Shown here: positions 1 to 64,000 of the stretch, piece after piece
Numbering within the stretch: the stretch's first letter is position 1
How the letters are laid out: every line of letters starts with the position of its first letter
Assembly: GCA_036505355.1 (NCBI GenBank)
Contig: DASXTP010000105.1
Coordinates: 2,613 to 66,612 of the forward strand
Reading direction: 5' to 3'
From: Candidatus Eiseniibacteriota bacterium
Lineage (GTDB): Bacteria > Eisenbacteria > RBG-16-71-46
Length of the DNA: 64,000 nucleotides
Program-made: the position numbers and the translations under genes
The notes under the pieces: generated by a model
What the model was told of the DNA's origin: nothing
The model's database searches: none
Seen by the model: only the letters and a program-made list of their open reading frames with translations

Positions 1-216
1 GAAAGCACGTGCCGAGATCGGCGTCCGGGGTCCAGCCCGGGCGTCCCAGCTCTCCCCACCACGCCGGAAGGTCCGGCAGCGCGCTGTCGATGAGCCTCGT
101 GCGGTCGGCCGGAGCGATCTCCGCCCGCGCCGAGCCGCCGCAGCCGGCGAACGCTCCGACGATCGTCGCGGCGGCTAGAGCGACAGCCGTTCGGCGTAGC
201 GCGCGAACACGGTGGT
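1..216 (-). CDS. partial lipoprotein CDS (N-terminal part; gene continues beyond the left edge of the window)
   Basis: GTG at 216..214 gives MFALRRTAVALAAATIVGAFAGCGGSA, a textbook lipoprotein signal peptide with lipobox FAGC. The frame keeps high GC3 to the window edge. It overlaps the 3' end of the neighbouring ORF by about 40 nt. Confidence 0.4.
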
Positions 217-777
217 GAGCGGCGTGCCGAGCGCGACGAACAGCACCAAGTTGTAGCCGATGTGCCATAGGGAGAACGGAACACCCGCCAGGAGCCAGGT
301 TCGCACTTGTCCGAAGACCAGACCGGTGGCCAGGTTGGTGAGAACATCGTAGAGGGCGGTGACCACCACCGCCGCCACCGCCAGCCAGGCCGCGCGGATT
401 CCGGTGGAGCGAGTCGGGCCACCACCGCCGGCGAACCACGCCCCCGCCACGCCCGCCGCGGCGCAGCCCAGAACCTGCGCGAGCATCACCAGCGGATGGG
501 CGGGCCCATACGGATTGAGCAGCGTGTACACCAGCATGGTCAGCCCGCCGACCAGCGCGCCATCGCGACCTCCGAGCAACACCCCCGAGCAAAACACAAC
601 CAGCGTCAGGACCTCGAGATTGGGAATCGACTCGGCGTAGACACCGGTGAGCCCCGCAGCGATCAGCAGGGCGGCGTAGGAGAGCCGGCGCGACGTGTAC
701 GGGTGGCGTGCGATCGCCGGGTGCCTCCGTCGGGGTGGGTGCGAGACGGTGCGGCAGCGGATCCGGCCGTGGCCCAC
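175..777 (-). CDS. polytopic membrane protein (ECF-transporter S-component/BioY-like fold suspected; true start probably internal, around 700)
   Basis: The ORF encodes several hydrophobic helices (LSYAALLIAAGLTGVY, LVVFCSGVLLGG, LAVAAVVVTALYDVL, LVLFVALGTPL). No catalytic motifs. The Arg-rich N-terminal 25 aa look like non-coding extension. Confidence 0.45.
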   Translation of the reverse strand: MGHGRIRCRTVSHPPRRRHPAIARHPYTSRRLSYAALLIAAGLTGVYAESIPNLEVLTLVVFCSGVLLGGRDGALVGGLTMLVYTLLNPYGPAHPLVMLAQVLGCAAAGVAGAWFAGGGGPTRSTGIRAAWLAVAAVVVTALYDVLTNLATGLVFGQVRTWLLAGVPFSLWHIGYNLVLFVALGTPLTTVFARYAERLSL

Positions 778-871
778 GAGCGTCCGCGACCGGCGCCCAA
801 GATAGCCGCCGGCCGCGGGAACGTCAACGCGGCTGATCGACTATTGACCTACGCGTAGGTAATGCAATGGG

Positions 872-1432
872 TCAGGCACGCAAGAACGGCAGTCCCGTGC
901 ATGTGATGCAGCCACGGAGCTGGCGCTGCGATCGGCGGCAGGCCTCCAGCGCCTCGATCAGGTCGAGCGCGAGCGCATAGCGATCGTCGGGGCTGCCGTT
1001 GGCGAGCTGCTTCTTGGTGAGGGTCCAGACCTGCTCGTCGGGGTTGAGTTCCGGTGCATAGGCCGGGAAGGACTCGAGGCGGAGTCGCGGCAGGCGCCGG
1101 CACAGGGCGTGGGCCACCGGGCGGCGATGAAGCCGCAGGCGGTCCCAGAGCACGATCACCGGGCCACGGAGATGGCGCAGCAAGTGGGAGAGGAAGCCGC
1201 AGACCTCGATCTGGCGGAGGTTGTGATGGTGCCACTGGTAGTAGAGGCCGAGTCGCTGACGGATCGGGCTGACCGAGAGGCCGGAGATGACCGAGATGCG
1301 GTCGTGGCGATCCCAGTGGCGCAGGAGCGGCGTCTGGCCGCGCGGCGCCCAGGTGCGGAGCACGGTGGGCGCCAGCATGAAGCCCGATTCGTCTACGAAG
1401 ACGAGGTGGGCCCCCAGCCGAAGGGCGTTTTT
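872..1432 (-). pseudogene. IS630-family transposase, C-terminal (DDE) fragment only
   Basis: LVFVDESGF and FPAYAPELNPDEQVW are IS630/Tc1-mariner DDE signatures. The N-terminal HTH half is missing. The frame is closed by TAA at an A7 run (1428-1434). Confidence 0.7.
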
Positions 1433-1435
1433 TTA

Positions 1436-1738
1436 CCCGCGGCCAGGTGTTGCGCTTCCAGCGCGCGATCGCCGGTTCGTCCCGCTCGCGCGCGCGCCGC
1501 TTGTGAACAGCCAGGTCTTTGCCCGTGATCGATCGCGAAGCTGGTGGCCCTTCGAACCCCAGATCAGGAACGTCTGCTGGGTCAAGTCACTTGCGTCGGC
1601 CTCCGAGCGCGTCAGACTGAGCGCGAACCGGTAGAGCGACGCGTGGTGCGCCCGGACAAGGTCCTCGAACTCGGTTTCCAGGCGAGTCTCATTGCGTGCA
1701 CTGGACGTATGAGACACCTGAGCCTCTCTTGTTCCCAC
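1436..1738 (-). pseudogene. ECF sigma-70 factor, N-terminal region-2 fragment (truncated by the IS630 remnant)
   Basis: LYRFALSLTRSEADASDLTQQTFLIWGSKGHQL is a classic ECF sigma region 2. Regions 3-4 are absent. The ORF abuts the transposase fragment. Confidence 0.6.
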
Positions 1739-1783
1739 TTGAGTCGCGAATGCCGTCTGTCCGCGTGGAACTTCCGCGGGACC

Positions 1784-2260
1784 TCAGGGCTGAGGAGGGC
1801 CCGCCACCGTGAGCGTCCGCAAATAGTCCACCACATTCAGGATCTGCCGCTCATTGAGCGTGTGCCCCCACGGGGGCATCCCGGTGGAGAGCCCGACCGC
1901 GCCACCACCGGAGCGGATCGCGGCCAGCAGATCGGCATCGGAGTGCCTCGCCTGGAAGCTCGAATCGGCCAGCGACCGGGGCCGCGGGTCAAGGTTGTAG
2001 GCATTGAAGCCGTCGCCCTTCCCGGCCTCGCCGTGGCAGTTCAGACAGTAGTGGCGATAGAGCGACCGACCTTCGCGGGCGTTGTATCCGAGTTCAGGGA
2101 TCGGCAAGATCGACGCGGAGTAGATCGCGCCAGCACTGTCGGCCGTCGTTGACTCGGCCGCCGTCGGCGCCCGCGTGGTACCGGTGCCACGACAGCCACC
2201 GCCGGCCCACGCCAACACCGCAGCCATCACCACCCCCGACGCGCACAGGCCGCGCCTCAT
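1784..2260 (-). CDS. monoheme c-type cytochrome (class I), secreted/lipoprotein-like
   Basis: Signal-like N-terminus MRRGLCASGVVMAAVLAWAGGGC. Single CLNCH heme motif and a later Met-containing region. ATGA start/stop overlap with the upstream octaheme cytochrome gene. Confidence 0.7.
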   Translation of the reverse strand: MRRGLCASGVVMAAVLAWAGGGCRGTGTTRAPTAAESTTADSAGAIYSASILPIPELGYNAREGRSLYRHYCLNCHGEAGKGDGFNAYNLDPRPRSLADSSFQARHSDADLLAAIRSGGGAVGLSTGMPPWGHTLNERQILNVVDYLRTLTVAGPPQP

Positions 2261-4314
2261 CGCCGCTTTTCTCCCCACCGTGCAGCCGGCTTGGCGGACG
2301 TAGCCGCGCCGTGCCCCACCGTTAGGGGCGGGATCGACGCCACGTACGCAGTCAGCGCACGGGCATCGGCGTCGTCGAGTCCGTAGTCGGGCTCGCGTGC
2401 GTCGGCCCGCCAGCGCTGCGGGGCCTTCAACCAGGAATAGATCCAGCCCGTCTTCAGCCGTTGGCCGGCCCCATCGAGGACAGGGCCATAGAAGCCCCCC
2501 CTGCCGCCGATCATGTGGCAGGCCTGACAGCCGTAACGCTCGTGGAAGAGTTTCCTCCCCCGCTCGACCTCCTCGGCTGCCGATGCGGCCGGGAGGATCT
2601 CTCCGGGGATGCTGTCGTTGCGCAACACGTTTTCGACGAAGCTGGCGATGAACGTCCGCTGGTCGTCGGGCATCTGAAGCTGGATCATTCGTTCTTCGAG
2701 GATCGGCCTGACCGTCGTCGGTAGCTTGAGGTAGCCGGCGAGCCAGCTCTCGCGCACCTTGCTCCCCTCGGCCGTGAGCGGCGCAGTGGAGATGTCGCCG
2801 CCTACTCCGCCGATCTGGTGACACGACATGCACCGGTACTGGCGCACCAGCTCCCCGAAGTGACCCGGAGGGGTATACGAAGTCTCGTGCACCGGCACCT
2901 GGTAGGCCACAGGGACCGGCACGCGCCCGATGGAGAGGAGCGCCGTCGTCAGCGCGTCCGTCTCGTGCTCGGTGAAGCCGAAACGAGGCATCTTCAGCCC
3001 GTCGCGGAACGAGCGTGGGTTGGTGATCTTGGCCGCGAGCCAGTCGGGCAGCCTGCGAGGTAGGTCGTCTCGCCGACCGAAATCGAGCCGGCCGACCGGT
3101 TTGTCCCCGATCCCAGTCAGCTCCGGACCAATCGCCGCTCCCTGACTGTGGCCGCCGATCTGGTGGCAGCCGTTGCAGCCCGCGCGGCGGAAGATGGCCT
3201 CACCTGCCTGCACCACGCGGTCGGCGGAGCGAATGCCCGGCGCGGGCGCCGGTGCCGACGCATCCGTGAATTCCTGAATCATGTAGTCGGCGAGGTCGGC
3301 CACGTCTGACCCACCGAAGTGATACCGCGGCATCTTCGTGTCGGGATAGAAGCGCTGCGGATCGGCGAGGAAGGCGACGAGCCAGCGGCGGGACACCTTG
3401 GACCCGACCCCTGATAACTCCGGCGCGCTCCCATTCCCCCGACCTTCGACGGTGTGGCACGAGATGCACCGCGAGGTCGAGAACAGAAGCTTGCCATGGT
3501 CCGCATTGCCCGACGCGACCACGGCGGTCGATTCGGCGTCGAGATCAACGCGCGGCGGGCGGCTCCACAGGAATGCCACCACCGAATCGATCTCGGCGGC
3601 GGTGAGCAGGAAATCAGGCATCCATGTCGAGGGTCGCAGGGACCTGGGCGACCGGATCCACGCTGCGAGCCACGCCGGATTGGTCTTCTGCGACAGCCCG
3701 GCGAGGTCGGGCGCTTCGCTCTTCCAGCCCTCGTGGCCCGCGACCTTGTGGCAGCCGAAGCAGCCCACCCGCGCCATGAGCCCGCGCCCCTCCGATAGGA
3801 GTGAGGCTTCGGGCACGGTATCGCCAGGATGACAGCGGCCACACGCTGCTTCGGTGTAGCGCACCGGGAGGATCGGCGAACTCCAGTCGGGTACGCGGCC
3901 GTGCGCCTCGGCCACGGTGGTCGCGCGCCCTTGCCCCAGATGACAGGCGACGCATCCGAACCGGTCGAGATCCCCGGGCGTGTGCGGCGTGCGCGGGTGC
4001 TGGCGGAACGGCTCGGGGGCCCCGGCCATGCGTGGCTCCTCGACGCCGAGGTGGCAGCTGACGCAGCGGTCGACATGATTGTCGAGCGCGGGCAGCCAAA
4101 TCTGGCGCACGCCCACCCCGCGCGTCTGGGCCTGCTTCAACTCCTTGAGCGAGGCCGCAGAGTGTAGCAGCCGCTGCCGATACTCATTCTGGTAGCGACG
4201 GTACTCGCGGAAGTAGTCCTTGATCGGTGAGATCGCCAGCACAAGGAGGAAGGTCACGCTGGAGACACCGAACCAGAACCACAGCCGGTCCGACGATGGC
4301 CCGGGCGAGTTCAC
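2257..4314 (-). CDS. membrane-anchored octaheme c-type cytochrome (cytochrome c subunit of the bc complex)
   Basis: GTG start preceded by GGAGGA and overlapping the subunit IV stop (GTGA). N-terminal TM helix (LWFWFGVSSVTFLLVLAI). Eight CxxCH motifs: CVSCH, CVACH, CGRCH, CFGCH, CISCH, CNGCH, CMSCH, CQACH. The last four lie in GxxLFxxxxCxxCH class-I-like modules. Confidence 0.75.
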   Translation of the reverse strand: MNSPGPSSDRLWFWFGVSSVTFLLVLAISPIKDYFREYRRYQNEYRQRLLHSAASLKELKQAQTRGVGVRQIWLPALDNHVDRCVSCHLGVEEPRMAGAPEPFRQHPRTPHTPGDLDRFGCVACHLGQGRATTVAEAHGRVPDWSSPILPVRYTEAACGRCHPGDTVPEASLLSEGRGLMARVGCFGCHKVAGHEGWKSEAPDLAGLSQKTNPAWLAAWIRSPRSLRPSTWMPDFLLTAAEIDSVVAFLWSRPPRVDLDAESTAVVASGNADHGKLLFSTSRCISCHTVEGRGNGSAPELSGVGSKVSRRWLVAFLADPQRFYPDTKMPRYHFGGSDVADLADYMIQEFTDASAPAPAPGIRSADRVVQAGEAIFRRAGCNGCHQIGGHSQGAAIGPELTGIGDKPVGRLDFGRRDDLPRRLPDWLAAKITNPRSFRDGLKMPRFGFTEHETDALTTALLSIGRVPVPVAYQVPVHETSYTPPGHFGELVRQYRCMSCHQIGGVGGDISTAPLTAEGSKVRESWLAGYLKLPTTVRPILEERMIQLQMPDDQRTFIASFVENVLRNDSIPGEILPAASAAEEVERGRKLFHERYGCQACHMIGGRGGFYGPVLDGAGQRLKTGWIYSWLKAPQRWRADAREPDYGLDDADARALTAYVASIPPLTVGHGAATSAKPAARWGEKRR

Positions 4315-5011
4315 AGGTGGACTCCTCCCTGCCACGGCCAGATCCACCTCCACCCGGGACCGCGGAAGAAGGTGCCGATCAGGGTGAGAGTGACCGCCAC
4401 GGTGACGAACCATGTCATGATCCAGTCGCTGATCGTCACGCGGACGAGCCGTCGCCTCCACCATGGGGGACAGGGCGGCAGCGAGGGCAGCAACATCGAC
4501 GAAAAGAGCAAGACCGTCGGCACGAGCACCGCCCATACGCGCCAGGCCACGAGGAAGGCCACGATCGCCGCGGCCACGGTGGTCAGCCACGCCAGCCGCC
4601 GTCGCGAGGGAGCCTCGAGGAAACCCCGGTCCTCGAGATTCGTTCGGAAGTAAGGGATCACCACCATCGCGACCACCACCATCCCCGGGATCAGCACGCC
4701 GGCGACGACCGGCGGGAAGTAGTGGAGCAACTCCTGAAGTCCGAGGAAGTACCAGGGCGCCTTGGCGGGGTTGGGCGTATTGGTCGGGTCGGCGATACCC
4801 TCGAGCGGAGAATCGAAGAAGAGCGACAGCAGCGCCATCGCGATCACGCAGACCTGGATCAGGATGACCTCGCGCAGCAGCAGATGCGGCGCCGTCATCA
4901 CGGTTTCGTCCTGGTCGAAGAGGACGCGGGCGGCGGTCTCGGGGCGGAGGATTGCCAGCCGTTTCGGCGTCGCCGTGGCGTCGCTGCTCGGCTCCAGCCG
5001 GTACTCGGTCA
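4311..5011 (-). CDS. petD: cytochrome b6-f complex subunit IV-like (cytochrome b C-terminal domain)
   Basis: PWYFLGLQELL motif and 3 TM helices. Separate gene directly downstream of the cytochrome b6 N-terminal domain gene (ATGA overlap), i.e. a split cytochrome b as in b6f-type complexes. Confidence 0.8.
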
Positions 5012-5755
5012 TGCTTCCTCCCTGCGAAGGGGAGCCGTGCGACACGACCCGGCGAGGCCGCCGTCCTTGCGCACCCGCCAGAGATGGAGCCCGACCAGGA
5101 ACACCAGCGCCAGCGGCAGGATGACGCAGTGAAGCACGTAGAAGCGGAGGAGGGCATTTTCGCCGACGATGTTGCCGCCCAGCAGCAGATAACGGAACTG
5201 CGGCCCGATGACCGGCATCGCCTTCACCATGTTCGTGCCGACCGAGACCGCCCAGAAGGCGAGCTGGTCCCACGGTAGGAGATAGCCGGTGTAGCTCAAG
5301 AGCAGCGTCAGCAGCAAGAGGGCGACGCCGATTACCCAGTTGAACTCGCGCGGTGGGCGGTAGGCCTTGTGATAGAAGACGCGCAGCATGTGCAGGAAGA
5401 CGACGATCACCATCGCGTGCGCGGGCCAGCGGTGCAGGTTGCGGAGGAACATGCCGTTGCTCACCGTGAACTGCAGCTCTTTCATATCGTGGTAGGCCTG
5501 TGGCACCGAGGGGTGGTAGTAGAGCATCAGCAGGAGGCCGGTGGCGGTGAGGATCGCGAACAGGATCAGGCCAACGGCCCCGAGGTAGTACGTGCTCGAG
5601 CCTTCGAGGCTGCGCCGCCGCACCTTGGCCGAGTGCAGGTGCAGGGTGAGACTTTCCATCACCACCATCACGCGGTTGCGGTTCGTGGCCCGGATACCGT
5701 GGCGGACCACGGAGCGCCACACACGGCTCTCGGTGATCGACTCCGGTAGCTTCAT
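5009..5755 (-). CDS. petB: cytochrome b6 (cytochrome b N-terminal domain)
   Basis: Four-helix bundle with conserved His pairs ([19 protein letters not shown]) and the WDQLAFW motif typical of cytochrome b/b6. Confidence 0.85.
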
Positions 5756-5764
5756 CTCGTCCTC

Positions 5765-6244
5765 TCAGAACCGGTCGGTGGTGCCCGCCGGAACCTCTAC
5801 CGCCGTGTCCACGATCAGCTCTCCCTTTTCGGAGAGGCTCATCTGCAACCAGCGGAGGGGGCGCGGCGCGGGTCCCGCGACGACGTCGCCGGCGAGCGTG
5901 AACTGGCTGCCGTGGCAGGGACAGGCGATGATGTTCCGGTCGGGCTGGAAGCGCGTGATGCATCCGAGGTGGGTGCACACGGCCGACAGCGCCCGGAATC
6001 CTTCCGCGATTCGGATCACGTAGGCGCGCTGCTCCACGTTGGTCACCACCGATCCAACCTCGATCGCCTCTGGCGGCCCGGCGGAGAACGCAGTGGGCGG
6101 CTCAAACAGCACGCGCGGCCGGAGGAAGTCGACCAGCACCACGCCTGCACCACCGGCCGCCACGGCACAGGCAGTCAGCCCGGCGGCAACGCAGAAATCG
6201 CGGCGTGTGATTGGCGGTACGTTGGCGACGTCGGCGTCAGACAT
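5765..6244 (-). CDS. petC: Rieske [2Fe-2S] iron-sulfur protein with Tat signal
   Basis: Twin-arginine motif ITRRDFCVAAG. Rieske boxes CTHLGC and CPCHGS. Confidence 0.85.
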   Translation of the reverse strand: MSDADVANVPPITRRDFCVAAGLTACAVAAGGAGVVLVDFLRPRVLFEPPTAFSAGPPEAIEVGSVVTNVEQRAYVIRIAEGFRALSAVCTHLGCITRFQPDRNIIACPCHGSQFTLAGDVVAGPAPRPLRWLQMSLSEKGELIVDTAVEVPAGTTDRF

Positions 6245-8111
6245 GGGCCGGCTCCAGCAGCCGGAACTGCTCCATGGTGATGGTCCCCGCTGGGCAGCGA
6301 TCGGCACAAAGTCCACATCGGATGCAGACCGTCTCGTCTTTGATCAACGCAGTGCCCGAGCCACCTTGCTTGGCGAGCAGCGCCGCAGCGGTCTCCCCGT
6401 GTTCCGTGCGCACCAGATCCCGCAGCGCCGGATCGGCCGCGAGCTCCGACAGCGGCAGGAAGCTGATGCAATCCTCCGGACACACGTCGGCGCAGCCGCC
6501 GCACAGGATGCACTCGGTGCCCTGCTCCGCATCTTCGTGAAACACGGTGTTGACCCAGCAGTGGAAGCAGCGCGAGGCCTCGCGTTGCGCGTCCGCCTCC
6601 GAGAAACATTGCTCGATTTCAGCGATGCCGACCCGCCGCTCGATCGGCAGGGCCGGTGGACGCTGGCGAGGCACACCCTCGTAATCCAGCACGCGCCGGT
6701 ATCCGGGCAACGGTTCGATGAGCACTTCCTCAGGCGGCAGCGGGAGTGCAGAACCGCGTAGATAGGTGTGGATCGAAGCGGCGGCCTTCTTGCCGTCGGC
6801 GACGGCCTCGATCGCGATGCGTGGTCCGAACGCGGCGTCGCCCCCAGCGTAGATGCCCGGAGCGCTGGTAGCGAGCGTCGTCGGATCCACCTGAAGCGTA
6901 CTGCGCGGCGTCACCGCCACGCCGTCCTCCGGCTGCAGGAACGACAGATCGCAGGCCTGACCGATGGCGAGCACGATCGTGTCCGCCGCGATCGCCAGCT
7001 CGGTGCCGGGTACGAACGTGGGATTGAAGCGGCGCTGGGCGTCGAAGACAGCAGAGCACTCGATGGTCTCGAGACCGGTCACGGAGCCCGCCTCGCCGAG
7101 AATGCGTTGCGGGCCCCGCCCCGGGTGGATCACGATGCCCTCCCGCTGCGCCTCGCGGATCTCCTCGCGGTCGGCCGGCATGGCCTCGAGCGACTCGAGG
7201 CACACGATGTGAACTTCCTTGGCGCCAAAGCGGATCGCGGAGCGCGCGACGTCGAACGCCGTCACGATGTTGAGGCCCGGATGGATGACCTCCTCCCGCG
7301 CCGGAGCCCGCAAGGCGGAACGGGCCACGTCCACCGCGACGTTCCCGCCGCCGACGACCAGCACGCGCCGGCCGAGCTCGACCCGGTAGCCCATGTTGAC
7401 GTTCAGCAGGAAATCCACGCCCTTGAGGACCCCGTCTAGATCGGCGCCGGGAATCTCGAGATCGCGGCTCCGCTGCGCGCCAGGGGCGAGAAAGACGGAC
7501 CGGAAGCCCTGGCGGCGCAGGTCCGACAGCAAGAAATCACGGCCGAGGCGGGCCCCGACCTTGAGTTCGACGCCGAGGTTGAGGATCGCGTTGATCTCGA
7601 GCTTGATCAGCTCGCGCGGCAGACGATATTCGGGGATCCCAAGCCGTAGCATCCCTCCCGGCACCGGCTGAGCTTCGAAGATGGTGACCGGGTAGCCGAG
7701 AAGCGCCAGGTCGTGCGCGGCCGCAAGCCCCGCCGGGCCTGCGCCGATGATCGCCACGCGGTCCTCCGGGTAGCGCCGCAGACGATCACCGTAGATCTCC
7801 TTCAGCAGATCCACGTCCATCATGCTCTCCACGCCGAAGCGCTCGGTGACGAAACGCTTGAGCGCCCGGATGGCAATCGGCTCGTCGAGCGCCCCCCGCC
7901 GGCACGCCGGCTCGCAGGGCGCGGCGCAGATGCGACCACAGATGGACGCGAGCGGATTCGGCCGCCGCGCCACGGCGTAGGCCTCGCGGTACTTCCCCTC
8001 CGCGATCAACGCAACGTAACGCCCGGCCTCCGTGCCGACGGGACAGGCCTTGAAGCAGGGGAAGTTGCTCTCCAGCCACCCCCGGTCGACGAGGCGATCC
8101 GAATCGGACAC
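6237..8111 (-). CDS. NAD(P)H-dependent FAD oxidoreductase of the glutamate-synthase small-subunit (GltD) family fused to 2x[4Fe-4S] ferredoxin domains
   Basis: N-terminal Cys cluster (CFKACP...CGRICAAPCEPAC). Two Rossmann GxGxxG motifs (IIGAGPAGLAAA, VVGGGNVAVD). C-terminal CILCGGCADVCP and CIRCGLCADRCP ferredoxin motifs. Confidence 0.75.
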   Translation of the reverse strand: MSDSDRLVDRGWLESNFPCFKACPVGTEAGRYVALIAEGKYREAYAVARRPNPLASICGRICAAPCEPACRRGALDEPIAIRALKRFVTERFGVESMMDVDLLKEIYGDRLRRYPEDRVAIIGAGPAGLAAAHDLALLGYPVTIFEAQPVPGGMLRLGIPEYRLPRELIKLEINAILNLGVELKVGARLGRDFLLSDLRRQGFRSVFLAPGAQRSRDLEIPGADLDGVLKGVDFLLNVNMGYRVELGRRVLVVGGGNVAVDVARSALRAPAREEVIHPGLNIVTAFDVARSAIRFGAKEVHIVCLESLEAMPADREEIREAQREGIVIHPGRGPQRILGEAGSVTGLETIECSAVFDAQRRFNPTFVPGTELAIAADTIVLAIGQACDLSFLQPEDGVAVTPRSTLQVDPTTLATSAPGIYAGGDAAFGPRIAIEAVADGKKAAASIHTYLRGSALPLPPEEVLIEPLPGYRRVLDYEGVPRQRPPALPIERRVGIAEIEQCFSEADAQREASRCFHCWVNTVFHEDAEQGTECILCGGCADVCPEDCISFLPLSELAADPALRDLVRTEHGETAAALLAKQGGSGTALIKDETVCIRCGLCADRCPAGTITMEQFRLLEPAHV

Positions 8112-8118
8112 CGGATGC

Positions 8119-8709
8119 CTACTTCTTCATCGCGAAGTCGGCCGCTGTCGCCCCCGCGATGGTGACGGTCTTGCCGACCTCGGCTTTGAACCTCGGGTGC
8201 CAGACCTTCACGGTGTAGGCGCCGTCGGGGAGGCCCTTGATGGCATAGGCGCCGGTCTTGTCGGTGACGGCGAACCAGGGGGTCGGAAGCACGACGACGA
8301 AGCCTTCCATCTCGGCGTGCACGTGGCACAGAAGTGTGGCGTTGCATCGCGTCTTGAACGTGTAGCTACGAATCTGCCCCTGCGGCCAGCTCCCCAGGTT
8401 GAACTGCTCGCAACACTTGTCGGGCGAGAAGACGTTGTGGAGGACCTGGTCGCCATTGAGGAAGTCGACCGTGGTCCCCATCAGCACGGGTAGGACGTGG
8501 GGCGTGAACACCAGGTTCTTCTGATTCATCTTGGCGTGAGTCGTCGGCGCCGGGAACTTTTTCCCGGCGATCGCGTCGATATAGACGACCGCGTCGGCGT
8601 TGTTCTTCATGCCGGCCACCGTGACGACCCCTTTGAGCTCCCCTGCCGCCGCGGCCCAAGCCACCACGAACGTCAACACGGCACATCCCATGCCGGACAA
8701 GAGTTTCAT
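8119..8709 (-). CDS. secreted blue copper protein (cupredoxin, type-1 Cu site) with carboxypeptidase-regulatory-like C-terminal segment
   Basis: Signal peptide MKLLSGMGCAVLTFVVAWAAAAG. Putative Cu ligands H (LHNVFS, as in plastocyanin PHNIVF) and C-x2-H-x2-M (LLCHVHAEM, amicyanin-like spacing). C-terminal TGAYAIKGLPDGAYTVKVWHP. Confidence 0.6.
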   Translation of the reverse strand: MKLLSGMGCAVLTFVVAWAAAAGELKGVVTVAGMKNNADAVVYIDAIAGKKFPAPTTHAKMNQKNLVFTPHVLPVLMGTTVDFLNGDQVLHNVFSPDKCCEQFNLGSWPQGQIRSYTFKTRCNATLLCHVHAEMEGFVVVLPTPWFAVTDKTGAYAIKGLPDGAYTVKVWHPRFKAEVGKTVTIAGATAADFAMKK

Positions 8710-8744
8710 GCCTCTTCCTTTCGTCGGTCGGCCGGTGACTGAGA

Positions 8745-10067
8745 TCAGAATCCGATGATGACGCCGAGCGTGCCTCCCTCATTCGTGAACTTGCCGCCCG
8801 GCTCCTTCACCCAGGTGCCGGCCAAGAACGACTTGACGTTGGCGCGGGCCAGGCCGTTGACGGTGAGCGATACCTGCTCGGTCTTCTCGTCGGCGATCTT
8901 GAGCGACTCCCACCTCCCGGCCGGAATCAGCCAGGGAAGCGCCACCCAGGACAGTTCCGCGAATTGGTTCTTGATCTTGACGTCGGTGATCGTCGGATCC
9001 GCCACGAAAAGACGGTCGTCCTTCCGGTCCGTGTATCCGGCGCGCGCCATCAGGTCGAGGTAATTCACGGCCATGTCGCCCCCGGCCATTCGAAACGGAT
9101 CGCGGGCGTTGGGGTCCAGGGGATCTCCCCCTTCGAGGATGCTCTTGCCCTTGTAGACGAACCCGGAGAGCGTGAGGGAGGTCTCGCTCCACGGCTTGGG
9201 GTTGGTCGGCAGCGCCGCTTCTGCGCCACCGCTGGGAACTCCGTCGAACGGCAGCCCGCCGAGCTTGTAGGCCAGCCGACCGTACACGTCCTTCGAATTG
9301 TCGCCGATGCTTCCCGATCCCTCCACCACACCGGCGTTGTAGAGCACGCGGTGCTCGAGCATTCCGTAGGCCTCGAGACCTTGCTGGAAGCCATCGGGAG
9401 CCCAGGGGTTGTCGCCGGCGGACTCCGTCAAGACCAGCGGTTCCTGGTCCAGGATGGAGCGGTGCGAGGACAGCAGCATGATTCCTGGCTCGAAGGAGCC
9501 GACCTTGAACTGCAGGGCGGGCGAATCGAGCGGGCGCACCAGCAGATTGACGCGCTCCATCTCGGTCGCGATCTCGCTCCCGTCGCGGGCGAACACAACC
9601 GATCCCCAGAAGGAGAAATGCTCGTCGAGGGTCCCGGCGCCCAGAATTTCGAGCTCGCCGCCCATACCACCAAATGTGGTGGTCTTGGTCGCGTGATCGT
9701 AGTCGACCGCGCTCGTGTAGAGGACAGCGACCGGCGGCATCCCGGGGATCTCTCCCGGCCAGACCGCATGCGGCCAGAGCTTCTTGTAGCCCTCAGCGCC
9801 GATCGAGACCGGAGGGATCTTCGTCATTGCCGCATCGTTGCCCCCAGGAAAGCGGTAGCCATTCTGTCGGAATGCCTCGCCGAAGGGAGTCAGCGCGGGG
9901 ATCGCGACGTGGCAAGTCTGACAGCTCGTCTGGTACTTCCGCGCAAACGCCGGAATCGTGTAGGCATTCCGGGGCGCGATCAGCGCCGCCGAATACAGCA
10001 CGATCAGCGTCAGCCCGAACACGGTACGTACGTCGAACACCATCGGCTTGGGTCCTTCTCGTAGCAT
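8745..10067 (-). CDS. cyc2: Cyc2-like fused monoheme cytochrome c / outer-membrane beta-barrel porin
   Basis: Signal peptide then a single CQTCH heme motif about 45 aa from the N-terminus (AFARKYQTSCQTCHV). The remaining ~380 aa have alternating beta-strand character and end in the OMP-type terminal ...GVIIGF. Size (440 aa) and architecture match Cyc2 of iron oxidizers. Confidence 0.6.
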   Translation of the reverse strand: MLREGPKPMVFDVRTVFGLTLIVLYSAALIAPRNAYTIPAFARKYQTSCQTCHVAIPALTPFGEAFRQNGYRFPGGNDAAMTKIPPVSIGAEGYKKLWPHAVWPGEIPGMPPVAVLYTSAVDYDHATKTTTFGGMGGELEILGAGTLDEHFSFWGSVVFARDGSEIATEMERVNLLVRPLDSPALQFKVGSFEPGIMLLSSHRSILDQEPLVLTESAGDNPWAPDGFQQGLEAYGMLEHRVLYNAGVVEGSGSIGDNSKDVYGRLAYKLGGLPFDGVPSGGAEAALPTNPKPWSETSLTLSGFVYKGKSILEGGDPLDPNARDPFRMAGGDMAVNYLDLMARAGYTDRKDDRLFVADPTITDVKIKNQFAELSWVALPWLIPAGRWESLKIADEKTEQVSLTVNGLARANVKSFLAGTWVKEPGGKFTNEGGTLGVIIGF

Positions 10068-10196
10068 GGCCCCTCCTCGCGTCAGCGGGACTTTCGAACG
10101 AGGACGAGGCTAGAAGGACAAGGCGAGCGTCACCATCCGCGGAACGAATCATTCTTCTGATGCGGATGCATCAGAAGTCTGCCAGCCGAGGAGGGC

Positions 10197-10868
10197 TCAG
10201 AGCAGGTGGGTGCGAAGCGCCAGCGAGACTGCCTCGAGCTTGCTGTGGACGTCGAGCTTGCGGAGGATGTTCTGAACGTGGTTCCGTGTCGTCGTAACGC
10301 TGATGAACAGTGAATCGGCGATGCCCTGAGTGCTCGTTCCTTCGGCCAGAAGAGCGAGGACCTGGACTTCGCGCGGGGTCAGCACCGGCGACGGGGGCAA
10401 CGACGGCTCGTTGGCCGCGGGAGCCGACACCGGTGGGGCGTGTTGCTGGGTCAGGATTCGGCGGATCAGCTGGTCGACATCGCGGCGACGATCGACCCGC
10501 TCCAGGAAGTGGATCAGCGTGTACTGCCGCGCGCGAGGGCCTGGCATCACGACGATCGAGAAGCTGGCCGGGACGGTCTCGCCCGACTCGTTGCGGACGT
10601 CGAGCTCGAAGTGGCGTACCGATTCGTGTCGTTCGACCATGAACGTCAGGGCGCACTGGCGGTCGCAGAAGCGGTTACCGAAGACATCTCGCCCACAGAG
10701 GATCTCATGGCAGGACTTGCCGAGGACCTGGGAGGCGGGATAGCCGAGCATCTCCTGGGCACCCTTGTTCCAGATGGCGATGCGCCCCTTCTCGTCGGTC
10801 GCGAAGGCGGCCGCGCCGGCGCGGCCGATCACGTCCAGTGGGTCCACGATCAACGCATCCTTTCGCCT
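10197..10868 (-). CDS. LuxR-family transcriptional regulator with N-terminal PAS sensor domain (start uncertain)
   Basis: C-terminal LuxR HTH (LTPREVQVLALLAEGTSTQGIADSLFISVTTTRNHVQNILRKL). PAS-like segment (IAIWNKGAQEMLGYPASQVLGKSCHEIL). Upstream part of the long ORF looks non-coding. Confidence 0.65.
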   Translation of the reverse strand, partial: RRKDALIVDPLDVIGRAGAAAFATDEKGRIAIWNKGAQEMLGYPASQVLGKSCHEILCGRDVFGNRFCDRQCALTFMVERHESVRHFELDVRNESGETVPASFSIVVMPGPRARQYTLIHFLERVDRRRDVDQLIRRILTQQHAPPVSAPAANEPSLPPSPVLTPREVQVLALLAEGTSTQGIADSLFISVTTTRNHVQNILRKLDVHSKLEAVSLALRTHLL

Positions 10869-11269
10869 CTGCGCGAATCCTCTCCCCCGCGCCTCGTCCA
10901 GCGCGCAACGAGAGCGGGCCAATGGTCCTACCTCATCCCACAGGAAGGCAGCGGGATCGTTGGGCCCTGGCGCGGCTGGAGAGCATAGGCACTCGGACCC
11001 TGCTTTCGACGAAAAATCAGCGAATCGAATAGCGGACCCTCGCCCTACCACTTGGCCATGCCGCATCAACAAACTGCGGGGTAGAGACTTATGGCGCACT
11101 CGGGGAGCGAAAACCGACCCGAAAGATCCGACAAGACCGCTGCGGCGACCCCGCCACGGGTCGCCACTCTTACCCCCCGTCCAGACCTAGCGCGCGGGCG
11201 GCGCATTTTGTCGCAGCTTTTCCCCCAGCCGCTTCGCCCAGTCCAGCGACAGCGCGATCTCGCGGCGCT

Positions 11270-11550
11270 CGGCCGCGCCCCGTCCACGGCCGCCCTACCG
11301 GTGCGCGAACTCCTTTGCGGCGGGCGGGTGAACAGGAAGCGATCGCTCACCGGGTCGTAGTCGTAGTCGCGGAACGAGATCTCGGTGGGCGACGGGGGGA
11401 CCTCGAACAGCGCCTCGGGCTGTCCAACGGAGAGATCGTCGCCGCGCGCGTCGATGGGTGCGCGCATCAGGGTCTCACCGGTGACCATGAACAGCTCGCG
11501 CCCGTCCCGGCCCCAGCGGACGCCGCCGGCCCCGCCGGTCGAGACTTGCC
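11270..11550 (-). pseudogene. 3' fragment of a paralogous kinase-associated TolB-like beta-propeller gene
   Basis: WQVSTGGAGGVRWGRDGRELFMVTGETLMRAPIDARGDDLSVGQPEALFEV...YDYDPVSDRFLFTRPP matches the last propeller blades of the intact paralog at 12.0-14.8 kb. No N-terminal part; high GC3 only over this segment. Confidence 0.5.
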
Positions 11551-11559
11551 AGCTCCCCG

Positions 11560-11695
11560 AACTCCTGTCCAGACGCCGCAGGCAAGCCTCCTCGCGGCGG
11601 GTCTTGTTCGTGAGATCCTCGATGCAGTGCGCCTGTTCTCGGCGGGAATCGAGCAAACCGACGACATCACCATCGTGGTGGTGCGCCGGATGTGA
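11560..11695 (+). pseudogene. possible C-terminal remnant of a PP2C/SpoIIE-type phosphatase
   Basis: Ends ...LVREILDAVRLFSAGIEQTDDITIVVVRRM, resembling the conserved RsbU/SpoIIE C-terminus (DDITLLVLRR). Coding-like GC3 only over the last ~35 codons. Confidence 0.3.
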
Positions 11696-12009
11696 CCTTC
11701 GAGCCCCCGGGCGCCTTCGCCCTGGGTCCAACCTCGATGGAGAGCGGTTCCGGTGCGGCCGGCGGCCGCACCGGCCTCAGGCGCGCGAATTCGACCTCGA
11801 CCCGGGCCTCACGCCCCCCCCTACACTCCCCCGGGTAGCAAGCAAGTTCCTGTTCCTCCTGGGCGGCGAGGCCTTCCCGGGGATCGTGCGGCTCACCTGG
11901 ACGCCGTTCCGCGGGCCCAATGCCAGCGCGGTGGACGCGGTATTCCGCGCCCACCAGATCGCCGCCGCCGCCCCATGACGGGGCACCCACAGGTCGGGGG
12001 GCGCTGTTC

Positions 12010-14790
12010 GTGAACGATCGGCCGCAGACGCTGGGACCTTATCCCGTCGAGCGCGAGCTGGGGCGTGGCGGGATGGGCGTCGTCTATCTCGCGCGCGACC
12101 CCAAGCTCGACCGCCGGCGATCAAGGTGCTCCCCGACGAGTTCGCTCGCGACCCGGAGCGGCTGGCGCGCTTCGAGCGCGAGGCCCGATTGCTCGCCTCG
12201 CTCAGCCACTCGAACGTGGCCGGCATCTACGGCATCGAGGAGGCTGCCGGGAAGCGACTCCTGATCCTCGAGTACATCCCAGGCGATACGCTGGCGGCCC
12301 GCACCACCCTCGGGCCTTTGCCCCTCGACGAGGCGTTGGACGTGTGCCGGCAGATCGCCCTGGCCGTCGAGGCCGCGCACGACGGCGGGGTCGTCCATCG
12401 CGACTTGAAGCCCGGCAACGTGAAGATCACGCCCGATGGGCAGGTAAAGGTCCTCGACTTTGGCCTCGCTAAGGGCGGGGCTGGAACGCCGTCCAGCTCG
12501 GGCCCGGACCTTTCGCAGTCGCCGACCATCACCTACGCCGCGACCGGTGCCGGCGTGATCCTCGGCACTGCCGCCTATATGAGTCCGGAGAAGGCGCGCG
12601 CGAAACCGATCGACAAGCGCACCGACATCTGGTCGTTCGGCTGCGTGCTCTACGAATGCCTGACCGGCCGGCAGGCGTTCGGCGGCGAGACCGTCTCGGA
12701 CACCATCGCCAGGATCCTCGAGCGCGAGCCCGACTCGTCGGCGCTGCCACCGCAGACGCCGGCGACCGTGCGGGAGCTGCTGCGCCGCTGCCTCGAGAAG
12801 GACGCAAAGAAGCGCCAGCGTGACATCGGCGACGCGCGCCTCGAGCTGGAGGAGGCGATCGCCGCCCGGTCCACTGCCACGCGCGCGGCGGCCGCGGCCG
12901 CCGAAGCGCGGAGCCGCGCGGTGCCCTCGCCACGCACCTGGGCGCTCGTGGCCGTGGCCCTGGTGCTCGGTGCCGCCGCCGGGATCGGCGTCTGGGTGGC
13001 CGCCGGGGCAGGAGCCTCCAGCGCTCGGAGCGGCCGGCCTGTCCACTTGTCGCTGACCACGCCGCCGTCCATTCGTGCTTCGGCTGCGAGCCTTTCACCC
13101 GACGGCCGGACCGTCGTCCTCTTCGGCCAAATGCGGAAGCCCGATGGCACCGAAGAGCCACGGTCTCGTCTCTATACGCGGACGCTGGACGACTACGACC
13201 TCAAGCCCATCCCCGGGGCAGAGGGGGCAACCTTCTTCAATTTTTCGCCCGATGGGCGCTGGGTCGCGTTCGTGCATGCCGTTTCCGAGGAATCTTCCAA
13301 GCTCCGACTCTCCAAGGCCCCCGTGGACGGAAGCTTGCCCCCCGTGGTGCTGAGCGAATGGGACGACGCATGGCGTATGGGCTTCGTTTGGCTCGAGGAC
13401 GGCGATCTGCTCATCATCACCGATGCCAGCACCAGCTTCTTCCGGCTGCCGACGGGCGGTGGCGCCGCGAAGCCGGCCAAGAAGCTGGATACCGGCGGCG
13501 TCTCCCCATCCTTCGACTTCGCGAGTGCCCTTCCCGGGGGGCGCGGCGTCCTCCTCAACGCACATGCGTGGGGTCCGCGCGGCTTTCAGGGCGACCTGTG
13601 GCTGCTCGATCCCAAGACGGGCAAGGCACGCCGGCTGCTCGAGAATGCGGGCAATGGCGTCTACTCACGGACGGGGCACCTGCTCTTCACGCGCGGCGAG
13701 GCCTTGATGGCCGCTCCCTTCGACCTGAGGCGCCGCGCGGTAACAGACAATGTGATCGCCCTAATGAGCGGCCTGCGGACGCCCAACTCGTGGGATCACG
13801 CCTACCTCGATGTGTCCCGGGATGGCAGCCTGTTCTACGCTCCGGGCGGCCGGGTCGGGGTGCGGCGCAGCCTGGCGGTCGCGGACGCAGCAGGAAACGT
13901 CACGCCGTTCATCGGCGAGCCGCGCGCCTACCCGGCCGGCGTGGCGATCTCTCGGAACGACCGGAAAGTCGCGGTGGTCATTCCCAACGCGAGAGCAACC
14001 TATGAAATCTGGGTGGCCGATCTGGATCGGCCAGGACTTCGACGCGTCATCGCCCTGCCGACGGCCGACTGCGCGGGGTCAAGCTGGTCCCCCGACGGAC
14101 GGCAGCTGGCATTCAACCGGCAAGCGAGGGACAAGGACGACGGCGCCTATGTACAGCCGGCGGACGGGAGCATGCCGCCCCAACCCGTCATGAAGAGGCG
14201 ATCGGAGCTGGAGTTCATCACTCCCGGGGCTTGGACGCCGGATGGCTCCGCGCTGTTGGTCAACGCATCATCGGGCGGCACGTCGGACAATCTGGTAGTG
14301 CCGATCACGGCGGCGGGAGACACACGGCCAAGGCCCGCCCGATTCTGGCCACGCCCGCGAGCGAATACGGCACTTGCTTCTCGCCCGATGGACGCCTGCT
14401 CGCCTTCATCTCCGACGAATCCGGGAGGTACGAGGCCTACGTCGCGAGCTACCTGCGAAACGGAGCGGCGGGCACACCCGTGATGGTCTCCGAGGGGGTG
14501 CTAGCTGGGCGCGGTGGTCCGGCCACAAGCTCTACTAGGGTCGGGGCCGTCGACCGGATTCCACCCGCGTTGGAGACGGCGACCGACTTCACCCGGTCCC
14601 CTTCTGTGTAGGCCGACATGCGGAAGCTCAGAGCCACGCCTGGCATATTCGACATGCTCGGCGACGGCCGGATGCTCTTCGTCCAGAAAGGCGAGGAGGA
14701 AGACGACGTGAGCCAGTTCCACGTCATCCTCGGATGGTCGAATGAGCTTCGCGCTCGGATGAGCCAATCCCGCGCGGCCGGGGGCGCGCG
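12010..14790 (+). pseudogene. Ser/Thr protein kinase fused to a TolB-like beta-propeller, disrupted by at least three frameshifts and an internal deletion
   Basis: N-terminal kinase start (LGPYPVERELGRGGMGVVYLARDP) is out of frame with the next segment (VAIKVLPDEF...HRDLKPGNV...DFGLAK) near 12118. The propeller part shifts frame near 14330 and again near 14600 (tail FDMLGDGRMLFVQKGEEEDDVSQFHVILGWSNELRARM is in a third frame). About one blade is missing. Confidence 0.7.
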
Positions 14791-14850
14791 GTGACGTCGC
14801 CCGGCCCCGGCGCTTCGCTCGATCTCATTCCTCTCCTTGGAGGTCGTGCC

Positions 14851-16179
14851 ATGCGTCCCCCACCGCTCCGGTTGCGGCGCAGCATCATCGGCCTGGTTCT
14901 CTGTGCTCTCATGACCTGCGGCGCTGCTCGGCCGACGGTCGACCGCCCTCCGGTCGAGTGGCTCCGAGAGTTTGCGCGGCCCTTCGCCACCTGCGAGCCC
15001 GGCGGCACGGATCGCGACCTTGCGTCGTTGCGCGCCGTGGTCGGCGATGCCCGCATCGTTGCGCTGGGCGAGGTCCAGAGCGGCACGCACGAGTTCTTCC
15101 AGATGAAGCACCGCATCGTCGAATACCTCGCCACCCACTTGGGTCTCACCCTCTTCGCCGTCGAAGAGCACATGCCCGAGGCCTACCGGGTGAACGAGTA
15201 CGTCCTCACCGGAGCGGGCGACCCCAAGGCACTGCTCGCGCGGATCGACCGGCGGAAGAGAACGAAGGAGTTCCTGGACTTTGTCGAGGGGATGCGGGCG
15301 TTCAACCAGTCGGGCGGGGGCCGCCTCCAGTTCCTCGGCTTCGACATGCTGGGCCCAACCGACTCGGCGTCGGCGGCCGTCACTCGTTTCGTCGCTCGCG
15401 CCGAGCCCGCTTACCTCGACTCGGTCACCCATGCCTACCGGCTCGTGGCGGGGGCCCCGCGGCAAGAAGGCCGGACCGCGGGAGCCCGTGGCCTGTTTCC
15501 CGCGGCGGTGGCGGCCGGCCACAAGATCCGCGTCAGCGCCTGGATCCGGACCGAGAACGTGCACGACGGCTCTGCGGCGCTCTGGCTGCGCGGCGATGCC
15601 AGCCGCAAGAATGCCGTCGGGGGAAGCACGCGGGAGGTCAGCGGCACCACGCCGTGGACACCCTACGACTTCAGCCTCGACATACCCGACAGCATCTCGA
15701 CCATCCGCTTCGGCTGCATGCTGGCGGGGAGCGGCACGGCCTGGTTCGATTCGCTGGGCGTCGAGATCGACGGAATCCCCTTTGCCGGAAACGCGGGCCT
15801 CGACCTGACCATGGAACGCACCGACCGTCCGGTGGGAACGGACATCAGCGTCTCGAAGGGAGGCGCCTACGCCATCGATCTGGACTCGACGACCGTCTTC
15901 GCCGGAAGGCGCAGCCTGGGCATCCGCAGGGTCGGCCCGGACGCGCCTCCCGCCACTGCGACCTGGCCCGAACCCAGCGCGGCGGCCACTCGCGTCCTGG
16001 AGCACCTCGAGGCCGGGCGAGCTCGCTTCGCCGCCGCCTCGCCACCTGCCGACGTGGACTGGGCGATCCTGAACGCGCGCACCATCGCCCAGATGTCCGA
16101 CGTGAACGCCGGACCTGGAGGCAGGCGTGAGGACATCATGGCGGAGAACGTCGCCCAGATGCTAAGTGCCTTCGCCTGA
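14851..16179 (+). CDS. erythromycin-esterase (Ere/ChaN) family protein with signal peptide; 3' end replaced by an IS630 terminus
   Basis: RIVALGEVQSGTHEFFQMKHRIVEYL is the Ere-family motif. The last codons (..MLSAFA*) are encoded by the IS inverted repeat, and the expected ~100 C-terminal residues are absent downstream of the IS. Confidence 0.65.
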   Translation: MRPPPLRLRRSIIGLVLCALMTCGAARPTVDRPPVEWLREFARPFATCEPGGTDRDLASLRAVVGDARIVALGEVQSGTHEFFQMKHRIVEYLATHLGLTLFAVEEHMPEAYRVNEYVLTGAGDPKALLARIDRRKRTKEFLDFVEGMRAFNQSGGGRLQFLGFDMLGPTDSASAAVTRFVARAEPAYLDSVTHAYRLVAGAPRQEGRTAGARGLFPAAVAAGHKIRVSAWIRTENVHDGSAALWLRGDASRKNAVGGSTREVSGTTPWTPYDFSLDIPDSISTIRFGCMLAGSGTAWFDSLGVEIDGIPFAGNAGLDLTMERTDRPVGTDISVSKGGAYAIDLDSTTVFAGRRSLGIRRVGPDAPPATATWPEPSAAATRVLEHLEAGRARFAAASPPADVDWAILNARTIAQMSDVNAGPGGRREDIMAENVAQMLSAFA

Positions 16180-17343
16180 TTCGGAATTACCGGACATAGG
16201 GCGTTGAAAACGTGAGACCTGCCTTGTATCCCTTGGTTGCTGTTTGCCAACGGCACCTAGGGACAAGGAGGTCTCACGATGAGGCTTCGACTCAGACGGC
16301 CGACTCGGTTGTGGTTGCGGCGATTGGACCGCAAGACTCGCGACGCCGAAGTTCGGGTGCGCTGTCGAGTGTTGTTGAAGGTGGCGGCCGGGATGACCCG
16401 CCACGCTGCCGCGCGGGCGATCGGCTGTGCGCCCGCGACCGCGTGGCGCATCGTAGCGCGTTTTGAGACCCACGGGGAAGCCGCGCTGATGGACGGTCGG
16501 AGTGAGAACGGACGACCCAAGGTCGACGACGATATACGCGCCGGGATCTGCAAGATCCTGGAGCAGAGCCCGCCGGACTTCGGCTTTCCGCGTCCGACCT
16601 GGACGCTGGAGCTGTTGACGCGTGTGATCCAGCAGGTGCTGCAGGTGGCGGTGTCGGTCGGTCACCTGTGGAAGATCCTGCGGCGGTTGCGCGTGCGCTG
16701 GGGACGTCCGCGTCCAGTCGTGCGCTGCCCGTGGAACGCCGCGCACCGCGCGGCCCGGATCGCGGTGCTGCGCCGCCTGGTGGCGCAGCGGCAGCCGGGC
16801 GAGGTGGTGCTCTACGTGGACGAAGCCGATCTGCACCTCAATCCCAAGATCGGTCCCGACTGGATGCTGCTCGGCACGCAGCGCGAGGTGGTGACCCCCG
16901 GCCAGAACGAGAAGCGCCACCTGGCGGGCGCCTACGATCCCGCCCATCAGCGGCTGGTCTACGTCACCGGCGATCGCAAGGCGAGCTGGCTGTTCCTGAA
17001 CCTGCTGCGCGCCCTGCTGGACGCCTGCCGCTGGGCACGCCGCATCCATCTGATCCTCGACAACTACATCATCCACAAGAGCCGCCTGACCCTGGCGTGG
17101 CTCGGCCGTCACGGCGCCAAGTTGCGGCTGCACTTCCTGCCGCCCTACTGCCCGAACGAAAACCGGATCGAACGCCTGTGGCTCGATCCGCATGCCAACG
17201 TGACCCGTAATCACCGGTGCCGCACCATCGATGAGCTACTGGGCGCGGTTCACCACTACCTCGCCCGACGGTTTGATCTCGCTCAAGTCATTGCCTATGC
17301 GGCCTGACCACAGCCTTCCCGAATCAGGCGAAGGCATTTAGCA
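16158..17343 (+). mobile_element. intact IS630-family insertion sequence (about 1.19 kb)
   Basis: 25-bp terminal inverted repeats TGCTAA(G/A)TGCCTTCGCCTGATTCGG at 16158-16182 and, reverse-complemented, at 17319-17343, flanking a single transposase gene. Confidence 0.8.
16279..17307 (+). CDS. IS630-family DDE transposase
   Basis: N-terminal HTH, then VLYVDEADLHL ... LPPYCPNENRIERLW (DDE with IS630-type spacing). 342 aa with good SD (GGAGG) upstream. Confidence 0.85.
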   Translation: MRLRLRRPTRLWLRRLDRKTRDAEVRVRCRVLLKVAAGMTRHAAARAIGCAPATAWRIVARFETHGEAALMDGRSENGRPKVDDDIRAGICKILEQSPPDFGFPRPTWTLELLTRVIQQVLQVAVSVGHLWKILRRLRVRWGRPRPVVRCPWNAAHRAARIAVLRRLVAQRQPGEVVLYVDEADLHLNPKIGPDWMLLGTQREVVTPGQNEKRHLAGAYDPAHQRLVYVTGDRKASWLFLNLLRALLDACRWARRIHLILDNYIIHKSRLTLAWLGRHGAKLRLHFLPPYCPNENRIERLWLDPHANVTRNHRCRTIDELLGAVHHYLARRFDLAQVIAYAA

Positions 17344-17348
17344 ACAGA

Positions 17349-17510
17349 CGTGGCGTAGGAGAGCCCAGACGCGTTCCGAGAGACCCGGTCGCTCCGGACC
17401 CGCTGCGCGGGTGCCATCCTGGCTGCGCTCCCTGACCCACTGACGCGCGCCGGCTCCTGCCGGTCGCGCTGTCGGGAGTCTCACGGAACGCGTCTGGGCT
17501 CTCCTACGCC
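17349..17510. repeat. MITE-like element / long hairpin with 34-bp terminal inverted repeats
   Basis: GGCGTAGGAGAGCCCAGACGCGTTCCGAGAGAC (17354-17386) pairs with its near-perfect reverse complement at about 17476-17508. The arms are separated by ~90 bp that contain a CCGGTCGC direct repeat. Lies between IS630 and the PHP gene stop. Confidence 0.55.
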
Positions 17511-17528
17511 AGCATGCTGGTCGCCGAA

Positions 17529-18377
17529 TTACCCCGTGACCCCCGCCGCCTGCTTCAGCGGCCCCAACACGGTGATCGGGACGTCGAGGTCTCCGAGCTC
17601 GGTTCCGCGTCGGGGCCCGTGATAGTCCGAGCCTCCGGTCTCGAGCAGCCCCAGACGGTTGGCGAGGCCGTGCAGGCGCTTCATCGTCGCGGGCGTGTGC
17701 TGCGGATGCCACACCTCGATGCCCTTGAGGCCGACTGCCGCCAGGCTCTCGACCACCGCCTGCGAGATCATCGAGCCGGGGTGCGCCAAGACGCTGACCC
17801 CCTGGGCCGAATGGATCAGCGCGATCGCTTCCCGTGGCGCGAACGCCGGTCGCGGGATGAACGCCGCACCGCGCGCGCTCAAATAGCGGCGAAAGGCGTC
17901 CTCGAGGTCGTGCGCGTGGCGGGCCTGGATGAGCGCCTCGGCGATGTGGGGCCGGCCGACGACACCCGGCCCGGCCAGTCGCAGCACCGCCTCCGGATCC
18001 ACCGGCGCTCCCAGCTCGCCCAGCCGCTTGACGATGTCGAGCGCGCGCTGACGTCGATCGGACCGGAAGCGAGCCAACCGCTCGTGCAACGGCTCGAATT
18101 CAGGATCGAGATAGTAGCCGAGGATGTGGAGGTCGGCGCCGTCGGAGGTCGAGGACAGCTCGATCCCCGGCACCAGCTCGAGAGCCGTGCCGGCCGCCGC
18201 GCGAGCGCGCGGCAGCGCCTCCAGGGAATCGTGGTCGGTGACGGCCAGCGCCGAGAGGCGTTTCTGGATCGCCACCGCGACCAGTTCCTCGGGCGACAGC
18301 GTGCCGTCGCTGAAATGGGTATGGGCGTGTAGGTCAACGTACCGGCCGCCCGCCGTGGGGGCCGGCCGCCACATCAC
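17529..18377 (-). CDS. PHP-domain metal-dependent phosphoesterase
   Basis: VDLHAHTHFSDG N-terminal PHP motif, further His/Asp motifs (TDHDS, HPG, GGSDYHG). ATGA overlap with the upstream TPR gene. Confidence 0.75.
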   Translation of the reverse strand: MMWRPAPTAGGRYVDLHAHTHFSDGTLSPEELVAVAIQKRLSALAVTDHDSLEALPRARAAAGTALELVPGIELSSTSDGADLHILGYYLDPEFEPLHERLARFRSDRRQRALDIVKRLGELGAPVDPEAVLRLAGPGVVGRPHIAEALIQARHAHDLEDAFRRYLSARGAAFIPRPAFAPREAIALIHSAQGVSVLAHPGSMISQAVVESLAAVGLKGIEVWHPQHTPATMKRLHGLANRLGLLETGGSDYHGPRRGTELGDLDVPITVLGPLKQAAGVTG

Positions 18378-20389
18378 GCGTTCTCCACGGCCTTGCGCAG
18401 CGCCCGCAGCTTGGTCGCCACGTCCCTGAAGCCGGGCTGAGCCGCAAACACCCGCTCGAACTCGGTCAGCGCCTCGCGCAGCTGGGCTCCGGCCTCGAGC
18501 GCCAGGCCGAGCTGATAGCGCAGCTCCAGGTTGCTCCCCGGATCCGTCCCTTCCAGCGCGAGCGCGGCCGCGAAATGCTGGATCGATTCGTCGAAGCGAC
18601 CCTGGTCGAGCAGGCAGCGCCCCATCATCTCGGCGGACCGTTGGGCGAACACCGGGTCCGAGGCGGCGATCCGGAACGACTCCATGGCCGGCTCCAACAA
18701 TCCCATCTCGCGGTAGGCCATGGCCAGATCGTAGTGGCTCTGCGCGTCGCCGGAAAGCTGGGCTTCGATGCCGCGCTGGAACTCCGAAAGCAAGGCTCCG
18801 AGGTCGAAGGAAACCGCCTCGCTCCGACCCAGCGCCATCTCGACCCGGCCGGCCGTCGCCTCGGGTGGATGCGGCGCGGCCGGCGCTTCGACGTCCGTGT
18901 CCGGCCTCAGCACCGGGGGTCCCGATTCGTGCGGAGCCGGGGGATTCCAGGCCGGCTCCAGCGCCGGCATCGAGAGTCTTTCGTGCGCCGGAGGTTCGGT
19001 CTCGGTCGCGGTCTCCGCCGTCGCCACGGTGGCCCCCGAGGCCAGCTCGCCGAGCCGAGACAGGCGTCGCTCGGCGATCGCGTTGTTCTGATCGTAGGCC
19101 TGGGCCCGTTCGAACCAGCTCCTCGCGCCCTCGAGGTCCCCGACTTGGAGAGCGCGATCCCCCAGCTCGCAGGCCACCTGCGCAGCCTCCCGCCGGTCGC
19201 CGCGCTGCTCGCAGTTCGCCAACCACAGGTCCATGAGGGCCGGCGGGGCGTGGGGACCCCGATAGAGACCGCGGTAGATCGATGCGGCGTTGTCGAGGCG
19301 CCCGACCGCCTCGTAGGCTTGGGCCGCCTCGACCAGCAGCTCGCCGGCCGCTTCGCGCTCCCCGGCGCGGAACCGCTCTTGGGCCTCGGCGAGCAAACGC
19401 TCGATCTCGGCCGCGCTGAGGAGGGTGGTCGCCTTCCGCTCGCTGGTGAGCGACGGCGGACGCTCCGCCAGGGAGGGCGAGGAGAAGTCGAGCCCGGTCT
19501 CTCCGCCGCGCGCCCGAGCCGCCGGAAAGCGCTCGATGGCATCGGGCTCGTCCTCGATCGATTCGAGGTCGTCGTCGATCCCCTCCGACGGGTCCGGGAA
19601 GGGCTGCCGGTCATGGGCCCGCTCGAGGTCGAGTCGATCGGGGGGGGCCGCCGGAAGGAAACCGATCAGACCCGGAGTCGCGTCCTCGGCCGAGGGAGCC
19701 AAGGTCGGAGTGCCGTTCAAGCTCGCCGGGGTGCGTTCGGCTTCGAAATCCGCCACCGAGCCCGGACGCATGCGCTCGGCCCGCTCCTCGCAATGCCGCG
19801 CCAGATCGTTCTGTCCCAGCCGGCGATAGTGAAACGCAGCCTCGGCCAGCGTGTGGGCCCCGGTCGCCGGATTCTCCGCCACGTGCTGTACCTGGGCCAA
19901 TCGCTCCAGCGTCCCGACTTCGTCGGGCGACGCCTCGAAGGCCTGCCGCAGGGCGACCATCGCTTCGCGCGCCCGATTCTCGCGCATCAGGTGCTCGGCG
20001 TACTGCAGGAGGTACATGGTGGCCTCGGTGGAGAGCCCGTCGAGGGCATGCAGGTGCGCCAGCCGCTCGAGGACCAGGCCGGGCGAAAGCGAGAGCCGCG
20101 ACATCTTCTTGCAGACCGCGATCGCGTTCTTGTAAAGCGCGACGCGCTCGTACGCCGTGGCGGCCGCCAGGTAACGCTCGACGGCGTTCTGCGTGTCGCC
20201 GCGCTTGAACAGCAGGTCGGCCAGCAAGACCAGGTTGTACGGGTCGGAGTCCGGGGCGGCCACCAGCTTCTCGTACTCGGCCAGCGCGCCGTCCAGGTCT
20301 CCGCTCTGGATGCAGCGCTGGGCCCGACGCTTGATCTCGATGGCCTTTTCCAAGTCGGAGGTTCTCCCCGGACCCGTTCGTCTCGGCAA
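18374..20389 (-). CDS. TPR-repeat protein with acidic/Pro-rich central linker
   Basis: Multiple 34-aa TPR-like repeats at both ends (e.g. YNLVLLADLLFKRGDTQNAVERYLAAA, ESFRIAASDPVFAQRSAEMMGRCLLDQGRFDESIQHFAAA). Confidence 0.65.
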   Translation of the reverse strand: MPRRTGPGRTSDLEKAIEIKRRAQRCIQSGDLDGALAEYEKLVAAPDSDPYNLVLLADLLFKRGDTQNAVERYLAAATAYERVALYKNAIAVCKKMSRLSLSPGLVLERLAHLHALDGLSTEATMYLLQYAEHLMRENRAREAMVALRQAFEASPDEVGTLERLAQVQHVAENPATGAHTLAEAAFHYRRLGQNDLARHCEERAERMRPGSVADFEAERTPASLNGTPTLAPSAEDATPGLIGFLPAAPPDRLDLERAHDRQPFPDPSEGIDDDLESIEDEPDAIERFPAARARGGETGLDFSSPSLAERPPSLTSERKATTLLSAAEIERLLAEAQERFRAGEREAAGELLVEAAQAYEAVGRLDNAASIYRGLYRGPHAPPALMDLWLANCEQRGDRREAAQVACELGDRALQVGDLEGARSWFERAQAYDQNNAIAERRLSRLGELASGATVATAETATETEPPAHERLSMPALEPAWNPPAPHESGPPVLRPDTDVEAPAAPHPPEATAGRVEMALGRSEAVSFDLGALLSEFQRGIEAQLSGDAQSHYDLAMAYREMGLLEPAMESFRIAASDPVFAQRSAEMMGRCLLDQGRFDESIQHFAAALALEGTDPGSNLELRYQLGLALEAGAQLREALTEFERVFAAQPGFRDVATKLRALRKAVENA

Positions 20390-20437
20390 GAGCGCAGGCG
20401 AATGCGCCGGGCGGGCCCTTCGGGACGGATTCGATCC

Positions 20438-21973
20438 CTAGGAAGCGCCCAGGACGGAACGCACCACGCCCCGGCAGTCCTCGCTGGCCTCGGCGAGCGC
20501 GGACTCGAGGCGGCGCAAATCCATCTCCACCCCTTGCTTATCGGCGCCGTCGGGTATGGACTTCAGGTTGATTTCGACGTTGAGGAGGGCTCCCTCGGCA
20601 GCCGCCCGGGCCAAAAGCCCCGCCACCCCCGCATCGGTGATCGCGTTGACGTTGCCCCACTTGGCAACCGCCGCCGCCACCTCCACCAACCGCAGGCAGG
20701 CCGCGGCGGTTCGCAACGGAACGCGTGCCGCCTCGAGGTTGGCCTGCGCCAATGCTCGGGCGCGGGCGTCCGCCTCGGACGCCGTGGCATGGGCGAGGCG
20801 CCCCGCCTTCAACACCGCCTCGAAGGCTTCGCCATCGGCCCGCGCCAGCCCCATCAGCTCGCCCCGCAAGGCTTCGGCGTCGCGCCTGAGATCCCGCAGC
20901 GTCGCCTCCTGCTCGGCGTACTTCTTCTTGCCGGTCGAGAGGTTCGCCACCATGGTGACCAGGCAGCTCGCCAGCGCGCCGGCGAACGCCGCCGCCGTTC
21001 CGCCACCCGGCGTGGGCGTCGGGCCGGCGAGTTGATCGAAGAAGCTGGCAATCGAAGTCGCCTCGGCGAGCGGAGGGCGCTTGAGCCTCCGCTCGAGCAC
21101 CTGGTCGCGCCGGAAGCTCTCGAGCTGCAGCGCGTGCTCCGCCGCATCGAGGAGACAGTACTCGGGCACCAGTCCCACGACCTCGCAGCCGGCGATCGCC
21201 GCCCCACGGCGCGCCGCCTCGTCGCGCACCAGGGCCAGCACGCGATGGATCGGCGTCGCCTCGGTGTTGACCAGGTTCATGCTCACCTGCGCCCGACGCC
21301 CGCCCTCGATCGAGAAGCCGAGCGCCCGCACGTGCTTGAGCCCGCCGTTCTGCTCGCGGATCGCCCGCGCGATCGCCTGCGCGATGCGCACGTCGCCGGT
21401 GTTGAGGTTGGCGTTGAACGCCACCAGAAAACGCCGCGCCCCAACCGCCGTCGCCCCGGCCTTCGGGTGAATCTTCGCCGGGCCGAAATCGGGCGCGCGC
21501 GCGGGGTCTTTGCCGATCCGCTCGCGCAGGCCTTCGAATTCGCCGCGGCGCACGTCGGCCAGGCTCACGCGGTCGGGACGCGAGGCGGCGGCCTCGTAGA
21601 GGAACACCGGGATCTCGAGCTCCTCGCCGATGCGCAGACCCAGGGCGCGGGCCAGGTCGGCGCACTCGTCCAACGTGAGCCCCTCGATCGGCACGAACGG
21701 CACCACGTCGGTCGCCCCCATGCGCGGATGCTCGCCCCGGTGATGGTTCAAGTCGATCAGCTCGGCCGCGCGGCGCACCGCGCGAAAGGCGGCCTCCATC
21801 ACCGCTTCCGGCTCGCCGGCGAAGGTCACGACCGAGCGATGGTGATCGGGGTCCATCTCGCTGTCGAGGAACGTGGCGCCGGGGACCGAGGTGATGGCGC
21901 GGATCAGGTCGTCCACCACCTCGCGGCGGCGGCCTTCCGAGAAGTTGGGCACGCACTCGACGAGTCGGGTCAT
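20438..21973 (-). CDS. ftcD: glutamate formimidoyltransferase / formimidoyltetrahydrofolate cyclodeaminase (bifunctional)
   Basis: N-terminus MTRLVECVPNFSEGRR is the formiminotransferase signature. The C-terminal ~190 aa are the helical cyclodeaminase domain. Confidence 0.85.
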   Translation of the reverse strand: MTRLVECVPNFSEGRRREVVDDLIRAITSVPGATFLDSEMDPDHHRSVVTFAGEPEAVMEAAFRAVRRAAELIDLNHHRGEHPRMGATDVVPFVPIEGLTLDECADLARALGLRIGEELEIPVFLYEAAASRPDRVSLADVRRGEFEGLRERIGKDPARAPDFGPAKIHPKAGATAVGARRFLVAFNANLNTGDVRIAQAIARAIREQNGGLKHVRALGFSIEGGRRAQVSMNLVNTEATPIHRVLALVRDEAARRGAAIAGCEVVGLVPEYCLLDAAEHALQLESFRRDQVLERRLKRPPLAEATSIASFFDQLAGPTPTPGGGTAAAFAGALASCLVTMVANLSTGKKKYAEQEATLRDLRRDAEALRGELMGLARADGEAFEAVLKAGRLAHATASEADARARALAQANLEAARVPLRTAAACLRLVEVAAAVAKWGNVNAITDAGVAGLLARAAAEGALLNVEINLKSIPDGADKQGVEMDLRRLESALAEASEDCRGVVRSVLGAS

Positions 21974-22022
21974 GACCGGGGCCTGGTTCGAGCACGACGC
22001 GCGTCGGGGATCGCGGCCCCGC

Positions 22023-23330
22023 TCACGGCCACACCCGCCGCTCCATCGCCGGCAGCGCCAGGTCGGCGCCGCGCACGAACACGCAGTCCGGGCGCACCGC
22101 CGGCATCCAGTAGGGCAGCTCCTCGAGGGTCTCGCATTCCCAGGTCACCGCATCCCCCGATGCCCCGGGGTTCAAGTGCCCCACTTGATCTTGCAGGCCG
22201 AGCGCCTTGGCGGCATTCCAGGTGATGGCGAGCAGTAGCTCTTCGGGCCGGAATCCGCACAGTCGCGCTGCCAGCGCCGCGCACTCGAGCAGCGATTGGG
22301 CGGGGGCAGTGCCGGGGTTGAAGTCGGTGGCGATCGCGACCCGCGCCCCACTCTTGCGCAGCATGCGGGCCTTGGGCAGGCGCTGGCCCAACGTGAGCGC
22401 GGCGGCCGGCAGCAGCACCCCCACCGTGCCCGACGCCGCCAGGGCCGCCCAATCTTCCTCGGTCGCCTTCTCGAGGTGGTCGGCCGAAAGGGCCCCGAGC
22501 TCGGCCGCGAGCCGCGCCCCGCCGCTGTGCTCCAGCTGATCGGCGTGCACCCGCAGCCCCATGCCGTGCTCGCGCGCCCGCGTGAGCACGCGCCGGCATT
22601 CCTCGACCGTGAACGCCACCGGATCGCAAAACACGTCCACCGCGGTGGCGAGCTCACGGCTCACGATCTCCGGCATCAGATCGCACATCGCCTCGACGTA
22701 GTCGCCGCGACGCTCGTGGTACTCCTCGGGCAGCGCGTGCAGCAGCAGCGCCGTGCGCTGCACCCGCACCGGTACCCGCTGCACCGCCCCGCGCATCAAC
22801 CCAAGCAGGCGCAGCTCGTCCCGCGGCTTGAGCCCATAGCCGCTCTTGACCTCGACGGTGGTGCAGCCACTGGCGCGCCAGCGCTCGAGACGCGCGGCCA
22901 GCGACTTCTCGAGCGCCTCGTCGCGCTCGGTGGTGGTGGCGCGCACCGTCGTCCGAATGCCGCCGCCGCCGGCCGCGATCTTGGCGTAGCTCTCGCCGCC
23001 GAGCTTGCGCCGGAACTCCTGGGCCCGATGACCGGCGAAGATCATGTGGGTGTGGCAGTCCACCAGCCCCGGCGTGACGAGCCGCCCGTTGGCGTTGATC
23101 GGGCGCGCCTCGCCGTGGCGTCGCATCAGCTCGGCGCTGATTCCGACCTCGAGCACGCGGCCGTCCCGGAACACCACCGCCCCCTTCGGGTAGCGGATGA
23201 CGCCGCGGCCTTCCGGATCGGGGGTGACCACCTCGGAGGCGTTGTAGAGCAACAGATACGCCGCGCGCCCGGCGACGGTCCGCACCGAGGGATCGCGCGC
23301 CGGCCCGACCGTGGTCGACGGCTTTGCCAT
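22023..23330 (-). CDS. hutI: imidazolonepropionase
   Basis: Amidohydrolase fold with LVTPGLVDCHTHMIFAG and later HADQ/D motifs. Position in the hut operon. Confidence 0.9.
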   Translation of the reverse strand: MAKPSTTVGPARDPSVRTVAGRAAYLLLYNASEVVTPDPEGRGVIRYPKGAVVFRDGRVLEVGISAELMRRHGEARPINANGRLVTPGLVDCHTHMIFAGHRAQEFRRKLGGESYAKIAAGGGGIRTTVRATTTERDEALEKSLAARLERWRASGCTTVEVKSGYGLKPRDELRLLGLMRGAVQRVPVRVQRTALLLHALPEEYHERRGDYVEAMCDLMPEIVSRELATAVDVFCDPVAFTVEECRRVLTRAREHGMGLRVHADQLEHSGGARLAAELGALSADHLEKATEEDWAALAASGTVGVLLPAAALTLGQRLPKARMLRKSGARVAIATDFNPGTAPAQSLLECAALAARLCGFRPEELLLAITWNAAKALGLQDQVGHLNPGASGDAVTWECETLEELPYWMPAVRPDCVFVRGADLALPAMERRVWP

Positions 23331-23331
23331 G

Positions 23332-25017
23332 TCAGTCGGTGACTCCCGGCAGCTTCATCCCGGTTCGGCGCGCGTGCTCGATGGCTTCGGGGTAGCCGGC
23401 GTCGGCGTGCCGCATCACCCCGGTTCCCGGGTCGTTCGTCAACACCCTCGTCAGCCGCTCGTCGGCCGCCGCGCTGCCGTCACAGACCACCACCATGCCG
23501 GCATGGATCGAGTTGCCGATGCCTACCCCACCGCCATGATGCACGCTCACCCACGAGGCGCCCGAGGCGGTGTTGAGCAGGGCGTTCAAGATCGGCCAGT
23601 CGGCCACCGCGTCGCTGCCGTCCCGCATCCCCTCGGTTTCACGAAACGGCGACGCCACCGAGCCGGCGTCGAGATGGTCCCGCCCGATCACGATCGGGGC
23701 GGCGAGTCGACCTTCGCGCACCATGCGGTTGAAGCGCATCCCGAGCCGCGCCCGCTCGCCGTGGCCCAACCAGCAGATCCGCGCCGGCAGTCCTTGGAAG
23801 CGCACCTGCTTCTGGGCCAGCGGGATCCAGCGGTGGAGCCGGGCATCGTGTGGAAACTCCTCGAGCGCCGCCTGGTCGGTGGCCAGGATGTCGGCGGGCT
23901 CGCCCGAAAGCGCCGCCCAACGGAACGGTCCCTTGCCGACGCAGAACAGCGGCCGCACGTATTCGGGCACGAAGCCCGGATACGAGAACGCCTGATCGTG
24001 CGGCAGCCCGCCTTGCTCGGCCTCGCCCCGCAGGTTGTTGCCGTAGTCGAACAGCACGGTGCCCCGCGCCTTCCAGGTCAACAGCGCCCGCACCTGCTGC
24101 GCCATCGAGGCGCGGGCCCGGCGCACGTGCTCCTCGGGCTGTCGCGCGCGCAGCTCGGCCGCCTGCTCGAGCGAGAGCCCGGCCGGGACGTAGCCGTTGA
24201 GCGGATCGTGAGCCGACGTCTGGTCGGTGGCCACGTCGGGCTTGAGGCCGCGCTCGAGCAGCAGGGCGTGCACTTCGGCCGCGTTACCCACCAGGCCCAC
24301 CGACAACGGCCGCCTCGACTCCGCGGCTCCCCGCGCCCACGCCAGCGCCTCGTCCAGCGAACGGGTGAGCCGGTCGCAGTAGCCGGTCTCGACGCGGCGT
24401 CGCGCCCGCGCTTCGTCCACCTCGACCGCCAGACACACGCCCCCGTTCATGGTGATCGCGAGCGGCTGCGCCCCCCCCATGCCACCCAGCCCGGCGGTGA
24501 GCACCACGCGACCAGCCAGTGAACCGCCGAAATGGCGCGCCGCGCACTCGGCGAAGGTCTCGAAGGTGCCCTGGACGATGCCCTGAGAGCCGATGTAGAT
24601 CCAGGAGCCGGCGGTCATCTGACCGAACATGATGAGGCCCTTGCCCTCCAGCTCCCAGAAGTGCTCCCAGGTCGCCCAGCGCGGCACCAGCAGCGAGTTG
24701 GCGATCAGGACGCGGGGCGCGTGGGGGTGGGTGCGGAACACTCCCACCGCCTTGCCCGACTGCACCAGCAACGTCTCGTCGTTCTCGAGTGCGCGGAGTG
24801 CTACGACCAGGCCATCGAAGGCCGCCCACGAGCGGGCCGCCTTGCCGGTGCCACCGTAGACCACGAGATCGTCGGGGCGCTCGGCGACCTCGGGATCGAG
24901 GTTGTTCATCAACATGCGGAGCGCGGCTTCCTGGGTCCACCCCTTGCACGACTGCGCCGTCCCGCGCGGCGCCCGCACGGTCCGTGCCTGGGAACGGCTC
25001 GTGATCACGGCGCTCAT
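23332..25017 (-). CDS. hutU: urocanate hydratase
   Basis: [41 protein letters not shown] matches the HutU N-terminus. ATGA overlap with hutH. Confidence 0.9.
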
Positions 25018-26543
25018 GACGCCAACACCTCCTCGGCCAGGCGCACCGGCGCCTTCGACACCACCCATCGCGCGACCACCTCGCACGGCTCGGACAACGG
25101 CCGATCGCCCTCGGGCGCCGGCGCCAACCGGCGCACCGCTCCATAGAGCCGCTCCGCGCCCTGGCCGGCCTGGAGCGGCCGCCGGAACTCGAGCGCGCGA
25201 CAGGCGCACAGCAGCTCGAGCGCCACCACCCGGGCCGCGTTGTCGACCACCTGGCGCAGGTGCCGCGCCGCGATCGGCGCCATGCTCACGTGGTCCTCGA
25301 GGCCGCCGCCGGTGGGAATGGAGTCGACGCTCGCCGGATGGCAGAGCACCTTGTTCTCCGACACCAACGCGGCCGCGGTGTACTGGGCCATCATGTACCC
25401 CGACTCGAGGCCCGGCTCGCTCGCCAGTACGGCTGGCAGCTCCGAGACCCGCCCGTCGGTGAGGCGGTCGATGCGGCGCTCGGACAGCGATGCCACCTCG
25501 GCAACCGCGATCTTGAGGTAGTCGGCGGCCAGCGCCACCGGCTGGGCGTGGAACAATCCCGCCGAGATCACGATACCCGGTTCGGCCAACACCAGCGGAT
25601 TGTCGTTCACGCTGTTGATCTCGACCTCGAGCTGGCGCTCGACGTGGATCAGGGCATCCCACGATGCGCCCATCACCTGGGGCACGCAGCGCAGGCTGTA
25701 GGCGTCCTGCACGCGGTCGCAGTTGGCGTGGGATGCCACCAGCGCGCTGCCCTCCGAGTACGCGCGCAAGCGCCGCGCGGTCTCGAGCGCGCCCGGATAG
25801 GGCCGCAATCCCTGGACGTCGGCGCGCGCCGGCTGGAAGGAGCCGAGCAGCACCTCGGTGGACAACGCCGCCGCGGCGACCGCCGCTTCCCACAACGCCC
25901 GCGCATCCACGCACGCCAGCGCCGCCAAGGCGGTCGAGAGCTGGGTGCCGTTGATGAGCGCCAGCCCTTCCTTGGCCTCGAGCGTCAGCGGCTGGAGACC
26001 CGCGCCGCGCAGCGCCAAGGCGGCCGGCATGCGCTGGGCGCCGTGATCCGACCCGAGCCACGCTTCTCCTTCCCCGACCAGCACCAACGCCAGGTGGGCG
26101 AGCGGCGCCAGATCGCCCGAGGCGCCGACCGAACCCTGCAGGGGGATGACCGGCGTCAGGTTGCGCTCGAGCAACTGGAGCAGGGCGTCCACCAGCTCGG
26201 GCCGGCAGCCCGAGCAGCCGCGCGACAGCGACGCGGCGCGCAAGAAGATCATGGCCCGGGAAACGTCGCGAGACGCCAGGGGCCCGACGCCAGCCGAGTG
26301 CGAGCGCAGCAGGTTGAGCTGGAGCTGGCGCACTTGCTCGGGCTCGATCGGGTGATCCTTGAGCTCCCCGAAGCCCGTGGTCACGCCGTACACCGCCCGC
26401 CCCTCGGCGAGCGCGGTCTCGATCACCCGCCGGCTCGCCACCAGGCGCTGGCGCGCCGACTTGCCCAGGGTCACCGGAGCGCCCTTCCGGGCCACCTGCA
26501 CCACGTCGCCCAACCCGAGCGGCCGACTCCCGAGCTCGATCAC
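25014..26543 (-). CDS. hutH: histidine ammonia-lyase
   Basis: [15 protein letters not shown] carries the Ala-Ser-Gly triad that forms the MIO cofactor. Confidence 0.9.
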
Positions 26544-28712
26544 CCCTGCTCCTCGGAAAGGGCCTCACAGACTCGCGGCCCACCCAGAAACTCGGCCGCC
26601 TCCCGGGCCAGCGCCCGGGCGTCGCCCAAGAGGCGCGGCGTGACCGGAAGCGCGTCGAGAAACGGGCCACGGTAGGAGGCTTTCGCCAGGCGCGCGTCGC
26701 ACACCACCAGCACGCCCCGGTCGTCGGCGCGACGGATCAGGCGCCCGACCCCCTGGCGGAAGCGCAGCACCGCCTCCGGCACGCTGTCGTTCCGGAACGG
26801 GTCGAGCCCGCGCTCGCGGAGTCGCTCGCCCCGCGCTTCGACCAACGGATCGTCGGGCACCGAAAACGGCAGCTTCGCCACCACCAGGATCTCCAGGGTC
26901 TCACCGGGGAAGTCGACACCTTCCCACAGGTTCTGAACTCCGAGCAAGATCGCACCGCGCCGCTCCCGGAACCGCTCGCTGACCCGGCTCGCCGGGCCGT
27001 CCCATTCCTGGGCCAGCAGCAGGCGTCCCGACGGCAGGCGGCCGAGCAAGTGCTCGCGGACGCGGCGCAGCCGCTCGTGAGCGGTGAAGAGCACCAGCTG
27101 GCTGCGGTCGGTGTGCTCGGCAAGCGAGGCGACCACCTCGGCGATGTCGCGGGCCTCGTCGTCCGAGGCGCGGGCATGGATGAAGGTCTTCATCTGGCGC
27201 TCGAGCGGGAACGGGGACGGGTAGGAGGCCACTTCCACGTCCCCCTCGTTCCGATCCTCGAGTCCCAAGCGCTCGGCGACGAACCGGAAGTCACCACCGG
27301 CCGACAGGGTGGCCGAGGTGAGCACCGTCGCACGCGCGCGGTCCACCACCAGACGCCGGGCATGTCGCCCCACCGAGACCGGTGACCCGTGCAGCTCGAC
27401 GCCCCGCCCCGATCCCCCGCCGGGCGCGGCGGTCGTTCCCGGCTGCCGTCCGGTGCGCCAGTACACCCAGTCCCGCTCCGCAGCCTCGGCCAGATGCTCG
27501 AGGTCTCCCCCCAGGGTCCGCCACACCGCGGCGCCGCGCTCGAGCTCCGCAGCCAGATCCTCCACCGAGACCGAAGCGCCCGAATCCCCGCGCACCGCCA
27601 CGTCGGCGACCCGCGACGCCAGCATACCGAGGGAACGCGCGAAGCTCTCACACCCGGAGAGCAGCGCCTCCAAGGGCTCGAGATCGGACCCCAGCAGCTC
27701 CCCCACCGATCGATAGCGTTGACGCGAGCCGTACAGCTCGTCGCGCTCGCTCCGAGGCTCGACCGCTTGGAAGAAGCGCTCGATCTCGGCCCGGGTGCCG
27801 GTCGCTCTCTCGAGCAAGCGGTCCACCTCGGCCGCCACCTCGGCTCGCGGCGCCTCCTGGAACAGCGGCAGCATCAGGCCGCGCACCCTCGCAGCGAGCC
27901 CCCGCGGCGCTCCAGCGCCGGCAGCGCGCCCGCTCCCCAGCAAGCGAAGCGCCTCCTCCATGCGGTGGCGCGAGACCGAGCGTTCGAGCTGCGCGAGCAA
28001 TACCCCTTCCAGGCGGTGGGCCTCGTCCACCACCAGCAGGTCGAACTTCGGCAGCAGCCCCTCGGTCTCACCCGAGAGCGCCAGTACCGCATGATTCACG
28101 ATCAGGAGCCGGGCCTCCCCGGCGCGCCTGCGCGCCGTCGCCCAGGGGCATTCGCGGGCGCGGCGGCAGGTCAAGGTCGAGCAGGCCACCGGGTCGGCCG
28201 CCACCCGGGGGCGCAGTCGCCGGTAGGTCTCGGCATCCGAGGCCGGGAAGCGGTCGAGATCCCCCTCGGGGTCGGACGCGCCCCATCGCTTGAGCTGCTC
28301 GAGCGTTTCGACCTCTTCGGCGCCGGCGCTCCATAGGGCTTCCAGGGCTCGCGGGCACAGGTAGTTCTGCTTGCCCTTGAGCCGGGCACAGGGAAGGCTC
28401 ACCCCCAATACTTCGAGCAACGCCGGAAGATCGCGCTCGAAGAGCTGGTCCTGGAGGGATTTGGTACAGGTGGCAATGACGGTGCGCTGGCCCGTCTCGA
28501 GTCCGGCCAGCACGGCGGGCAGCAAGTACGCCAAGGACTTGCCGACCCCGGTCGGGGCCTCGGCGAAGAGCACGCCCCCCTGCTCGAACACCCGTGCCAC
28601 GTCGGCGGCCATGACGCGCTGGGCCGCACGGTCCTCATAGCGCGGCCAGGCGGTGGCCAACCGTCCGTCGGCGCGAAACAGTGCCTCGACCCGATCCCTC
28701 AGCGACACGCGC
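26540..28712 (-). CDS. dinG: ATP-dependent DNA helicase, DinG/Rad3-like (DEAD_2 + helicase C)
   Basis: Walker A ([10 protein letters not shown]), DEAH box ([11 protein letters not shown]), C-terminal helicase motifs. GTG start after GGGGAG. The listed 1220-aa ORF is a read-through artefact. Confidence 0.8.
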
Positions 28713-28719
28713 GCTCCCC

Positions 28720-30432
28720 CTAAAACGAAGAAACCAATCGGAAGTGGAGCTTGCCTTCGGCCGGGGAACGCCCGGGCTCGAGCCCGTAGTCCAGCCCCAC
28801 CAGACCTCCCGCGGCCTCCAATCGCAGGCCGAACCCTACACCGTCCGCGGCCCGCGATACGAGCCGGTCGCCGCCGGTCGGAAGCGGAACGCGAGTGCCG
28901 CTGATGGCATGGTCCCAGAACAAGGCCGCGTAGGGCCGCTCGCCCAGGAACCAGCGCCATTCCAAGCGCGACAGCCCGTAGCGGTCGACCCGCAGCTCCT
29001 GCTCGTCGTGGCCACGCAGGGTGGCCGCACCGCCCAGCGGATAGCGCTCGAACAGTGGCAGCAGGCGCTGCGAGCTGAAGCGTCCGGCACCCGAAAGCTC
29101 CACCGTCCAGCCGGCATGCGACCAGCGCCCGCTGCGCCCGCTCGGGAGATGCCACTCGACATGGCACTCGACCGCGCCGGCGTGCGCGGTCTGGCTCCCC
29201 GACGGGCGAAGCCGCTCCGACTTGTAGGTCTGAGACACCTCCACCCGGGCTCGCCCGCCACGCCGGGCGACCCAGCGATCGTTCCGGACGTCCCACTCGA
29301 ATGCCAGCCGCGTGGTCTTGAGGCTTGCCTCCTCCACCGTCTCCCGGGGCTGCACGACGCGCTCCTGCTCGTAGCCTACCTCGAGCTTCTCCCGACCCGA
29401 CAACAGCAGCTGCACGCGGCCGGCGCCACGGGTCCTGGTGTACAAAGTGTCTTCGACATGCTGCTCGAGCGCGGCTTCGAGCCTGATCGGTGCCATGAAC
29501 ACCAGGGGCTCGGCATAGCGCACCCCGAAGGATTCCACCCCACGCGCGCGCGATTCCCAGGCGAGCCCGGCCGAGCGCCCGGTACCCGCCAGGTTGTCGA
29601 GCTCGAGCCGCAGGTTGCCGACCGCCCCTCCCTGTCCCTGCAAGCCGAGCAGGCCGTCGACCCGGTTGTAGCGCGGCTCCTCCACTCGATAGACGAGCTG
29701 CGCTTGGCGCCAGTCGCTCTCGCCCTCGAGCCCGACGTAGCTCACGGTCCGGAACAGCCCGAGCTGGAGCAGCCGATCCCGAGCCGCTTCGGCAGCCGCT
29801 CGGTCGTAGAGGTTGCCCTCCAGCGACCCGACGCAGCGTCGAAGGATCGCGTGCCGCGTCACACGCAGGCCGTCGATCCGCGCCCGGCTGATCCTGACCT
29901 CGGGGCCCAGCGCCCCACCGACGCGGACCCGCGCACCCGCGCTGTCCCACTCGAGCGAGGTCACGCCCAGCCGGGCATACGGATGCTCTCGCTCGGCCGC
30001 ATGTCGCACCGCCCGAGTCACGGCCTCCCCCAGCGCGCGGGGCGAGGCCCAGCTCCCGGGCTCGAGGCCGAGCGAGGTGGCGAAGGCCAGGGAATCCCCC
30101 GGGACCGGCGTGTCGAGCGTGAGGTTGGCGAGTCGGAACCGGGATCCTTCGTGCACCTCGATCCACAGAGTCGGCTCCGGGATCCCGGTCGACGACAACC
30201 ACGCGGCTTGGGCCTGCGCTTCGAGGTAGCCCATGTTCTGCAGCTCGGTGACCAGCCGTCCCAGCGGCTCGACCAGGGCGGTGGAATCGGGGGTCGCGCG
30301 CAACGCCGTGGCGAACAGACCCTCGACCTGCCGTCGCGTCAGGACGACGCCCCGGTAGTCGAGGTGGGCGGACGCCGCTGTGGCCGTTCCTCCCACCAGC
30401 AAGGTGGCGATCAATACCAGGCGCGCGGTCAT
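28720..30432 (-). CDS. Omp85-family outer-membrane protein (BamA/TamA-like; POTRA + surface-antigen beta-barrel)
   Basis: Signal peptide MTARLVLIATLLVGGTATAASA, POTRA-like N-terminal region, beta-barrel ending ...KLHFRLVSSF (terminal Phe). ATGA overlap with the upstream large gene. Confidence 0.75.
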   Translation of the reverse strand: MTARLVLIATLLVGGTATAASAHLDYRGVVLTRRQVEGLFATALRATPDSTALVEPLGRLVTELQNMGYLEAQAQAAWLSSTGIPEPTLWIEVHEGSRFRLANLTLDTPVPGDSLAFATSLGLEPGSWASPRALGEAVTRAVRHAAEREHPYARLGVTSLEWDSAGARVRVGGALGPEVRISRARIDGLRVTRHAILRRCVGSLEGNLYDRAAAEAARDRLLQLGLFRTVSYVGLEGESDWRQAQLVYRVEEPRYNRVDGLLGLQGQGGAVGNLRLELDNLAGTGRSAGLAWESRARGVESFGVRYAEPLVFMAPIRLEAALEQHVEDTLYTRTRGAGRVQLLLSGREKLEVGYEQERVVQPRETVEEASLKTTRLAFEWDVRNDRWVARRGGRARVEVSQTYKSERLRPSGSQTAHAGAVECHVEWHLPSGRSGRWSHAGWTVELSGAGRFSSQRLLPLFERYPLGGAATLRGHDEQELRVDRYGLSRLEWRWFLGERPYAALFWDHAISGTRVPLPTGGDRLVSRAADGVGFGLRLEAAGGLVGLDYGLEPGRSPAEGKLHFRLVSSF

Positions 30433-33400
30433 CAGAAAAACGCCCTCAGCTCGGCCCGCCCGGTGTGCTGGGTCGCGGCCCCGGAGCGGTCGATCAAGGT
30501 CCAGCTGATCCCGAGCGTGGTGCTCTCGCGCAGGCGGTAGTCGACTCGTGCCGAGCCCTGCCAGCGGGGTGCACCTGCCGGATCCGTCGACGGCAGCAGG
30601 CTCAATGCCGGCGGGCCCCACTGCAGGGCGCGCCGGGCGCTCAGCTCGACGGTGCCGCGGGCGCCCACGGCGACGCTGGCGTCGGGCCCGAGCTGTAGGG
30701 TGCGGGTCCATCCGCTGGCCGCCCCACCGCCGGCGCGAGACCACGAGGCATCGACGCTGGCAGCCGCACGTCGGCGCGCATCCGGAGCAAAGCTCAGCTG
30801 CCCCAACGCGCCTCCTTCGTCCAGCGCGCGGCGGAAAGAGCTGCTGGCTCCGAGCGCCTGGGTGGCCTCTCGGCGATCCCACCGCGCCTCGAGCTCGGTG
30901 GTCCAGCCGGTCCCGGGCCGCGCCCTCCAGCGGGCGCTCGACCGGCGTTCTTCCGAGGTCTGCGAGAAGTTCTCGTAGCCCCGGTCGGAGCTGGCGCGGC
31001 GTTCGAGGCGGAGTCTCAGCGCGCCGGCACGCGACCCGGGTGCCAGCTCGGCCTCGAGGCGCTGACTCAACGACGCTCTCGACAGCCCGCCGTCGCCCAG
31101 CGTGACCGCGGGGGACAGCAAGGCGTCCGTCACGCGCGCCGCGCCGCGCCGCCGTCCCTCGCTTTCGAACGCGAACTCGATCCGGGAGCCGCGCCACGCC
31201 TCGGAGGCTCCAAACTGCCAGGCGAGCCGGGCGCTGGTCGCGGTGCGGCTCACGGGACGGAGCGCCGGGTCGACCGTCAGGGACAGATCATAGCTCCCGG
31301 TACCCACCAGGTTTCCCAGACTATCGTAGGCTCCTTGGCCGGGCCCGACAAAGGTCAACACTCGCCGGCGCGCGTTCTCGCCTTCGCTCGTGATTTCGAG
31401 GTTCAAGATCCCGGACAGTCCGCGCCTGGCGTCGGCGGCCCGCAGCCGCGCGCTGGCGAGATCACTCCGCGTGCGTCGCGCGTCGGCGAGGGGCATCCAC
31501 TGGCGGCGTTGGTAGCTCAGCACCGCCCCCCAGGGGGCTGCGGCCGGCGTCTGCAGGCCGAGGCTCGCGGTGCGGGCTTCGGCCTGATCCTCGAACCCGA
31601 GGGCCGTCAGCCGGGCCTCGCGCCGCACCGCATATCCGGCCTGGCCCTGCCAGGCCAGGTTTCGGGGGCTGCGCAGCTCGCCGCCCAGCTCTCGAGAGCG
31701 TTCTCCGACCCGCCCGGTGTCGCTGGGGAAGCGGCGTTCGTCCCAATCCCCGCGCACCCTCGGCTCGAGCCACGGCAGCTGGAGTCCGAGCTCGCCGCTT
31801 TCCCGCTCCCGCCCGCCTCGCGGAAAGGAGATCCGATCCTGTTCCCCGTCGGCACGATCCCAGCGCAGCAGCGTGGTCACGGTCCCGCTGTTCCGCCACT
31901 CGGCCGAGCGCCGCCACGATCGAAAGCCGTCGGGGGTCTCGAGCCGGCCGAGCATCGCCTTGAGCTCGCCCCCCAGCGGACGCAAGAACCCCGAGACTTC
32001 GGTGCGCGTCTGGTGATCGAGGTCGCCGCCCGAAGGCAGTCCCCAGTCCTCCTCCGTGAAAGGCCGCTCGAGCCGGCTGAAGGGTTGGAAACGGGATTCC
32101 ACGGTACGCAGCCGGGCCGACAGCCCGCCGTGGCGGCCGAGCCAGAACGGCACCGCACCTTCCAGGGCCAGCGACGCGCTGCCCGCACGCCCCAGGTTGT
32201 CGTCGTCGTCCCGCGACGAGAAGGTGTTGAGATCATGGCGGGAGAGGGCCCCCTCAAGGTCGAGGGTCGCGGGGCCACGGCGGACTCCGCCCGCCAGGCT
32301 CCAGAGCTGGCGGGAGTCTGGCAGCGGCAGCGAGCGCCCGATTCGGTACTCGCCGTTGCCGCTGCCCACGTAACGGTAGGCGATCCGACCGGCGCTCGAG
32401 CCCGACTCCGCATAGTCCCCGCGCCCCGCTCCGACTCGCGTGAACTGCAGGGCATAGCGCCCCGAATCGCGTCCCACGAACACGAACCCCGAATCCGGGC
32501 TCAGATCATAATCGCCTCTTCCGCTCGTCACCCCACCGCCGAGCGCCGCGCCGGCCGAGTCGCCGGCGGCCGCCAGCACCAGGCGATCCCCGGCGTCGAA
32601 GGCCGTCCCGAGCGGCCGCCCGCCGTCGTCGTACTCGGTGAGCAGCGTGGTGTGCGCGTACCAGCCGCCCCGCTGCCAGCTCGCCGCGGTGGCCGCCAGG
32701 TTGCGTCGGAATCGGTTGACCGCGAACTGGTACTCGACGGTGATGCGCGACGCCGAGGTGATCGGTCGCCGGTTCGTGAAGGTGAGGCGCGCCTGATCGT
32801 AGTCCATCGCGTAGTCGGCGCTCTCGCCGCGGATCAGTCGCTCGCCGTCGACCGTCACCACCTCGCTTCCAGGCACCACCGTGATTCCGGTGCCGCCTTG
32901 GCGGTCGGTGAGCAGGTACGGTCCTTGGCGCCCTTCGACGCCGAAGAACTGCAGCCGGTGGTACTCGCCCTGTGCGCTGGCCGCGGCCACCACGCCGCGG
33001 AGATCACCGGTGCCCCACTCCCCGCGCACGCCCTGGAGGTGGCGCTCGAGGCGCGCGAATTCGCCCCGCTGCAAGTTCAAGCTGACGTCGCCGAGCGCCG
33101 CGCCTCCGTTCGGCGCTCGCAGCTCGATCAGCAGGCGATCGATCGATTGGAGATCCTGGGTGCTGCCTTCGGCCGTGAGCGGTGTATTGCGGTCCGAGAG
33201 CACGCCGGTGAGCTCCACCCCCGGCGCTAGCGTACCGGTCACCCCCAGATCGAGCGATTGGCGGAAGAAGGCGTCCTGGTTGGAGCCGAAGTCGACGGCG
33301 ACCGTCTTGTTGCCGGTCAGCAACAACGAGGTCCCGATCGGGGCTTCGGTGGGGGATCGCGCGGTCATCCGCCGGGGCGTGAACCACCCCGGCTCGACCG

Positions 33401-33775
33401 GCTGCGAATCGACGGCGGCGCCGGACCCGACGGCAGGCACCGGGTGGTACGCCTGCAGCTGCAGTTCGAGCGGCGGCGGGTCCATCAGCCAGCAAGCCCG
33501 AACGAGCAGGGTCTCGCCCGGGATCGGCTCGCGCAGCAGCCTCAGAACGCCACGCGTCCGGTCGAGCGCGTAGTCGACATCGCGCAGCAGAGAACCCCGG
33601 GCGGTCCAGATCGAATCGGTCCCGGCGCGCAAGAAGGCGTGGGGCAGGAGGTATTGAACGGTGCTCGACCGCTGGACCACCGCCACGACACCACAGGCGG
33701 GGTCCGAGACTACCGCCGCCGGCTCCCCGGCCGCCACGCACCGAGCCATCATCAACGCAGCGAGCATCCACCCCC
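30432..33775 (-). CDS. large (1114 aa) beta-rich envelope protein translationally coupled to the Omp85 gene (TamB-like partner or giant OMP; function uncertain)
   Basis: Gly/Arg/Asp-rich repetitive beta-strand-like sequence with a C-terminal ...AELRAFF beta-signal-like ending. Start chosen at MLAALMMARCVAAG after GGGGGTGG. No enzymatic motifs. Confidence 0.45.
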
Positions 33776-33847
33776 GGCCCAAGGCGATCGAGCATCGACC
33801 TCCGCGACCCGGTCGCAGCTCCCGGCCCGGCGAGCGCGGCCCGCGGC

Positions 33848-35007
33848 TCATGGTTTTCGGCCTCGCAGCTCGAGCGACGGATTCGGCTCGGCCTTGATCT
33901 CGTCCACCACGGCAATGCGCACGGCCCAACGCGCCACCCGGCCGGGAGCGGTCTCGGCCACCAGCAGAGAGCCGAGCACGCCCGGAGCGAACGCCACGGC
34001 CCTGGGCCGGAGGAAGTCGTGCCGCTCGGCCAACAGCGCACCGTTGGCGCGGAAGATCCACACGGCACCTGCGGCTTCGTCTGCCACCGCGACCCCGCCC
34101 GAATCGTCCACGGCCACCGCCAACTCTCCGGCCGTCGCCGAGCGGGCCGGGAGCGGGAGTCGCCAGGTGGCGCGGACCGAGCCATCCTGACCGAGCCGCT
34201 GCACGCGCGCGCTCGAAACCTCCACGGTGACCAGATCGCCGCGGGGCGCGACCGCGACCGCCCGCAGCCCGCGGAACGAGCCGGGAGTCGGGCCGAACCC
34301 GCCGATGGCGCGACGGAAGCGGCCCGCGAAGTCGAAGGCCAGGATGCGCTCGCGGGCGGCGTCCACCACGAAGAGCGCACCGCCGCGATCGGCCGCCAGG
34401 CCCGTGGGATCGACACGTCCCAGTTGGCGCTCGAGCTCCGGTGAGCCCAGGTCCACGGCGACCCCGAGCCGCCGGCCAAAGAAGTCGTACGTCAGCACCC
34501 TCCGGTTCTCCCGGTCGAGCACCGCCACGCCGAGACCGCCGAGGACCACCACAGAGCCCGGCCGCCGCATCTGCCCCGGATCGCTGCCGAGGGCGCCCGT
34601 CTCGCCCAACAGCCGGCCCGCTCGATCGAACCACTGGAGGCGGTGGAGCGCGGCGTCGGAGACGTACACTTGCCCCATCGAATTCACCGCCATCCCCGCC
34701 GGCTCGATCACCTGACCGGGACCGTCGCCGCTCCCGGCCAGGGTCGACATCTTCATCAGCACGACGCGCTCGTTGCCCGGTCCGCGGGCGGGGGGAACCG
34801 CCGACGGCGCCGCGGGCAGCGTGTCGGGGCGTTCGGAGGGAACCGGTGGAGCCACGGTCGCCGCAGAGTCCGAGCCCGGCGACGAGTCCGCGAACGATGC
34901 CGCGACCCTCGGATCGGGAGCCACCGAAGTGACCGCCCGCGGCGGCGAACTCGCGGCCGCCGAACTCTCCCACGGCAGGGCGATCCAAGCCGTGGCCAGC
35001 GCCCGCA
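33848..35007 (-). CDS. NHL-repeat (six-bladed beta-propeller) protein with signal peptide and Pro/Ser/Ala-rich linker
   Basis: GTG start gives MRALATAWIALPW. Linker SSPPRAVTSVAPDP...PPARGPG. Repeated blades of the type GxxxxPxGxAVdxxGxxYVxDxxnxRvxxf (e.g. GQVYVSDAALHRLQWFD, GALFVVDAARERILAFD). Confidence 0.65.
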
Positions 35008-35036
35008 CGAGGGGAATGCCCCCCCGTCGGCTCCAC

Positions 35037-35175
35037 TTGAAATGGCGCGATCGACTGCGTTGGCTCGGTCGGTTGCTTCCTCGATGCGGCTTGAAGACCA
35101 CGATCCCCGGGCACCCGCCGCAGGCGGGTCGCCATCCTTCGCACGCCTTGCGCTCGGACGTTTTCAAAACGGAGC
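35037..35175. repeat. ~135-bp repeated intergenic element, copy A (about 80% identical to copy B at 46105-46235)
   Basis: Shared blocks: GAAAACG, CTGCGTTGG(C/T)TCGGTC, GAAGACCACGATCCC, CTTCGCACGCCTTGCGCTCG, CGTTTTCA. Lies 30 nt upstream of the NHL-repeat gene start codon. Confidence 0.6.
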
Positions 35176-35192
35176 CTTCCGCAGCCTGCGGC

Positions 35193-36070
35193 TCAGAAAT
35201 GCACGCGCACCCCGAACTGAAACGCGGTCGGGTCGCCACCGACCGGGACGCACTCCAGATTCCACGACCGCGCCGCCGCCGCGGCGCCGCCCGCATAGCG
35301 GGCGGCGTGGATCGCGCTCACCAACCGGTTGGCGATCGCCAGGGCCAAGGCGGTGTTGGCCCGAAGCGCCGCGCGTTCGGCGCGCTTGCGCTCGTCGCCG
35401 TATTGGCGATAGCTCTGCTCGTCGGCCCACGCCCAGGTGTCCGAGCCCGTGAGCTGGTGCTGGGCGATGTATTGGTTGTACGCCGCCGGATCGCCGTAAT
35501 AGAGGTTGGCGGCGTCACGCCGGACCACCAGCCGATTGTATTCGTCGCTGCTCGGGTACTGCCCGACGATGCGACGGAACTCTTCGTCCCGCGACCGCAG
35601 GTCGATCCCGGCGAACAGTTGCGCCGTACGCTCGTAGGTCAGGCGCCGCAACTGCTCCTGGATCCGAAACGAGGTGAACGAGGCCCAGACGCCGACCTCG
35701 GCCACGGCAAAGACCTTGGCCGAGGTGCGCCGGCCGAGCGTGGCTTGGCCCCACCCCGGAACCGTGAGCGACTGGAGGAGAATGCGGGCGCGTTCGACCC
35801 CGAGCCCACTCACGTGCCCGCGCCTTCCGCTGATCGAGGACCGCCGCTCGCCCCGGCCCGTGGCGAACCCCTCCATCGCGGATGACGCCAGGGCGAGCCG
35901 CGAGCACTCCACCGGCGAGCCGGTCCCGTGCGCATCGAGCGGCAGGGCCCGATCCTCGGCACCCGACCACGAAGGATCGAATGGTGCCGCGGTCCGGGCG
36001 CCCAACTCGGGCCCTTCGCTCCATCGCTCGGCTCCTGATGCTTGCGTCGCGGCCGGGCCCACCGTCATCA
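35193..36070 (-). CDS. conserved hypothetical secreted/outer-membrane protein, VPGWGQ-motif family (paralog 2)
   Basis: LLQSLTVPGWGQATLG...WASF and Tyr/Trp-rich C-terminal half ending ...FQFGVRVHF (terminal Phe). About 35% similar to the adjacent paralog. Confidence 0.5.
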
Positions 36071-36109
36071 TGGCAAGCCCGACCCACGCTCGCAGGACCA
36101 CTCGAGGCC

Positions 36110-36898
36110 TCACCGGAAGCTCCTCTGGACGGCGAGCCGCATCTCCGGTCGGCCCTGCCGGAGTCGAGCGTTGGCCTTGAGCTCGAACCCGCGCCCGAGC
36201 GCCAGGTGCCGGTTTCGCGCGGCGCGCAGCCCGTCGGCAGCAGCCAAGAGATGATTGACCCACAGGCCGACCTCGACCCCGCGCGCGCGCCCGAGCTTCT
36301 GGTTGGAGCGCAGGCGCAGGTCGTCGAACTGCTCGCGGGAGGTCGCGTCCGCCCAACCGGGCAACAGCCGCGATTCCGAAGCGATGGCGTCGTAAAAGGC
36401 CTCGTGATCCGCCGCGTACAGCGTTTCGAGCGACGACGGGTCCTCGCCGGTGGCATCGGCCCAGCGCTCGAAGGACCAGGTGCTGGCCGAATCTCCGGGG
36501 GCTCCCACCATCGCCGTGGCGTCGTCGCGCAGTCGATCGGCGTCGCGGTGGAACAGCCACCAGCCCGCCCACCCGGCCGCCTCGGCGACCAGGAACCACA
36601 GGCCACGGGGCTCTCCCTCCACGAGCTGGCCCGTTCCCGGCACCGCGGCCGAAAGCACCAACGCCCGCAGCTCGGCATCGGCTCCCGGCGTCCGCACCAC
36701 GCTATCCTCGGGGACCGTCCACTCGCGCTCGATGGCTCGCTGCGCCAGCAGTAGCTCCGGCTCCCTGGAGTCCGCCAGGCATGCCAGCGCCAGCGCCGAT
36801 CGGTCCGCCGGCGGGGGCGCGGCATGGTCCCACCGCGCGCTCGCCTCGGATGGAAACGGCACCGACAGGGTGAGCGCCAAGACCATGCAGCCGATCAT
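36110..36898 (-). CDS. conserved hypothetical secreted protein, VPGTGQ-motif family (paralog 1)
   Basis: Signal peptide MIGCMVLALTLSVPFPSEASA. LVLSAAVPGTGQLVEG...WAGWWLF and ETLYAADHEAFYDAIASE segments align with paralog 2. ATGA overlap with the upstream M6 protease stop. Confidence 0.55.
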   Translation of the reverse strand: MIGCMVLALTLSVPFPSEASARWDHAAPPPADRSALALACLADSREPELLLAQRAIEREWTVPEDSVVRTPGADAELRALVLSAAVPGTGQLVEGEPRGLWFLVAEAAGWAGWWLFHRDADRLRDDATAMVGAPGDSASTWSFERWADATGEDPSSLETLYAADHEAFYDAIASESRLLPGWADATSREQFDDLRLRSNQKLGRARGVEVGLWVNHLLAAADGLRAARNRHLALGRGFELKANARLRQGRPEMRLAVQRSFR

Positions 36899-39800
36899 CG
36901 GATCAACCCCACCGTCATCACCTCGCTCTGTTCCGAGCCGGCGCTCCGGAACTTGAGGCGAGCCAGATACAGCCCGGCCGGCACTTCGCCCGGATCCCAA
37001 ACCTCCAAGTTGTCAGCACGCCGGCCCGCGCGGCGGAACGAAGCCACCTCGTGCCCCGAGGTGTCGAGGATCTTGAATTCCACGTCGGCCGGCTCGCTGA
37101 GCTGGTAGGCAAAGGCCACCGGGCGGCGCCGCGCCGGGTTGGGAAACACCTTGAGCGATCCCCGGACCAGCGGACCCGCGCTGGGCGGGCCGGCCGCCGC
37201 GGTCCGAACCAGATCGAGCGTGCTGGTTCGCCCCGGATCCCCACCCACCATGGTCCAGGCGCTCGCGATCGGATCGGCCAGCGGCGTGGGGAGCGAATAG
37301 GCATAGAGCGAGCCGAAGCGCGAGTTCTCGACATCGCGCAGGCTGTCGGTCACCGCCCGATCCGGCACCACGATCTCCACCGTGCCGTCGCGATCGAGAT
37401 CGGCCGCCACCGGCGAGCCCACCACCCCGGAGCCGCTCGCGAGCGGCCAGCCGGTGGGCTGCCCACCCGACGCGGTCAGCGCGGCGACGATGCCGCTGCC
37501 GTTCATGGCCACCACCTCACCGCGCCCGTCTCCGTCGACATCCACCAGCAGCGGTGGGCTGTCGGTGCGCAAGCTCTCGTGGGTCGCGCGCCGCGGCCAT
37601 CCCGGCGAGGGGTACCCGCTTTGGTTCCAGAATGCCACCCGCGAGGTGGTCGACTGGGTGAGCACCTCGGCATAGCCGTCCCCGTCCGGATCCCCGGCCC
37701 CCAGCGACGCCACCAGCGTGTCGCCCAGCGCACGCCCCCAGCCCGGCAGGAGATTGCCGACCGGACAGAAGGCCCACAAACGATCGGCGTAATGGGCGAT
37801 CAACGTTCGTTCCCCCGATCCGCAGGTCGCACCCTCCGTGGCAGGCCGCCCCCGCCCGTCGAAGTCGAGCCACAGGAAATCGGGCTCGAACCCCGCACCC
37901 CCTAGCCGCTGGGGCCAGTCACCGGCGACGTTGAACCCACCGCCGAACGGACCGCTGGGATCATCATCCAGCGCCGCCACGTCCCCCTCCCCCCCGCCGG
38001 CAGCGATCCTGGCCATGCCCGGGGGCGCACCCACCGGATTGGGGTCCACCGCGAGCCGGCCGCTCACTCCACCGGCGAGCGCGAGCCCGCTCACCGCTCG
38101 AATCGAGCCGTCGAGCCGCAACGCGTACACATGGCCGTCCGCACATCCTACATACACCGTGGCGTTGGGAGAGAATCCGGCGATCACCGGTGGCGTGGTC
38201 ACGATCGAGGGCAACGGCGGGGGCCAGCCGGGCAAGGCGGCCCCGGCGGAATCGACCAGCCACACGCGCCCGCCGGCGAAGCTGGTGTCGGGCCCATCGG
38301 GGAAGGTCGTGACCGCGAAGTACGATGGCCCGCGCAGCGGCTGTCCCGGCACCCCCGGTTCGCCGAGCGGGAGCGCCGCCATCACCGCTCGCGGTCGCCG
38401 GTCCAGATGGGCGAAGGCGGCGGTGCTGTCGCGGACCCCGCGGCCGCTGACCCGCACCGCGAACAGCGCCGCGCTGTCGGGGCTGTCGATGGCGCCACCC
38501 GCCCAGCACACCTCGAGCGATCGATCCCCGTCGAGGTCCGTGGCCAGCAGCACCGGGCCGCCCGGCGGAAAGTCGCCGGCGGCCGGCCACCCGGCGAGCT
38601 GCCACGTCCGCGACGCCGAGAAGCGCATCACCGGACCCGGGTCGTCGAGGAAGTCGAGACGCACGTGTGGTCGGGTCCCGATGTGCGGGCTGAGGTTGGG
38701 CGTGGTCGAATCGGAGAGCGACGGATTGTTGCTACGGAAGTAGGGATCGAACGGGCTCCCGAGCACGAACGGCGAGCTGATATCGCCGAGGTCGCCGAGC
38801 CCGTCCGCTTCGATCACCGTCTCGCCGCGCCGCGCCGGGTTCGAGTTGAAGCCGTAGTCCGGGTTGACTCGTAAGGCGGTGGTGAACGGGATCACGCTGG
38901 CGTCGATGTGCCACACCACCATGCCGCCGCCCGGCAGTAGCGCGTCGTACTCGAACCGGTCGGGCCGCTTGGGCCCGAGCACCACCCGGGTCGTCATGTC
39001 CTGGTCCAGATCGACGGTGTCCGCCGGAGCCAGGTGGCGATTCTCGAGCAGCAGGTACTCGTCGCTCGACAAGAACACCCGGCGAACGTCGGGGTGGCGT
39101 TCGATGTCGGTCACCGCCATGGTGTCGCCCCACGAAGGCTCGACGAAGTCGAGCGTATCGGTGGTGAAGAACCGCTGGAAGGGATCGACGCTCGGCGGCA
39201 GCAGGCCGGTGGCGAAGATCACACTGCCGTCCCTCAGCTCGACCAGGGAACCGGCCAGGTTCCCGGCGTCCATCAGACTCCACAAGCCTGTCACCGGATA
39301 GCCGCTGTTGACGTCGTAGACGTCGTACATGCCGAACAGATTGTGGCCGTTCTCGTGAGCGATCACGCCGTTCAGCGCGCTGTAGAAGCCATCCTGGATC
39401 TCGGTCTCGGGCACGAAGGCGCAACGATCGATCGGGCGGAGGCGGTTGGTGGAATCGGGAAAGATCACCACGTTGGTGTCGTCGAGACCGACGGTGAAAG
39501 ATGGGATGTCGAGCGGGCTGTCGAACCGGACGTCGCTCTGCGCGTCGCTGCCGGCGTGGATGATCATGAAGCGATCGTAGGCGTCCCACGGGATGCGATC
39601 CCCGAGCACGATCGACTGGGAGTCGGCAGCGAACATCATGGTGCGGAACATGTGGACCGCGGCCGCGTAGAGGTCCACGGTCGCATCCCAAGGTCCGAAG
39701 TCGGCCATGTCGCTGACCGAATAGGCTTGGGTTTCGGAGCGCGGCCAGACGTCGCCCTCGATCACGGTGCGGCCATAGGACTGGGCGTCGTAGAAGCGCC

Positions 39801-40362
39801 GCAGCGCCTCCAGGTGAGCCAAGCAGAAGGTCCGGTTGTGAGGTGGCCGATCGATCGGCGGCGCCAGCGTGTCGGGTCCCGAGAGGTCGAAACGGCCGTC
39901 CCCGGTCGAGCGGTCTCCGTCACGATCGGCCCGAAAGTCGATACGCAGGAACGCGACCCGTATCGTGTCGGGCGGGCCCAAGGTGCTCGCCACCGCCATC
40001 TCCGGGGTGCCTTGCCCGGTCCCCGCTTCCGTGGTTGTTGCCGGGCTCCTCGAGCGGGCGGCGGTGGGAAGGTGCGGATTGCGGGCCGGAGTAGCGGGCG
40101 GCGTCCATTCGCGGCGGCGGTTGGCACGCGCCGACCAGTCCACCGCGGGCGGGCTCAGGAAGTGGCGAAGGCGTCGCCAGCGCTCGAGCCGGGCTGCCGA
40201 GAGCCGCCTCGCCTCCTCGAGCACCCGGGGCTCGAGCTGGCCGCGGGCGGCGTCCGAGGATCGCAACCGGCGAACAACGAGACGGCCGGAGGAGGACGCC
40301 TCACTCTCTCCGGCCAGCGACAGGATCAGAACGATGCCAACTGCCAGATACCGTCCGCCCAA
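36895..40362 (-). CDS. secreted M6 (immune-inhibitor-A-like) zinc metalloprotease with FG-GAP/VCBS-type repeats and T9SS-type C-terminal sorting domain
   Basis: Signal peptide. HENGHNLFG HExxH zinc motif. Repeated DxDGDG calcium-binding-like turns (DLDGDRSLEV, DVDGDGRGEV, DLDRDGTVEI). C-terminal ~90 aa KVFPNPARRRPVAFAYQLSEPADVEFKILDTSGHEVASFR...AGLYLARLKF...MTVGLIR match the Por-secretion (type A) sorting domain. Confidence 0.75.
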   Translation of the reverse strand: MGGRYLAVGIVLILSLAGESEASSSGRLVVRRLRSSDAARGQLEPRVLEEARRLSAARLERWRRLRHFLSPPAVDWSARANRRREWTPPATPARNPHLPTAARSRSPATTTEAGTGQGTPEMAVASTLGPPDTIRVAFLRIDFRADRDGDRSTGDGRFDLSGPDTLAPPIDRPPHNRTFCLAHLEALRRFYDAQSYGRTVIEGDVWPRSETQAYSVSDMADFGPWDATVDLYAAAVHMFRTMMFAADSQSIVLGDRIPWDAYDRFMIIHAGSDAQSDVRFDSPLDIPSFTVGLDDTNVVIFPDSTNRLRPIDRCAFVPETEIQDGFYSALNGVIAHENGHNLFGMYDVYDVNSGYPVTGLWSLMDAGNLAGSLVELRDGSVIFATGLLPPSVDPFQRFFTTDTLDFVEPSWGDTMAVTDIERHPDVRRVFLSSDEYLLLENRHLAPADTVDLDQDMTTRVVLGPKRPDRFEYDALLPGGGMVVWHIDASVIPFTTALRVNPDYGFNSNPARRGETVIEADGLGDLGDISSPFVLGSPFDPYFRSNNPSLSDSTTPNLSPHIGTRPHVRLDFLDDPGPVMRFSASRTWQLAGWPAAGDFPPGGPVLLATDLDGDRSLEVCWAGGAIDSPDSAALFAVRVSGRGVRDSTAAFAHLDRRPRAVMAALPLGEPGVPGQPLRGPSYFAVTTFPDGPDTSFAGGRVWLVDSAGAALPGWPPPLPSIVTTPPVIAGFSPNATVYVGCADGHVYALRLDGSIRAVSGLALAGGVSGRLAVDPNPVGAPPGMARIAAGGGEGDVAALDDDPSGPFGGGFNVAGDWPQRLGGAGFEPDFLWLDFDGRGRPATEGATCGSGERTLIAHYADRLWAFCPVGNLLPGWGRALGDTLVASLGAGDPDGDGYAEVLTQSTTSRVAFWNQSGYPSPGWPRRATHESLRTDSPPLLVDVDGDGRGEVVAMNGSGIVAALTASGGQPTGWPLASGSGVVGSPVAADLDRDGTVEIVVPDRAVTDSLRDVENSRFGSLYAYSLPTPLADPIASAWTMVGGDPGRTSTLDLVRTAAAGPPSAGPLVRGSLKVFPNPARRRPVAFAYQLSEPADVEFKILDTSGHEVASFRRAGRRADNLEVWDPGEVPAGLYLARLKFRSAGSEQSEVMTVGLIR

Positions 40363-40389
40363 GAGGGGTACCGGTTGCGAGGGCGTCCG

Positions 40390-41337
40390 CTAGAAGCGGT
40401 AACCGAGCGTGAGCTTCTTCACGTACCCGAGACCCGAGTCCTTGGCCTCCGGGATGCTGCCCAAGTCCAGGTTCAGGCCCTTGAAGGTCACCCCGATCCC
40501 ATACGTGAAGTCGCTGATATCCCCCAGCGGATCCTCGTACCATCCGATGCGGCCGGCCAACTGATCCGCATACCGTAGCTCGAGCCCACCGTTGTAGGTG
40601 CGGAAGTCGTTGGTGACCAGCGATTGGTTGAAATCGCCGACCATCAGGGCTCCATAGTTCTTGTTCGAATAGGCCTCCCACGCGAACCCGGCCTTGATGT
40701 TCCGGCCCAGCGGATCCGCCTTGTCCGCGTCGACGAACGCCACGCTGGGGCCCAGGTTCTGCACGTTCATTCCGAGGCTGAGCCGTGCCGCCGGGATCCG
40801 GTAGAGGCTCGCCAGATCGAGCCCGAACGTCGCGCCCACGCCCCCCGGATTGTCCGGATCGAGCTGGATGCGGATGTACTTGAGCGAGGCGCCGAGCGCG
40901 AACTCGGGAAGGATCTGCGTCCCGTAGTAGAGGGCGGGCGAGAACTCGTTGGAGCCGAACGTGCCCTGGGGGTCTCCGGTCTGGCCGGTCCGGTCGCTCT
41001 GCCCATAGGAAAGGAACACCACGCCGAGCCCGAGCGCCCCCCACCCCTGCACCGGGTGGACGTAGGTGAGGTAGTTGTAGCTCACGTCGCTCGCCAGGCT
41101 GGGGACGAGCTGCGCGTAGGTCAGCTCGACCGCTTTGCGATTCACGAAGCCGAGGGCGGCCGGGTTCCACCACGTCGCACCGGTCGGATCGTCGGCCACG
41201 GCCACCCCGGCGGCCCCCATCCCGTTCTGTCGGCCCCCGGGCTGGATATCGAGAGATCGGCCGGTGCCCTGGGCCCCAGCCGAAGAGGCCAGGATCAAGC
41301 CCAGGAGCACGACCAAGAGATTGCGCAAGAACCGCAT
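40390..41337 (-). CDS. porV: PorV/PorQ-family outer-membrane beta-barrel protein (FadL-like; T9SS cargo shuttle homolog)
   Basis: Signal peptide MRFLRNLLVVLLGLILASSAGAQG. N-terminal GGRQNGMGAAGVAVADDPTGATWWNPAALGF matches the PorV signature (GMGGAGVA...NPA). Ends ...LTLGYRF. Located directly downstream of the porU-like gene, as in Bacteroidota. Confidence 0.7.
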   Translation of the reverse strand: MRFLRNLLVVLLGLILASSAGAQGTGRSLDIQPGGRQNGMGAAGVAVADDPTGATWWNPAALGFVNRKAVELTYAQLVPSLASDVSYNYLTYVHPVQGWGALGLGVVFLSYGQSDRTGQTGDPQGTFGSNEFSPALYYGTQILPEFALGASLKYIRIQLDPDNPGGVGATFGLDLASLYRIPAARLSLGMNVQNLGPSVAFVDADKADPLGRNIKAGFAWEAYSNKNYGALMVGDFNQSLVTNDFRTYNGGLELRYADQLAGRIGWYEDPLGDISDFTYGIGVTFKGLNLDLGSIPEAKDSGLGYVKKLTLGYRF

Positions 41338-41441
41338 ACGAGCTCCTCCGGACACGCTACCAGCCCCTGTCCCAGTTGGATGAAACATACTACACCGGGC
41401 CGGGCCCCGAGGCTCCAAGGTTTTTTCCCGAGCCGAGTTGG

Positions 41442-44400
41442 CTAGCGATTGACGATCACGAACCGCCCTTCCGCGTGGGCCTTCTGGCGGTCACTGCTGG
41501 TCCCATTCGGGGCCCGCGGATTGACGTGCACGCGGAACAGGTAGACGCCGTTGGCGAGCACTCCACCCTCGTCGTCCCGCCCATCCCATGGGATCTGCAC
41601 CTGCCCCAGACCACCCAGCGCCTCCAAGGTCCGGACCAGTCGTCCCGACACCGTGTAGATCCGGAGCAGCACGTTGACCGAATCGCCCGGCGCATCCACC
41701 ACGAAGCTCCCTCCGGCACCCGGGCCTCTCGAAGCGGTGGGGTTGGGGAACAGCAGGGCCCGCTCGACCTTGAGCCCGGGATTGTCGGACACCTCGAAGT
41801 CGATGACGGCGGTGGAGCGGTGTTCCGCGGCGGCGATCCCGAACGCGAGATTGTCGGCGGCGCTCACGACGATGCGGTGGGGCCCGGAGCTCAGTCCGGG
41901 CAACTGGTAGGTGGCGGTGCCGGACTGGTACGAATCGGCTGCGTAGCGGAAGCTCGAGGTGATCTCCTGGCGCTGTCTCGAGCTCCCGTCGGTGGTGACG
42001 ACGATTCCGTTCTGCGGTTTGTGGCCGGTGATCAAAATCCCGTTCGGATCGAACAGGTCAACACGCAACACCGCGGTCGGTCGCACCGAGCGGGCGTTCC
42101 CCGGGAACGAGAGCGTGATGTGTGGGCCTTCACGGTCGTCGGCAGGCGGCGTGCCGACTGCGACCTCGAAGGGCAGACTGCCGGCGCCGTCCGAATCCGC
42201 CGGCGCGCCTTGGACGTAGGCGCGAGCCCGTGCGCGCGGACCGGCCACTCCATCCATGGGCACCACGAATCGGCCCTCGAACCGGCCGCCCGATAGGCGA
42301 ACGTCGCCACGGAACATCGGCGCCGCGCGAAACGGATACGTCTTGCAGACACCGAAGGCGCAGTCCGGGAGCGTGTCGACGGGCGCGGAATCCTCGATCA
42401 ACAGCGAGGCGCTGCCATCGAGCGGTATCGGCGCCCCCCCGGGCCGTTCGACCACCTGGCCACGGATCGTCAGGCGCCGCCCCCGGATCGCCTGACCCAC
42501 GGCGTTGCCAAACGAGTCCTCGAGCGCCACCTCGACGAACAGGCGCGGCAGGAGCAGGCGGGTCGCCGCGTCACCCATGAGCTGATACTTCTGGTTGTTG
42601 GTGCCGCCGGTCTTGGCAGCGAGCAGGGCCGTGCTGAGCGTGTTGAAATACTGACCACTGGCCGGCTCGCGCTCGAACACCTGGTGGAATAGCGCCTGGT
42701 TGAGCGAGGCGTTGATGTTGGTGAGCGCCAGCTCGGTGGCCGAAATCACGCCGATACAGCCACCGTTCGGATTGAGGATGAGCCGCTCCCCCAGGCTCTG
42801 CACCGTGGGGTCGTTGTACCGGCCGACGTCGCAGGAGGCGGCCACGAACACGCTCGGGCGCGTGGCGTTCACCATCCCTTCGGCATCGGTGTCGAGCAGC
42901 ACGCTCTCGTCGGCGATCTTGAACGGGCTGCCGTGGCCGATGAAATTGAACAACACCACCCCTTGGTTCACCTCGTTCAGGATGTCGTTCCGCGCGGCGG
43001 GCTTGGTGTCGTTTGGCCCGTCCGGGTAGCGGTGCAAGTACACATAACCGCGGTCGATATGGGCGGGCAGGGCGTCGCGGTCGAGGGCCGCGGTCTGCTC
43101 GACATGGAGCCAGGCGAGCGGGTCGGGGTCGGCGCCCGCCTTGTCGTCGTCGGCGATCAGCATCACGCGGTTGCGCCAGTCGCCGAGCGGCGCACCGCGT
43201 TCGTAGGCCACCAGCTTGCGCACGTAAGCCAGCGCCCCCGCCGCGTCGCGGGCCGGAATCCGACCACCCTGGAAGTCCGGGATCACCTGCGTCGGGTTGT
43301 CCACGTTGAGCAGCCAGTCATCGGTCGCGAACTGGCGCAGCACCAGGAAGTTGAGATCGAAGCCCCCCTCGTAGCTCGGCAGCAGCCCGGGCGAGAACCC
43401 GACCGGAGCACCTCCCTTGAAATTCTTGAAGTCGGAGGTGGCATCCCCGAGCAGGGTCACGAAGGTCGGCACCTTCCCCCAATGGAACGCCGCGTGCAGA
43501 AAGTTCCGGACCGCCCCGGGATCGGTACGGCCGCCGGAGAACTGGTCGTACACCGCCGACAGCGGCACCGAGACGGCCTCGTAGGGCGGATCCGATGCCA
43601 GCGGCAGGTGATCGCGGCGCCAGGCCAGCAGTTCTTGGGCGGCGAATTGCAGGCCGTCCAGGTAAATGATCAGGTAGTCGGCGCGGTGCGTGAGGTCGCG
43701 AAGGTTTTCGAGGCTCGAGCTGGGCGCGTCGAACACCTCGCTGTTCGGCAGCTTCACGATCCGCGACGCATCCGGCCAGTCAGTGACGATCCGGTATCGA
43801 CGAACCTCGCCTGCCCCGGCCTCAACCGGCCGAAAGCGTAGTCGCCACGCGCCCGGGCCGAGCTGATCGTAGCCGGGCGGAAGGACGGTGATTTCGATCG
43901 GTTCCAGAGGATTGGTGACATCGAACACCCGCGGCATCGAGTCGGGGCCCACGGTGAAGGGTCCGATCCGGTAGATGTCGTCGCCGGTCGTCGGCGGTGC
44001 CTCGAATTCGAGCTGGTTGCCTACCGGCTCGAAGCGCCGCTGATAGAAGAGGTCGAACCACGCCACCCCGACCCGGTCCACCCGCAGCGGGGCGAGCCGC
44101 GGATCGCGGTCGATGTAGTCCACCACCGTCATTTCCAGACGGGCGCCGCTCTCGGCCAGCCCGGTGAATGTGGTGTCGAACGTCTGGGCGCTCTGGAGCC
44201 CGGCACTGACATCGGCGCCGTTCCCGTTCCAGCCCCGGCGCGGGAAGCTCAACGACCCCAGGCGGACGTCCACATAGTGATCGAAGACTCCAGGACTCTT
44301 CGGGGTAGGCACGGCGGGCAGCTCCGGGAACGGCGGCAGGCCCCACAGCCGCAGCCTCAGCCGCGCCGGCTGGCTCGGATCGATCCCGGGGGCTGCAGCC

Positions 44401-45818
44401 TCCGGAGCGAAGGTTTGGCCGCGATTGAGGCTGGTCCAGAACCATTTCTCCCAGAACAGAGTGCTGCGCTGATAGCTGCCGTCGTCCTCAAGGCCCGTGA
44501 TCGGCGAGGCGGAGGGCCAATACTCGTTGTCCGCCTCGTGATGGAGGCGCTCCGGAAAGCTCAGGGGCGTCACGGCGACGGTCGTGTCCAGCAACGCCCG
44601 GGACCTGGACGCGATGCGCAGCGACGAGTCGGGCATCGGGTCTTCGGTCGTGGCGATCGTCAGGTAGTAGTAGTTGCGGGTCTCGTAGGGATGGTCGATG
44701 GAGGTCGTCTCGGGCTGGGAAGGGTCGTAGAAGTTCGCCCAGTCGCTGGGACCGAGGGCGAAGAAGTAGAAATACTCTTGGTTTTTGTTGAACTTCCCGT
44801 CGCCGTCTTCGACGAACTGGATGGCCACCTCCCGCAGGCCGCACGAGTCGCAGTAGCTGTCCTCGGGGAGGACCGGAAGTCCGGGCCAGGTGAAGAGCCT
44901 CAGACTGTCGAGGGGAGTGTTCAGGCTGTCGGCGAAGAGCTCGCTGTTCCGCACCTGGCCGAACTCGACCCGATAGAAGCCGGTCGTCGGGATGGCGATC
45001 TTCACCCACCGACGGCCGGCATAGAGGCTGGTATCGGGCACCACGCTCGCCATGCGCGGCGCGGCAGCCCGACTCGCCACCGGCGCGACCCGGGCCGGGC
45101 GCTCCGCCCCGCGCCAGGCCTTGCCCTGCTCGTAGTTGACCAGCACCGCACGGTACACGGACTCGAACGGGTCCGGAGGCGCAACCGGGCGACTTTCCTC
45201 GGTCCCGCCTTCCCATCGAACCTCGACCTCGACCCGGTGGTGGATGGTGAGGCGGCGATCGGCCGCGTCGTACTCCGCCGGGCGGACCGCGATGCGCGCG
45301 ACGCGCTGGTCCCTCATCCACGAGAGTCCGATCAAACGGGCGACCGAGGGTGGAGGACCGGTTGCGCGTCCGCCGGCGCCCCGCTCGCCGGTCGCAAGAG
45401 CCCAACCCGGCGTCGCTCCTCCGATCATCCCCTCCCCTCGCCCGGCCACGGAGGGGTTCGCGAGCAGGATGCCCTCGCGCACGTCGGTGGCGGCCACGCT
45501 GGCGGTGACTCGAACCGTCCCCTGAGGCGGCACGGCCACGCACAGCACCCGCTCCGGCAACCGCGATTCGCCCGGACCACCGCCTCGATCGTAACCTGGC
45601 AGCTCGAGCTGGAGCCCTTGGCCGGGAGACGGAACGGGCTCGAGTTGGGCCTCCGGGACGTCCACCAGCAGACGCACGCCCGTGGGAGAAGCGGCCAGCA
45701 GCCGCACGGCGCGGGGTTGGGCCTTGACCGTCGCAGGCGCCAGGCACAGCAGCACCAGGTGCGACCGCAGCGCGTGGCGCAGCCCCCGCCGGATCGACCA
45801 CGCCGGCCGAGGGCGCAC
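41442..45818 (-). CDS. porU: PorU-like C25 (gingipain-family) cysteine peptidase / T9SS sortase homolog with C-terminal sorting domain
   Basis: Signal peptide. C25 His/Cys dyad context (FNFIGHGSPF ... VFVAASCDVGRYND). Very large multi-Ig-like body. C-terminal LLFPNPTASRG...VLLRIYTVSGRLVRTL...GVYLFRVHV...GRFVIVNR sorting domain. Start (GTG 45818) uncertain. Confidence 0.65.
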   Translation of the reverse strand: MRPRPAWSIRRGLRHALRSHLVLLCLAPATVKAQPRAVRLLAASPTGVRLLVDVPEAQLEPVPSPGQGLQLELPGYDRGGGPGESRLPERVLCVAVPPQGTVRVTASVAATDVREGILLANPSVAGRGEGMIGGATPGWALATGERGAGGRATGPPPSVARLIGLSWMRDQRVARIAVRPAEYDAADRRLTIHHRVEVEVRWEGGTEESRPVAPPDPFESVYRAVLVNYEQGKAWRGAERPARVAPVASRAAAPRMASVVPDTSLYAGRRWVKIAIPTTGFYRVEFGQVRNSELFADSLNTPLDSLRLFTWPGLPVLPEDSYCDSCGLREVAIQFVEDGDGKFNKNQEYFYFFALGPSDWANFYDPSQPETTSIDHPYETRNYYYLTIATTEDPMPDSSLRIASRSRALLDTTVAVTPLSFPERLHHEADNEYWPSASPITGLEDDGSYQRSTLFWEKWFWTSLNRGQTFAPEAAAPGIDPSQPARLRLRLWGLPPFPELPAVPTPKSPGVFDHYVDVRLGSLSFPRRGWNGNGADVSAGLQSAQTFDTTFTGLAESGARLEMTVVDYIDRDPRLAPLRVDRVGVAWFDLFYQRRFEPVGNQLEFEAPPTTGDDIYRIGPFTVGPDSMPRVFDVTNPLEPIEITVLPPGYDQLGPGAWRLRFRPVEAGAGEVRRYRIVTDWPDASRIVKLPNSEVFDAPSSSLENLRDLTHRADYLIIYLDGLQFAAQELLAWRRDHLPLASDPPYEAVSVPLSAVYDQFSGGRTDPGAVRNFLHAAFHWGKVPTFVTLLGDATSDFKNFKGGAPVGFSPGLLPSYEGGFDLNFLVLRQFATDDWLLNVDNPTQVIPDFQGGRIPARDAAGALAYVRKLVAYERGAPLGDWRNRVMLIADDDKAGADPDPLAWLHVEQTAALDRDALPAHIDRGYVYLHRYPDGPNDTKPAARNDILNEVNQGVVLFNFIGHGSPFKIADESVLLDTDAEGMVNATRPSVFVAASCDVGRYNDPTVQSLGERLILNPNGGCIGVISATELALTNINASLNQALFHQVFEREPASGQYFNTLSTALLAAKTGGTNNQKYQLMGDAATRLLLPRLFVEVALEDSFGNAVGQAIRGRRLTIRGQVVERPGGAPIPLDGSASLLIEDSAPVDTLPDCAFGVCKTYPFRAAPMFRGDVRLSGGRFEGRFVVPMDGVAGPRARARAYVQGAPADSDGAGSLPFEVAVGTPPADDREGPHITLSFPGNARSVRPTAVLRVDLFDPNGILITGHKPQNGIVVTTDGSSRQRQEITSSFRYAADSYQSGTATYQLPGLSSGPHRIVVSAADNLAFGIAAAEHRSTAVIDFEVSDNPGLKVERALLFPNPTASRGPGAGGSFVVDAPGDSVNVLLRIYTVSGRLVRTLEALGGLGQVQIPWDGRDDEGGVLANGVYLFRVHVNPRAPNGTSSDRQKAHAEGRFVIVNR

Positions 45819-45835
45819 CGGTGAGGAGGGGCTCA

Positions 45836-46003
45836 GAACTTCTCGGCCTCCTCGATCAGGAAGTTCGGGATGTCGTCGACGACCTTGTACCGCAGCCGGC
45901 ACCGATGGCAGGTGAAGGTGTTGGCTTCGGCGCTGTACTCCAGGTCGCCCTTGCAGGCCGGACACACCAGCAACGCGAGCAGGTCAGGACTCAGGGCCAT
46001 GGG
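45836..46003 (-). CDS. UPF0434/Trm112-like zinc-ribbon protein (YcaR family)
   Basis: MALSPDLLALLVCPACKGDLEY...FTCHRCRLRYKVVDDIPNFLIEEAEKF: CPxC...CxxC ribbon with the conserved DGIP-like motif. 55 aa. Confidence 0.7.
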
Positions 46004-46104
46004 ACTCCTCGACGGCGAAGATTCGAGTGACCGCCGCGCGGCCGGTCACGGTGAACAAGGGGGTCACAAGGCGCTTGAAATCCTCTCCTCCGGCGGGCGC
46101 GGCA

Positions 46105-46235
46105 AAGTCAGGCCGTGTCTGAAAACGCCCGATCCCTGCGTTGGTTCGGTCATTCCTCGCTCGATGTGGCCCAAAGACCACGATCCCGCTCGTCTCTCCC
46201 TCGCACGCCTTGCGCTCGCGCGTTTTCAGACACAG
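46105..46235. repeat. ~130-bp repeated intergenic element, copy B, with 14-bp terminal inverted repeats
   Basis: GTGTCTGAAAACGC at the left end and GCGTTTTCAGACAC at the right end (perfect inverted repeat). Internal sequence about 80% identical to copy A (35037-35175). Lies ~100 nt upstream of the ycaR-like/porU operon. Confidence 0.6.
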
Positions 46236-46259
46236 CCTAGCCAGCCCCTCGGCCGAGGG

Positions 46260-47243
46260 TCAAGCCGACCCGGCGCCAGCCTCTCCTGATGACTCGCGAA
46301 ACACTCCGATACCCCGATATTTTCGCAGTCGCCCTTCGACCAGCTCATCACCGGATACACCGATCATGGCGTCCAGGTGCCGCACAACCGCCGCCCCGAG
46401 CGTAGCGGCCGCCGCCTCGGCATCCCGGTGGGCACCGCCCAGCGGCTCGGGCAGCACGCCGTCGACGACGCCCAACCGCGCCAGGTCGGACGCGGTGAGC
46501 TTGAGAGCCTCCGCCGCCAACGCGCCCTTCTTGCCATCCCGCCACAGGATCGAGGCACACCCTTCGGGCGAGATCACCGAATAGATCGAGTTCTCGAACA
46601 TCAGCACCCGATCCGCCACCGCAATCGCCAGCGCCCCGCCGGACCCTCCTTCGCCGACGATCACGGTCACGATCGGCACCGGCAGGCGAGCCATCTCCCG
46701 CAAGTTGACCGCGATCGCCTCGGCCTGGCCGCGCTCCTCGGCTCCCAGTCCCGGGTAGGCTCCCGGGGTGTCGACCAGGGTGACCACCGGCATGCGGAAT
46801 CGCGCCGCGGTCTGCATCAGTCGGAGCGCCTTGCGATAGCCCTCGGGGTTCGCCATGCCGAAGCGCCGCTGCAGGTTTTCCTTCGTGTCGCGGCCCTTCT
46901 GGTGTCCGATCACCATCACCGGTCGGCCGTCCAGGAACGCCGGGCCGCCCACCACCGCCGGATCGTCGGCGAAGTGCCGGTCGCCGTGCAGCTCCATCCA
47001 TCCCTGGAAACAGCGATCGATGTAGTCGAGCGCGTAGGGCCGCCGCGGGTGGCGGGCGAGCTGGACTCGTTGGTACGCAGTCAGGTTCGCGTAGATCTCG
47101 CGACGTAGGGCCTCGGCCTTGCGCTCGAGATCGTTGACCTCCGCGCGTGAGTCCAGGCCTCCTTCGGCGGCCTGGGTCTTGAGCTCCTCGATCTTCTGCT
47201 CGAGCTCGAGGACCGGCTTCTCGAAGTCCAGCCAGACCGTCAT
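46260..47243 (-). CDS. accA: acetyl-CoA carboxylase carboxyltransferase alpha subunit
   Basis: MTVWLDFEKPVLELEQKIEELK N-terminus, oxyanion-hole region ...GGSGGALAI..., typical 327-aa length. ATGA overlap with dnaE, the conserved dnaE-accA arrangement. Confidence 0.9.
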   Translation of the reverse strand: MTVWLDFEKPVLELEQKIEELKTQAAEGGLDSRAEVNDLERKAEALRREIYANLTAYQRVQLARHPRRPYALDYIDRCFQGWMELHGDRHFADDPAVVGGPAFLDGRPVMVIGHQKGRDTKENLQRRFGMANPEGYRKALRLMQTAARFRMPVVTLVDTPGAYPGLGAEERGQAEAIAVNLREMARLPVPIVTVIVGEGGSGGALAIAVADRVLMFENSIYSVISPEGCASILWRDGKKGALAAEALKLTASDLARLGVVDGVLPEPLGGAHRDAEAAAATLGAAVVRHLDAMIGVSGDELVEGRLRKYRGIGVFRESSGEAGAGSA

Positions 47244-50200
47244 GTCGCCGCCTTTCCCCAGCGCACCCGAAGCTCCGGGAAGCGCTCCTGAAGCCGCGCG
47301 ATCAGCGCGTCGTCTTCGGCCACGCGGAAGCGCCGGGATCGCAGCGCCCGCCGCAGGTGGTTCGGCCCCACGATGTGTAGATACACCTCCGATTCCCCGG
47401 GGCACGACGACAGGACCTCGTCCACCCCGACCATCCAGTCCTCGCTGAGCTGCTCGGCTCGCATCTCGATGTGGAGGTGCCGGCGATAGGCGCGCTGCGC
47501 GTCTTCGTACGGACCCACTTCGGTGAGCAGCAACCGCACCGGCCGCTCCTCCCGCACCTCGACTCGACCGGTGGCCACCACGACGCGATCCGCCACCAGG
47601 TGCGAGCGCGCCGCCTCGAACGCATCCGGGAACACCGTGCATTCGATTCGCCCGCTCAAATCCTCGAGGGTGATCACGGCCATGCGTTTGCCGCCTCGCG
47701 TGGTGATCGGCTTGACGTCTCCGATCAAGCCACCCACCCGGACCTCGGAGCCGTCTTCGAGCTGGGCCGACTCCGCCACCGAGTGAGTCGTGATCCGCGA
47801 CAGCGACTCGCGCAGCGGCTCGAGCGGGTGCTCCGAGAAATAGAAACCCAACACCTCCTTCTCGCGCGTGCTGCGATCCCGCTGGGTCCACGCCGGAACG
47901 TCCGGCAGCGGAGGCGCGACCACCGCCACGCCCCCCTGATCGGTCCGCTCCCCGAACAGCAGCGATTGCCCGCTTTGCCGCTCGCGGCTCATCGCCGCGG
48001 CCAGCTCGAGCATCGGCCCGGCCGCGGCGAACAGGGCGCCGCGCTCGGGCCCCAGTCCGTCGCACGCCCCCGCCGCCACCAGGCTCTCCAGCACCCGGCG
48101 GTTCACCGCTCGACCCTCCAGCCGCCGTGCCAGGTCGAACAGGTCACGGAAGGGCCCGCCCGCCTCGCGCGCCGCCACCAGCACCTCCACCGCCGATTGC
48201 CCGACGTTGCGCACCGCGCCGAGACCAAACCGGATCTGCCCTTCCTCGAGCCCGAACGTCCACTCCGATCGGTTCACGTCGGGGGGCAGGAGTTCCAGGC
48301 CCAGCCGGCGGACCTCCTGGATCAGGGTCACGATCCGCGCGCTGTCGCCCATCTCGCTGGTCAGGGTGGCGGCCATGAACTCGGCCGGGAAGTTCGCCTT
48401 GAGGTAGGCGCACTGGTAGGCGAGGAGGGCGTAGGCGGCGGAATGGGAGTTGTGGACGACCAGGCCGTTGGCCACGAAATTGTGGTCTACCTCGACGGTG
48501 AGATCGTAAGTGTCTTCAAATCCGCGCGGCTCGATCGAGGTGACGCGGTCCCAGAAGACGTCGGAACAGGCTATGTCCATGAGACGACGAGAGTCGAAAA
48601 AGCGGGCGAGCCTCGCCAACGTGGAGCGTCGGAAGCCACGCTTGAGCCGTGAGCCGTTCCCCGTGGACTCGCGCATCGACACGCCCGATGCTTCCTCGAG
48701 TTCTCGCCACTTGAGCCCCAGCCTGACCCTCTCTTGCGCGACCCATCTCCTGATCTCGGGGGGGATCGTGTCCCGGCTCGTGCGATCAGGTGCCGCATCG
48801 GACACGCGGGCTCTGAGCTGTCCCACTTGTTTCTCTCGGCCGACGATGTGGGGCACAATCGTCTCGAGGAACGTCCGTACCGTATTCTCTCCTAGAAGGT
48901 TCACCGTGAAGCCCCGTTTGAGCCCGCCGCGGTATTTGAACTGTTTCCTGTGGATCCCGCTCACCATCCCGAGCCGCAGCAACAGGGTCTGAACGCCGCG
49001 GGCGAGGCCTTCCGACGAGGTTGCATGGAAGGGGACGGCATTCGTTCGGTTTGCAATGAAGCCGTCGCCGGCCCACAGCCGCCCGAGGAATATCTCGAGG
49101 TCACAATTACGGAGGAGAAAGACCTCACCCGGAATGCGTTTTTCCGTGGCCCTGCAACCGAGCACTCCCAACCGCTGCGCCCACTGGAACGCCCCCGAGC
49201 GTCGCACGGGAGCATCCAGCACCAGTGCGAGATTGCCTTCCGTTGTCGCGAGGTACTCGTCCGCGACCTCTCGAACTCGGCCTGCCGATGGACCCAGATT
49301 GGCGCAGACCTCCATCCTGCCGCCCGGTCGGGTATCGATCCTCGCAACCGTATCGGGAAAACAAGCGATCGCCCGAGCAAAGTCGTCCACCAGCGCCCGG
49401 TCATTGCCGTAGAAGTAGAGACTCGTGGGATGACAGGTGTTGCCCTCGGCGATCAAGCCTGCCAGCGTGATCAACTCGTGCCTGGGCCATGTCCGCCTCC
49501 CCGCTACTTGCAGTCGGCGGGCAACCGCGACCCGATCACCGAGCTTCAACTCGGCCAGATGCTTCCAGCCATCGAGTGTCCGGAACGGATGATTGGCCGT
49601 CGCCGTGATGCGCTTCCCCAGCGCGGTCTGGAGCTCATAGACGAGCTTGCGCCCGTTCCAGACCACGTCGGTAACCTCGCGTGGTCGTAATCGTAGATTC
49701 GCGTCCAGAGCGTGCACCTGGAACGGCCTGCGCTTTTCGAAAAGCGACCGCACGGTCGTCGTCTCACCGGTTGCCGCATGAATGACCTCGGTATCCCCCG
49801 TGAGACAGCGGTTGAACCCGTAGCCGGCGAACTTCTCCATGGTGGCGAAGATCTTCTCGGCCTTCGCCGCCGAGATCTTGCGGTGCCGGCAGCCTTCGAT
49901 GAACGCCAGGCGCTTGGCTTCCATTTCCTCGGGTCGCTTCTTCCCCATCGCCCTTCGCAGCTCGTCGGCTTGGGCCATGGAGAACCCTGCCAGCACGTTC
50001 GCGGCCTGCATGACCTGCTCTTGGTAGACGAACACGCCGTACGTGGCCTTGAGGATCGGCTCCAGGTCGGGGTGGTCGTAGGTCACCACCTTGCGGCCGT
50101 GCTTGCAGTCGATGAAGTAGGGGATGTTCTCCATCGGCCCGGGACGATAGAGCGCGTTCATCGCCACCAGGTCTTCGAACACGGTGGGCTTGAGCGGCCG

Positions 50201-52033
50201 CAGGTAGTCGCGCATGCCGCTCGACTCGAACTGGAACACGCCGACCGTGTCGGCACGCTGGAACACCTCGTAGGCCGGGGCGTCGTCCTTGGGCAAGTCC
50301 TGAAGATCGATCGACACGTTGTGATGGCGCTTCACCAGCTCGACCGCCCCGGCCAGCACCGACAGGGTGCGTAGCCCGAGGAAGTCCATTTTGAGCAGAC
50401 CCGCCTTCTCGACCGACTTCATGTCCCACTGCGTCGTGATCGACTCGTCCTTCTGACGGCACAGCGGCACGTAGTCGAGCAGCGGCCCGGGGGTGATCAG
50501 CACCCCCGCGGCGTGGGTCGAAGCGTGGCGCGCCAGGCCCTCCAGCACCCTGGCGCTGTGCAGCAGCTTGGCGTAGGCCGGTCCCCGCTCCGGAAGGTTC
50601 TTGAGCTCGGGCGACAGCTCGAGCGCCCGCTCGAGCGTCATGCCGAGCCCGTCCGGCACCAGCTTGGCGACCCGGTCCACGTCGGCGAACGCCAGGCCCA
50701 GGGCCCGGCCGACATCGCGCACCACTCCCTTGGCACCCATGGTGCCGAAGGTGATGATCTGCGTGACGTTGCCCTCGCCGTACTTCTGGCGCACGTACTC
50801 GATCACCTCGCCGCGCCGCAGGTCGTCGAAGTCGATGTCGATGTCGGGCATGCTCACGCGCTCGGGGTTCAGGAAGCGCTCGAAGATCAGGCCGTGGCGA
50901 AGCGGGTCGATGTCGGTGATGTGCAGGACGTACGCCACCAGCGAGCCCGCCACCGAGCCGCGTCCCGGGCCGACACCGATCCCGCGGCTGCGCGCGAAGG
51001 CGATGAAGTCGCGCACGATCAGGAAGTACGACGCGAAGCCCATGCGACAGATCACGTCGAGCTCGTAGTCGAGACGCTTGCGCACCTCGTCGCCGATCTC
51101 GGCCAAGCGCGTCTTCAGCTCCGCCGCGGCCAGCTCGCGCAGGTAATCCTCGGCGCTCGCGACGCCGGCCGGCAGCGGGAACTCTGGCAGCAAAGGCTTG
51201 CCGAAGTGGAGCTGCAGGTTGCAGCGCTCGGCGATCGCCACGGTGTTGCGGATGGCCTCGGGGAACTCGGCGAAGGCCGTCTTCATCTCGTCGGCCGACT
51301 TGAAGTACACCTGGTCGGTCTCGTAGCGGAGCCGGTTCGGATCGCTGACCGCCTTGCCGGTCTGGATGCACAGCAGCACGTCGTGGGCGTCGGCGTCCTC
51401 GTGACGGAGATAATGACAGTCGTTGGTGGCGACCAGCGGGATGCCGGTGCGCTTCGAGAGCGCGGCCGCGCGCTGGCGGATCTTCTCCTCGATCGCGAGC
51501 CCATGGTTCTGGATCTCGAGGAAGAAGTTCTCCGCCCCAAACAGCTCGCGGTAGAAGACCGCAGTCTGGAAAGCGCGCTCCTCGTTGTCCTCGGCGAGGT
51601 CGGCGCCGATCTCTCCCTTGGGACAAGCCGACAGCGCCAGCAGTCCCCCTGCATATCGCGCAAGGACCTCGTGGTCGACCCGCGGCTTGTAGTAGAAGCC
51701 CTCGAGAAAGGCGAGTGACGACAGGCGCATCAGGTTGCGGAACCCGGGCTCGTCGCGCGCCAGCAGCACCAAGTGGTGGGAGGTCTCCCGGGTTCGGTCC
51801 TGGCGCCGGCCGCGGGTGACGTAGGCCTCCATGCCCACGATCGGCTTGACCCCCGCGCGGCGCGCCTCCTGGTAGAACTCGACCGCGCCGAACAGCGCGC
51901 CGTGGTCGGTGAGCGCCAGGGCCGGCATCTTGAGCTCGGCGGCGCGCTCCACCATGCGCGGCAGCGGGCTCGCGCCGTCGAGCAGGGAATAGTCGCTGTG
52001 GTTGTGGAGGTGGACGAAGTCGGAATGTTGCAT
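47240..52033 (-). CDS. dnaE: DNA polymerase III alpha subunit (DnaE), interrupted in frame by a 453-aa intein
   Basis: N-terminal PHP domain (HLHNHSDYSLLDG), polymerase core, OB-fold tail. Host motif KFAGYGFNR / SHSAAYALLAYQ is split by the intein. Confidence 0.9.
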   Translation of the reverse strand: MQHSDFVHLHNHSDYSLLDGASPLPRMVERAAELKMPALALTDHGALFGAVEFYQEARRAGVKPIVGMEAYVTRGRRQDRTRETSHHLVLLARDEPGFRNLMRLSSLAFLEGFYYKPRVDHEVLARYAGGLLALSACPKGEIGADLAEDNEERAFQTAVFYRELFGAENFFLEIQNHGLAIEEKIRQRAAALSKRTGIPLVATNDCHYLRHEDADAHDVLLCIQTGKAVSDPNRLRYETDQVYFKSADEMKTAFAEFPEAIRNTVAIAERCNLQLHFGKPLLPEFPLPAGVASAEDYLRELAAAELKTRLAEIGDEVRKRLDYELDVICRMGFASYFLIVRDFIAFARSRGIGVGPGRGSVAGSLVAYVLHITDIDPLRHGLIFERFLNPERVSMPDIDIDFDDLRRGEVIEYVRQKYGEGNVTQIITFGTMGAKGVVRDVGRALGLAFADVDRVAKLVPDGLGMTLERALELSPELKNLPERGPAYAKLLHSARVLEGLARHASTHAAGVLITPGPLLDYVPLCRQKDESITTQWDMKSVEKAGLLKMDFLGLRTLSVLAGAVELVKRHHNVSIDLQDLPKDDAPAYEVFQRADTVGVFQFESSGMRDYLRPLKPTVFEDLVAMNALYRPGPMENIPYFIDCKHGRKVVTYDHPDLEPILKATYGVFVYQEQVMQAANVLAGFSMAQADELRRAMGKKRPEEMEAKRLAFIEGCRHRKISAAKAEKIFATMEKFAGYGFNRCLTGDTEVIHAATGETTTVRSLFEKRRPFQVHALDANLRLRPREVTDVVWNGRKLVYELQTALGKRITATANHPFRTLDGWKHLAELKLGDRVAVARRLQVAGRRTWPRHELITLAGLIAEGNTCHPTSLYFYGNDRALVDDFARAIACFPDTVARIDTRPGGRMEVCANLGPSAGRVREVADEYLATTEGNLALVLDAPVRRSGAFQWAQRLGVLGCRATEKRIPGEVFLLRNCDLEIFLGRLWAGDGFIANRTNAVPFHATSSEGLARGVQTLLLRLGMVSGIHRKQFKYRGGLKRGFTVNLLGENTVRTFLETIVPHIVGREKQVGQLRARVSDAAPDRTSRDTIPPEIRRWVAQERVRLGLKWRELEEASGVSMRESTGNGSRLKRGFRRSTLARLARFFDSRRLMDIACSDVFWDRVTSIEPRGFEDTYDLTVEVDHNFVANGLVVHNSHSAAYALLAYQCAYLKANFPAEFMAATLTSEMGDSARIVTLIQEVRRLGLELLPPDVNRSEWTFGLEEGQIRFGLGAVRNVGQSAVEVLVAAREAGGPFRDLFDLARRLEGRAVNRRVLESLVAAGACDGLGPERGALFAAAGPMLELAAAMSRERQSGQSLLFGERTDQGGVAVVAPPLPDVPAWTQRDRSTREKEVLGFYFSEHPLEPLRESLSRITTHSVAESAQLEDGSEVRVGGLIGDVKPITTRGGKRMAVITLEDLSGRIECTVFPDAFEAARSHLVADRVVVATGRVEVREERPVRLLLTEVGPYEDAQRAYRRHLHIEMRAEQLSEDWMVGVDEVLSSCPGESEVYLHIVGPNHLRRALRSRRFRVAEDDALIARLQERFPELRVRWGKAAT
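48449..49807 (-). mobile_element. DnaE intein with LAGLIDADG homing-endonuclease domain (coordinates +/-1 nt)
   Basis: Intein starts CLTGDTEV (block A Cys), ends ...DHNFVANGLVVHN followed by extein Ser (blocks F/G). Internal LAGLIAEGN and LWAGDGFI dodecapeptide motifs. 453 aa. Confidence 0.85.
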
Positions 52034-52084
52034 GGCGCGTCCTGCGCGGCGGCTGTCGGGCGCGGCCTCGCGCCGCGGGTGCGC

Positions 52085-54076
52085 CTAATCTAGCACAAAG
52101 CTTCCGGCTGAGCGGCCGAGGTTTCCGGCCCGATCGCCGGCGACGACCTCGAAGCGGTGCGTTCCGCGCTTCGGTCGCCGCAGGGGTCGCCAGCGGAGCA
52201 TGCCGTTCTCCGGGTCCCACTCGGTGGGCACGCGGCGTCCATCGACGAAGAAATAGGAAGCGCGCGCGTCGACGCCGCTGCCTTGCTCGGTCACCCGGGT
52301 CTCGAGCGCCCAGCGGCTGTACGGGCCATGCGCGACACGGCGCGCCGGCTTGAGGGGCAGAAGCCGCGGCCCCAGGGTGTCGGCGAAGAGCGCGAAGGTG
52401 CCCAGCCGACGCGACTCGGCGATCCATTCGCCGGACGCCGAATCACGGCTCGTCCTAATCCACTCCCAGTCGGCGCCGTCCTGGCGGTAAAAACCCGCCC
52501 GGCCGGCGAATCTACCCGTCGGAGGGTAGAGGATGAATCGCCCGGGTGAGCGCAAGGGAAGGCTCGCCGGGACTGCCACGATGGCTGTGCTGACCGGCAG
52601 GAGCTCGTCGGTAGGCGCGGGCTCCGTTCCGGGCCACGCTTCAGCCACGAGCCGAGGCTCGAACGCGGCGTCGGGTGCGACGCTGTGTAGCATGCCACCG
52701 TGATGGTCACGGATCACGGCATGGGCACCGCGTGGGGGGATGGGCCACCCCTTCTGCCATGGTCGACCGTTCCCGTCCTTGCCGGTTACTCCAGGAGGAA
52801 CGCTGCGCCATGGGGCGTAATCGAGAACGACCGACCATTCCCCAGCGTGCTCGGTGGCGCGCTGGTGCAAGATCCTCACGTCTCGACTTCCACGCGGGGC
52901 CCCGCGGAACGTCACGCGCAGCCGCCAGTCCGGCAACGCGGCAAAGTCGAACCACCGAGCAGGGTCCGATTCGTCTGCACCTCCCGCCCTCGTGGTATCG
53001 GGGCCACGCTCGTCGGGCTCAGGCGCCCGCAGCACGACGGCCCGCGTCGCCCAGTTCCCCGCCACGTCGGAAGCGCTCAAGCGCAGCGCGCGCGGCGGAT
53101 CTCCCGGGCGCACGCGAATCGTTCCCGCCTCTTCGGCGAGCGGCGCGGCGCTGTGAATCACCCGCGGCCTGAACCCCGGCGGGGCCCACAGCACGATGCC
53201 CTTCTCCCCCACCACGCGCCCGGCGTCGTAGACGTAGTCGCCCTCGGGCATGTCAGTGGCCCACGAGACGCTGTCGAAGCGGCACTCGATCCACTGGTCG
53301 CCCCACTCCATGCGCGTGATCCACGGCACCATGCGGTCGACACCACGCCACAGCCCGTCGCGGGCCCCGACCACCGCCCGCACCCGGCCCTCGACCACAA
53401 CCGTCTCCGGGGCAGCGCCGAGAGCGATCGTGAACGGAGCCGCGCCGCGCTCGACGTAGGAGGTCTCGTCCAGCGGCTCGAGGGTCAGGCTCGCTACCGT
53501 GGGCGGCCGCTTATCGGCCACCCACAGCCCCGCGCGCAGCGGGTGGTAGGCCATGTCGCCGCGCCGGATCTCGAAGTGGAGATGCGGCCCACCGGCGCCG
53601 CTCTCGCCGGTCCAGGCAATTCGCTGCCCGACCCGAATCCGGAAACGGCCGGGCTCGGGCCACAAGTCCTGCTCATATTGTCCGGTGGACTCCTGGATCG
53701 CGGCCACGTAATGGGCCATGGGCTCGGCGAAGGCGTCCAGGTGTCCGAACTGCAGCAGCCTGCCGTCGTCGGTCTTGAGATAGATCGAGCGGCCGTAGCC
53801 TACGCCCGAGGCCCGCACGCGCTCGATGTGCCCCGACCGCGGCGCGTACACCGACTTGCCCACGCGCTCCCCGGTGCCGAGATCGAGCCCGGCGTGGAAG
53901 TGCCCGATCCGGTACTCGCCGAAGCCCCCAGTCACCACCAGGGGCGGATCGAGCGGCGGCCGCGTGAGCGGAGCATCGAAGCGTCCGGGCGCCCCGTCTC
54001 CCACCACCAAGCTCGGGCCCAGGAGGCCGACTCCGATCAGCAGGCCGCGGAGCCGACTCCTCTGCCGCGTGCGCAT
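52085..54076 (-). CDS. secreted M23-family (LytM-like) peptidoglycan endopeptidase with long C-terminal extension
   Basis: Signal peptide. GHFHAGLDLG ... GGPHLHFE M23 zinc-ligand motifs in the first 180 aa. ~480-aa beta-rich extension of unknown function. Confidence 0.75.
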   Translation of the reverse strand: MRTRQRSRLRGLLIGVGLLGPSLVVGDGAPGRFDAPLTRPPLDPPLVVTGGFGEYRIGHFHAGLDLGTGERVGKSVYAPRSGHIERVRASGVGYGRSIYLKTDDGRLLQFGHLDAFAEPMAHYVAAIQESTGQYEQDLWPEPGRFRIRVGQRIAWTGESGAGGPHLHFEIRRGDMAYHPLRAGLWVADKRPPTVASLTLEPLDETSYVERGAAPFTIALGAAPETVVVEGRVRAVVGARDGLWRGVDRMVPWITRMEWGDQWIECRFDSVSWATDMPEGDYVYDAGRVVGEKGIVLWAPPGFRPRVIHSAAPLAEEAGTIRVRPGDPPRALRLSASDVAGNWATRAVVLRAPEPDERGPDTTRAGGADESDPARWFDFAALPDWRLRVTFRGAPRGSRDVRILHQRATEHAGEWSVVLDYAPWRSVPPGVTGKDGNGRPWQKGWPIPPRGAHAVIRDHHGGMLHSVAPDAAFEPRLVAEAWPGTEPAPTDELLPVSTAIVAVPASLPLRSPGRFILYPPTGRFAGRAGFYRQDGADWEWIRTSRDSASGEWIAESRRLGTFALFADTLGPRLLPLKPARRVAHGPYSRWALETRVTEQGSGVDARASYFFVDGRRVPTEWDPENGMLRWRPLRRPKRGTHRFEVVAGDRAGNLGRSAGSFVLD

Positions 54077-54158
54077 GGCAACCCTCCTTGGCTGGTGCCG
54101 CGATCTCCTTGGGTCTGGTCCCGCCGGACAGTACGGAAAGCCTTAGACTCGTTCCATG

Positions 54159-57100
54159 TCACGGAATCACGACTAGGCGCTGGTCGAGGTGCGTCGAGCC
54201 GCTCGAGAAGCGCACGAAGTAGAGGCCCGCGCGCGCCCGATTTCCGTTTTCGTCCCGCCCGTTCCACTGCGCCAGTCCCTCTGTTCCAGTTCCGAGGCTC
54301 AACTCCGCGCGTCGCCGACCCGACACGTCGTAGATCCGGATCACCTGCGGTGATCCGGCCTGACCCAACGCCGCGCTCCAGCGGAACGTCACCGGAAGCC
54401 GCGACGGGTGGCCGAGGATCGTGCATTGGAGCCCGCCCGGCGGTGTCGCAGTCTGTGGGCTCCCGTCGTACAGGTGGCTCCCGGTGCGCGCGAAGTTGCC
54501 TCGGGCGGTGGGCCACGGTTGTGCCGTGGCGGCGAACGAGCCGGGACCGGCGTCGTAGACATAGAAGATCGGGTCCGGGCCGCCCGTGATCACCTCGGTG
54601 GTGCCGTCACCGTCCAGGTCGACGAGGGTCGGGAACTTTCCCGCTCCCCCCGGCTTGGGGAAGGTGGCGAGCGACTCGGCCAGGCTCGTGAGGCCGGTGA
54701 GTCCCGCCCCGCGCAACACCAGCACTTCCGGAGCGGCGCCGCCCTTCAAGTGCCCCAGCACCGGCGAGCCCACAATGGGTGCAACCGCGAGCGGCCTGGG
54801 CCACGGTGGCTCCAGGCTCGCGCCGCTCAGCTTGCGCGCCTCGACGCCGTTGTTCGTGGCCACCACCGCCTCGTCTTCGCCGTCCAGGTCGAGATCGCCG
54901 AGCGCCACGTCGAGGCCTAGCGACACCGATCCGTTCAACGGGACCGAGAAGTCGGCGAACTCTTGGCCGGCCCATGAAAGCCCATGGAGTCGGTCGTTGG
55001 CCGCGATCAGAATCACGGGCTCGCGGTTGGCGCCGCGTCCCGTCAATGCCGGCGCCGTCGGCGAGCCACCAAGGGCGACCGGCCAGCCCGGGAGCAGCCT
55101 TCCATCCTTCCGCACCGCCGCCACGATTCCGTTCGCGGTCGCCGCCACGATCTCGACACCCGCCAGGCCGTCGAGGTCGGACAGGGCCACCGGCAGCACC
55201 CCTGATCCGGTCGCGATCGTGATCGGGAATCCGCCGACCGGCGTTCCATCCGCGTGCCAGGCCCAAAGCGTCCCGTCGCCGGCTCCGCAGACCACCTCGG
55301 GCAAGCCGTCCCCGTCGAGATCGCCCAGCGCGGGGCCACCCACCATCCCCAGTCCTCCACCCGGCTGCGGCCAACCGGGTAGGGGCTCGCCCGAAGACCG
55401 CAAGCCAGCCACCCAGCCCTGCGGGGAGCCAAAGGAGCCAACGAAGAGTCCCACGCCTCGACCACCACCGAGGTCGCCTGCCGCCAAGCTACCAGCAGGG
55501 ATGCCGGGCAGATTCGACTCCACCAGGGTGTCGAGCGTGGCCCCGTCCAGGATCAGCAGGCGCTGGTTGGTGGTGACGACGGCCATGCGAGGAGACCCCC
55601 CGGTCGGGCTCGGCAGCACCACCATCGCTCCCACGACCTGACCCCCGAGGCCAATGGCCGTCGAGCCCCCGGTCTCGCTGAGCGCACGTGCCAGATCGAG
55701 CCGGCCGCTCCCATATTGTCCGACCAGGGTCGGATTCAGGGCGCTGATGTCGTCCGCGGTCTCGGTCAGCCTAAGAAGCGCCGCCATCGGATGGAGCAGC
55801 CGCAAGCCCAGGGCGCGCTGCCTAGCCTGGAGCAGCGCGACCGCCCCCGAGACCAGCGGCGCCGAGAACGAAGTGCCGTTCACGCCCCGTGCGTAGTCTG
55901 GCTGGCGCAGCCCGACGCTGTCCGAGAAGACCGCCGTGACCCCCGTCGTGCTGATGCCCACTCCGGGTGCGGCGAGATCGACGTCGGGGCCGGTGCTGGA
56001 GAATCCCGCAATCTTGTCCTGGGCATTGGTGGCAGCCACCGAGATGACGTCACGCCGAGTCACGAGGTAGTTGTTCGCAGAGTTGTAGTTCCCCGCCGCC
56101 ACCACCACCGTGACCCCGTTACGAACCGCATCGGTGACCGCGGCTTCGAGCCCCAGCTCGTGGACACTCTCCCAGGAGCAATTGATGACGTGCGCCCCCA
56201 TGCGCGTGGCGTAGCGAATCGCGCAGGCCGCGAAGTCCATGCGTACCACCCCCCCACCACGGGCATAGGCCCATCCCATCCGCAGCGGCATGATGCGCAG
56301 GTTCCAGGCCGTGCCGGCAACGCCGATCCCGTTGTTGGTGAGCGCACCGACCAGTCCCGCCACTTCCGTGCCGTGACCTTCAAAGTCGCTGGGGTCGTTG
56401 TCGCAGTCGCGCCAGTCCTCGCCCGGGCGCACCTCGTCTGCCAATGAGTCTACGTTCACGAAATCCCAGCCGTGGACATCGTCCACGAACGCCGGGCAGT
56501 CCAGGCACTCCGGGATGGTGATGCCGTCGTCATCGATCCCGGACAACCCCGCTTTTTCGGACCAGTTGGTCCAGATCTGCCCAGGCAGCCCGGCCACCGT
56601 GCCTCCGAGATCCGGATGGTACGGAAGCACCCCGGTGTCGAGCACCGCGACCACGATGGCGCTGTCTCCGGTGGTCACTTCCCAGGCCTCTGGGGCGTGG
56701 ATGTCGAGCCGCGAGTCCTGGTAGTACCAGTACGACTCCGACCACAGCGAGTCGTCGGGGCACGCCGGCGGGCACACCGCGGCCACCGGCAGAACGGCGA
56801 TGGGGCCGGCGGCCGCCAACTCGGCCGAGCCGCCAAAGGCGGCCAGGGCATCTTCGAGCTGCAGTCCCCGGGGCAGATGGGCGATATAAAAGGAGGTGAA
56901 GTCGGGGTGCCCGGAGCCGGGCGGGGGCGGAAGCTCGCCCCGGAACTCGGGTTCGAACCAGACCCCACCGAGGTCGCGGGCGATCCGGTCGAGGCCTGGA
57001 ACCCCGAGGGAGAGCCGCCGAATCCTGGGTCGCGCCCCGAGCCGAGCGGCCGCTGCGGCTCGAGGCGCGAGCTGGATCTCGAGCACGTCACCCTGGTAGG

Positions 57101-57239
57101 CCGGTGCGGCGGGCGCCAGCCCCGACGAGCGATCCGGGTAGCGGACCGGGAGATCGAGCGGGAGCCGGTCGGCCGCCCGGACAGGCGCCGCCAGGACGGT
57201 GAAGGACAACAGAATCGGGAATAGCCGCAGCGCGCACAT
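54159..57239 (-). CDS. secreted subtilisin-like (S8) serine protease with FG-GAP-like repeats and T9SS-type C-terminal sorting domain
   Basis: Catalytic triad contexts VAVLDTGV (Asp), HGTEVAG (His), GTSFSAPLVSG (Ser). Repeated DLDGDG turns. C-terminal QVIRIYDVSGRRRAELSL...AGLYFVRFSSGSTHLDQRLVVIP sorting domain. Confidence 0.8.
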   Translation of the reverse strand: MCALRLFPILLSFTVLAAPVRAADRLPLDLPVRYPDRSSGLAPAAPAYQGDVLEIQLAPRAAAAARLGARPRIRRLSLGVPGLDRIARDLGGVWFEPEFRGELPPPPGSGHPDFTSFYIAHLPRGLQLEDALAAFGGSAELAAAGPIAVLPVAAVCPPACPDDSLWSESYWYYQDSRLDIHAPEAWEVTTGDSAIVVAVLDTGVLPYHPDLGGTVAGLPGQIWTNWSEKAGLSGIDDDGITIPECLDCPAFVDDVHGWDFVNVDSLADEVRPGEDWRDCDNDPSDFEGHGTEVAGLVGALTNNGIGVAGTAWNLRIMPLRMGWAYARGGGVVRMDFAACAIRYATRMGAHVINCSWESVHELGLEAAVTDAVRNGVTVVVAAGNYNSANNYLVTRRDVISVAATNAQDKIAGFSSTGPDVDLAAPGVGISTTGVTAVFSDSVGLRQPDYARGVNGTSFSAPLVSGAVALLQARQRALGLRLLHPMAALLRLTETADDISALNPTLVGQYGSGRLDLARALSETGGSTAIGLGGQVVGAMVVLPSPTGGSPRMAVVTTNQRLLILDGATLDTLVESNLPGIPAGSLAAGDLGGGRGVGLFVGSFGSPQGWVAGLRSSGEPLPGWPQPGGGLGMVGGPALGDLDGDGLPEVVCGAGDGTLWAWHADGTPVGGFPITIATGSGVLPVALSDLDGLAGVEIVAATANGIVAAVRKDGRLLPGWPVALGGSPTAPALTGRGANREPVILIAANDRLHGLSWAGQEFADFSVPLNGSVSLGLDVALGDLDLDGEDEAVVATNNGVEARKLSGASLEPPWPRPLAVAPIVGSPVLGHLKGGAAPEVLVLRGAGLTGLTSLAESLATFPKPGGAGKFPTLVDLDGDGTTEVITGGPDPIFYVYDAGPGSFAATAQPWPTARGNFARTGSHLYDGSPQTATPPGGLQCTILGHPSRLPVTFRWSAALGQAGSPQVIRIYDVSGRRRAELSLGTGTEGLAQWNGRDENGNRARAGLYFVRFSSGSTHLDQRLVVIP

Positions 57240-57427
57240 GGGATTCCAGACGCGCGGCCGGATTCTCGCCCGGCGAGAACCCGGCCCGCGTCAGGCATTG
57301 AGTCTATGGAGGCAGGAGAGTGAGGGTCAAGTCGGGCCGGATCCCTTGACGGCTCGCGTGTGGCATGCGAAATTTTTGTCGAGCCTGCCGCGAGTCTTCC
57401 TTGGGCCCACCCCTTACGAAGGAAACG

Positions 57428-57985
57428 ATGGAAAACGCACGCCGCGATCAGCTCCGCCAGATGCTGCTCAGCCGCTCGATGCGGTTTGGGGAGTTCGTCC
57501 TCAGCTCTGGAGCCACGTCGAACTACTACATCGACGTGCGCAAGACCAGCCTCCACGCCGAAGGGTTGCGGCTCATCTCGAACCTGTTCTTCGATCTGCT
57601 CGTCTCCGAGAACGTCACCGCGGTGGGCGGCCTGACCTTGGGCGCCGACCCGCTGGTCGCAGGCCTCATGTGGTACAGCCTCGAAGCCAAGAAGCCACTG
57701 GAAGGCTTCCTGGTGCGGCGCACCACGAAGGATCACGGTCTTCGCGGACAGGTGGAAGGTAATCTGGCCGGCCACAAACGGGTGGCGATCCTGGACGACG
57801 TCATCACCAGCGGCGAGAGCGCCTTGATCGCCGCCGAGGCCGCAGAGTCGTACAAGGCCGAGGTGGTCCGGGTGCTGGCAGTGGTCGATCGCGAACAAGG
57901 AGCCTCGCAGATTTTCCAGCAGCGGGGCTACCCGTTCTCGGCCCTGTTCTCGATCGGCGAGCTGCTCCCGGCCGAGAGGGGCTAG
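57428..57985 (+). CDS. pyrE: orotate phosphoribosyltransferase
   Basis: MENARRDQLRQMLLSRSMRFGEFVLSSGATSNYYIDVRK and PRPP-binding loop VAILDDVITSGES. Confidence 0.85.
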   Translation: MENARRDQLRQMLLSRSMRFGEFVLSSGATSNYYIDVRKTSLHAEGLRLISNLFFDLLVSENVTAVGGLTLGADPLVAGLMWYSLEAKKPLEGFLVRRTTKDHGLRGQVEGNLAGHKRVAILDDVITSGESALIAAEAAESYKAEVVRVLAVVDREQGASQIFQQRGYPFSALFSIGELLPAERG

Positions 57986-58030
57986 CACCGAGGTCATCCC
58001 CCGGAGGGTCGGGGATCGCGTACACGGAGG

Positions 58031-59167
58031 TTGCTGCACCAGCTTATGGACGAGCGTGAGATCCGCGCATCCGGCGCGGGAGACGATTCGACACCCGTTG
58101 AAGGCGGCGACGACGAGGGGGCGGCCTTCACGTTGCCCTCATGGCTCGACGAGGCGATCGCCCGCTCGCAGCGTTCGGAGCCACCTACCAGCGGCCCCGG
58201 GTCCGAGCCGGCACCGGATCACGCCGCGTTTTCGGATCCGTCCGTCCCGGACTTCTTGGCGGACAATCATACGCTCGAACCGGCGGATCAGCGGGCATTC
58301 GAGCCTCGCCCGTCCTCTCCCGAGCCCGAAGGGACATTTTCGGGGCGATCAGACGCGATGTCGCCCGAGGCGAGCCCGTCTTCGTGGCTCGTCATGGACG
58401 AGTCAGGAACGCGTGCGTGGCTCGCCGACGAGGCAAGCCGCGAGTTGACGCCGCCGCCTCCTGACGACGCCTCGAGCAGCCTCGAGCGCTCCCGCCCCGT
58501 CGACGCCGACCGACCCTTGTTGGGAGACGGCACCTCGCTGCCCAGCTTCCTCCCCCATCATCGGGGAGAGCTGCCGCGCAGCTTGCGGGCCTCCGAAGAG
58601 ATTCCCGCAAAGTCCGGCGCGCCGCAGTTGTTGCTCGTCGCGGCCCTCATCTTGGCGGCCTCCGCGGCCGTCCTCTTCGTCAAGACGCAGCTCGACAAGA
58701 ACAGCAACCCGGATGTGACTTCAGCCGCGGCTCCCATGAGCGCGGAGCCACCTCCTGCCGCCACGACTCCGGTGCCCACGCCGCCGGCTGCCGAGCCGGC
58801 TGCCGAACCGGCTTCCGGTCCCACGGCCGCCGATCAGCCGGCCAACGTCGACCAACCGCCTTCGCCCGAGGCTCCTCCTCAGGTCGAGCGGTCAACTTCG
58901 GGACACGGCCGCTTTGGCATCAGCGTCGGCACCTTCCGCAGCGAGGAACGAGCCACCATCGAGCGGACGCGCTTGGCGGCGAACAGCGGCCTGGTGCCGA
59001 AGACGGTGGTGATGAGCGAAGGAGGAGAGTCGCTCTACCGGTTGATCCTCGGGGCATTCGACAGCCGCGAGAGCGCCGATTCGGCCGCTTCGTCCCTTGT
59101 GCAGCGCGGGATCGTCAAGGAAGCGTTTGCCGTGCCGCTCGGCGCGGCGCCCTCGAAGCCGCGGTAG
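58031..59167 (+). CDS. SPOR-domain (peptidoglycan-binding) protein with disordered acidic N-terminal region and one TM helix
   Basis: TM LLLVAALILAASAAVLFV, Pro/Ala-rich linker, C-terminal SPOR fold (FGISVGTFRSEERATIERTRLA...YRLILGAFDSRESADSAASSL). Confidence 0.65.
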   Translation: MLHQLMDEREIRASGAGDDSTPVEGGDDEGAAFTLPSWLDEAIARSQRSEPPTSGPGSEPAPDHAAFSDPSVPDFLADNHTLEPADQRAFEPRPSSPEPEGTFSGRSDAMSPEASPSSWLVMDESGTRAWLADEASRELTPPPPDDASSSLERSRPVDADRPLLGDGTSLPSFLPHHRGELPRSLRASEEIPAKSGAPQLLLVAALILAASAAVLFVKTQLDKNSNPDVTSAAAPMSAEPPPAATTPVPTPPAAEPAAEPASGPTAADQPANVDQPPSPEAPPQVERSTSGHGRFGISVGTFRSEERATIERTRLAANSGLVPKTVVMSEGGESLYRLILGAFDSRESADSAASSLVQRGIVKEAFAVPLGAAPSKPR

Positions 59168-59347
59168 GCTCTTTAGAGTCCTCTTTTTCCCGGCCATCCT
59201 TTGGCAGTTCCTGCCCTGACGCCACTTCGGGGAGTTTCCTTCCCGATTAGTCTTCGCTCGCGCCACGCCGTTCAAGTCGCCGATCTGGTTTTCCCTTGCT
59301 CCTCCCCCGCACCGCCGACTAGGTTGTGCGACCGCTTGCCCTCGTGC

Positions 59348-59423
59348 GTCCCTATCGTCTAGAGGCCTAGGACACCGCCCTTTCACGGCGGCAACACGGG
59401 TTCGAATCCCGTTGGGGACGCCA
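59348..59423 (+). tRNA. tRNA-Glu (anticodon UUC)
   Basis: Cloverleaf: acceptor GTCCCTA/TGGGGAC with encoded CCA, D-loop TCTAGAGGCCTAGGA, anticodon loop CTTTCAC, T-arm ACGGGTTCGAATCCCGT. 76 nt. Confidence 0.85.
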
Positions 59424-59857
59424 CGTTCCTCGATTCACCTGATACCCCAAGACGCTTAATCAGCCACTTACGCGCTCTCCCCGGGCGACGGATGCGTCAC
59501 GGGACACCCCAAGATTCAGGAGAACGGGCACCGTTCGGGCACGGCGGCGCCGAACCAAGGAGGAGGGAAACGTGAGCTGGACCCGACCGTACGCTGAAGA
59601 GGAACGACGGTGGCGTTCTCTGGACGCGACCGAACCGCTGCTCGCGTCGCGGCAGGCGAAGCACGAGGGCGTTGAGGGCATCGGGAAGTCACCGCTGCCG
59701 ATACTGACGACCGAGCAGCCCGGCGGGTTGTTGGGCGATCGCCTCCGCGCCGAGGCCCGAGCAGCGCGAGCAGCAGCGGGAACTCGCCAAGGCGCCAAGA
59801 CTCCGAGTCCGCTGCCTGCGACGATTCAATCTGGGTGGCACTCGCGGTATTGCGGAG

Positions 59858-60232
59858 GTGGGCACCGAGCACACGCTCGACGAGGGCTTGGCACGTTCGC
59901 TCGCCACTAGGTCCTCGCCGAGCGTCGAAATCATCGATGATCCGCGCATCGCCGAGCGCGAGGCGAAGCTGCGTGCCGAACGCGCCGCGGCCATCGAGAC
60001 CGTCAGGCAGTCGCGGCGGCCGGCTGAGCCGTCCCCACCTCCTCCGGCACCGACGTTGCCCGTCGAACCGCTGAAGCGCTGTCGTATCCGAGTGCTCAAG
60101 TCCATCGTCGGCTTCGCTGGCCAGGTCTGGGAAGTGGGCAGCGAGCACGAGGTCGGCTTGGAATGGGCGAGGGAACGAATCCTAGCCAAGCCTCGTGACC
60201 CGCGGGTCGAGATCATCGAGGAAGTCCAATGA
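59858..60232 (+). CDS. hypothetical protein (124 aa), native-like codon usage
   Basis: Very high GC3 throughout. GTG start directly after GGAGG. No recognizable motifs. The upstream ORF 59572-59910 (strong SD AAGGAGGAG) overlaps in the +1 frame. Confidence 0.5.
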   Translation: MGTEHTLDEGLARSLATRSSPSVEIIDDPRIAEREAKLRAERAAAIETVRQSRRPAEPSPPPPAPTLPVEPLKRCRIRVLKSIVGFAGQVWEVGSEHEVGLEWARERILAKPRDPRVEIIEEVQ

Positions 60233-60443
60233 GCACAGCGCGTGCCGGCCGGTCCTCCTGTTCCGGTGGTGCACTGGGTCAGCCGCTCAGTGACGGCACG
60301 CGTACCCCGAGGCCGGCTGCCGTGAAACCCGCGGGTGCCCCGGGGGATTCTTGCACCGGCAGAGGATGTCGGCGAGGGACTAGAATGACGCAGCGAGTGG
60401 GTCGCGGCTCGCAGCCCAGCAAACACTACCAGGGAGGCCGACC

Positions 60444-60860
60444 ATGTTCGCCAAGCGACTCTTCCATGTCTCAGCCGCAGTCCTTCTTCTGGCCCTTGCG
60501 TACCACCTCGGGGTACGCACCACCAGCGCCGCACCGCCGAGCCAGGAAGTCGCGGTACTCGCGGGTGAGGTTCCCGATGGAGGAACGATCCCACTTCCCC
60601 ACTATCAGGACGGCAGCGAGGCACTTGAGAGTGAGTGTCGCTGGCTTGTGAGCTTGAAGGTGCGGAGCAACAACACCAATTTCCTTCCGAACTTTGAACG
60701 CTGCGACACCGACGGACGCACGGTGCACGTCTACTGGTGTCAAAACAACTGCAGCGGGGGACGTGACTGCACTCTTCCCGGAGAAGGGTGTGGCACGCCG
60801 GCGCACCCGTGCACGGCGAACTACATAATCATAGCTACGCGTAACACGAAGGCTCACTAG
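60444..60860 (+). CDS. small secreted cysteine-rich protein (138 aa, 10 Cys)
   Basis: Signal peptide MFAKRLFHVSAAVLLLALAYHLGVRTTSAAP. Cys pattern CRW...CDTDGRTVHVYWCQNNCSGGRDCTLPGEGCGTPAHPC. GC content below genome average. Confidence 0.45.
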   Translation: MFAKRLFHVSAAVLLLALAYHLGVRTTSAAPPSQEVAVLAGEVPDGGTIPLPHYQDGSEALESECRWLVSLKVRSNNTNFLPNFERCDTDGRTVHVYWCQNNCSGGRDCTLPGEGCGTPAHPCTANYIIIATRNTKAH

Positions 60861-60987
60861 TGGTGCGTGAGACGGAGATCTCGTGTTCGTGCGGCGCCCG
60901 GTCGCGGGTCCTCCCCCGGCGTACTGATTGCGGGTCCCGGCGACTGCGATATGTGGCCAGTGACAGACCCAAAATCGAGGCGGTCGC

Positions 60988-61473
60988 ATGGCGCATAGGC
61001 GCCGGCTGCTGACCCTCCGGGCCTACGCCCGGCACCGGCGCTGCACCCTGTCCACGGTGCAGAAGGCGGTCGCCACCGGGAGGATCGCGCTCGGGCCCGG
61101 CGGCCGGGTCGATCCACTAGAGGCCGACATCGCCTGGCAGGCGAACACCGGACCGCGGCGCGACTCGGCCAACGGCAATGGCCACGCGGCGCCGGGCACC
61201 GTGGCAGCGGCGGCGCGCGAGGTGCAGCTGGCGCGGGCCCGGCTGCTGCGACAGGAGTATCGCAAGCGCAGCCGCGAACTGGTCTCGCGACGCCGGGTCG
61301 AGCGGACGCTCTTCAACTTTGCCCGCCGGCTCCGTGATCGGATCTTGGCAGTGCCGGACCGGGTCAGCGCGATAGCCGCAGGCATGACGGATGCGTCGGA
61401 GATACACCGGTTGCTGACCCGCGAACTGGAAATAGCCTTGGTCGCGCTCGCAGACGGGGACCCGACAACGTAG
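60988..61473 (+). CDS. phage terminase small-subunit-like HTH DNA-binding protein
   Basis: N-terminus RRLLTLRAYARHRRCTLSTVQKAVATGRIALGPGGRVDPLEADIAWQANTGP follows the common small-terminase HTH pattern (LT..EYA...GVS..AV.KA...GRI.....G.ID...AD..W). High GC3. Confidence 0.5.
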   Translation: MAHRRRLLTLRAYARHRRCTLSTVQKAVATGRIALGPGGRVDPLEADIAWQANTGPRRDSANGNGHAAPGTVAAAAREVQLARARLLRQEYRKRSRELVSRRRVERTLFNFARRLRDRILAVPDRVSAIAAGMTDASEIHRLLTRELEIALVALADGDPTT

Positions 61474-61523
61474 GGGGTGGCAGGAGCTGGCTCCGCTCCT
61501 GCCGCCTTCTCACGGAGGGGATC

Positions 61524-61660
61524 ATGCCGCGACGGGGGCGACCGAAGTTGAACGCAGGCTGGAGCACGCCGCTGGGCGCGTGGATTGCGTCGTACGGGCG
61601 GGAGCGCCTGGCCGCCGACCTGGGCCCGCGAGTGACGGCCGCGTCTACGAAGGGCGATAG
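61524..61660 (+). pseudogene. 5' fragment of an ORF (MPRRGRPKLNAGWSTPLGAWIASYGRERLAADLG...) truncated where the lower-GC cassette begins
   Basis: Coding-like GC3 for ~45 codons, then abrupt loss of codon bias at ~61650, coincident with the 3' end of the minus-strand gene 61645-62349. Confidence 0.25.
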
Positions 61661-62349
61661 TAGATCATCTGCCGCTGCCAGCCCTCCAACACCGCATCAG
61701 CGGCGCGAAACTCAAACAACTCGTACAGTTCGTTGGCGAGGTTGCGTGCCTCCCTGGCGAGCTCGGCATCGCTTGTGCCGGGCCGCACAAGAAGGTCTGC
61801 GGTAAAGGGGGCCTCGGTATGAGCGACGTAACGACTGCTCGTGCCTCCGCGGTTGGGATCGTCTACCACGAGGCGGCGGTCCTTCAGACCACCGACTTCC
61901 AAGAGGGCTCGGAGATCCTCCCCTGGGCAAACCGCCTGGGCGTACCGGGAAGCGAAATGCGCAAACTCTGTCATTCGATAGACGGTGTCTCCGATACCCA
62001 GGAGCTTCTCCCCGGGCTCAACGTGGTCTTCCAACAGCCCAAGCTGGAGCGCTGCACCGTAGTCCGCGCGCATCCCGGCAACGTGGAGGAACTGCCCGCT
62101 CAGAAAAGCGCACCAGATCTCGCGGAAGTAGTTCCATTCTGTGGTCTGCCAGACGCGATCCGACTCGATCACCACGTTGTGCTGAAGGCTCACGTGAGGA
62201 TAGTCCCAGCCCCGGAAATTGACCGCGATCCCGTTGAGCGCCACCTTGATTGCCAGCTTGTCTCCCCAGCGCTTCGGTTGCTCGATTGAAGGCAGCAATC
62301 GCGCTTGCCAGTAGCCCTTGGACTTCAGGGCTGCGATGAACTCCTTCAC
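61645..62349 (-). CDS. hypothetical protein (234 aa), last gene of the lower-GC cassette
   Basis: No recognizable catalytic motif. Start overlaps the upstream AlbA_2-like gene stop by 4 nt (ATGA-type coupling). GC ~60%. Confidence 0.5.
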   Translation of the reverse strand: MKEFIAALKSKGYWQARLLPSIEQPKRWGDKLAIKVALNGIAVNFRGWDYPHVSLQHNVVIESDRVWQTTEWNYFREIWCAFLSGQFLHVAGMRADYGAALQLGLLEDHVEPGEKLLGIGDTVYRMTEFAHFASRYAQAVCPGEDLRALLEVGGLKDRRLVVDDPNRGGTSSRYVAHTEAPFTADLLVRPGTSDAELAREARNLANELYELFEFRAADAVLEGWQRQMIYYRPS

Positions 62350-63041
62350 GGCAGGCCCTCGACCTCTTCGTCATAGCGGGATAGCGCAGGCCTCGGCTGC
62401 GCCGGCAGAGCCCCAACAAGCCCCACGTGACGGGCGAGTCCAACCCATCGGGCGACGGCCTTATCCGTTGCGAGGCCAATCACTGCGCGCATGTCCTCCT
62501 GAAACGCCACTTCCCGAGACTCTGGTTTCCGGAGGGAGCGCACATAACAGCCCCCTTGTCTCAGCACGTTCCCATGGTCCTTCTTGCACAGGACCGGGAC
62601 CTCAGCGAATTCGCTAACCACGATCACTCGGAACGTACGCCCTTTGTACCGGCGCACCTCCAATGAGAGTTCCACGCTAGGGTCTGCGAAGCCGGAGACG
62701 ATTCCAGAGAGCCGATCGAAGTCCCACGACTTGGCGTGCGCGCTGGTCACTCCGGTCGGATTTAGGGTCTTGTCCCGATTCTCGGAGACACCAACGACTA
62801 CAACCCCGCTGTCGCGGCGGTTAGCAAATGCTAGGATCGCGCGCACCAGCTTCGCCCGAAAATGAGCATCGCCAAGAGAACCGGACGACTTGAATTCAAC
62901 GCCGTTGGTTTCGTGCCCCTGTTCGATTAGTTGTGCTATATCGTCGTCAGTCATTGTGGTCTCGCCATTTCGAATCGAGTTCCTCTCGCCCGACGCGACT
63001 TGGCCGGGGGCTGGGAAGCTACCACCGGCGCCGGCGGACAC
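62346..63041 (-). CDS. AlbA_2 / Schlafen-like putative DNA-binding domain protein (start at 63041 or the internal ATG at 62955)
   Basis: DIAQLIEQGHETNGVEFKSSGSLGD matches the AlbA_2 (divergent-AAA/Schlafen) N-terminal motif (L...GES..vEFK). No intact Walker A is visible. Confidence 0.5.
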   Translation of the reverse strand: MSAGAGGSFPAPGQVASGERNSIRNGETTMTDDDIAQLIEQGHETNGVEFKSSGSLGDAHFRAKLVRAILAFANRRDSGVVVVGVSENRDKTLNPTGVTSAHAKSWDFDRLSGIVSGFADPSVELSLEVRRYKGRTFRVIVVSEFAEVPVLCKKDHGNVLRQGGCYVRSLRKPESREVAFQEDMRAVIGLATDKAVARWVGLARHVGLVGALPAQPRPALSRYDEEVEGLP

Positions 63042-63702
63042 GCCGTCGCAGTCGCCTGAGCCACGGTCGGTTCCACCAGCGATTCGCGACCCAGAGCAAG
63101 GCGTGAATTCGCTCTCCGGAGCGTTCGAGACGTTGGAATTGGTCTGCCACGCTGGCCAAGCCCATAGTCATACTCTCCGGAATCGACACGCCCCGGTCCG
63201 CAAGCCTTGATATTCCATCATCAACAACGACGGCGCTCTGCACCGCGATTGCCAGGTACATGTACCACTTCCGGACTCGGCCGGCGACCGCCTGGTCGGA
63301 AAGAGACGCGAGATCGTCCGAAAGCGGCGCGGGAATCCTGGGCTCGAAGGGGGCCATCAGGATGCGCGTCACGCGTTCGACCTCGCGGAGGATCACCGCC
63401 GCCGCGCTGCAGTTACGAATCTGCTCGGCCAGGTGCCCCATGAGCCTCGCGCGCGCCTGCTGTTTCTGCCTCCGGCTTGTCCACGACCAACCAATAAGGC
63501 TGAGCATCGCCGTAAGGAGAGCGCCGGCTAACACCCCCGCGAGCTGGCTCTCCAGGAACGGAGTCGGGGGAAGCTGGATCGCCTTCGGCGGCATTAAAAC
63601 GTGGACTTCCGCCCACACGGTGTCCGGGTACGGCACCATGATTGTGTCGCGAACCACCACGGTCAGCGTGTCATGGATGATGGTGGGAACCAGTGCGGTC
63701 AT
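63019..63702 (-). CDS. hypothetical membrane protein (one TM helix, cytoplasmic C-terminal domain)
   Basis: TM LAGVLAGALLTAMLSLIGWSW followed by a basic stop-transfer (RRQKQQARAR). Overlaps the downstream gene start by 22 nt. Confidence 0.45.
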   Translation of the reverse strand: MTALVPTIIHDTLTVVVRDTIMVPYPDTVWAEVHVLMPPKAIQLPPTPFLESQLAGVLAGALLTAMLSLIGWSWTSRRQKQQARARLMGHLAEQIRNCSAAAVILREVERVTRILMAPFEPRIPAPLSDDLASLSDQAVAGRVRKWYMYLAIAVQSAVVVDDGISRLADRGVSIPESMTMGLASVADQFQRLERSGERIHALLWVANRWWNRPWLRRLRRRVRRRRW

Positions 63703-63712
63703 CGAGGCAAGG

Positions 63713-64000
63713 TCAACGGTACCGCGCCTTCACGCTGCCGAAGGTGGATTGCTGCGTGGGCGTGGTGCCGTCCCAGAAGTTGCCGACGTAGCGAAGGCTG
63801 CCGCCGCCTCCCCCGCTATCCATGTACCGGGCGAAGATGTCACCATTCGGCGTCATTACCGAGAACATGCCGTTGGCCCGATTCGGGTCTATCCCCGTTC
63901 CTTCTGCCGCGAATCCGCTCACCATGCTGCCCGACTGCGCTCCCGCATTCCGGGCTCCCAGGTGGTAGGCAATCGCGAGGCACAGCAGCCCCGCGCAGAC
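63713..64000 (-). CDS. partial CDS (C-terminal part; gene starts beyond the right edge of the window)
   Basis: The frame is open to the window end, and the C-terminus ends ...GNFWDGTTPTQQSTFGSVKARYR. First gene of the four-gene cassette. Confidence 0.4.
   Translation of the reverse strand, partial: VCAGLLCLAIAYHLGARNAGAQSGSMVSGFAAEGTGIDPNRANGMFSVMTPNGDIFARYMDSGGGGGSLRYVGNFWDGTTPTQQSTFGSVKARYR

What the first reader, a model, noticed from the sequence alone, without database searches (positions are those of the whole stretch)
1784..10067. Cyc2-like porin-cytochrome, blue copper protein, Fe-S flavoprotein and a b6f-type bc complex encoded as one co-directional string: candidate Fe(II)-oxidation / electron-uptake pathway
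Nine consecutive minus-strand genes, several with ATGA/GTGA start-stop overlaps, encode in order: an outer-membrane monoheme cytochrome-porin, a periplasmic type-1 copper protein, a GltD-family NAD(P)H:FAD oxidoreductase with ferredoxin domains, Rieske protein, split cytochrome b6 + subunit IV, a membrane-anchored octaheme cytochrome c and a soluble monoheme cytochrome c. This arrangement runs from cell surface to periplasmic carrier to bc complex to NAD(P)-linked flavoprotein. It mirrors the logic of the Acidithiobacillus ferrooxidans Fe(II) uphill branch (Cyc2 / rusticyanin / bc1 / NADH). Here everything is compressed into one locus and uses a b6f-type complex plus an NAD(P)H oxidoreductase instead of complex I. 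I do not recognise this exact gene combination as a described system. A LuxR-PAS regulator lies immediately upstream.
Basis: partly seen in the sequence, partly recalled or inferred. Interest (0 to 1): 0.85.

Follow-up and report, generated by a model that had tools for sequence, protein, structure and literature searches.

The report
Cyc2–copper protein–Rieske/b–NADP operon
An uncultured Eisenbacteria genome carries a tight eight-gene operon, conserved in the same order in at least six phyla, that joins an outer-membrane iron-oxidase-type cytochrome-porin and a blue copper protein to an anammox-type Rieske/cytochrome b complex with an NADP-linked flavoprotein, so it looks like a complete electron wire from outside the cell to the quinone and NADP(H) pools.

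Summary
There are eight co-directional, tightly packed minus-strand genes at 1784-10067, not nine. They encode a Cyc2-type monoheme porin, a type-1-copper protein, an NfnB/GltD-type Fe-S flavoprotein, Rieske, split cytochrome b6, a 5-TM subunit IV, an anchored octaheme cytochrome c and a monoheme lipoprotein cytochrome c.

The 440-aa protein meets the published Cyc2 signature and models as a 16-strand OprP-like barrel. The inner-membrane module resembles the anammox Kuste4569-4573 complex. Its Rieske protein is 50% identical to Kuste4569, it has the APWY Qo motif, and its flavoprotein is related to NfnABC. So the "b6f plus NAD(P)H oxidoreductase" combination is already described, and proposed to bifurcate quinol electrons to NAD(P)+.

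What I did not find described is its hard-wiring to Cyc2 and a cupredoxin. Among 80 related loci, 35 carry the full collinear cluster and 8 more are cut by contig ends. Others lack the flavoprotein, and one swaps the Rieske/b module for an ACIII-like module. The middle unit is therefore a quinone-reactive complex.

Best reading (about 0.45): Fe(II)-derived electrons run inward to the quinone and NADP(H) pools. Direction is unproven, and outward and "shared hub" readings remain. This is a new variant of known kinds, with high interest.

The parts
8745..10067 (-). Gene A, 440 aa (JGI start at 10043, 432 aa). Cyc2-type fused monoheme cytochrome c-porin with an N-terminal signal peptide, a single CQTCH at residue 49, and a 16-strand beta-barrel.
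8119..8709 (-). Gene B, 196 aa. Secreted type-1-copper (cupredoxin) domain combined with a CarboxypepD_reg / transthyretin-like beta-sandwich.
6237..8111 (-). Gene C, 624 aa. Cytoplasmic NfnB/GltD-type FAD/NAD(P)-binding Fe-S flavoprotein with an N-terminal Fer4_20 domain and a C-terminal 2x[4Fe-4S] domain. No signal peptide and no TM helix.
   Evidence: Pfam Pyr_redox_2 4e-31, Fer4_20 9e-17, Fer4/Fer4_7. NCBIfam PRK12771 NAD(P)-binding protein, 444 bits. Best PDB sequence hits are NfnABC 9bov/9bp5 (321 bits), NfnA, NfnI-L and GltD. 9bp5 is also the structural homolog reported for Kuste4570. Cysteine clusters and the lack of a TM helix are shown.
5765..6244 (-). Gene D, 159 aa. Rieske [2Fe-2S] protein with a twin-arginine (TRRDF) signal anchor and the boxes CTHLGC / CPCHGSQF.
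   Evidence: Pfam Rieske 7.5e-11 and UCR_Fe-S_N TAT signal. Best PDB match is 9rk4 = Kuste4569: 107 bits, E 6e-30, 50% identity over 103 residues. The next best hit scores 64 bits. The cluster ligands and the Ser of CPCHGS are conserved in 50 orthologs.
5009..5755 (-). Gene E, 248 aa. Cytochrome b6-type four-helix cytochrome b with an N-terminal extension carrying a conserved LHxH.
   Evidence: Pfam Cytochrome_B 9e-44. NCBIfam ExtP 260 bits (cut-off 290) and cytochrome b6 187 bits. Best PDB hits are cyanobacterial b6, 144 bits. His108, 122, 209 and 224 are conserved, as are His39 and His41. The b6 Cys35 position is Tyr here and is never Cys in the orthologs.
4311..5012 (-). Gene F, 233 aa. Subunit-IV-like protein with about 5 TM helices and the Qo motif APWY.
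   Evidence: Pfam Cytochrom_B_C 1.5e-5. NCBIfam ExtQ 50 bits. PNPAKAPWYFLG is conserved in at least 90% of 46 orthologs. The hydropathy scan gives about 5 TM segments. Five TM helices are reported for the anammox SUIV. APWY defines the 'APWY clade' of Kao & Hunte. The start overlaps the stop of E (ATGA).
2257..4314 (-). Gene G, 685 aa. Octaheme cytochrome c with an N-terminal membrane anchor, a c7/c3-like tetraheme part and four class-I cytochrome c domains.
   Evidence: Eight CXXCH motifs at residues 84, 121, 158, 185, 283, 380, 495 and 596, and one N-terminal TM helix. Pfam Cytochrom_C x4 at 2.6e-38, Cytochrome_C7. NCBIfam ExtS 94 bits, cut-off 100. GTGA overlap with F. A G-like protein is retained in the ACIII-swap locus L083.
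1784..2260 (-). Gene H, 158 aa. Monoheme class-I cytochrome c, probably a lipoprotein (conserved Cys23).
   Evidence: Pfam Cytochrome_CBB3 6.5e-13. CLNCH at residue 72. Cys23, the CXXCH motif and the MP motif are conserved in 36 orthologs. ATGA overlap with G.
10131..10176 (-). Conserved upstream element: the perfect palindrome TTCTGATGCATCCGCATCAGAA followed by GAATGATTCGTTCCGCGGATGGTG. Candidate operator/promoter of the operon.
   Evidence: Found by inspecting. Conserved at the DNA level upstream of cyc2 in L001, L002, L004-L009, and more weakly in L012. No sigma-70 consensus promoter was found.
10197..11099 (-). LuxR(GerE)-PAS transcriptional regulator immediately upstream and co-directional (JGI start at 10853, 218 aa).
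   Evidence: Pfam GerE 1.3e-18, PAS_9 1.4e-11. Conserved upstream of cyc2 only in the Eisenbacteria/Krumholzibacteriia/Acidobacteriota relatives, 9 loci. Other lineages have a HisKA + sigma-54 activator pair in that position.

Best explanation
The operon encodes a complete trans-envelope electron conduit.

Components, shown by sequence or structure evidence:
- an outer-membrane Cyc2-type monoheme cytochrome-porin
- a periplasmic type-1-copper protein
- two high-potential-type c cytochromes: a lipoprotein monoheme and a membrane-anchored octaheme
- an inner-membrane Rieske/cytochrome b complex of the anammox R/b-2 kind: split b6, 5-TM subunit IV, APWY Qo motif
- an NfnB/GltD-type NADP(H) Fe-S flavoprotein with no signal peptide, so cytoplasmic; I infer, by analogy with Kuste4570, that it docks on the complex

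Inferred function: Cyc2 oxidises soluble Fe(II) at the cell surface. Electrons pass to the cupredoxin, then to cytochromes H and G, then to the Rieske centre. The Rieske/b complex then works against its usual direction to reduce menaquinone at the Qo site. The partner low-potential electron moves across the b hemes, driven by the membrane potential. It comes either from Qi-site quinol (a reverse Q cycle) or from NADPH through the flavoprotein. Alternating with quinol bifurcation, the same complex could yield NADPH at the expense of proton-motive force.

In short, this is a candidate Fe(II) electron-uptake module that links extracellular iron to the quinone and NADP(H) pools without complex I.

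Confidence by layer:
- wiring of the parts into one system: about 0.85
- Cyc2 acting as an inward Fe(II) oxidase: about 0.65
- the Rieske/b complex running in reverse, in series with it: about 0.45
For: Components and topology.

One functional unit:
- tight or overlapping junctions
- full collinear conservation in 35 of 80 loci, plus 8 truncated loci, across at least 6 phyla, with unrelated flanking genes

The middle module is quinone-reactive. Some loci have a variant without the flavoprotein. One close relative (77% Cyc2 identity) has the Rieske/b + flavoprotein genes replaced by an ACIII-like set (pentaheme c, molybdopterin-like, Fe-S and NrfD subunits) while Cyc2, the cupredoxin and the G- and H-like cytochromes stay.

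Inward direction at Cyc2:
- every biochemically tested Cyc2-family member is an Fe(II) oxidase, including a cluster-3 member
- a monoheme inside a 16-strand porin suits soluble Fe2+ better than minerals (my inference from the model)
- the carriers are of high-potential types: type-1 Cu, His/Met class-I c domains, and a Ser-containing Rieske box like the anammox Rieske proteins measured at +303/+335 mV
- in another lineage the same Cyc2-cupredoxin pair sits with a COX2-cytochrome c protein, as in the rus operon

Reverse operation:
- Kao & Hunte assign the APWY Qo motif to complexes fed from the high-potential side
- bc1 and ACIII are both invoked for uphill flow in Fe(II) oxidisers and electroautotrophs
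Against: - No expression or biochemical data exist for any member.
- The hosts look like proteolytic heterotrophs with no carbon-fixation context, so a need for uphill electron flow is not obvious.
- I assume from general knowledge of these phyla that the quinone is menaquinone. In that case a high-potential Rieske centre lies about 370 mV below the quinone, which is at the limit of what proton-motive force can pay for.
- The only published mechanism for this complex type runs forward: quinol -> NAD(P)+ plus a high-potential acceptor.
- The closest curated families for E, F and G are ExtP, ExtQ and ExtS of Geobacter, a cluster associated with outward electron transfer.
- Keffer et al. consider the function of cluster-3 Cyc2 homologs the most uncertain.
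- Cyc2 cluster placement was not computed here.
Confidence: 0.45

Rival explanations
1. Outward conduit. The Rieske/b complex runs forward as proposed for anammox bacteria: menaquinol is oxidised at Qo, one electron goes through the b hemes and Fe-S clusters to reduce NADP+, and the other goes Rieske -> octaheme -> monoheme/cupredoxin -> Cyc2 to a soluble, high-potential extracellular acceptor such as chelated Fe(III) or Mn(III). Cyc2 takes the place of a terminal oxidase.
For: - The energetics of quinol bifurcation to NAD(P)+ fit a +300 mV Rieske centre.
- The best curated matches of E, F and G are ExtP, ExtQ and ExtS. The Geobacter ext cluster likewise joins an OprP-like porin and cytochromes with a Rieske/b complex in an extracellular-electron-transfer organism.
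- Operons pairing ACIII or bc complexes with their terminal acceptor are common (general knowledge).
- A cyc2-bearing Krumholzibacteria MAG became abundant in a reactor continuously fed Fe(III)-NTA.
- The host phyla include known metal reducers.
Against: - No Cyc2-family protein has been shown to reduce Fe(III).
- A single heme buried in a small porin cannot reach minerals.
- Known outward conduits use low-potential multiheme cytochromes, not cupredoxins (general knowledge).
- A chain poised near +250-300 mV cannot reduce Fe(III) oxides at neutral pH, so few natural acceptors are left.
- In a sister lineage the pair sits with a COX2-type protein.
Confidence: 0.2
2. Shared high-potential hub. 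Cyc2 oxidises Fe(II) and, independently, the Rieske/b complex oxidises quinol while making NADPH. Both reduce the same cupredoxin/cytochrome c pool, which feeds terminal oxidases or N-oxide reductases encoded elsewhere. The genes are co-located for co-regulation, not because they act in series.
For: - This reading needs no reversal of the Rieske/b complex and matches the published anammox proposal.
- Cyc2 + cupredoxin also occur with quite different neighbours in about 13 of 80 loci: a COX2-like protein, or unknown proteins. The pair is therefore a portable input module.
- No oxidase is encoded in the operon, so an external acceptor is needed in any case.
Against: - Fe(II) input would reduce the very pool that must stay oxidised for quinol bifurcation, so the two activities work against each other.
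- Strict collinear co-inheritance of an accessory Rieske/b complex with Cyc2 over deep divergence (Cyc2 33-40% identity), and its replacement by ACIII at the same position, point to a direct functional coupling.
Confidence: 0.2
3. The Cyc2-like porin serves a substrate other than iron, for example another small soluble reductant or oxidant such as Mn(II), sulfur species, selenite or humic-type quinones. Alternatively, the conserved adjacency reflects horizontal transfer of a block whose parts do not exchange electrons.
For: - The family has no curated model and all members are annotated as hypothetical.
- The function of cluster-3 homologs is called uncertain.
- ExtI, an OprP-like porin in the analogous Geobacter cluster, is linked to selenite/tellurite.
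- The cluster has non-conserved flanks and IS630 remnants next to it.
Against: - The cytochrome-domain signature said to be unique to Cyc2 is near-invariant.
- Four tested family members all oxidise Fe(II).
- Gene order is kept at protein identities down to about 33-40%, which a recent block transfer would not explain.
Confidence: 0.1

Closest known systems
Cyc2 fused cytochrome-porin iron oxidases (A. ferrooxidans Cyc2, Leptospirillum Cyt572, Mariprofundus Cyc2 PV-1, 'Ca. Mariimomonas' Cyc2)
   Same: Signal peptide, a single N-terminal CXXCH, the AXPXFAR[Q/K][T/Y] and PXL motifs, a ~440-aa protein, and a 16-strand barrel that is structurally closest to OprP. FeGenie-type surveys have already reported Cyc2 homologs in Eisenbacteria, Krumholzibacteriota, Acidobacteriota, Bacteroidota and Calditrichota MAGs, mostly cluster 3.
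   Different: Activity is untested. Cluster placement was not computed here. The first motif residue is Thr rather than Ala in this copy, though it is Ala in most orthologs. The genomic partners (cupredoxin + Rieske/b + NADP flavoprotein) differ from those of the studied iron oxidisers.
Anammox Rieske/cytochrome b complexes with an NAD(P) oxidoreductase subunit (Kuste4569-4574 and Kustd1480-1485; Kartal 2013; Hauser 2025, PMC12954380)
   Same: Rieske + four-helix b6-type cytochrome b + 5-TM subunit IV + multiheme cytochrome c in place of cytochrome f + a GltD/NfnB-like Fe-S flavoprotein. The Rieske protein is 50% identical to Kuste4569, the best PDB hit. The flavoprotein's best PDB relative is NfnABC 9bp5, as reported for Kuste4570. 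A conserved N-terminal His in cytochrome b lies near the position of the proposed extra-heme ligand His43.
   Different: There is no HAO-like octaheme protein. The gene order is flavoprotein-Rieske rather than Rieske-flavoprotein. The complex sits in an ordinary cytoplasmic membrane of non-anammox heterotrophs. It is fused into an operon with Cyc2 and a cupredoxin. There is no Cys at the heme-cn position. Only the Rieske subunit could be compared directly with anammox sequences.
Geobacter sulfurreducens extHIJKLMNOPQS cluster
   Same: One cluster joins an OprP-like outer-membrane porin (ExtI), c-type cytochromes, a Rieske protein (ExtO), cytochrome b (ExtP), a membrane protein (ExtQ) and a lipoprotein cytochrome c (ExtS). 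The window's E, F and G have ExtP, ExtQ and ExtS as their best NCBIfam families.
   Different: All three scores are below the curated cut-offs: 260 vs 290, 50 vs 150, 94 vs 100. ExtI has no fused heme. The ext cluster has 10- and 12-heme cytochromes, a rhodanese and a selenoprotein, but no cupredoxin and no NAD(P) flavoprotein.
Acidithiobacillus ferrooxidans rus operon plus the petI 'uphill' branch
   Same: The same logic: Cyc2 -> cupredoxin -> c cytochrome -> bc-type complex -> NAD(P)H. Cyc2 and a cupredoxin are encoded together.
   Different: In A. ferrooxidans the uphill bc1 is an unsplit cytochrome b / c1 complex in a separate operon, and NAD+ is reduced by complex I. The rus operon carries an aa3 oxidase. 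The cupredoxin here is not rusticyanin: it has a CxxHxxM site fused to a transthyretin-like domain. The organism is a neutrophilic, menaquinone-type heterotroph by inference.
b6-type bc operon with an atypical octaheme cytochrome c in Nitrospina gracilis, 'Ca. Methylomirabilis oxyfera' and Kuenenia (Luecker 2013)
   Same: Rieske + split cytochrome b + octaheme cytochrome c, in organisms that need reverse electron transport from a high-potential donor.
   Different: The Nitrospina operon as described there has neither Cyc2/cupredoxin nor an NAD(P) flavoprotein.

Membership tests
Cyc2 fused cytochrome-porin | N-terminal signal peptide and a single CXXCH heme motif near the N-terminus | tested here: met
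   Hydrophobic segment at residues 13-31. The only CXXCH is CQTCH at residue 49. Cys49, Cys52 and His53 are invariant in 40 homologs.
Cyc2 fused cytochrome-porin | AXPXFAR[Q/K][T/Y] motif upstream of CXXCH and PXL motif downstream (Keffer 2021; the first motif is said to be unique to Cyc2) | tested here: met
   Window: TIPAFARKY-QTS-CQTCH-VAI-PAL. Consensus of A1: AIPAFARKYxTSCQTCHVAFPxL, with P39, R43, Y45 and L59 invariant. Position 1 is Thr in this copy.
Cyc2 fused cytochrome-porin | 16-stranded beta-barrel porin domain, structurally like OprO/OprP | tested here: met
Cyc2 fused cytochrome-porin | Match to the FeGenie Cyc2 HMMs / placement in cluster 1, 2 or 3 with reference sequences | not testable with these tools
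   No reference Cyc2 sequences or HMMs were available, and the afdb50 library was offline. The literature reports Cyc2 hits in these phyla, mostly cluster 3.
Cyc2 fused cytochrome-porin | Fe(II) oxidase activity and covalent heme | not testable with these tools
   This needs expression with the ccm genes, heme staining and an Fe(II) oxidation assay.
Anammox-type Rieske/cyt b complex with NAD(P) oxidoreductase (R/b-2, R/b-3) | Rieske + four-helix b6-type cytochrome b + subunit IV with five TM helices | tested here: met
   The four heme-ligand His residues are conserved. F has about 5 hydrophobic segments, against 3 in b6f. The 5-TM subunit IV is reported for both anammox complexes.
Anammox-type Rieske/cyt b complex with NAD(P) oxidoreductase (R/b-2, R/b-3) | GltD/NfnB-like FAD/NAD(P) subunit with several Fe-S clusters, encoded in the same operon, on the cytoplasmic side | tested here: met
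   No signal peptide or TM helix, and about 21 Cys arranged in ferredoxin-type groupings. Physical docking to cytochrome b was not tested.
Anammox-type Rieske/cyt b complex with NAD(P) oxidoreductase (R/b-2, R/b-3) | Hexa- or octaheme cytochrome c in place of cytochrome f / c1 | tested here: met
   G has 8 CXXCH motifs and an N-terminal anchor. No cytochrome f or c1 is present.
Anammox-type Rieske/cyt b complex with NAD(P) oxidoreductase (R/b-2, R/b-3) | Specific sequence relatedness to the anammox subunits | tested here: inconclusive
   The Rieske subunit passes: best PDB hit is Kuste4569, 107 bits and 50% identity, against 64 bits for the next hit. No anammox sequences were available for the other four subunits.
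Cytochrome b6f complex (sensu stricto) | Cytochrome f, and heme cn bound to Cys35 of cytochrome b6 | tested here: not met
   No cytochrome f gene is present. The Cys35 position is Tyr57 here, and W/Y/F/L/G/A in the orthologs, never Cys. The complex is b6f-like only in having a split cytochrome b.
Geobacter Ext cluster (ExtP/ExtQ/ExtS equivalogs) | Score above the NCBIfam curated cut-offs | tested here: not met
   260 vs 290, 50 vs 150 and 94 vs 100 bits. These are relatives, not equivalogs.
Type-1 (blue) copper protein | Cupredoxin fold with the His...Cys-x(n)-His-x(n)-Met ligand set | tested here: met
Leptospirillum Cyt579 | NCBIfam cytochrome579 equivalog score | tested here: not met
   H scores 27.9 bits against a cut-off of 280.

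The most novel reading that the evidence does not exclude
This could be a widespread, self-contained 'extracellular Fe(II):quinone/NADP+ oxidoreductase' that works without complex I. In it, a Cyc2-cupredoxin input is hard-wired to an anammox-type Rieske/b complex that couples Qo-site chemistry to a cytoplasmic NADP(H) flavoprotein. That would make NADP-linked Rieske/b complexes an ancient, general bioenergetic device rather than an anammox oddity. It would also mean that many 'heterotrophic' FCB-group and Acidobacteriota bacteria in soils, sediments and groundwater take reducing power from iron.
Probability: 0.25. Interest if true: 0.88.

Novelty: new variant of a known kind. Interest (0 to 1): 0.72.

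Why it matters
Two open questions meet in this operon.

1. For neutrophilic and uncultured Cyc2 carriers, nobody knows which periplasmic carriers and inner-membrane complexes take electrons from Cyc2, or how reducing power is made. This operon names specific, conserved candidates: a cupredoxin, a monoheme and an octaheme cytochrome c, and a Rieske/b or ACIII module.

2. The NAD(P)-linked Rieske/b complexes are known only from slow-growing anammox enrichments, and their proposed quinol bifurcation to NAD(P)H has never been shown. Finding the same complex type in at least six other phyla widens the choice of organisms and genes for biochemical tests.

If the system works as an iron-uptake wire, Cyc2-positive 'heterotrophs' would have to be counted in iron and carbon budgets of soils, aquifers and sediments.

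Tried and rejected
- A Foldseek search of the AlphaFold database, which would have given named Cyc2 homologs, was not possible because the library was offline.
- The supplementary files of Keffer 2021 held no reference Cyc2 sequences, so there is no direct alignment or tree against proven Cyc2 proteins.
- The promoter and terminator consensus scan found nothing above the shuffled expectation: 0 promoters, and 4 terminator-like sites against 4.6 expected. Co-transcription therefore rests on gene spacing and conservation only.
- I tested whether the N-terminal His pair of cytochrome b co-varies with presence of the flavoprotein, which would have supported a bridging-heme role. It does not: the pair is conserved in both variants.
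- There is no repeated DNA between the two IS630-like copies flanking the region, so there is no evidence for a composite transposon.
- Membership in three families was rejected on curated scores or missing defining features: the Geobacter Ext equivalogs, Cyt579 and true b6f.
- Nine literature searches found no description of a Cyc2-cupredoxin-Rieske/b-NADP flavoprotein cluster. The library covers open-access papers only, so this is absence of evidence.
- The rest of the 64-kb window gave no oxidase, carbon-fixation or quinone-biosynthesis genes that could settle the direction of flow.

Full report
**1. What is in the sequence**

Six-frame ORF listing and start-codon inspection give eight co-directional genes on the minus strand between 1784 and 10067.

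| Gene | Coordinates | Length |
|---|---|---|
| A | 8745-10067 | 440 aa |
| B | 8119-8709 | 196 aa |
| C | 6237-8111 | 624 aa |
| D | 5765-6244 | 159 aa |
| E | 5009-5755 | 248 aa |
| F | 4311-5012 | 233 aa |
| G | 2257-4314 | 685 aa |
| H | 1784-2260 | 158 aa |

The JGI gene calls on the source contig are the same, except that A starts 8 codons later. The contig is from metagenome 3300036864, Ga0376053_0000089, 100.7 kb. An identical copy of B is filed at NCBI under a Candidatus Eisenbacteria MAG.

The junctions are tight. E/F overlap by ATGA, F/G by GTGA, G/H by ATGA, and C/D by 8 nt.

**2. The proteins**

Pfam and NCBIfam scans confirm the following:
- B has a CarboxypepD_reg domain plus a borderline plastocyanin/halocyanin match.
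- C is a GltD/NfnB-type pyridine-nucleotide flavoprotein with an N-terminal Fer4_20 domain and a C-terminal dicluster ferredoxin domain.
- D is a Rieske protein with a Tat signal anchor.
- E is a cytochrome b6-type protein.
- F has a cytochrome b C-terminal / subunit IV domain.
- G is a cytochrome c with four class-I domains and a c7/c3-like N-terminal part. It has eight CXXCH motifs and one N-terminal TM helix.
- H is a monoheme class-I cytochrome c. It has a conserved Cys23 that suggests a lipoprotein.

C has neither a signal peptide nor a TM helix, so it is cytoplasmic. A, B, G and H have N-terminal export or anchor segments.

**3. Is A a Cyc2?**

A has no Pfam or NCBIfam match. It has more than 1,000 homologs, all annotated as hypothetical, from Eisenbacteria, Acidobacteriota, Myxococcota, Planctomycetota, Calditrichota and other MAGs.

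The alignment of 40 homologs shows a near-invariant N-terminal block, IPAFARKYxTSCQTCHVAFPxLTPFGEAF. Keffer et al. (2021) define Cyc2-like cytochromes by three features. These are an AXPXFAR[Q/K][T/Y] motif just upstream of the single CXXCH (which they call unique to Cyc2), a PXL motif downstream, and a 16-strand porin resembling OprO/OprP. A meets all three:
- the motifs are present
- the AlphaFold2 model (pLDDT 78, pTM 0.77) has 16 long strands

Published surveys have already flagged Cyc2 homologs, mostly cluster 3, in MAGs of Eisenbacteria, Krumholzibacteriota, Acidobacteriota, Bacteroidota and Calditrichota. I could not place A in a Cyc2 cluster or run the FeGenie HMMs, because no reference sequences were available. 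Activity is untested, and Keffer et al. regard cluster-3 function as the least certain.

**4. The copper protein**

In 78 orthologs taken from related loci, His91, Cys128, His131 and Met134 (C-x2-H-x2-M) are conserved in at least 90%. They are invariant in a second alignment. Close homologs pass Pfam Copper-bind, and JGI names them plastocyanin.

The model (pLDDT 79) and the Pfam coordinates suggest that the cupredoxin domain is combined with, and possibly inserted into, a transthyretin-like sandwich. A type-1 copper site is well supported by sequence. Copper binding itself is inferred.

**5. The inner-membrane module is the anammox kind**

*Rieske protein.* Its best match among all PDB sequences is 9rk4, which is Kuste4569 of Kuenenia stuttgartiensis. 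The match is 107 bits, E 6e-30 and 50% identity over 103 residues, well ahead of the next hit at 64 bits.

[quoted passage not shown] Kartal et al. proposed that these complexes bifurcate quinol electrons to NAD(P)+ and to a high-potential acceptor. The measured Rieske potentials of +303 and +335 mV fit that scheme.

*The window's module shares the same traits:*
- F has about five TM segments.
- C's best solved relatives are NfnABC 9bov/9bp5, NfnA and NfnI-L. 9bp5 is the structural homolog reported for Kuste4570.
- E keeps the four canonical heme-ligand His residues. It also has a conserved N-terminal LHxH close to the position of the His43 proposed to bind an extra heme b.
- D has Ser in CPCHGS-x-F, like Kustd1480.

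*The Qo motif.* F carries APWY, conserved in at least 90% of 46 orthologs. This places the complex in the APWY clade of Kao & Hunte. [quoted passage not shown]

*Other relatives.* A b6-type operon with an atypical octaheme cytochrome c is also known from Nitrospina, Methylomirabilis and Kuenenia.

*Not a true b6f.* There is no cytochrome f, and the heme-cn cysteine is replaced (Tyr57 here, never Cys in the orthologs).

*Closest curated families.* For E, F and G these are ExtP, ExtQ and ExtS of the Geobacter extHIJKLMNOPQS cluster, all below cut-off. That cluster likewise joins an OprP-like porin and cytochromes to a Rieske/b complex.

**6. Conservation of the whole cluster**

A scan of 185,579 species-representative genomes with the two Cyc2 peptide patterns found at least 561 confirmed loci, and 80 were kept. 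I ran tblastn of the window's proteins against those loci.

| Arrangement | Loci (of 80) | Lineages or notes |
|---|---|---|
| Full A-B-C-D-E-F-G(-H) order | 35 | Eisenbacteria, Krumholzibacteriia, Acidobacteriota (including Vicinamibacteria), Bacteroidota, Ignavibacteriota, Calditrichota, and one bin labelled Betaproteobacteria |
| Same start, then contig ends | 8 | - |
| A-B-D-E-F-G, without the flavoprotein | 10 (11 with inverted L051) | Mostly Myxococcota / delta-proteobacterial MAGs |
| A and B with other neighbours, where 8-10 kb of downstream sequence is available | about 13 | Various |
| A and B within a few kb of each other, usually adjacent | 77 | Overlaps the rows above |

Flanking genes are unrelated between loci. 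Identities fall to 33-40% for A and 55-65% for E. Order is therefore maintained over deep divergence.

Three variants are informative:
- In a close relative (77% Cyc2 identity), the C-D-E-F block is replaced by an ACIII-like set: a pentaheme c, molybdopterin-like, Fe-S and NrfD subunits, and a tetraheme c. Cyc2, the cupredoxin, and G-like octaheme and H-like monoheme cytochromes remain. The interchangeable middle unit is thus a quinone-reactive membrane complex.
- In another lineage the Cyc2-cupredoxin pair lies with a COX2-plus-cytochrome-c protein.
- One lineage has b6 and subunit IV fused.

**7. Regulation**

A LuxR(GerE)-PAS gene lies upstream in the window and in nine relatives. Between it and cyc2 is a 46-nt block containing a perfect 22-nt palindrome. 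The block is conserved at the DNA level across Eisenbacteria, Krumholzibacteriia and Acidobacteriota loci, so it is a candidate operator. Other lineages carry a histidine kinase and a sigma-54 activator in that position. Consensus promoter and terminator scans were uninformative.

**8. How it most likely works**

*Shown.* The parts, their predicted compartments, and their co-inheritance as one unit.

*Inferred.* They form one electron path between the cell surface and the quinone and NADP(H) pools.

*Arguments for inward flow at Cyc2:*
- All tested family members oxidise Fe(II).
- A single heme inside a small porin suits a soluble substrate.
- The carriers are of high-potential types.
- The pair occurs with a COX2-like protein elsewhere.

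*Arguments for series coupling with a reversed Rieske/b complex:*
- An accessory Rieske/b complex, or ACIII, is strictly co-inherited with Cyc2.
- The Qo motif is APWY.
- bc1 and ACIII are both invoked for uphill flow in iron oxidisers and electroautotrophs.

*A mechanistic caveat.* Electrons arriving at the Rieske centre can enter the quinone pool only together with a low-potential electron on heme bL. That electron could come from Qi-site quinol, driven by membrane potential, or from NADPH through the flavoprotein. Net NADPH formation from Fe(II) would need reverse and bifurcating turnovers to alternate, at the cost of proton-motive force. This is my own reasoning and is not shown.

*Probabilities.* I put about 0.85 on the wiring, about 0.65 on inward Cyc2, and about 0.45 on the full inward-in-series model.

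*Rivals:*
- Outward flow, as quinol bifurcation with Cyc2 as the exit to soluble high-potential acceptors (about 0.2). This is favoured by the anammox proposal, the Geobacter analogue and the Fe(III)-NTA-fed reactor observation.
- A shared high-potential hub (about 0.2).
- A non-iron substrate, or no functional coupling (about 0.1).

The rest of the window does not settle the direction. It holds histidine-utilisation genes, several large peptidases, a T9SS PorV, a dnaE with an intein, and IS630 copies. It points to a proteolytic heterotroph, in line with published views of Eisenbacteria.

**9. Novelty**

Each module is known:
- Cyc2 with a cupredoxin (rus operon)
- NAD(P)-linked Rieske/b complexes (anammox)
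- a porin plus a Rieske/b complex in one cluster (Geobacter ext)

Nine searches of the open-access library found no description of their fusion into one operon. They also found no account of NAD(P)-linked Rieske/b complexes outside anammox bacteria. I rate this a new variant of known kinds, with high interest. It offers named candidates for the missing periplasmic and inner-membrane steps after Cyc2. It also offers many new sources of an enzyme type whose proposed bifurcation has never been demonstrated.

Noticed in passing
window 10131-10176 (minus strand): A perfect 22-nt palindrome, TTCTGATGCATCCGCATCAGAA, plus an adjacent 24-nt block between the LuxR-PAS gene and cyc2. Both are conserved at the DNA level in eight related loci from three phylum-level lineages. 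This is a candidate operator/promoter.
   Followed up: partly
L083 (= L003) 11980-20916: In a close relative, the Rieske/b + flavoprotein genes are replaced by an ACIII-like set: a pentaheme c7-like protein, molybdopterin-like, Fe-S and NrfD subunits, a small protein and a tetraheme c. Cyc2, the cupredoxin, and octaheme and monoheme cytochromes are kept.
   Followed up: partly
L085 10001-16714; L086 14537-15787; L084-L086 upstream genes: Further variants. In one, Cyc2-cupredoxin sits with a COX2 + cytochrome c protein and several proteins that have no Pfam match. In another, b6 and subunit IV are fused into a 416-aa cytochrome b. In these lineages a histidine kinase + sigma-54 activator pair replaces LuxR-PAS upstream of cyc2.
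   Followed up: no
window 8119-8709: The cupredoxin domain (about residues 46-142) may be inserted into a split CarboxypepD_reg / transthyretin-like sandwich. The Pfam hit covers only HMM positions 28-81, at residues 143-194. N-terminal strands 23-44 precede the copper domain.
   Followed up: partly
window 5009-5755: Cytochrome b lacks the Cys that binds heme cn in b6f (Tyr57 here). It has extra conserved His residues at positions 39, 41 and 113, and a conserved Cys210 next to the heme ligand His209. Their cofactor roles are unknown.
   Followed up: partly
window 872-1378, 1433-1738, 16279-17307: A fragment of an IS630-family (DDE_3) transposase and a truncated ECF sigma factor (region 2 only) lie directly downstream of the operon. 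An intact IS630-like gene lies about 6 kb upstream. The two copies share no DNA repeat.
   Followed up: partly
window 47240-52033: The DNA polymerase III alpha gene (dnaE) is interrupted by an intein with a LAGLIDADG homing-endonuclease domain.
   Followed up: no
window 36895-45965 and 54159-57239: A cluster of very large secreted peptidases (gingipain-like C25 with FlgD_ig, M6-like, S8 with FG-GAP repeats) around a T9SS PorV gene at 40390-41418. A 1570-aa ORF at 30432-35144 has no Pfam match.
   Followed up: no
window 20438-26543: Histidine-utilisation genes: formiminotransferase-cyclodeaminase, an imidazolonepropionase-like amidohydrolase, and histidine ammonia-lyase. These are consistent with an amino-acid-degrading heterotroph.
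   Followed up: no
window 12126-14483: A Ser/Thr protein kinase fused to a PD40/Tricorn-like beta-propeller (785 aa) lies about 1 kb from the LuxR-PAS gene, with one small ORF between them, and is transcribed divergently. Any link to the operon is unknown.
   Followed up: no

Follow-up and report, generated by a model that had tools for sequence, protein, structure and literature searches.

The window, a 64-kb stretch of DNA, carries a tightly packed operon of eight genes, the seventh of which encodes an octaheme cytochrome c. The following features lie in and around it.

10197..11099, minus strand: PAS + LuxR/GerE-type transcription regulator (Pfam GerE 1.3e-18, PAS_9 1.4e-11; start codon uncertain)
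10154..10177, no strand assigned: palindrome CTTCTGATGCATCCGCATCAGAAG with 10-bp arms, between the regulator and the cyc2-like gene
8745..10067, minus strand: putative Cyc2-type fused monoheme cytochrome-porin, 440 aa (alternative start at 10043)
8119..8709, minus strand: secreted, putative cupredoxin domain fused to a CarboxypepD_reg-like domain (Pfam CarboxypepD_reg 1.5e-8)
6237..8111, minus strand: GltD-like NAD(P)-binding FeS flavoprotein, 624 aa (Pfam/NCBIfam)
5765..6244, minus strand: Rieske 2Fe-2S subunit, 159 aa, its start overlapping the GltD-like stop by 8 nt
5009..5755, minus strand: four-helix cytochrome b6-like subunit, 248 aa (Pfam Cytochrome_B 9e-44)
4311..5012, minus strand: subunit-IV-like membrane protein, 233 aa, with an ATGA overlap with the cytochrome b gene
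2257..4314, minus strand (4314 to 2257): octaheme cytochrome c gene, an uninterrupted 685-codon ORF, 685 aa
4225..4284, minus strand: signal-anchor helix at the octaheme N-terminus, aa 11–30, by hydropathy
3820..4086, minus strand: compact triheme region of the octaheme protein (CVSCH, CVACH, CGRCH), aa 77–165
2320..3819, minus strand: five tandem class-I cytochrome c modules of the octaheme protein, A–E, aa 166–665, hemes 4–8
1784..2260, minus strand: monoheme class-I cytochrome c, 158 aa, with a lipoprotein-like signal (…WAGGGC) and an ATGA overlap with the octaheme gene

The operon runs in the order Cyc2-like, cupredoxin, GltD-like, Rieske, cytochrome b6-like, subunit-IV-like, octaheme and monoheme c. 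Start/stop overlaps of 4 nt join the last four genes (cytochrome b, subunit IV, octaheme, monoheme c), and the GltD-like/Rieske pair overlaps by 8 nt. The GTG start of the octaheme gene overlaps the TGA of the subunit-IV-like gene (ccTGTGAac), with GGAGG 9 nt upstream, bearing out the translational coupling to subunit IV claimed in the original prediction; its stop overlaps the ATG of the downstream monoheme cytochrome c gene (cgATGAgg). The 4-nt overlap between the subunit-IV-like and octaheme genes was present at every junction checked (the window and related loci L001, L002 and L003). In other loci, too, the octaheme gene directly follows the subunit-IV-like gene, and in nearly all of them a monoheme c gene comes after it. 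The complete eight-gene order recurs in ~70 species-level genomes and is identical in Eisenbacteria, Krumholzibacteriia, Zixibacteria, Calditrichaceae, Bacteroidota-labelled MAGs and five Acidobacteriota classes. Across ~70 genomes from several phyla the GltD-like/Rieske/cytochrome b/subunit IV/octaheme/monoheme order is invariant, with the GltD-like gene present in every sufficiently long locus and the Cyc2-like/cupredoxin pair in most.

The PAS + LuxR/GerE-type regulator is kept upstream of the cluster in loci from Eisenbacteria, Thermoanaerobaculia and Holophagae, and occupies the same position in L001–L004 and many other loci. The palindrome CTTCTGATGCATCCGCATCAGAAG is a candidate operator, and related TGATGCA half-sites stand in the matching place in L006, L008, L014, L017 and L018. 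Scans for sigma-70 promoters and terminators around the operon ends found nothing above shuffled sequence. The original prediction had left out the most informative context, namely the GltD-like NAD(P) oxidoreductase heading the core and the Cyc2-type porin-cytochrome and cupredoxin upstream. The 64-kb window as a whole looks heterotrophic (hut genes, peptidases), and no carbon-fixation or lithotrophy genes were found in it.

Translation of the octaheme gene places CxxCH motifs at aa 84, 121, 158, 185, 283, 380, 495 and 596, and all 16 Cys of the protein sit inside these eight motifs. When its composition was shuffled 200,000 times, no sequence contained more than two CxxCH (mean ~0.01), and the eightfold pattern is invariant in 120/120 database homologues and in ~70 species-level loci; the predicted count of eight is confirmed. 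Two ways in which the prediction might have failed were that the ORF is really two genes, or that some motifs fall in membrane segments. It is one gene rather than two, since full-length homologues measure 635–710 aa, and a two-gene artefact was ruled out by the uninterrupted ORF, these homologues and the continuous chain of the AF2 model. Hydropathy identifies a sole hydrophobic segment (aa ~10–32), so that no CxxCH lies inside the membrane. The anchor helix runs on as a conserved amphipathic helix to aa ~52 (helix 8–52 in the AF2 model) and aligns with the anchor of the hexaheme subunit of Kuenenia. K/R-rich residues come after the helix and the positive-inside rule gives no clear N-in orientation; with the anchor charges ambiguous, the protein is assigned to the periplasm by homology and by reasoning from c-heme maturation. 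Judged by its motifs and ligands, the product is a real eight-heme, membrane-anchored cytochrome c.

The hemes had been divided into four closely spaced, atypical motifs and four canonical class-I modules. However, the fourth motif, CFGCH, lies within the first class-I module (Pfam Cytochrome_CBB3 at 174–249, and BLASTP), and the 4 + 4 architecture was accordingly dropped for one of three compact hemes plus five class-I modules; what survives of the original division is that the first four hemes constitute the conserved ‘base’ of the family. In the triheme region the distal ligands His106, His111 and His138, serving hemes 1–3, are invariant, as are the axial ligands Met232, Met328, Met442 and Met543, serving hemes 4–7. 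The class-I modules are mutually homologous (pairwise BLASTP E 1e-16 to 3e-4). Module E is not canonical, as had been supposed for all of the last four, because its axial-Met position is occupied by Glu641, and in homologues by Glu or Cys, never Met; heme 8 has no conserved Met or His.

In PDB sequence-profile searches modules A+B align to actinobacterial diheme QcrC (E 5e-7 to 1e-5) and to A. ferrooxidans cytochrome c4, and the class-I modules resemble the electron-entry domains of CcoO, NorC and QcrC. The AF2 model is of moderate confidence (pLDDT 73.8); Foldseek returned no whole-chain PDB structural homologue at E ≤ 1e-3, only single class-I modules being matched, and the PDB sequence profile gave no solved homologue of the triheme base. 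The 170-aa N-terminal four-heme base heads >500 cluster representatives with 4–11 hemes, a pattern that fits growth of the family by bead-like addition of class-I modules and, with it, the ‘extended electron wire’ originally envisaged. Two sampled variants of the base family also lie within GltD–Rieske–cytochrome b clusters, variants adjoin a cytochrome bd-like oxidase or a molybdoenzyme, and a cluster look-up of distant 8-heme representatives gave one Ca. Deferrimicrobium match.

An N-terminal anchor followed by closely spaced hemes, together with weak matches to c7, c3, NapB and DmsE models, might suggest a quinol dehydrogenase like NapC, NrfH or CymA, working independently of the complex and having no more than an operon in common with it. 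However, neither Pfam nor NCBIfam gave a NapC/NirT family match for the protein, and the multiheme matches all fall below cut-offs; a NapC/NrfH-type dehydrogenase was rejected on these grounds. Moreover, the N-terminus is homologous to Kuste4573, part of the Kuenenia complex (PMC12954380), and the gene directly follows that for subunit IV with the 4-nt overlap at the four junctions given above, making independence from the neighbouring complex highly improbable.

The Rieske protein of that complex carries a Tat motif (RRDF) and both cluster-binding boxes (CTHLGC / CPCHGSQF), with the potential-raising Ser (CPCHGS) kept; its best PDB relative is 9rk4, which is Kuste4569 (107 bits, E 9e-30; next best 64 bits). 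Cytochrome b is split, as predicted, between separate b6-like (248 aa) and subunit-IV-like (233 aa) genes. The former retains both bis-His heme-ligand pairs, all four His aligning with those of Kuenenia cytochrome b, while the latter matches Pfam Cytochrom_B_C and, with ~4–5 hydrophobic segments, is longer than the classical three-helix protein. The description ‘b6f-type’ holds for this split but not further: the heme-cN Cys site is Tyr (TYYLGA, opposite TWCMGG in Kuenenia), none of ~70 family loci has the Cys (Tyr, Trp or Phe standing there), and at the Qo site the window, 72 related loci and Kuenenia all have APWY in place of PEWY. A true b6f/b6c type with heme cN was rejected on the missing Cys. 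The GltD-like protein combines Fer4_20 and Pyr_redox_2 domains with a C-terminal 2×[4Fe-4S] region and, having no hydrophobic segment, is predicted to be cytoplasmic.

Kuste4569–4574 of Kuenenia stuttgartiensis, the anammox ‘R/b-2’ complex (Kartal 2013, PMC12954380), served as the reference. In BLASTP comparisons cytochrome b showed 50% identity (E 4e-84), with C→Y at the cN position; the GltD-like protein matched the Kuste4570 orthologue at 35% over its full length (E 4e-107), the Rieske protein its counterpart at 42%, and the subunit-IV-like protein at 29% (E 2e-28). The octaheme protein matched the Kuste4573-type subunit over aa 7–138 only (the anchor and two hemes; 29%, E 1e-10). By these alignments the core complex is a homologue of the anammox Kuste4569–4573 complex. 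The role first proposed for the octaheme protein, as c-type subunit of the Rieske/split-cytochrome-b complex encoded beside it, is very probably correct, given the coupled genes, their invariant order in ~70 genomes and the N-terminal homology to the Kuste4573-type subunit. Beside the usual mono- and diheme subunits, a multiheme c subunit has precedents, hexa- and octaheme ones being described for bc-like operons of anammox bacteria, Nitrospina and Methylomirabilis (PMC12954380, PMC3578206).

Such a complex could be an ordinary respiratory complex III, its octaheme subunit relaying Rieske electrons to soluble carriers (the monoheme cytochrome c, the cupredoxin), from which they would reach a terminal oxidase or reductase, of the heme-copper or another type; the GltD-like protein would then be an accessory or separate enzyme, and the Cyc2-like porin would have an unrelated role. 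The cluster is indeed found in aerobic heterotroph lineages (Granulicella, Acidobacterium, Terracidiphilus, Bryobacteraceae), and both the similarity of the class-I modules to CcoO, NorC and QcrC domains and the related variants adjoining a cytochrome bd-like oxidase or molybdoenzyme are consistent with respiration of this sort. However, one would then have to account for the 8-nt overlap of the GltD-like and Rieske genes, for a GltD-like gene in every sufficiently long locus and for the Cyc2-like/cupredoxin pair in most, while eight hemes and a Met-less heme 8 are left unexplained, and we regard an ordinary complex III as rather unlikely.

The Cyc2-like protein bears the signature TIPAFARKY-QTS-CQTCH-VAI-PAL, which agrees with the family motif PXFAR[Q/K][T/Y]...CXXCH...PXL (PMC8406198), and at 440 aa is above the family length threshold (≥365 aa). 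Residues P39, R43, Y45, C49, C52 and H53 are invariant among 49 homologues; 43 related loci carry the motif, and additional loci from Terriglobia have it in a Y-variant. Its AF2 model (pLDDT 78.8) has 16 beta strands, the strands at high pLDDT, and Foldseek matched it to 16-strand porins including OprP/OprO (E 1e-10 to 1e-8); the C-terminal residue is Phe. By motif and predicted barrel, the product belongs with the Cyc2-type cytochrome-porins. All Cyc2-family proteins biochemically tested so far are Fe(II) oxidases, and the function of homologues outside known iron oxidisers is uncertain (PMC8406198). The adjacent putative cupredoxin has type-1 Cu ligands H91, C128, H131 and M134, a ligand set (HNV...C-x2-H-x2-M) found in 54 loci, with a Pfam Copper-bind score under threshold (19.9 bits vs cut-off 21.2; 1e-3).

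From the observed arrangement of the genes, their synteny and homologies, and the heme motifs with their ligands, we favour, with a probability of roughly 0.55, a reading in which the octaheme protein is the periplasmic high-potential wire of an anammox-type Rieske/cytochrome b quinol oxidase, possibly NAD(P)-reducing and tied to Cyc2 iron chemistry. The subunits would assemble physically, with the octaheme protein taking the place of cytochrome c1 or f, its helix anchoring it beside cytochrome b and subunit IV and its triheme base near the membrane; if all sites are occupied, the eight hemes would form a wire that takes the ‘high-potential’ electron of the Rieske cluster outward from the membrane. 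Quinol would be oxidised at Qo and its electrons split, as proposed for the Kuste4569–4573 complex. One electron would pass from the Rieske cluster through hemes 1–8 to the co-encoded monoheme lipoprotein cytochrome c and the cupredoxin; the other would go by way of heme bL, heme bH, FeS clusters and FAD to NAD(P)+ on the cytoplasmic side, rather than to Qi quinone. On the periplasmic side, the pool that the octaheme protein supplies may connect to the Cyc2-type outer-membrane cytochrome-porin and act as a junction, much as rusticyanin does at its branch point in Acidithiobacillus; through that link the complex would be wired to extracellular iron redox chemistry, with electrons crossing Cyc2 in one direction or the other (Fe(II) in or Fe(III) out).

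Several points count against the quinol-oxidase reading. In a simple downhill wire it would be odd to find bis-His hemes beside a high-potential Rieske cluster, or a last heme lacking Met; the family is without the heme cN that anammox complexes carry; and the window looks heterotrophic. For the anammox complex the same set of parts has been reported, with subunits that co-migrate, although NAD(P)+ reduction is a proposal even there (PMC12954380).

Run in reverse, these parts would make an electron-confurcating quinone reductase, in which electrons from extracellular Fe(II) (Cyc2 to cupredoxin/cytochrome c to octaheme to Rieske) and from NAD(P)H (FAD to FeS to bH to bL) meet at Qo to yield quinol, a variant of the ‘uphill’ branch in acidophilic iron oxidisers. 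The Fe(II)-oxidase activity of every tested Cyc2-family protein (PMC8406198) points this way, as do the parallel with A. ferrooxidans Cyc2, rusticyanin, cytochrome c4 and PetI bc1 (PMC10654088) and the likeness of modules A+B to that cytochrome c4; moreover, from established potentials, the midpoint of NAD(P)H and a ~+200 mV donor should fall near menaquinone. Direction is not readable from sequence, however, the window holds no carbon-fixation or lithotrophy genes, and confurcation would use up NAD(P)H instead of making it and so bring the cell no clear benefit. Confurcation thus seems distinctly improbable to us.

It is possible, and suggested only tentatively, that the cluster represents an undescribed, widespread module of Acidobacteriota, Eisenbacteria and other FCB-group phyla, in which Cyc2 and cupredoxin connect through a 4–11-heme chain of adjustable length to a Rieske/cytochrome b complex with an NAD(P) oxidoreductase replacing Qi; a limited literature search found no earlier description of a Cyc2 + Rieske/cytochrome b + NAD(P) oxidoreductase cluster in Acidobacteriota or Eisenbacteria. 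Were such a module to exist, quinol-based bifurcation or confurcation would link extracellular iron redox directly to the NAD(P)H pool, its hosts would be abundant soil and sediment heterotrophs, and the terminal Glu/Cys heme would serve as a specialised site, reactive or of low potential. Until now, Rieske/cytochrome b complexes bearing an NAD(P) oxidoreductase have been treated almost exclusively as a peculiarity of anammox bacteria; the window shows that homologous cores are common well beyond that group. Relatives of the octaheme protein occur in at least 500 species-level genomes, including those of cultivable Geothrix, Acidobacterium and Granulicella, which therefore offer tractable organisms for testing the mechanism. 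The fixed genetic link to a Cyc2-type porin-cytochrome would provide a concrete inner-membrane partner for many ‘orphan’ heterotroph Cyc2 homologues, whose function is a question of iron biogeochemistry, and the modular c subunit, with 4 to 11 hemes, is a natural experiment on the tuning of electron-wire length.

Among known systems, Geobacter ExtOPQS (selenite/tellurite) supplies the best NCBIfam names for cytochrome b (ExtP), subunit IV (ExtQ) and part of the octaheme protein (ExtS), all scoring below the curated cut-offs (260 < 290, 50 < 150 and 94 < 100, respectively); ExtP/ExtS equivalogs were ruled out on these scores, and ExtS differs in kind, being a lipoprotein of ~260 aa where the present protein is an anchored octaheme. 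Actinobacterial QcrC (PDB 7q21, 6hwh) is alike in having bc-anchored tandem class-I modules that relay Rieske electrons over distance, but it has two hemes, lacks the bis-His triheme base and an NAD(P) module, and works within a bcc-aa3 supercomplex. The iron-oxidation chains of Acidithiobacillus (Cyc2, rusticyanin, Cyc1/CycA1, PetI bc1) and Leptospirillum (Cyt572, Cyt579, bc) share with the present cluster a Cyc2-type porin-cytochrome, a blue-copper protein, class-I cytochromes c and a Rieske/cytochrome b complex. Their genes, however, are spread over two operons, with cytochrome c1 and an unsplit cytochrome b; their sdrA is an NAD-binding protein of another kind than the GltD-like one.

Octaheme proteins encoded beside b6-type bc operons are reported from Nitrospina gracilis, Kuenenia (Kustd1480–1485) and Methylomirabilis oxyfera (PMC3578206), and by description these are similar in that an atypical octaheme protein is the sole c-subunit candidate of a split-cytochrome-b Rieske complex, although the Kustd1480 Rieske protein is more distant (59 bits) than that of Kuste4569 (107 bits). 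The Kuste4569–4574 complex itself differs in several respects. The NAD(P) oxidoreductase gene comes first here, in an order unlike that of Kuenenia; the c subunit has 3 + 5 class-I modules, compared with six hemes of c554/c7 type, and beyond the anchor and first two hemes the architectures are unrelated; Rieske box II ends in F rather than Y; and the heme-cN Cys and the HAO-like octaheme partner of Kuenenia are absent, Cyc2-like, cupredoxin and monoheme c genes standing in place of the latter. Common to both are the Rieske protein, the GltD-like protein, a four-helix b6-like subunit, a ~240-aa subunit-IV-like protein with APWY, an anchored multiheme c subunit and a LHLH(P/S)AKV motif, in which lies the His proposed as ligand of an additional heme b.

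The eight-heme cytochrome c is encoded by a single gene. Its frame, 4314→2257 on the minus strand of the window, is uninterrupted over 685 codons, and the translation carries CxxCH motifs at residues 84, 121, 158, 185, 283, 380, 495 and 596, which between them take up all 16 of its cysteines; 200,000 shuffles of the same composition yielded no more than two motifs each. Both ends of the gene overlap its neighbours: the GTG start, which has GGAGG 9 nt upstream, shares bases with the TGA of the preceding subunit-IV-like gene (…ccTGTGAac…), and the TGA stop with the ATG of the monoheme cytochrome c gene that follows. An identical database entry is annotated ‘c-type cytochrome [Candidatus Eisenbacteria bacterium]’, and the top 120 database homologues (664–750 aa) have exactly eight motifs each. 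The octaheme protein of the original prediction is thereby confirmed: the single frame and the length and motif count of its homologues argue against two genes, and, because the only hydrophobic stretch is at aa ~10–32, the heme motifs all fall outside membrane segments.

The gene is the seventh of eight tightly packed genes, with 35, 7 or 9 nt between neighbours where these do not overlap by 4–8 nt (window coordinates):

10067→8745, minus strand: 440-aa protein without a Pfam match
8709→8119, minus strand: secreted cupredoxin/CarboxypepD_reg protein
8111→6237, minus strand: GltD-like NAD(P)-binding FeS flavoprotein, 624 aa, without any hydrophobic segment
6244→5765, minus strand: Rieske protein with Tat motif RRDF
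5755→5009, minus strand: cytochrome b6-like protein
5012→4311, minus strand: subunit-IV-like protein, 233 aa
4314→2257, minus strand: octaheme cytochrome c
2260→1784, minus strand: monoheme cytochrome c with a lipoprotein-like signal

A PAS-LuxR regulator gene lies upstream of the operon, and between it and the first, cyc2-like gene is a perfect 24-bp palindrome (CTTCTGATGCATCCGCATCAGAAG, window 10154–10177); related TGATGCA half-sites occupy the same place in five orthologue loci (L006, L008, L014, L017 and L018). Judged from sequence, the palindrome is a likely candidate for the regulator's operator. Immediately 3′ of the operon are a truncated IS630-type (DDE_3) transposase gene and a sigma-70 region-2 gene fragment (window 872–1378 and 1433–1738, both minus strand), and an intact copy of the transposase is found 15 kb away (16279–17307, plus strand); the remnants suggest a past insertion or rearrangement at this end.

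Pfam matched class-I cytochrome c four times in the octaheme protein, and a Cytochrome_CBB3 match (residues 174–249) takes in the fourth CxxCH; residues 77–162 gave nothing stronger than weak c7/c3/NapB-type matches. Cut at its repeats, the protein contains five homologous modules of ~100 aa (A–E; pairwise BLASTP E 1e-16 to 3e-4), and its layout therefore begins with an anchor helix, followed by a long conserved amphipathic helix (AF2 helix 8–52), a compact triheme region and five class-I modules. The AF2 model (pLDDT 73.8, pTM 0.69) had no whole-chain structural match in the PDB; single modules matched NorC, SorU, SoxX and mitochondrial cytochrome c. By sequence profile, modules A and B align with the diheme QcrC of actinobacterial bc1 and with cytochrome c4 of A. 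ferrooxidans, and no match to the triheme base was found.

All CxxCH motifs are conserved in 44 aligned homologues (55–88% identity) and again in a wider set of about 78 species-level orthologues. His106, His111 and His138, invariant in the 44 and present in 71–77/78 of the wider set, would supply three hemes with three distal ligands. Met232, Met328, Met442 and Met543 occupy the axial position of modules A–D (invariant in the 44, ≥73/78 in the wider set). At the equivalent position of module E (Glu641, codon at window 2392–2394), no orthologue among loci L006–L085 has Met: Eisenbacteria, Krumholzibacteriia, Zixibacteria, Calditrichaceae and Terriglobia (37 loci) carry Glu there, and Thermoanaerobaculia, Holophagae and Polarisedimenticolia (33 loci) carry Cys, a clean split along lineages. 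This pattern suggests that heme 8, at the far end of the putative wire, may be a His/Cys or open-coordination heme.

The first protein of the operon is a Cyc2-type cytochrome-porin. Members of that family, as defined by Keffer et al., have a single CXXCH after PXFAR[Q/K][T/Y] with PXL four residues on, are no shorter than 365 aa and include a 16-strand porin whose model is based on OprO/OprP (PMC8406198). In the 440-aa protein the sequence is …TIPAFARKY-QTS-CQTCH-VAI-PAL…, the last residue is Phe, and the AF2 model (pLDDT 78.8) has 16 strands; the 16-strand porins that Foldseek returned (E 1e-10 to 1e-8) include OprP (2o4v) and OprO (4rjw). The signature recurs upstream of the complex in 43 related loci, and a PSYARQT variant in further Terriglobia loci; no earlier description of this Cyc2-linked cluster was found in the literature searched. 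The ligand set of the adjoining cupredoxin (HNV…C-x2-H-x2-M) was found in 54 loci. Two further cysteines of this protein (window 8344–8415, minus strand) co-vary across orthologues, Cys99 being Cys in 28 of 55 sequences (Gly, Ser or Asn otherwise) and Cys122 being Cys in 29/55 and Gly in 26/55, which suggests that they may form an optional disulfide.

Relatives of the octaheme protein are widespread: scanning one genome per species detected them in at least 500 genomes. The best 80 of these belong to Eisenbacteria, Krumholzibacteriia, Zixibacteria, Calditrichaceae, MAGs labelled Bacteroidota or Methylomirabilota, and five Acidobacteriota classes (including Geothrix, Acidobacterium, Granulicella, Terracidiphilus and Bryobacteraceae). 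When the eight operon proteins and the regulator were searched by tblastn, gene order and strand were preserved in essentially every locus with enough flank. The N-terminal 170 residues alone gave 506 matches at E ≤ 1e-10 among 1.84 billion cluster representatives; the best 150 of these have 4 to 11 hemes per protein (one outlier has 19), most commonly five or eight, and combine four initial hemes at conserved spacing (~75, 112, 149, 176) with a variable number of ~100-aa modules. Two sampled variants also follow GltD-like, Rieske and cytochrome b genes. One (L086:4070-15795) is a 900-aa decaheme protein after a fused cytochrome b (515 aa), with a molybdopterin oxidoreductase and three Fer4 proteins directly after it and an NnrS gene upstream. 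The other (L087:1399-17074), from a different lineage, has separate cytochrome b and subunit IV genes followed by a 717-aa octaheme protein and a 357-aa pentaheme paralogue, then a cytochrome bd-like oxidase subunit, a cytochrome c and, 7 kb downstream, a Cyc2-like gene (AVPSFARQTGESCYGCHIAFPKL); its cytochrome b keeps the cysteine that binds heme cN. Because these variants pair the same core with other partners, the NAD(P)-oxidoreductase/Rieske/cytochrome b/multiheme core looks like a general module joined to varied periplasmic or outer-membrane partners.

The gene content of the rest of the window appears to be that of a proteolytic heterotroph. A 1507-aa Peptidase_C25 (gingipain-type) protein with a FlgD-Ig domain adjoins a PorV-like protein (40390–45965, minus strand) and, together with a 1026-aa subtilase (54159–57239), looks like type-IX-secretion cargo of such an organism. 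A histidine-utilisation set (20438–26670, minus strand) comprises formiminotransferase-cyclodeaminase, amidohydrolase and urocanase; the ORF called for the last is 1112 aa long, and its urocanase domains are confined to the C-terminal half. DnaE, the DNA polymerase III alpha subunit (47240–52033, minus strand), is split by an intein that carries a LAGLIDADG homing-endonuclease domain, and for a putative 1570-aa ORF (30432–35144, minus strand) Pfam gave no match at E ≤ 1e-5.

Gene structure, heme motifs and their ligands, homologies and synteny make up the demonstrated part of a mechanism in which the octaheme protein would be anchored beside cytochrome b and subunit IV. Its triheme base would take the Rieske electron, and the His/Met modules would hand it on to the monoheme cytochrome c and cupredoxin encoded alongside; the second Qo electron would reach FAD and NAD(P)+, as proposed for anammox bacteria, by way of bL/bH and then the FeS chain in the GltD-like subunit. 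If run in reverse, the complex would be a confurcating quinone reductase. The Cyc2-like protein may link the periplasmic pool to extracellular iron, either feeding in electrons from Fe(II) or letting them out to high-potential Fe(III). Characterised Cyc2 proteins are without exception Fe(II) oxidases, but homologues outside known iron oxidisers are explicitly termed uncertain (PMC8406198), and the other genes of the window point to a proteolytic heterotroph.

The closest precedent is in anammox bacteria, where complexes of b6-like cytochrome b, subunit IV, a cytochrome c with six or eight hemes and a cytoplasmic NAD(P) oxidoreductase have co-migrating subunits and were proposed (Kartal 2013) to reduce NAD(P)+ by Qo bifurcation (PMC12954380); an octaheme protein beside a b6-type operon was noted in Nitrospina, Kuenenia and Methylomirabilis (PMC3578206). 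Among solved structures, 9rk4, which is Kuste4569 of Kuenenia, is the one closest to the Rieske protein (107 bits, runner-up 64). In protein-by-protein BLASTP against the Ca. Kuenenia locus (L005), identity was 50% for cytochrome b (E 4e-84), 42% for the Rieske protein, 35% over full length for the GltD-like protein (E 4e-107) and 29% for the subunit-IV-like protein; octaheme residues 7–138 (anchor and first two hemes) matched residues 2–143 of the Kuenenia hexaheme protein at 29% (E 1e-10). The original prediction was partly right, in that a very probable c-type subunit of a split-cytochrome-b Rieske complex and a plausible wire both stand, but it overlooked this precedent as well as the NAD(P) and Cyc2 genes alongside, and ‘b6f-type’ fails in the heme-cN sense: the cysteine present in Kuenenia (TWCMGG) is absent from the window cytochrome b (TYYLGA) and was found in none of ~70 family loci. 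The operon also differs from Kuenenia in gene order, in having no HAO-like partner, in the C-terminal heme architecture of its c subunit and in Rieske box II (CPCHGS[RKQ]F), where Ser is kept but Tyr is replaced by Phe. The Qo motif APWY, however, is common to both, and LHLH(P/S)AKV, with the His that has been put forward as a ligand of an extra heme b, is kept here.

Follow-up and report, generated by a model that had tools for sequence, protein, structure and literature searches.

A cupredoxin nested in a carboxypeptidase-regulatory-like domain and encoded beside a Cyc2-like cytochrome-porin: a candidate periplasmic electron carrier

As a marker for neutrophilic iron oxidation, Cyc2 is used more widely than any other, and to our knowledge little is established, beyond a few Proteobacteria, about the periplasmic carriers that accept its electrons. 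The window analysed here, a stretch of 64,000 nucleotides from a Candidatus Eiseniibacteriota bacterium, contains a gene for a putative blue copper protein that stands between a Cyc2-like gene and the genes of a Rieske/cytochrome b complex (Table 1), which raises the question of what kind of protein it encodes and between which partners this protein would carry electrons.

Table 1. Genes of the cluster and regions of the cupredoxin protein (gene positions refer to the window, residues to the 196-aa protein)
Feature	Position	Strand	Properties
PAS and LuxR/GerE transcription regulator	10197..11099	(-)	Pfam PAS_9 and GerE; upstream of the cluster; maximal ORF, true start may lie further in
Cyc2-family fused monohaem cytochrome-porin	8745..10067	(-)	440 aa; CxxCH and predicted porin-like beta-barrel
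Cupredoxin gene	8119..8709	(-)	196 aa; ATG start, stop codon within the span
Predicted signal peptide	residues 1-22		
CarboxypepD_reg strands 1-2, predicted	about residues 23-48		
Inserted type-1 copper cupredoxin, predicted	about residues 49-143		putative ligands His91, Cys128, His131, Met134
Rest of CarboxypepD_reg, predicted	about residues 144-196		
GltD-like NAD(P)-binding FAD/FeS oxidoreductase	6237..8111	(-)	624 aa; Pyr_redox_2, Fer4_20, Fer4
Rieske 2Fe-2S protein	5765..6244	(-)	Tat-type N-terminus; Pfam Rieske, UCR_Fe-S_N
Short b6-type cytochrome b	5009..5755	(-)	248 aa; Pfam Cytochrome_B, 150 bits
Subunit IV-like C-terminal half of cytochrome b	4311..5012	(-)	233 aa
Membrane-anchored cytochrome c	2257..4314	(-)	685 aa; eight CxxCH; Cytochrom_C x4, Cytochrome_CBB3

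The predicted copper site and the domain around it

The window has a G+C content of 69% and many spurious overlapping ORFs; the cupredoxin ORF is a real gene rather than a high-GC artefact, since an identical protein from a Candidatus Eisenbacteria MAG is on record (NCBI/JGI) and 3,115 homologues were found at E ≤ 1e-3. Immediately 5' of its ATG lies the Shine-Dalgarno-like sequence AAGGAAGAGG. Members of the family are found in databases under the names "plastocyanin", "carboxypeptidase regulatory-like domain-containing protein" and, as the NCBI name of one member, "methylamine utilization protein". The N-terminus (MK, a hydrophobic stretch, then AAA/GE), the sole segment with a pLDDT below 50 in the AlphaFold2 (AF2) model, reads as a Sec signal peptide and predicts a periplasmic protein, in agreement with an earlier note on this DNA, which had taken the product to be secreted. 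A lipoprotein was considered and rejected, as Cys9 is not conserved and lacks a lipobox context.

The motif LHNVFS, from residue 90, contributes His91, and CHVHAEM, from residue 128, contributes Cys128, His131 and Met134. None of the four varies among 42 close homologues (63-85% identity). In a wider alignment, 121 cluster representatives (50%-identity clusters) were added to the query; none of them exceeds 76% identity with it, and most share 38-50%. Of these 122 sequences, His91, Cys128, His131 and Met134 are kept in 121, 120, 121 and 120, respectively, while residue 92, next after the first His, is Asn in 108 of the 122 and Ser in nine. The pattern H-x(30-50)-C-x2-H-x2-M occurs once in the 99,833 residues of the six-frame ORFs of the window, namely in the cupredoxin ORF, and shuffling the mature protein 200,000 times at constant composition produced it in 253 cases (0.13%), so the ligand motif is more than chance.

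Profile and structure comparisons place these residues in a predicted cupredoxin fold. A cupredoxin HMM search, which the earlier note had proposed as a check, came out on both sides of the Pfam Copper-bind (PF00127) cut-off of 21.2 bits: the whole protein scored 19.9 bits (residues 59-140, profile positions 5-98 of 99) and thus fell short of it, while the excised domain passed with 22.7 bits. NCBIfam models gave weak halocyanin and plastocyanin matches only. The AF2 model (pLDDT 81, pTM 0.79) has eight strands within residues 59-141, with lower confidence around the ligand loops (block means 62-78), and a Foldseek search of the PDB with this model returned almost only cupredoxins, at target-normalised TM-scores of 0.5-0.69, among them the NirK-fused domain 6hbe (E = 2e-4), 5fc9, pseudoazurin, plastocyanin and amicyanin. 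When the family profile was compared with PDB sequences, the NirK cupredoxin domain 9cck was found at E = 7e-6 with the His, Cys, His and Met aligned, along with the Nitrosopumilus cupredoxin 5fc9 and amicyanins; the ligand residues are aligned in both the 9cck and the 6hbe alignments. In hhalign, His91, Cys128, His131 and Met134 fall on amicyanin His53, Cys92, His95 and Met98 (textbook numbering of the ligands). A fold search against a viral library returned the same cupredoxin and CarboxypepD_reg matches and nothing further.

Judged from sequence and model together, one protein here combines the predicted fold of a type-1 cupredoxin with a conserved ligand set, and one Cu would be bound through His91, Cys128, His131 and Met134. 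That these four residues converge on one site we infer because they align to solved copper sites. The complete type-1 ligand set described in the earlier note is therefore upheld by its conservation and by the alignment to the amicyanin and 9cck ligands, and of the amicyanin/plastocyanin spacing that it had read from the motif, the amicyanin half (C-x2-H-x2-M) stands and the plastocyanin half does not, the plastocyanin loop being C-x2-H-x4-M. Variants of the CuA, red-copper and purple-copper kinds were rejected, as the site has a single Cys and the Met is present, and so was a second conserved metal site, as His58, His71 and His171 vary in the 122-sequence alignment.

The second domain is not simply attached to the first. 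The native protein matches CarboxypepD_reg (PF13620) with 35.3 bits against a cut-off of 32.3, over profile positions 28-81 only, and residues 23-44, modelled as N-terminal strands with a pLDDT of about 90, resemble the missing first quarter of that domain. When residues 23-48 were joined in silico to residues 144-196, the match rose to 39.8 bits and covered profile positions 2-81 of 82. The equivalent excision in five distant members (36-54% identity) gave 33.7-59.6 bits, all above the 32.3 cut-off, with coverage from profile position 1-2 in four and from position 15 in one; the excised middles of four distant members, the number scanned, reached 20.0-26.8 bits with Copper-bind (cut-off 21.2). 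Because excision restores a full-length CarboxypepD_reg match in the query and gives matches above the cut-off in its relatives, the cupredoxin is placed as an insertion, rather than an appendage, between the second and third strands of what the profiles delineate as a small CarboxypepD_reg sandwich of the transthyretin-like kind. The two termini of a classical cupredoxin are found together at the end away from its copper site, and the sandwich would therefore sit at the "southern" end and leave the His131 face free for docking. The fusion to a carboxypeptidase-regulatory-like β-sandwich that had been proposed is thus real as to the domain, although the two domains are nested and not joined end to end. 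The architecture had also been called unusual, which is true among characterised cupredoxins but not in nature, where it was found in at least 594 species genomes and in more than 3,000 protein clusters. A cupredoxin inserted into another domain was not found described among characterised blue copper proteins.

The gene cluster and its relatives

On the same strand, 35 bp separate the end of the upstream Cyc2-like gene from the start of the cupredoxin gene. Its product had no Pfam or NCBIfam match, and its assignment draws on the features listed for Cyc2 by Keffer et al. 2021 (PMC8406198), i.e., at least 365 aa, a single CxxCH, a 16-strand porin, PxFAR[Q/K][T/Y] upstream of the haem motif and PxL four residues downstream. 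The 440-aa protein has the length, one CxxCH, PAFARKY, PAL and a predicted porin fold: its N-terminal motif reads PAFARKY-QTS-CQTCH-VAI-PAL, the CxxCH is invariant in 42 homologues, and the AF2 model is a β-barrel (pLDDT 77) whose top Foldseek matches are the porins OmpT, OmpU, OmpF and OprP. Many homologues have FSRKY instead of FARKY. The adjacency to a Cyc2-like gene, on which the earlier note had built its interpretation, is borne out by these features. For the Cyc2 of Mariprofundus a potential of +208 mV is given (PMC8406198). The regulator gene upstream of the cluster precedes the Cyc2-like gene in many related loci too.

Downstream, the GltD-like gene starts 7 bp past the cupredoxin stop codon, and its product has no signal peptide and matches NCBIfam PRK12771 with 444 bits. 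The likely start of the Rieske gene, at 6244, overlaps the end of the GltD-like gene, and the start of the subunit IV gene overlaps the cytochrome b stop codon; the subunit IV gene is conserved in related loci, and its equivalent in one of them (L086) matches Cytochrom_B_C. The gene for the eight-haem cytochrome c has a GTG start with GGGAGGAG just before it. All junctions from the Cyc2-like gene through this last gene are gaps of at most 35 bp or start/stop overlaps. By eye, the cytochrome b of the window lacks a CxGG haem-cn motif.

Relatives of the cupredoxin were found in at least 594 genomes in a scan of one genome per species, with hosts among the bacteria of soil and sediment, in Acidobacteriota (including the cultured Geothrix campi and G. 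terrae), Thermoanaerobaculia, Ignavibacteriota, Bacteroidota, Latescibacterota and Gemmatimonas. The closest 80, selected with the close-homologue alignment as query, were surveyed for their neighbourhoods, and 77 of them had enough upstream DNA. In 68 of these 77 loci the cupredoxin gene is immediately preceded, on its own strand, by a Cyc2-like gene, a fraction biased towards the subfamily of the query because the 80 loci are the closest relatives among the at least 594. A Cyc2-like gene is likewise upstream in all four of the sampled members of 41-48% identity. The GltD-like, Rieske, cytochrome b, subunit IV and multihaem genes come next in most loci.

The exceptions vary the set in several ways. 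One locus has the gene set of the window in a changed order (L088), and in another the Cyc2-cupredoxin pair is followed by alternative-complex-III-like genes (L001). Two loci have, where Cyc2 would be, an 11-haem cytochrome together with a porin that matches MtrB_PioB at 403-405 bits; the downstream complex is kept in one (L069), and the DNA of the other ends at the cupredoxin gene (L076). Three loci have a dihaem c-type cytochrome after the cupredoxin (L017, L034, L049), in two a family member of 42% identity follows nosZ-nosD-nosF-nosY-nosL (L084, L085), and one has no recognisable redox neighbour (L089). Some family members stand in unrelated contexts. The pattern of these neighbourhoods is that of a general periplasmic electron carrier whose dominant partner is an outer-membrane electron conduit. 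Neither the nested cupredoxin architecture nor the Cyc2-cupredoxin-Rieske/cytochrome b cluster was found described in the literature covered, outside of which lie most subscription journals.

Known systems and alternative readings

A functional parallel is rusticyanin of the Acidithiobacillus ferrooxidans rus operon, which is also a periplasmic type-1 copper protein encoded in an operon with Cyc2; rus is the last gene of that operon and does not adjoin cyc2. The ligands of rusticyanin are His85, Cys138, His143 and Met148, with Ser86 beside the first His, and in Acidithiobacillus the protein is the branch-point carrier towards bc1 (PMC10654088). It differs in its C-x4-H-x4-M loop, its acid stability, its very high potential and its aa3 oxidase partner, whereas in the protein of the window the loop is C-x2-H-x2-M, residue 92 is Asn, the cupredoxin is nested in a second domain and the putative partner is an NAD(P)-linked Rieske/cytochrome b complex, and no specific similarity to rusticyanin was detectable. 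Rusticyanin identity was hence rejected on loop length and on Asn92 in place of Ser86, and "exactly the rusticyanin position", as the earlier note put it, holds as a functional analogy and as membership in an operon with Cyc2 but fails on the ligand loop, on Asn92 and on the partner complex, which is not aa3.

The best sequence and structure matches are the C-terminal cupredoxin domains fused to NirK (9cck, 6hbe), in which a type-1 cupredoxin is likewise tethered to another domain, there as a built-in electron donor; these domains are appended to a catalytic enzyme, whereas the cupredoxin of the window is inserted in a non-catalytic sandwich and makes up a free-standing 19-kDa protein. Plastocyanin with cytochrome b6f shares the soluble cupredoxin, the Rieske protein, the short cytochrome b and subunit IV (PMC5600118), but there is no photosynthesis here, an eight-haem cytochrome c replaces cytochrome f, a cytoplasmic NAD(P) oxidoreductase is added and the ligand loop is shorter than that of plastocyanin. 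The composition of the downstream complex is also known from anammox bacteria (Kuenenia kustd1480-85 and kuste4569-74), where a GltD-like FAD/FeS protein, a Rieske protein, a split cytochrome b and a multihaem cytochrome c occur together and where a bifurcation of quinol electrons is proposed, with one branch leading to NAD(P)+ and the other to a high-potential acceptor (PMC12954380; PMC5600118). No Cyc2 or cupredoxin partner of the anammox complexes was encountered in PMC12954380, and the window-type complex differs in its hosts (Eisenbacteria, Acidobacteriota, Ignavibacteriota, Bacteroidota) and in its cytochrome b without CxGG.

Several other roles for the cupredoxin have to be weighed against that of a shuttle between Cyc2 and this complex. 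Its partner could be the Rieske/cytochrome b complex and no other, much as plastocyanin serves b6f; electrons would then go to terminal reductases or oxidases encoded at other loci, and Cyc2 would use another carrier. The split into cytochrome b6 and subunit IV does resemble b6f, whose natural partner is plastocyanin (PMC5600118), and members adjoin nosZ or dihaem cytochromes c in places where there is no Cyc2 gene at all. This reading is nevertheless unlikely, as the Cyc2-like gene is the most constant neighbour (68 of the 77 loci), as it is still paired with the cupredoxin in L001, where alternative-complex-III-like genes replace Rieske/cytochrome b, and as an MtrAB-like outer-membrane conduit takes over where Cyc2 is absent. 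More doubtful again is a part in copper handling, either as a periplasmic copper buffer or as a chaperone of the CopI type rather than as an electron carrier: a CusCBA-like RND efflux system is encoded upstream of one member, another follows nosL, the copper-delivery gene of the nos cluster, and cupredoxin-like copper-resistance proteins exist, yet the genes kept beside it in most loci encode redox proteins with haem, FeS or flavin and no copper enzyme, the only metal ligands kept throughout the family are the four of the predicted buried type-1 site while the other His vary, and the sequence has no His/Met-rich stretch.

Two further readings are very improbable. A metal-free β-sandwich, whether its role is structural or it serves the porin as a plug or adaptor in the periplasm, would make the ligand-like residues relics, and it could appeal to the Copper-bind score of the whole protein (19.9 against 21.2) and to CarboxypepD_reg as a generic structural domain; relics, however, would not stay 98-100% conserved at 35-45% identity, and the four residues align to the true ligands of solved copper proteins. 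The least probable of all is a role like that of amicyanin, accepting electrons from methylamine dehydrogenase, at which the name "methylamine utilization protein" hints. Amicyanin (Paracoccus denitrificans, PDB 1AAC) shares the cupredoxin fold, the His of an H-N-V motif and the Cys-x2-His-x2-Met loop, all four ligands align and CHVHAEM falls on amicyanin CTPHPFM, but it is a single-domain protein of the mau cluster that receives electrons from methylamine dehydrogenase, whereas the protein of the window is inserted in CarboxypepD_reg, belongs to a Cyc2 and Rieske/cytochrome b cluster and matches amicyanin weakly (E about 0.01-0.05). No annotated methylamine dehydrogenase or mau gene was found in the inspected neighbourhoods and the NCBIfam amicyanin model did not match at E ≤ 0.1, and a strict amicyanin was accordingly rejected for want of both the mau context and the equivalog match.

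A probable periplasmic shuttle and its possible role

The reading that we favour, with a probability of roughly two in three, is a soluble periplasmic type-1 copper shuttle between the outer-membrane Cyc2 and the inner-membrane Rieske/cytochrome b complex encoded downstream. The cupredoxin would carry single electrons across the periplasm, one partner probably being the Cyc2 haem-porin encoded immediately upstream and the other the periplasmic multihaem cytochrome c of the complex, which is predicted to bear a cytoplasmic NAD(P)-binding FAD/FeS subunit. These putative redox partners are suggested by the conserved gene linkage, including the swap of Cyc2 for an MtrAB-type conduit; linkage does not prove physical partnership, and the cupredoxin could serve the complex only or Cyc2 only. 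The flow of electrons could run inward or outward. Inward, electrons from extracellular Fe(II) would pass through Cyc2 and the copper protein to the complex, as rusticyanin feeds bc1 (PMC10654088). Outward, electrons from quinol would be divided by the complex, some going to NAD(P)+ and the others to the copper protein and from there through Cyc2 to an extracellular oxidant, and a blue copper protein would suit the high-potential branch of such a bifurcation. Type-1 copper sites tend to have high potentials, with which Fe(II) oxidation agrees better than ferrihydrite reduction does. The presence of the cluster in Geothrix, a genus known for Fe(III) reduction, runs against the fit with Fe(II) oxidation. 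Conduits of the MtrAB type work in both directions.

By analogy, the protein itself is probably of a known kind, working like amicyanin, pseudoazurin, plastocyanin or rusticyanin, and its interest stems mainly from the conserved cluster around its gene. A conserved copper protein beside Cyc2 in hundreds of genomes of other phyla is a concrete candidate for the missing carrier. The proposal that NAD(P)H is made by bifurcation stems from anammox bacteria, and a similar complex occurs here with a defined candidate for the high-potential partner; the presence of the cluster in cultured Geothrix species could make the bifurcation idea testable. More tentatively, and at somewhat less than even odds, the nested cupredoxin may be the dedicated periplasmic link of a widespread module for extracellular electron exchange that was not found described in the literature, made up of an outer-membrane conduit (Cyc2, or MtrAB in some lineages), the copper protein and an anammox-type NAD(P)-linked complex. 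If so, Acidobacteriota, Ignavibacteriota, Bacteroidota, Eisenbacteria and others would couple the extracellular redox chemistry of iron, other metals or humic substances to their quinone and NAD(P)H pools, with the copper centre as the "downhill" branch of quinol bifurcation or, in reverse, as the entry for electrons from Fe(II).

Neighbors of the cupredoxin gene in the window

The cupredoxin gene is directly followed by genes for an anammox-type Rieske/cytochrome b complex, whose start and stop codons overlap. The complex has a Rieske protein, a GltD-like NAD(P)/FAD/FeS subunit, a cytochrome b in split form (with subunit IV) and a cytochrome c that carries eight haems. Complexes of this type are kept in several phyla besides Planctomycetes. 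Upon inspection by eye, the CxGG (haem cn) motif was absent from the cytochrome b of the window. The cluster is preceded by a PAS and LuxR/GerE regulator, here and in many related loci, which hints at redox- or oxygen-responsive control. The remaining genes of the window look like housekeeping genes unrelated to the cluster, and among them are those for subtilase/FG-GAP proteins, a DEAD/Helicase_C_2 helicase and a Ser/Thr kinase that contains PD40 beta-propeller repeats. A urocanase is also encoded there, by an ORF that reaches too far at its 5' end.

Coordinates of features in the window and in related loci (L-numbers) from other genomes
Feature	Location	Strand	Position or remark
Rieske/cytochrome b complex	window 2257-8111	-	directly downstream of cupredoxin gene
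PAS + LuxR/GerE regulator	window 10197-11099	-	precedes cluster
Rest of window (entry coordinates)	12126-14483	+
Rest of window (entry coordinates)	23332-26670	-
11-haem MtrA-like cytochrome + MtrB_PioB porin	L069:3324-6928		Cyc2-like gene replaced
11-haem MtrA-like cytochrome + MtrB_PioB porin	L076:3371-6967		Cyc2-like gene replaced
Dihaem c-type cytochrome	L017:7548-8468		after cupredoxin gene
Dihaem c-type cytochrome	L034:6782-7789		after cupredoxin gene
Dihaem c-type cytochrome	L049:7461-8495		after cupredoxin gene
nosZ-nosD-nosF-nosY-nosL cluster	L084:1-6591, L085:1-6591		family member at its end
Second cupredoxin + GltD-like protein + COX2-like cupredoxin	L092:1112-4928		downstream of another family member
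CusCBA/CzcCBA-like RND efflux system (OEP, CusB-like, ACR_tran)	L091:1-5960

Residues and architecture of the cupredoxin protein

Cys99 and Cys122 of the protein (window 8119-8709, minus strand) are invariant in the close subfamily only, and may be linked by a disulfide. His58, Glu133, Glu135 and His171 are likewise invariant within this subfamily but not family-wide, while Trp170, in the sandwich part, is retained in 115 of the 122 aligned representatives. The whole nested unit is tandemly duplicated in three homologues (P0123, P0136 and P0137; 367-399 aa, two matched stretches each).

The Cyc2-like neighbor and other gene contexts of the family

In one Bacteroidota and one Gemmatimonas MAG, the outer-membrane conduit has been swapped by non-orthologous replacement, with the MtrA-like cytochrome and MtrB_PioB porin genes lying directly upstream of the cupredoxin-family gene. 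The Cyc2-like gene is absent from some Thermoanaerobaculia and Acidobacteria loci (L017, L034 and L049), which encode dihaem cytochromes of ~310-345 aa. Elsewhere, RND efflux genes lie immediately upstream of the Cyc2-like and cupredoxin gene pair (L091), and another family member is followed by a Cupredoxin_1 protein (167 aa), a longer GltD-like protein (943 aa) and a COX2-like cupredoxin (154 aa). For Geothrix MAGs, zero oxidative electron-uptake genes were listed from FeGenie-type gene calls (PMC12285243), whereas the Cyc2-like gene of the cupredoxin cluster is present in Geothrix isolates; standard Cyc2 HMMs may therefore miss this subfamily, should the MAGs of that study carry the cluster as well. 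The family member in the two nos loci (42% identity; its cluster includes one protein named 'methylamine utilization protein' by NCBI) stands at the end of the gene cluster, which suggests that it is an electron donor to N2O reductase.
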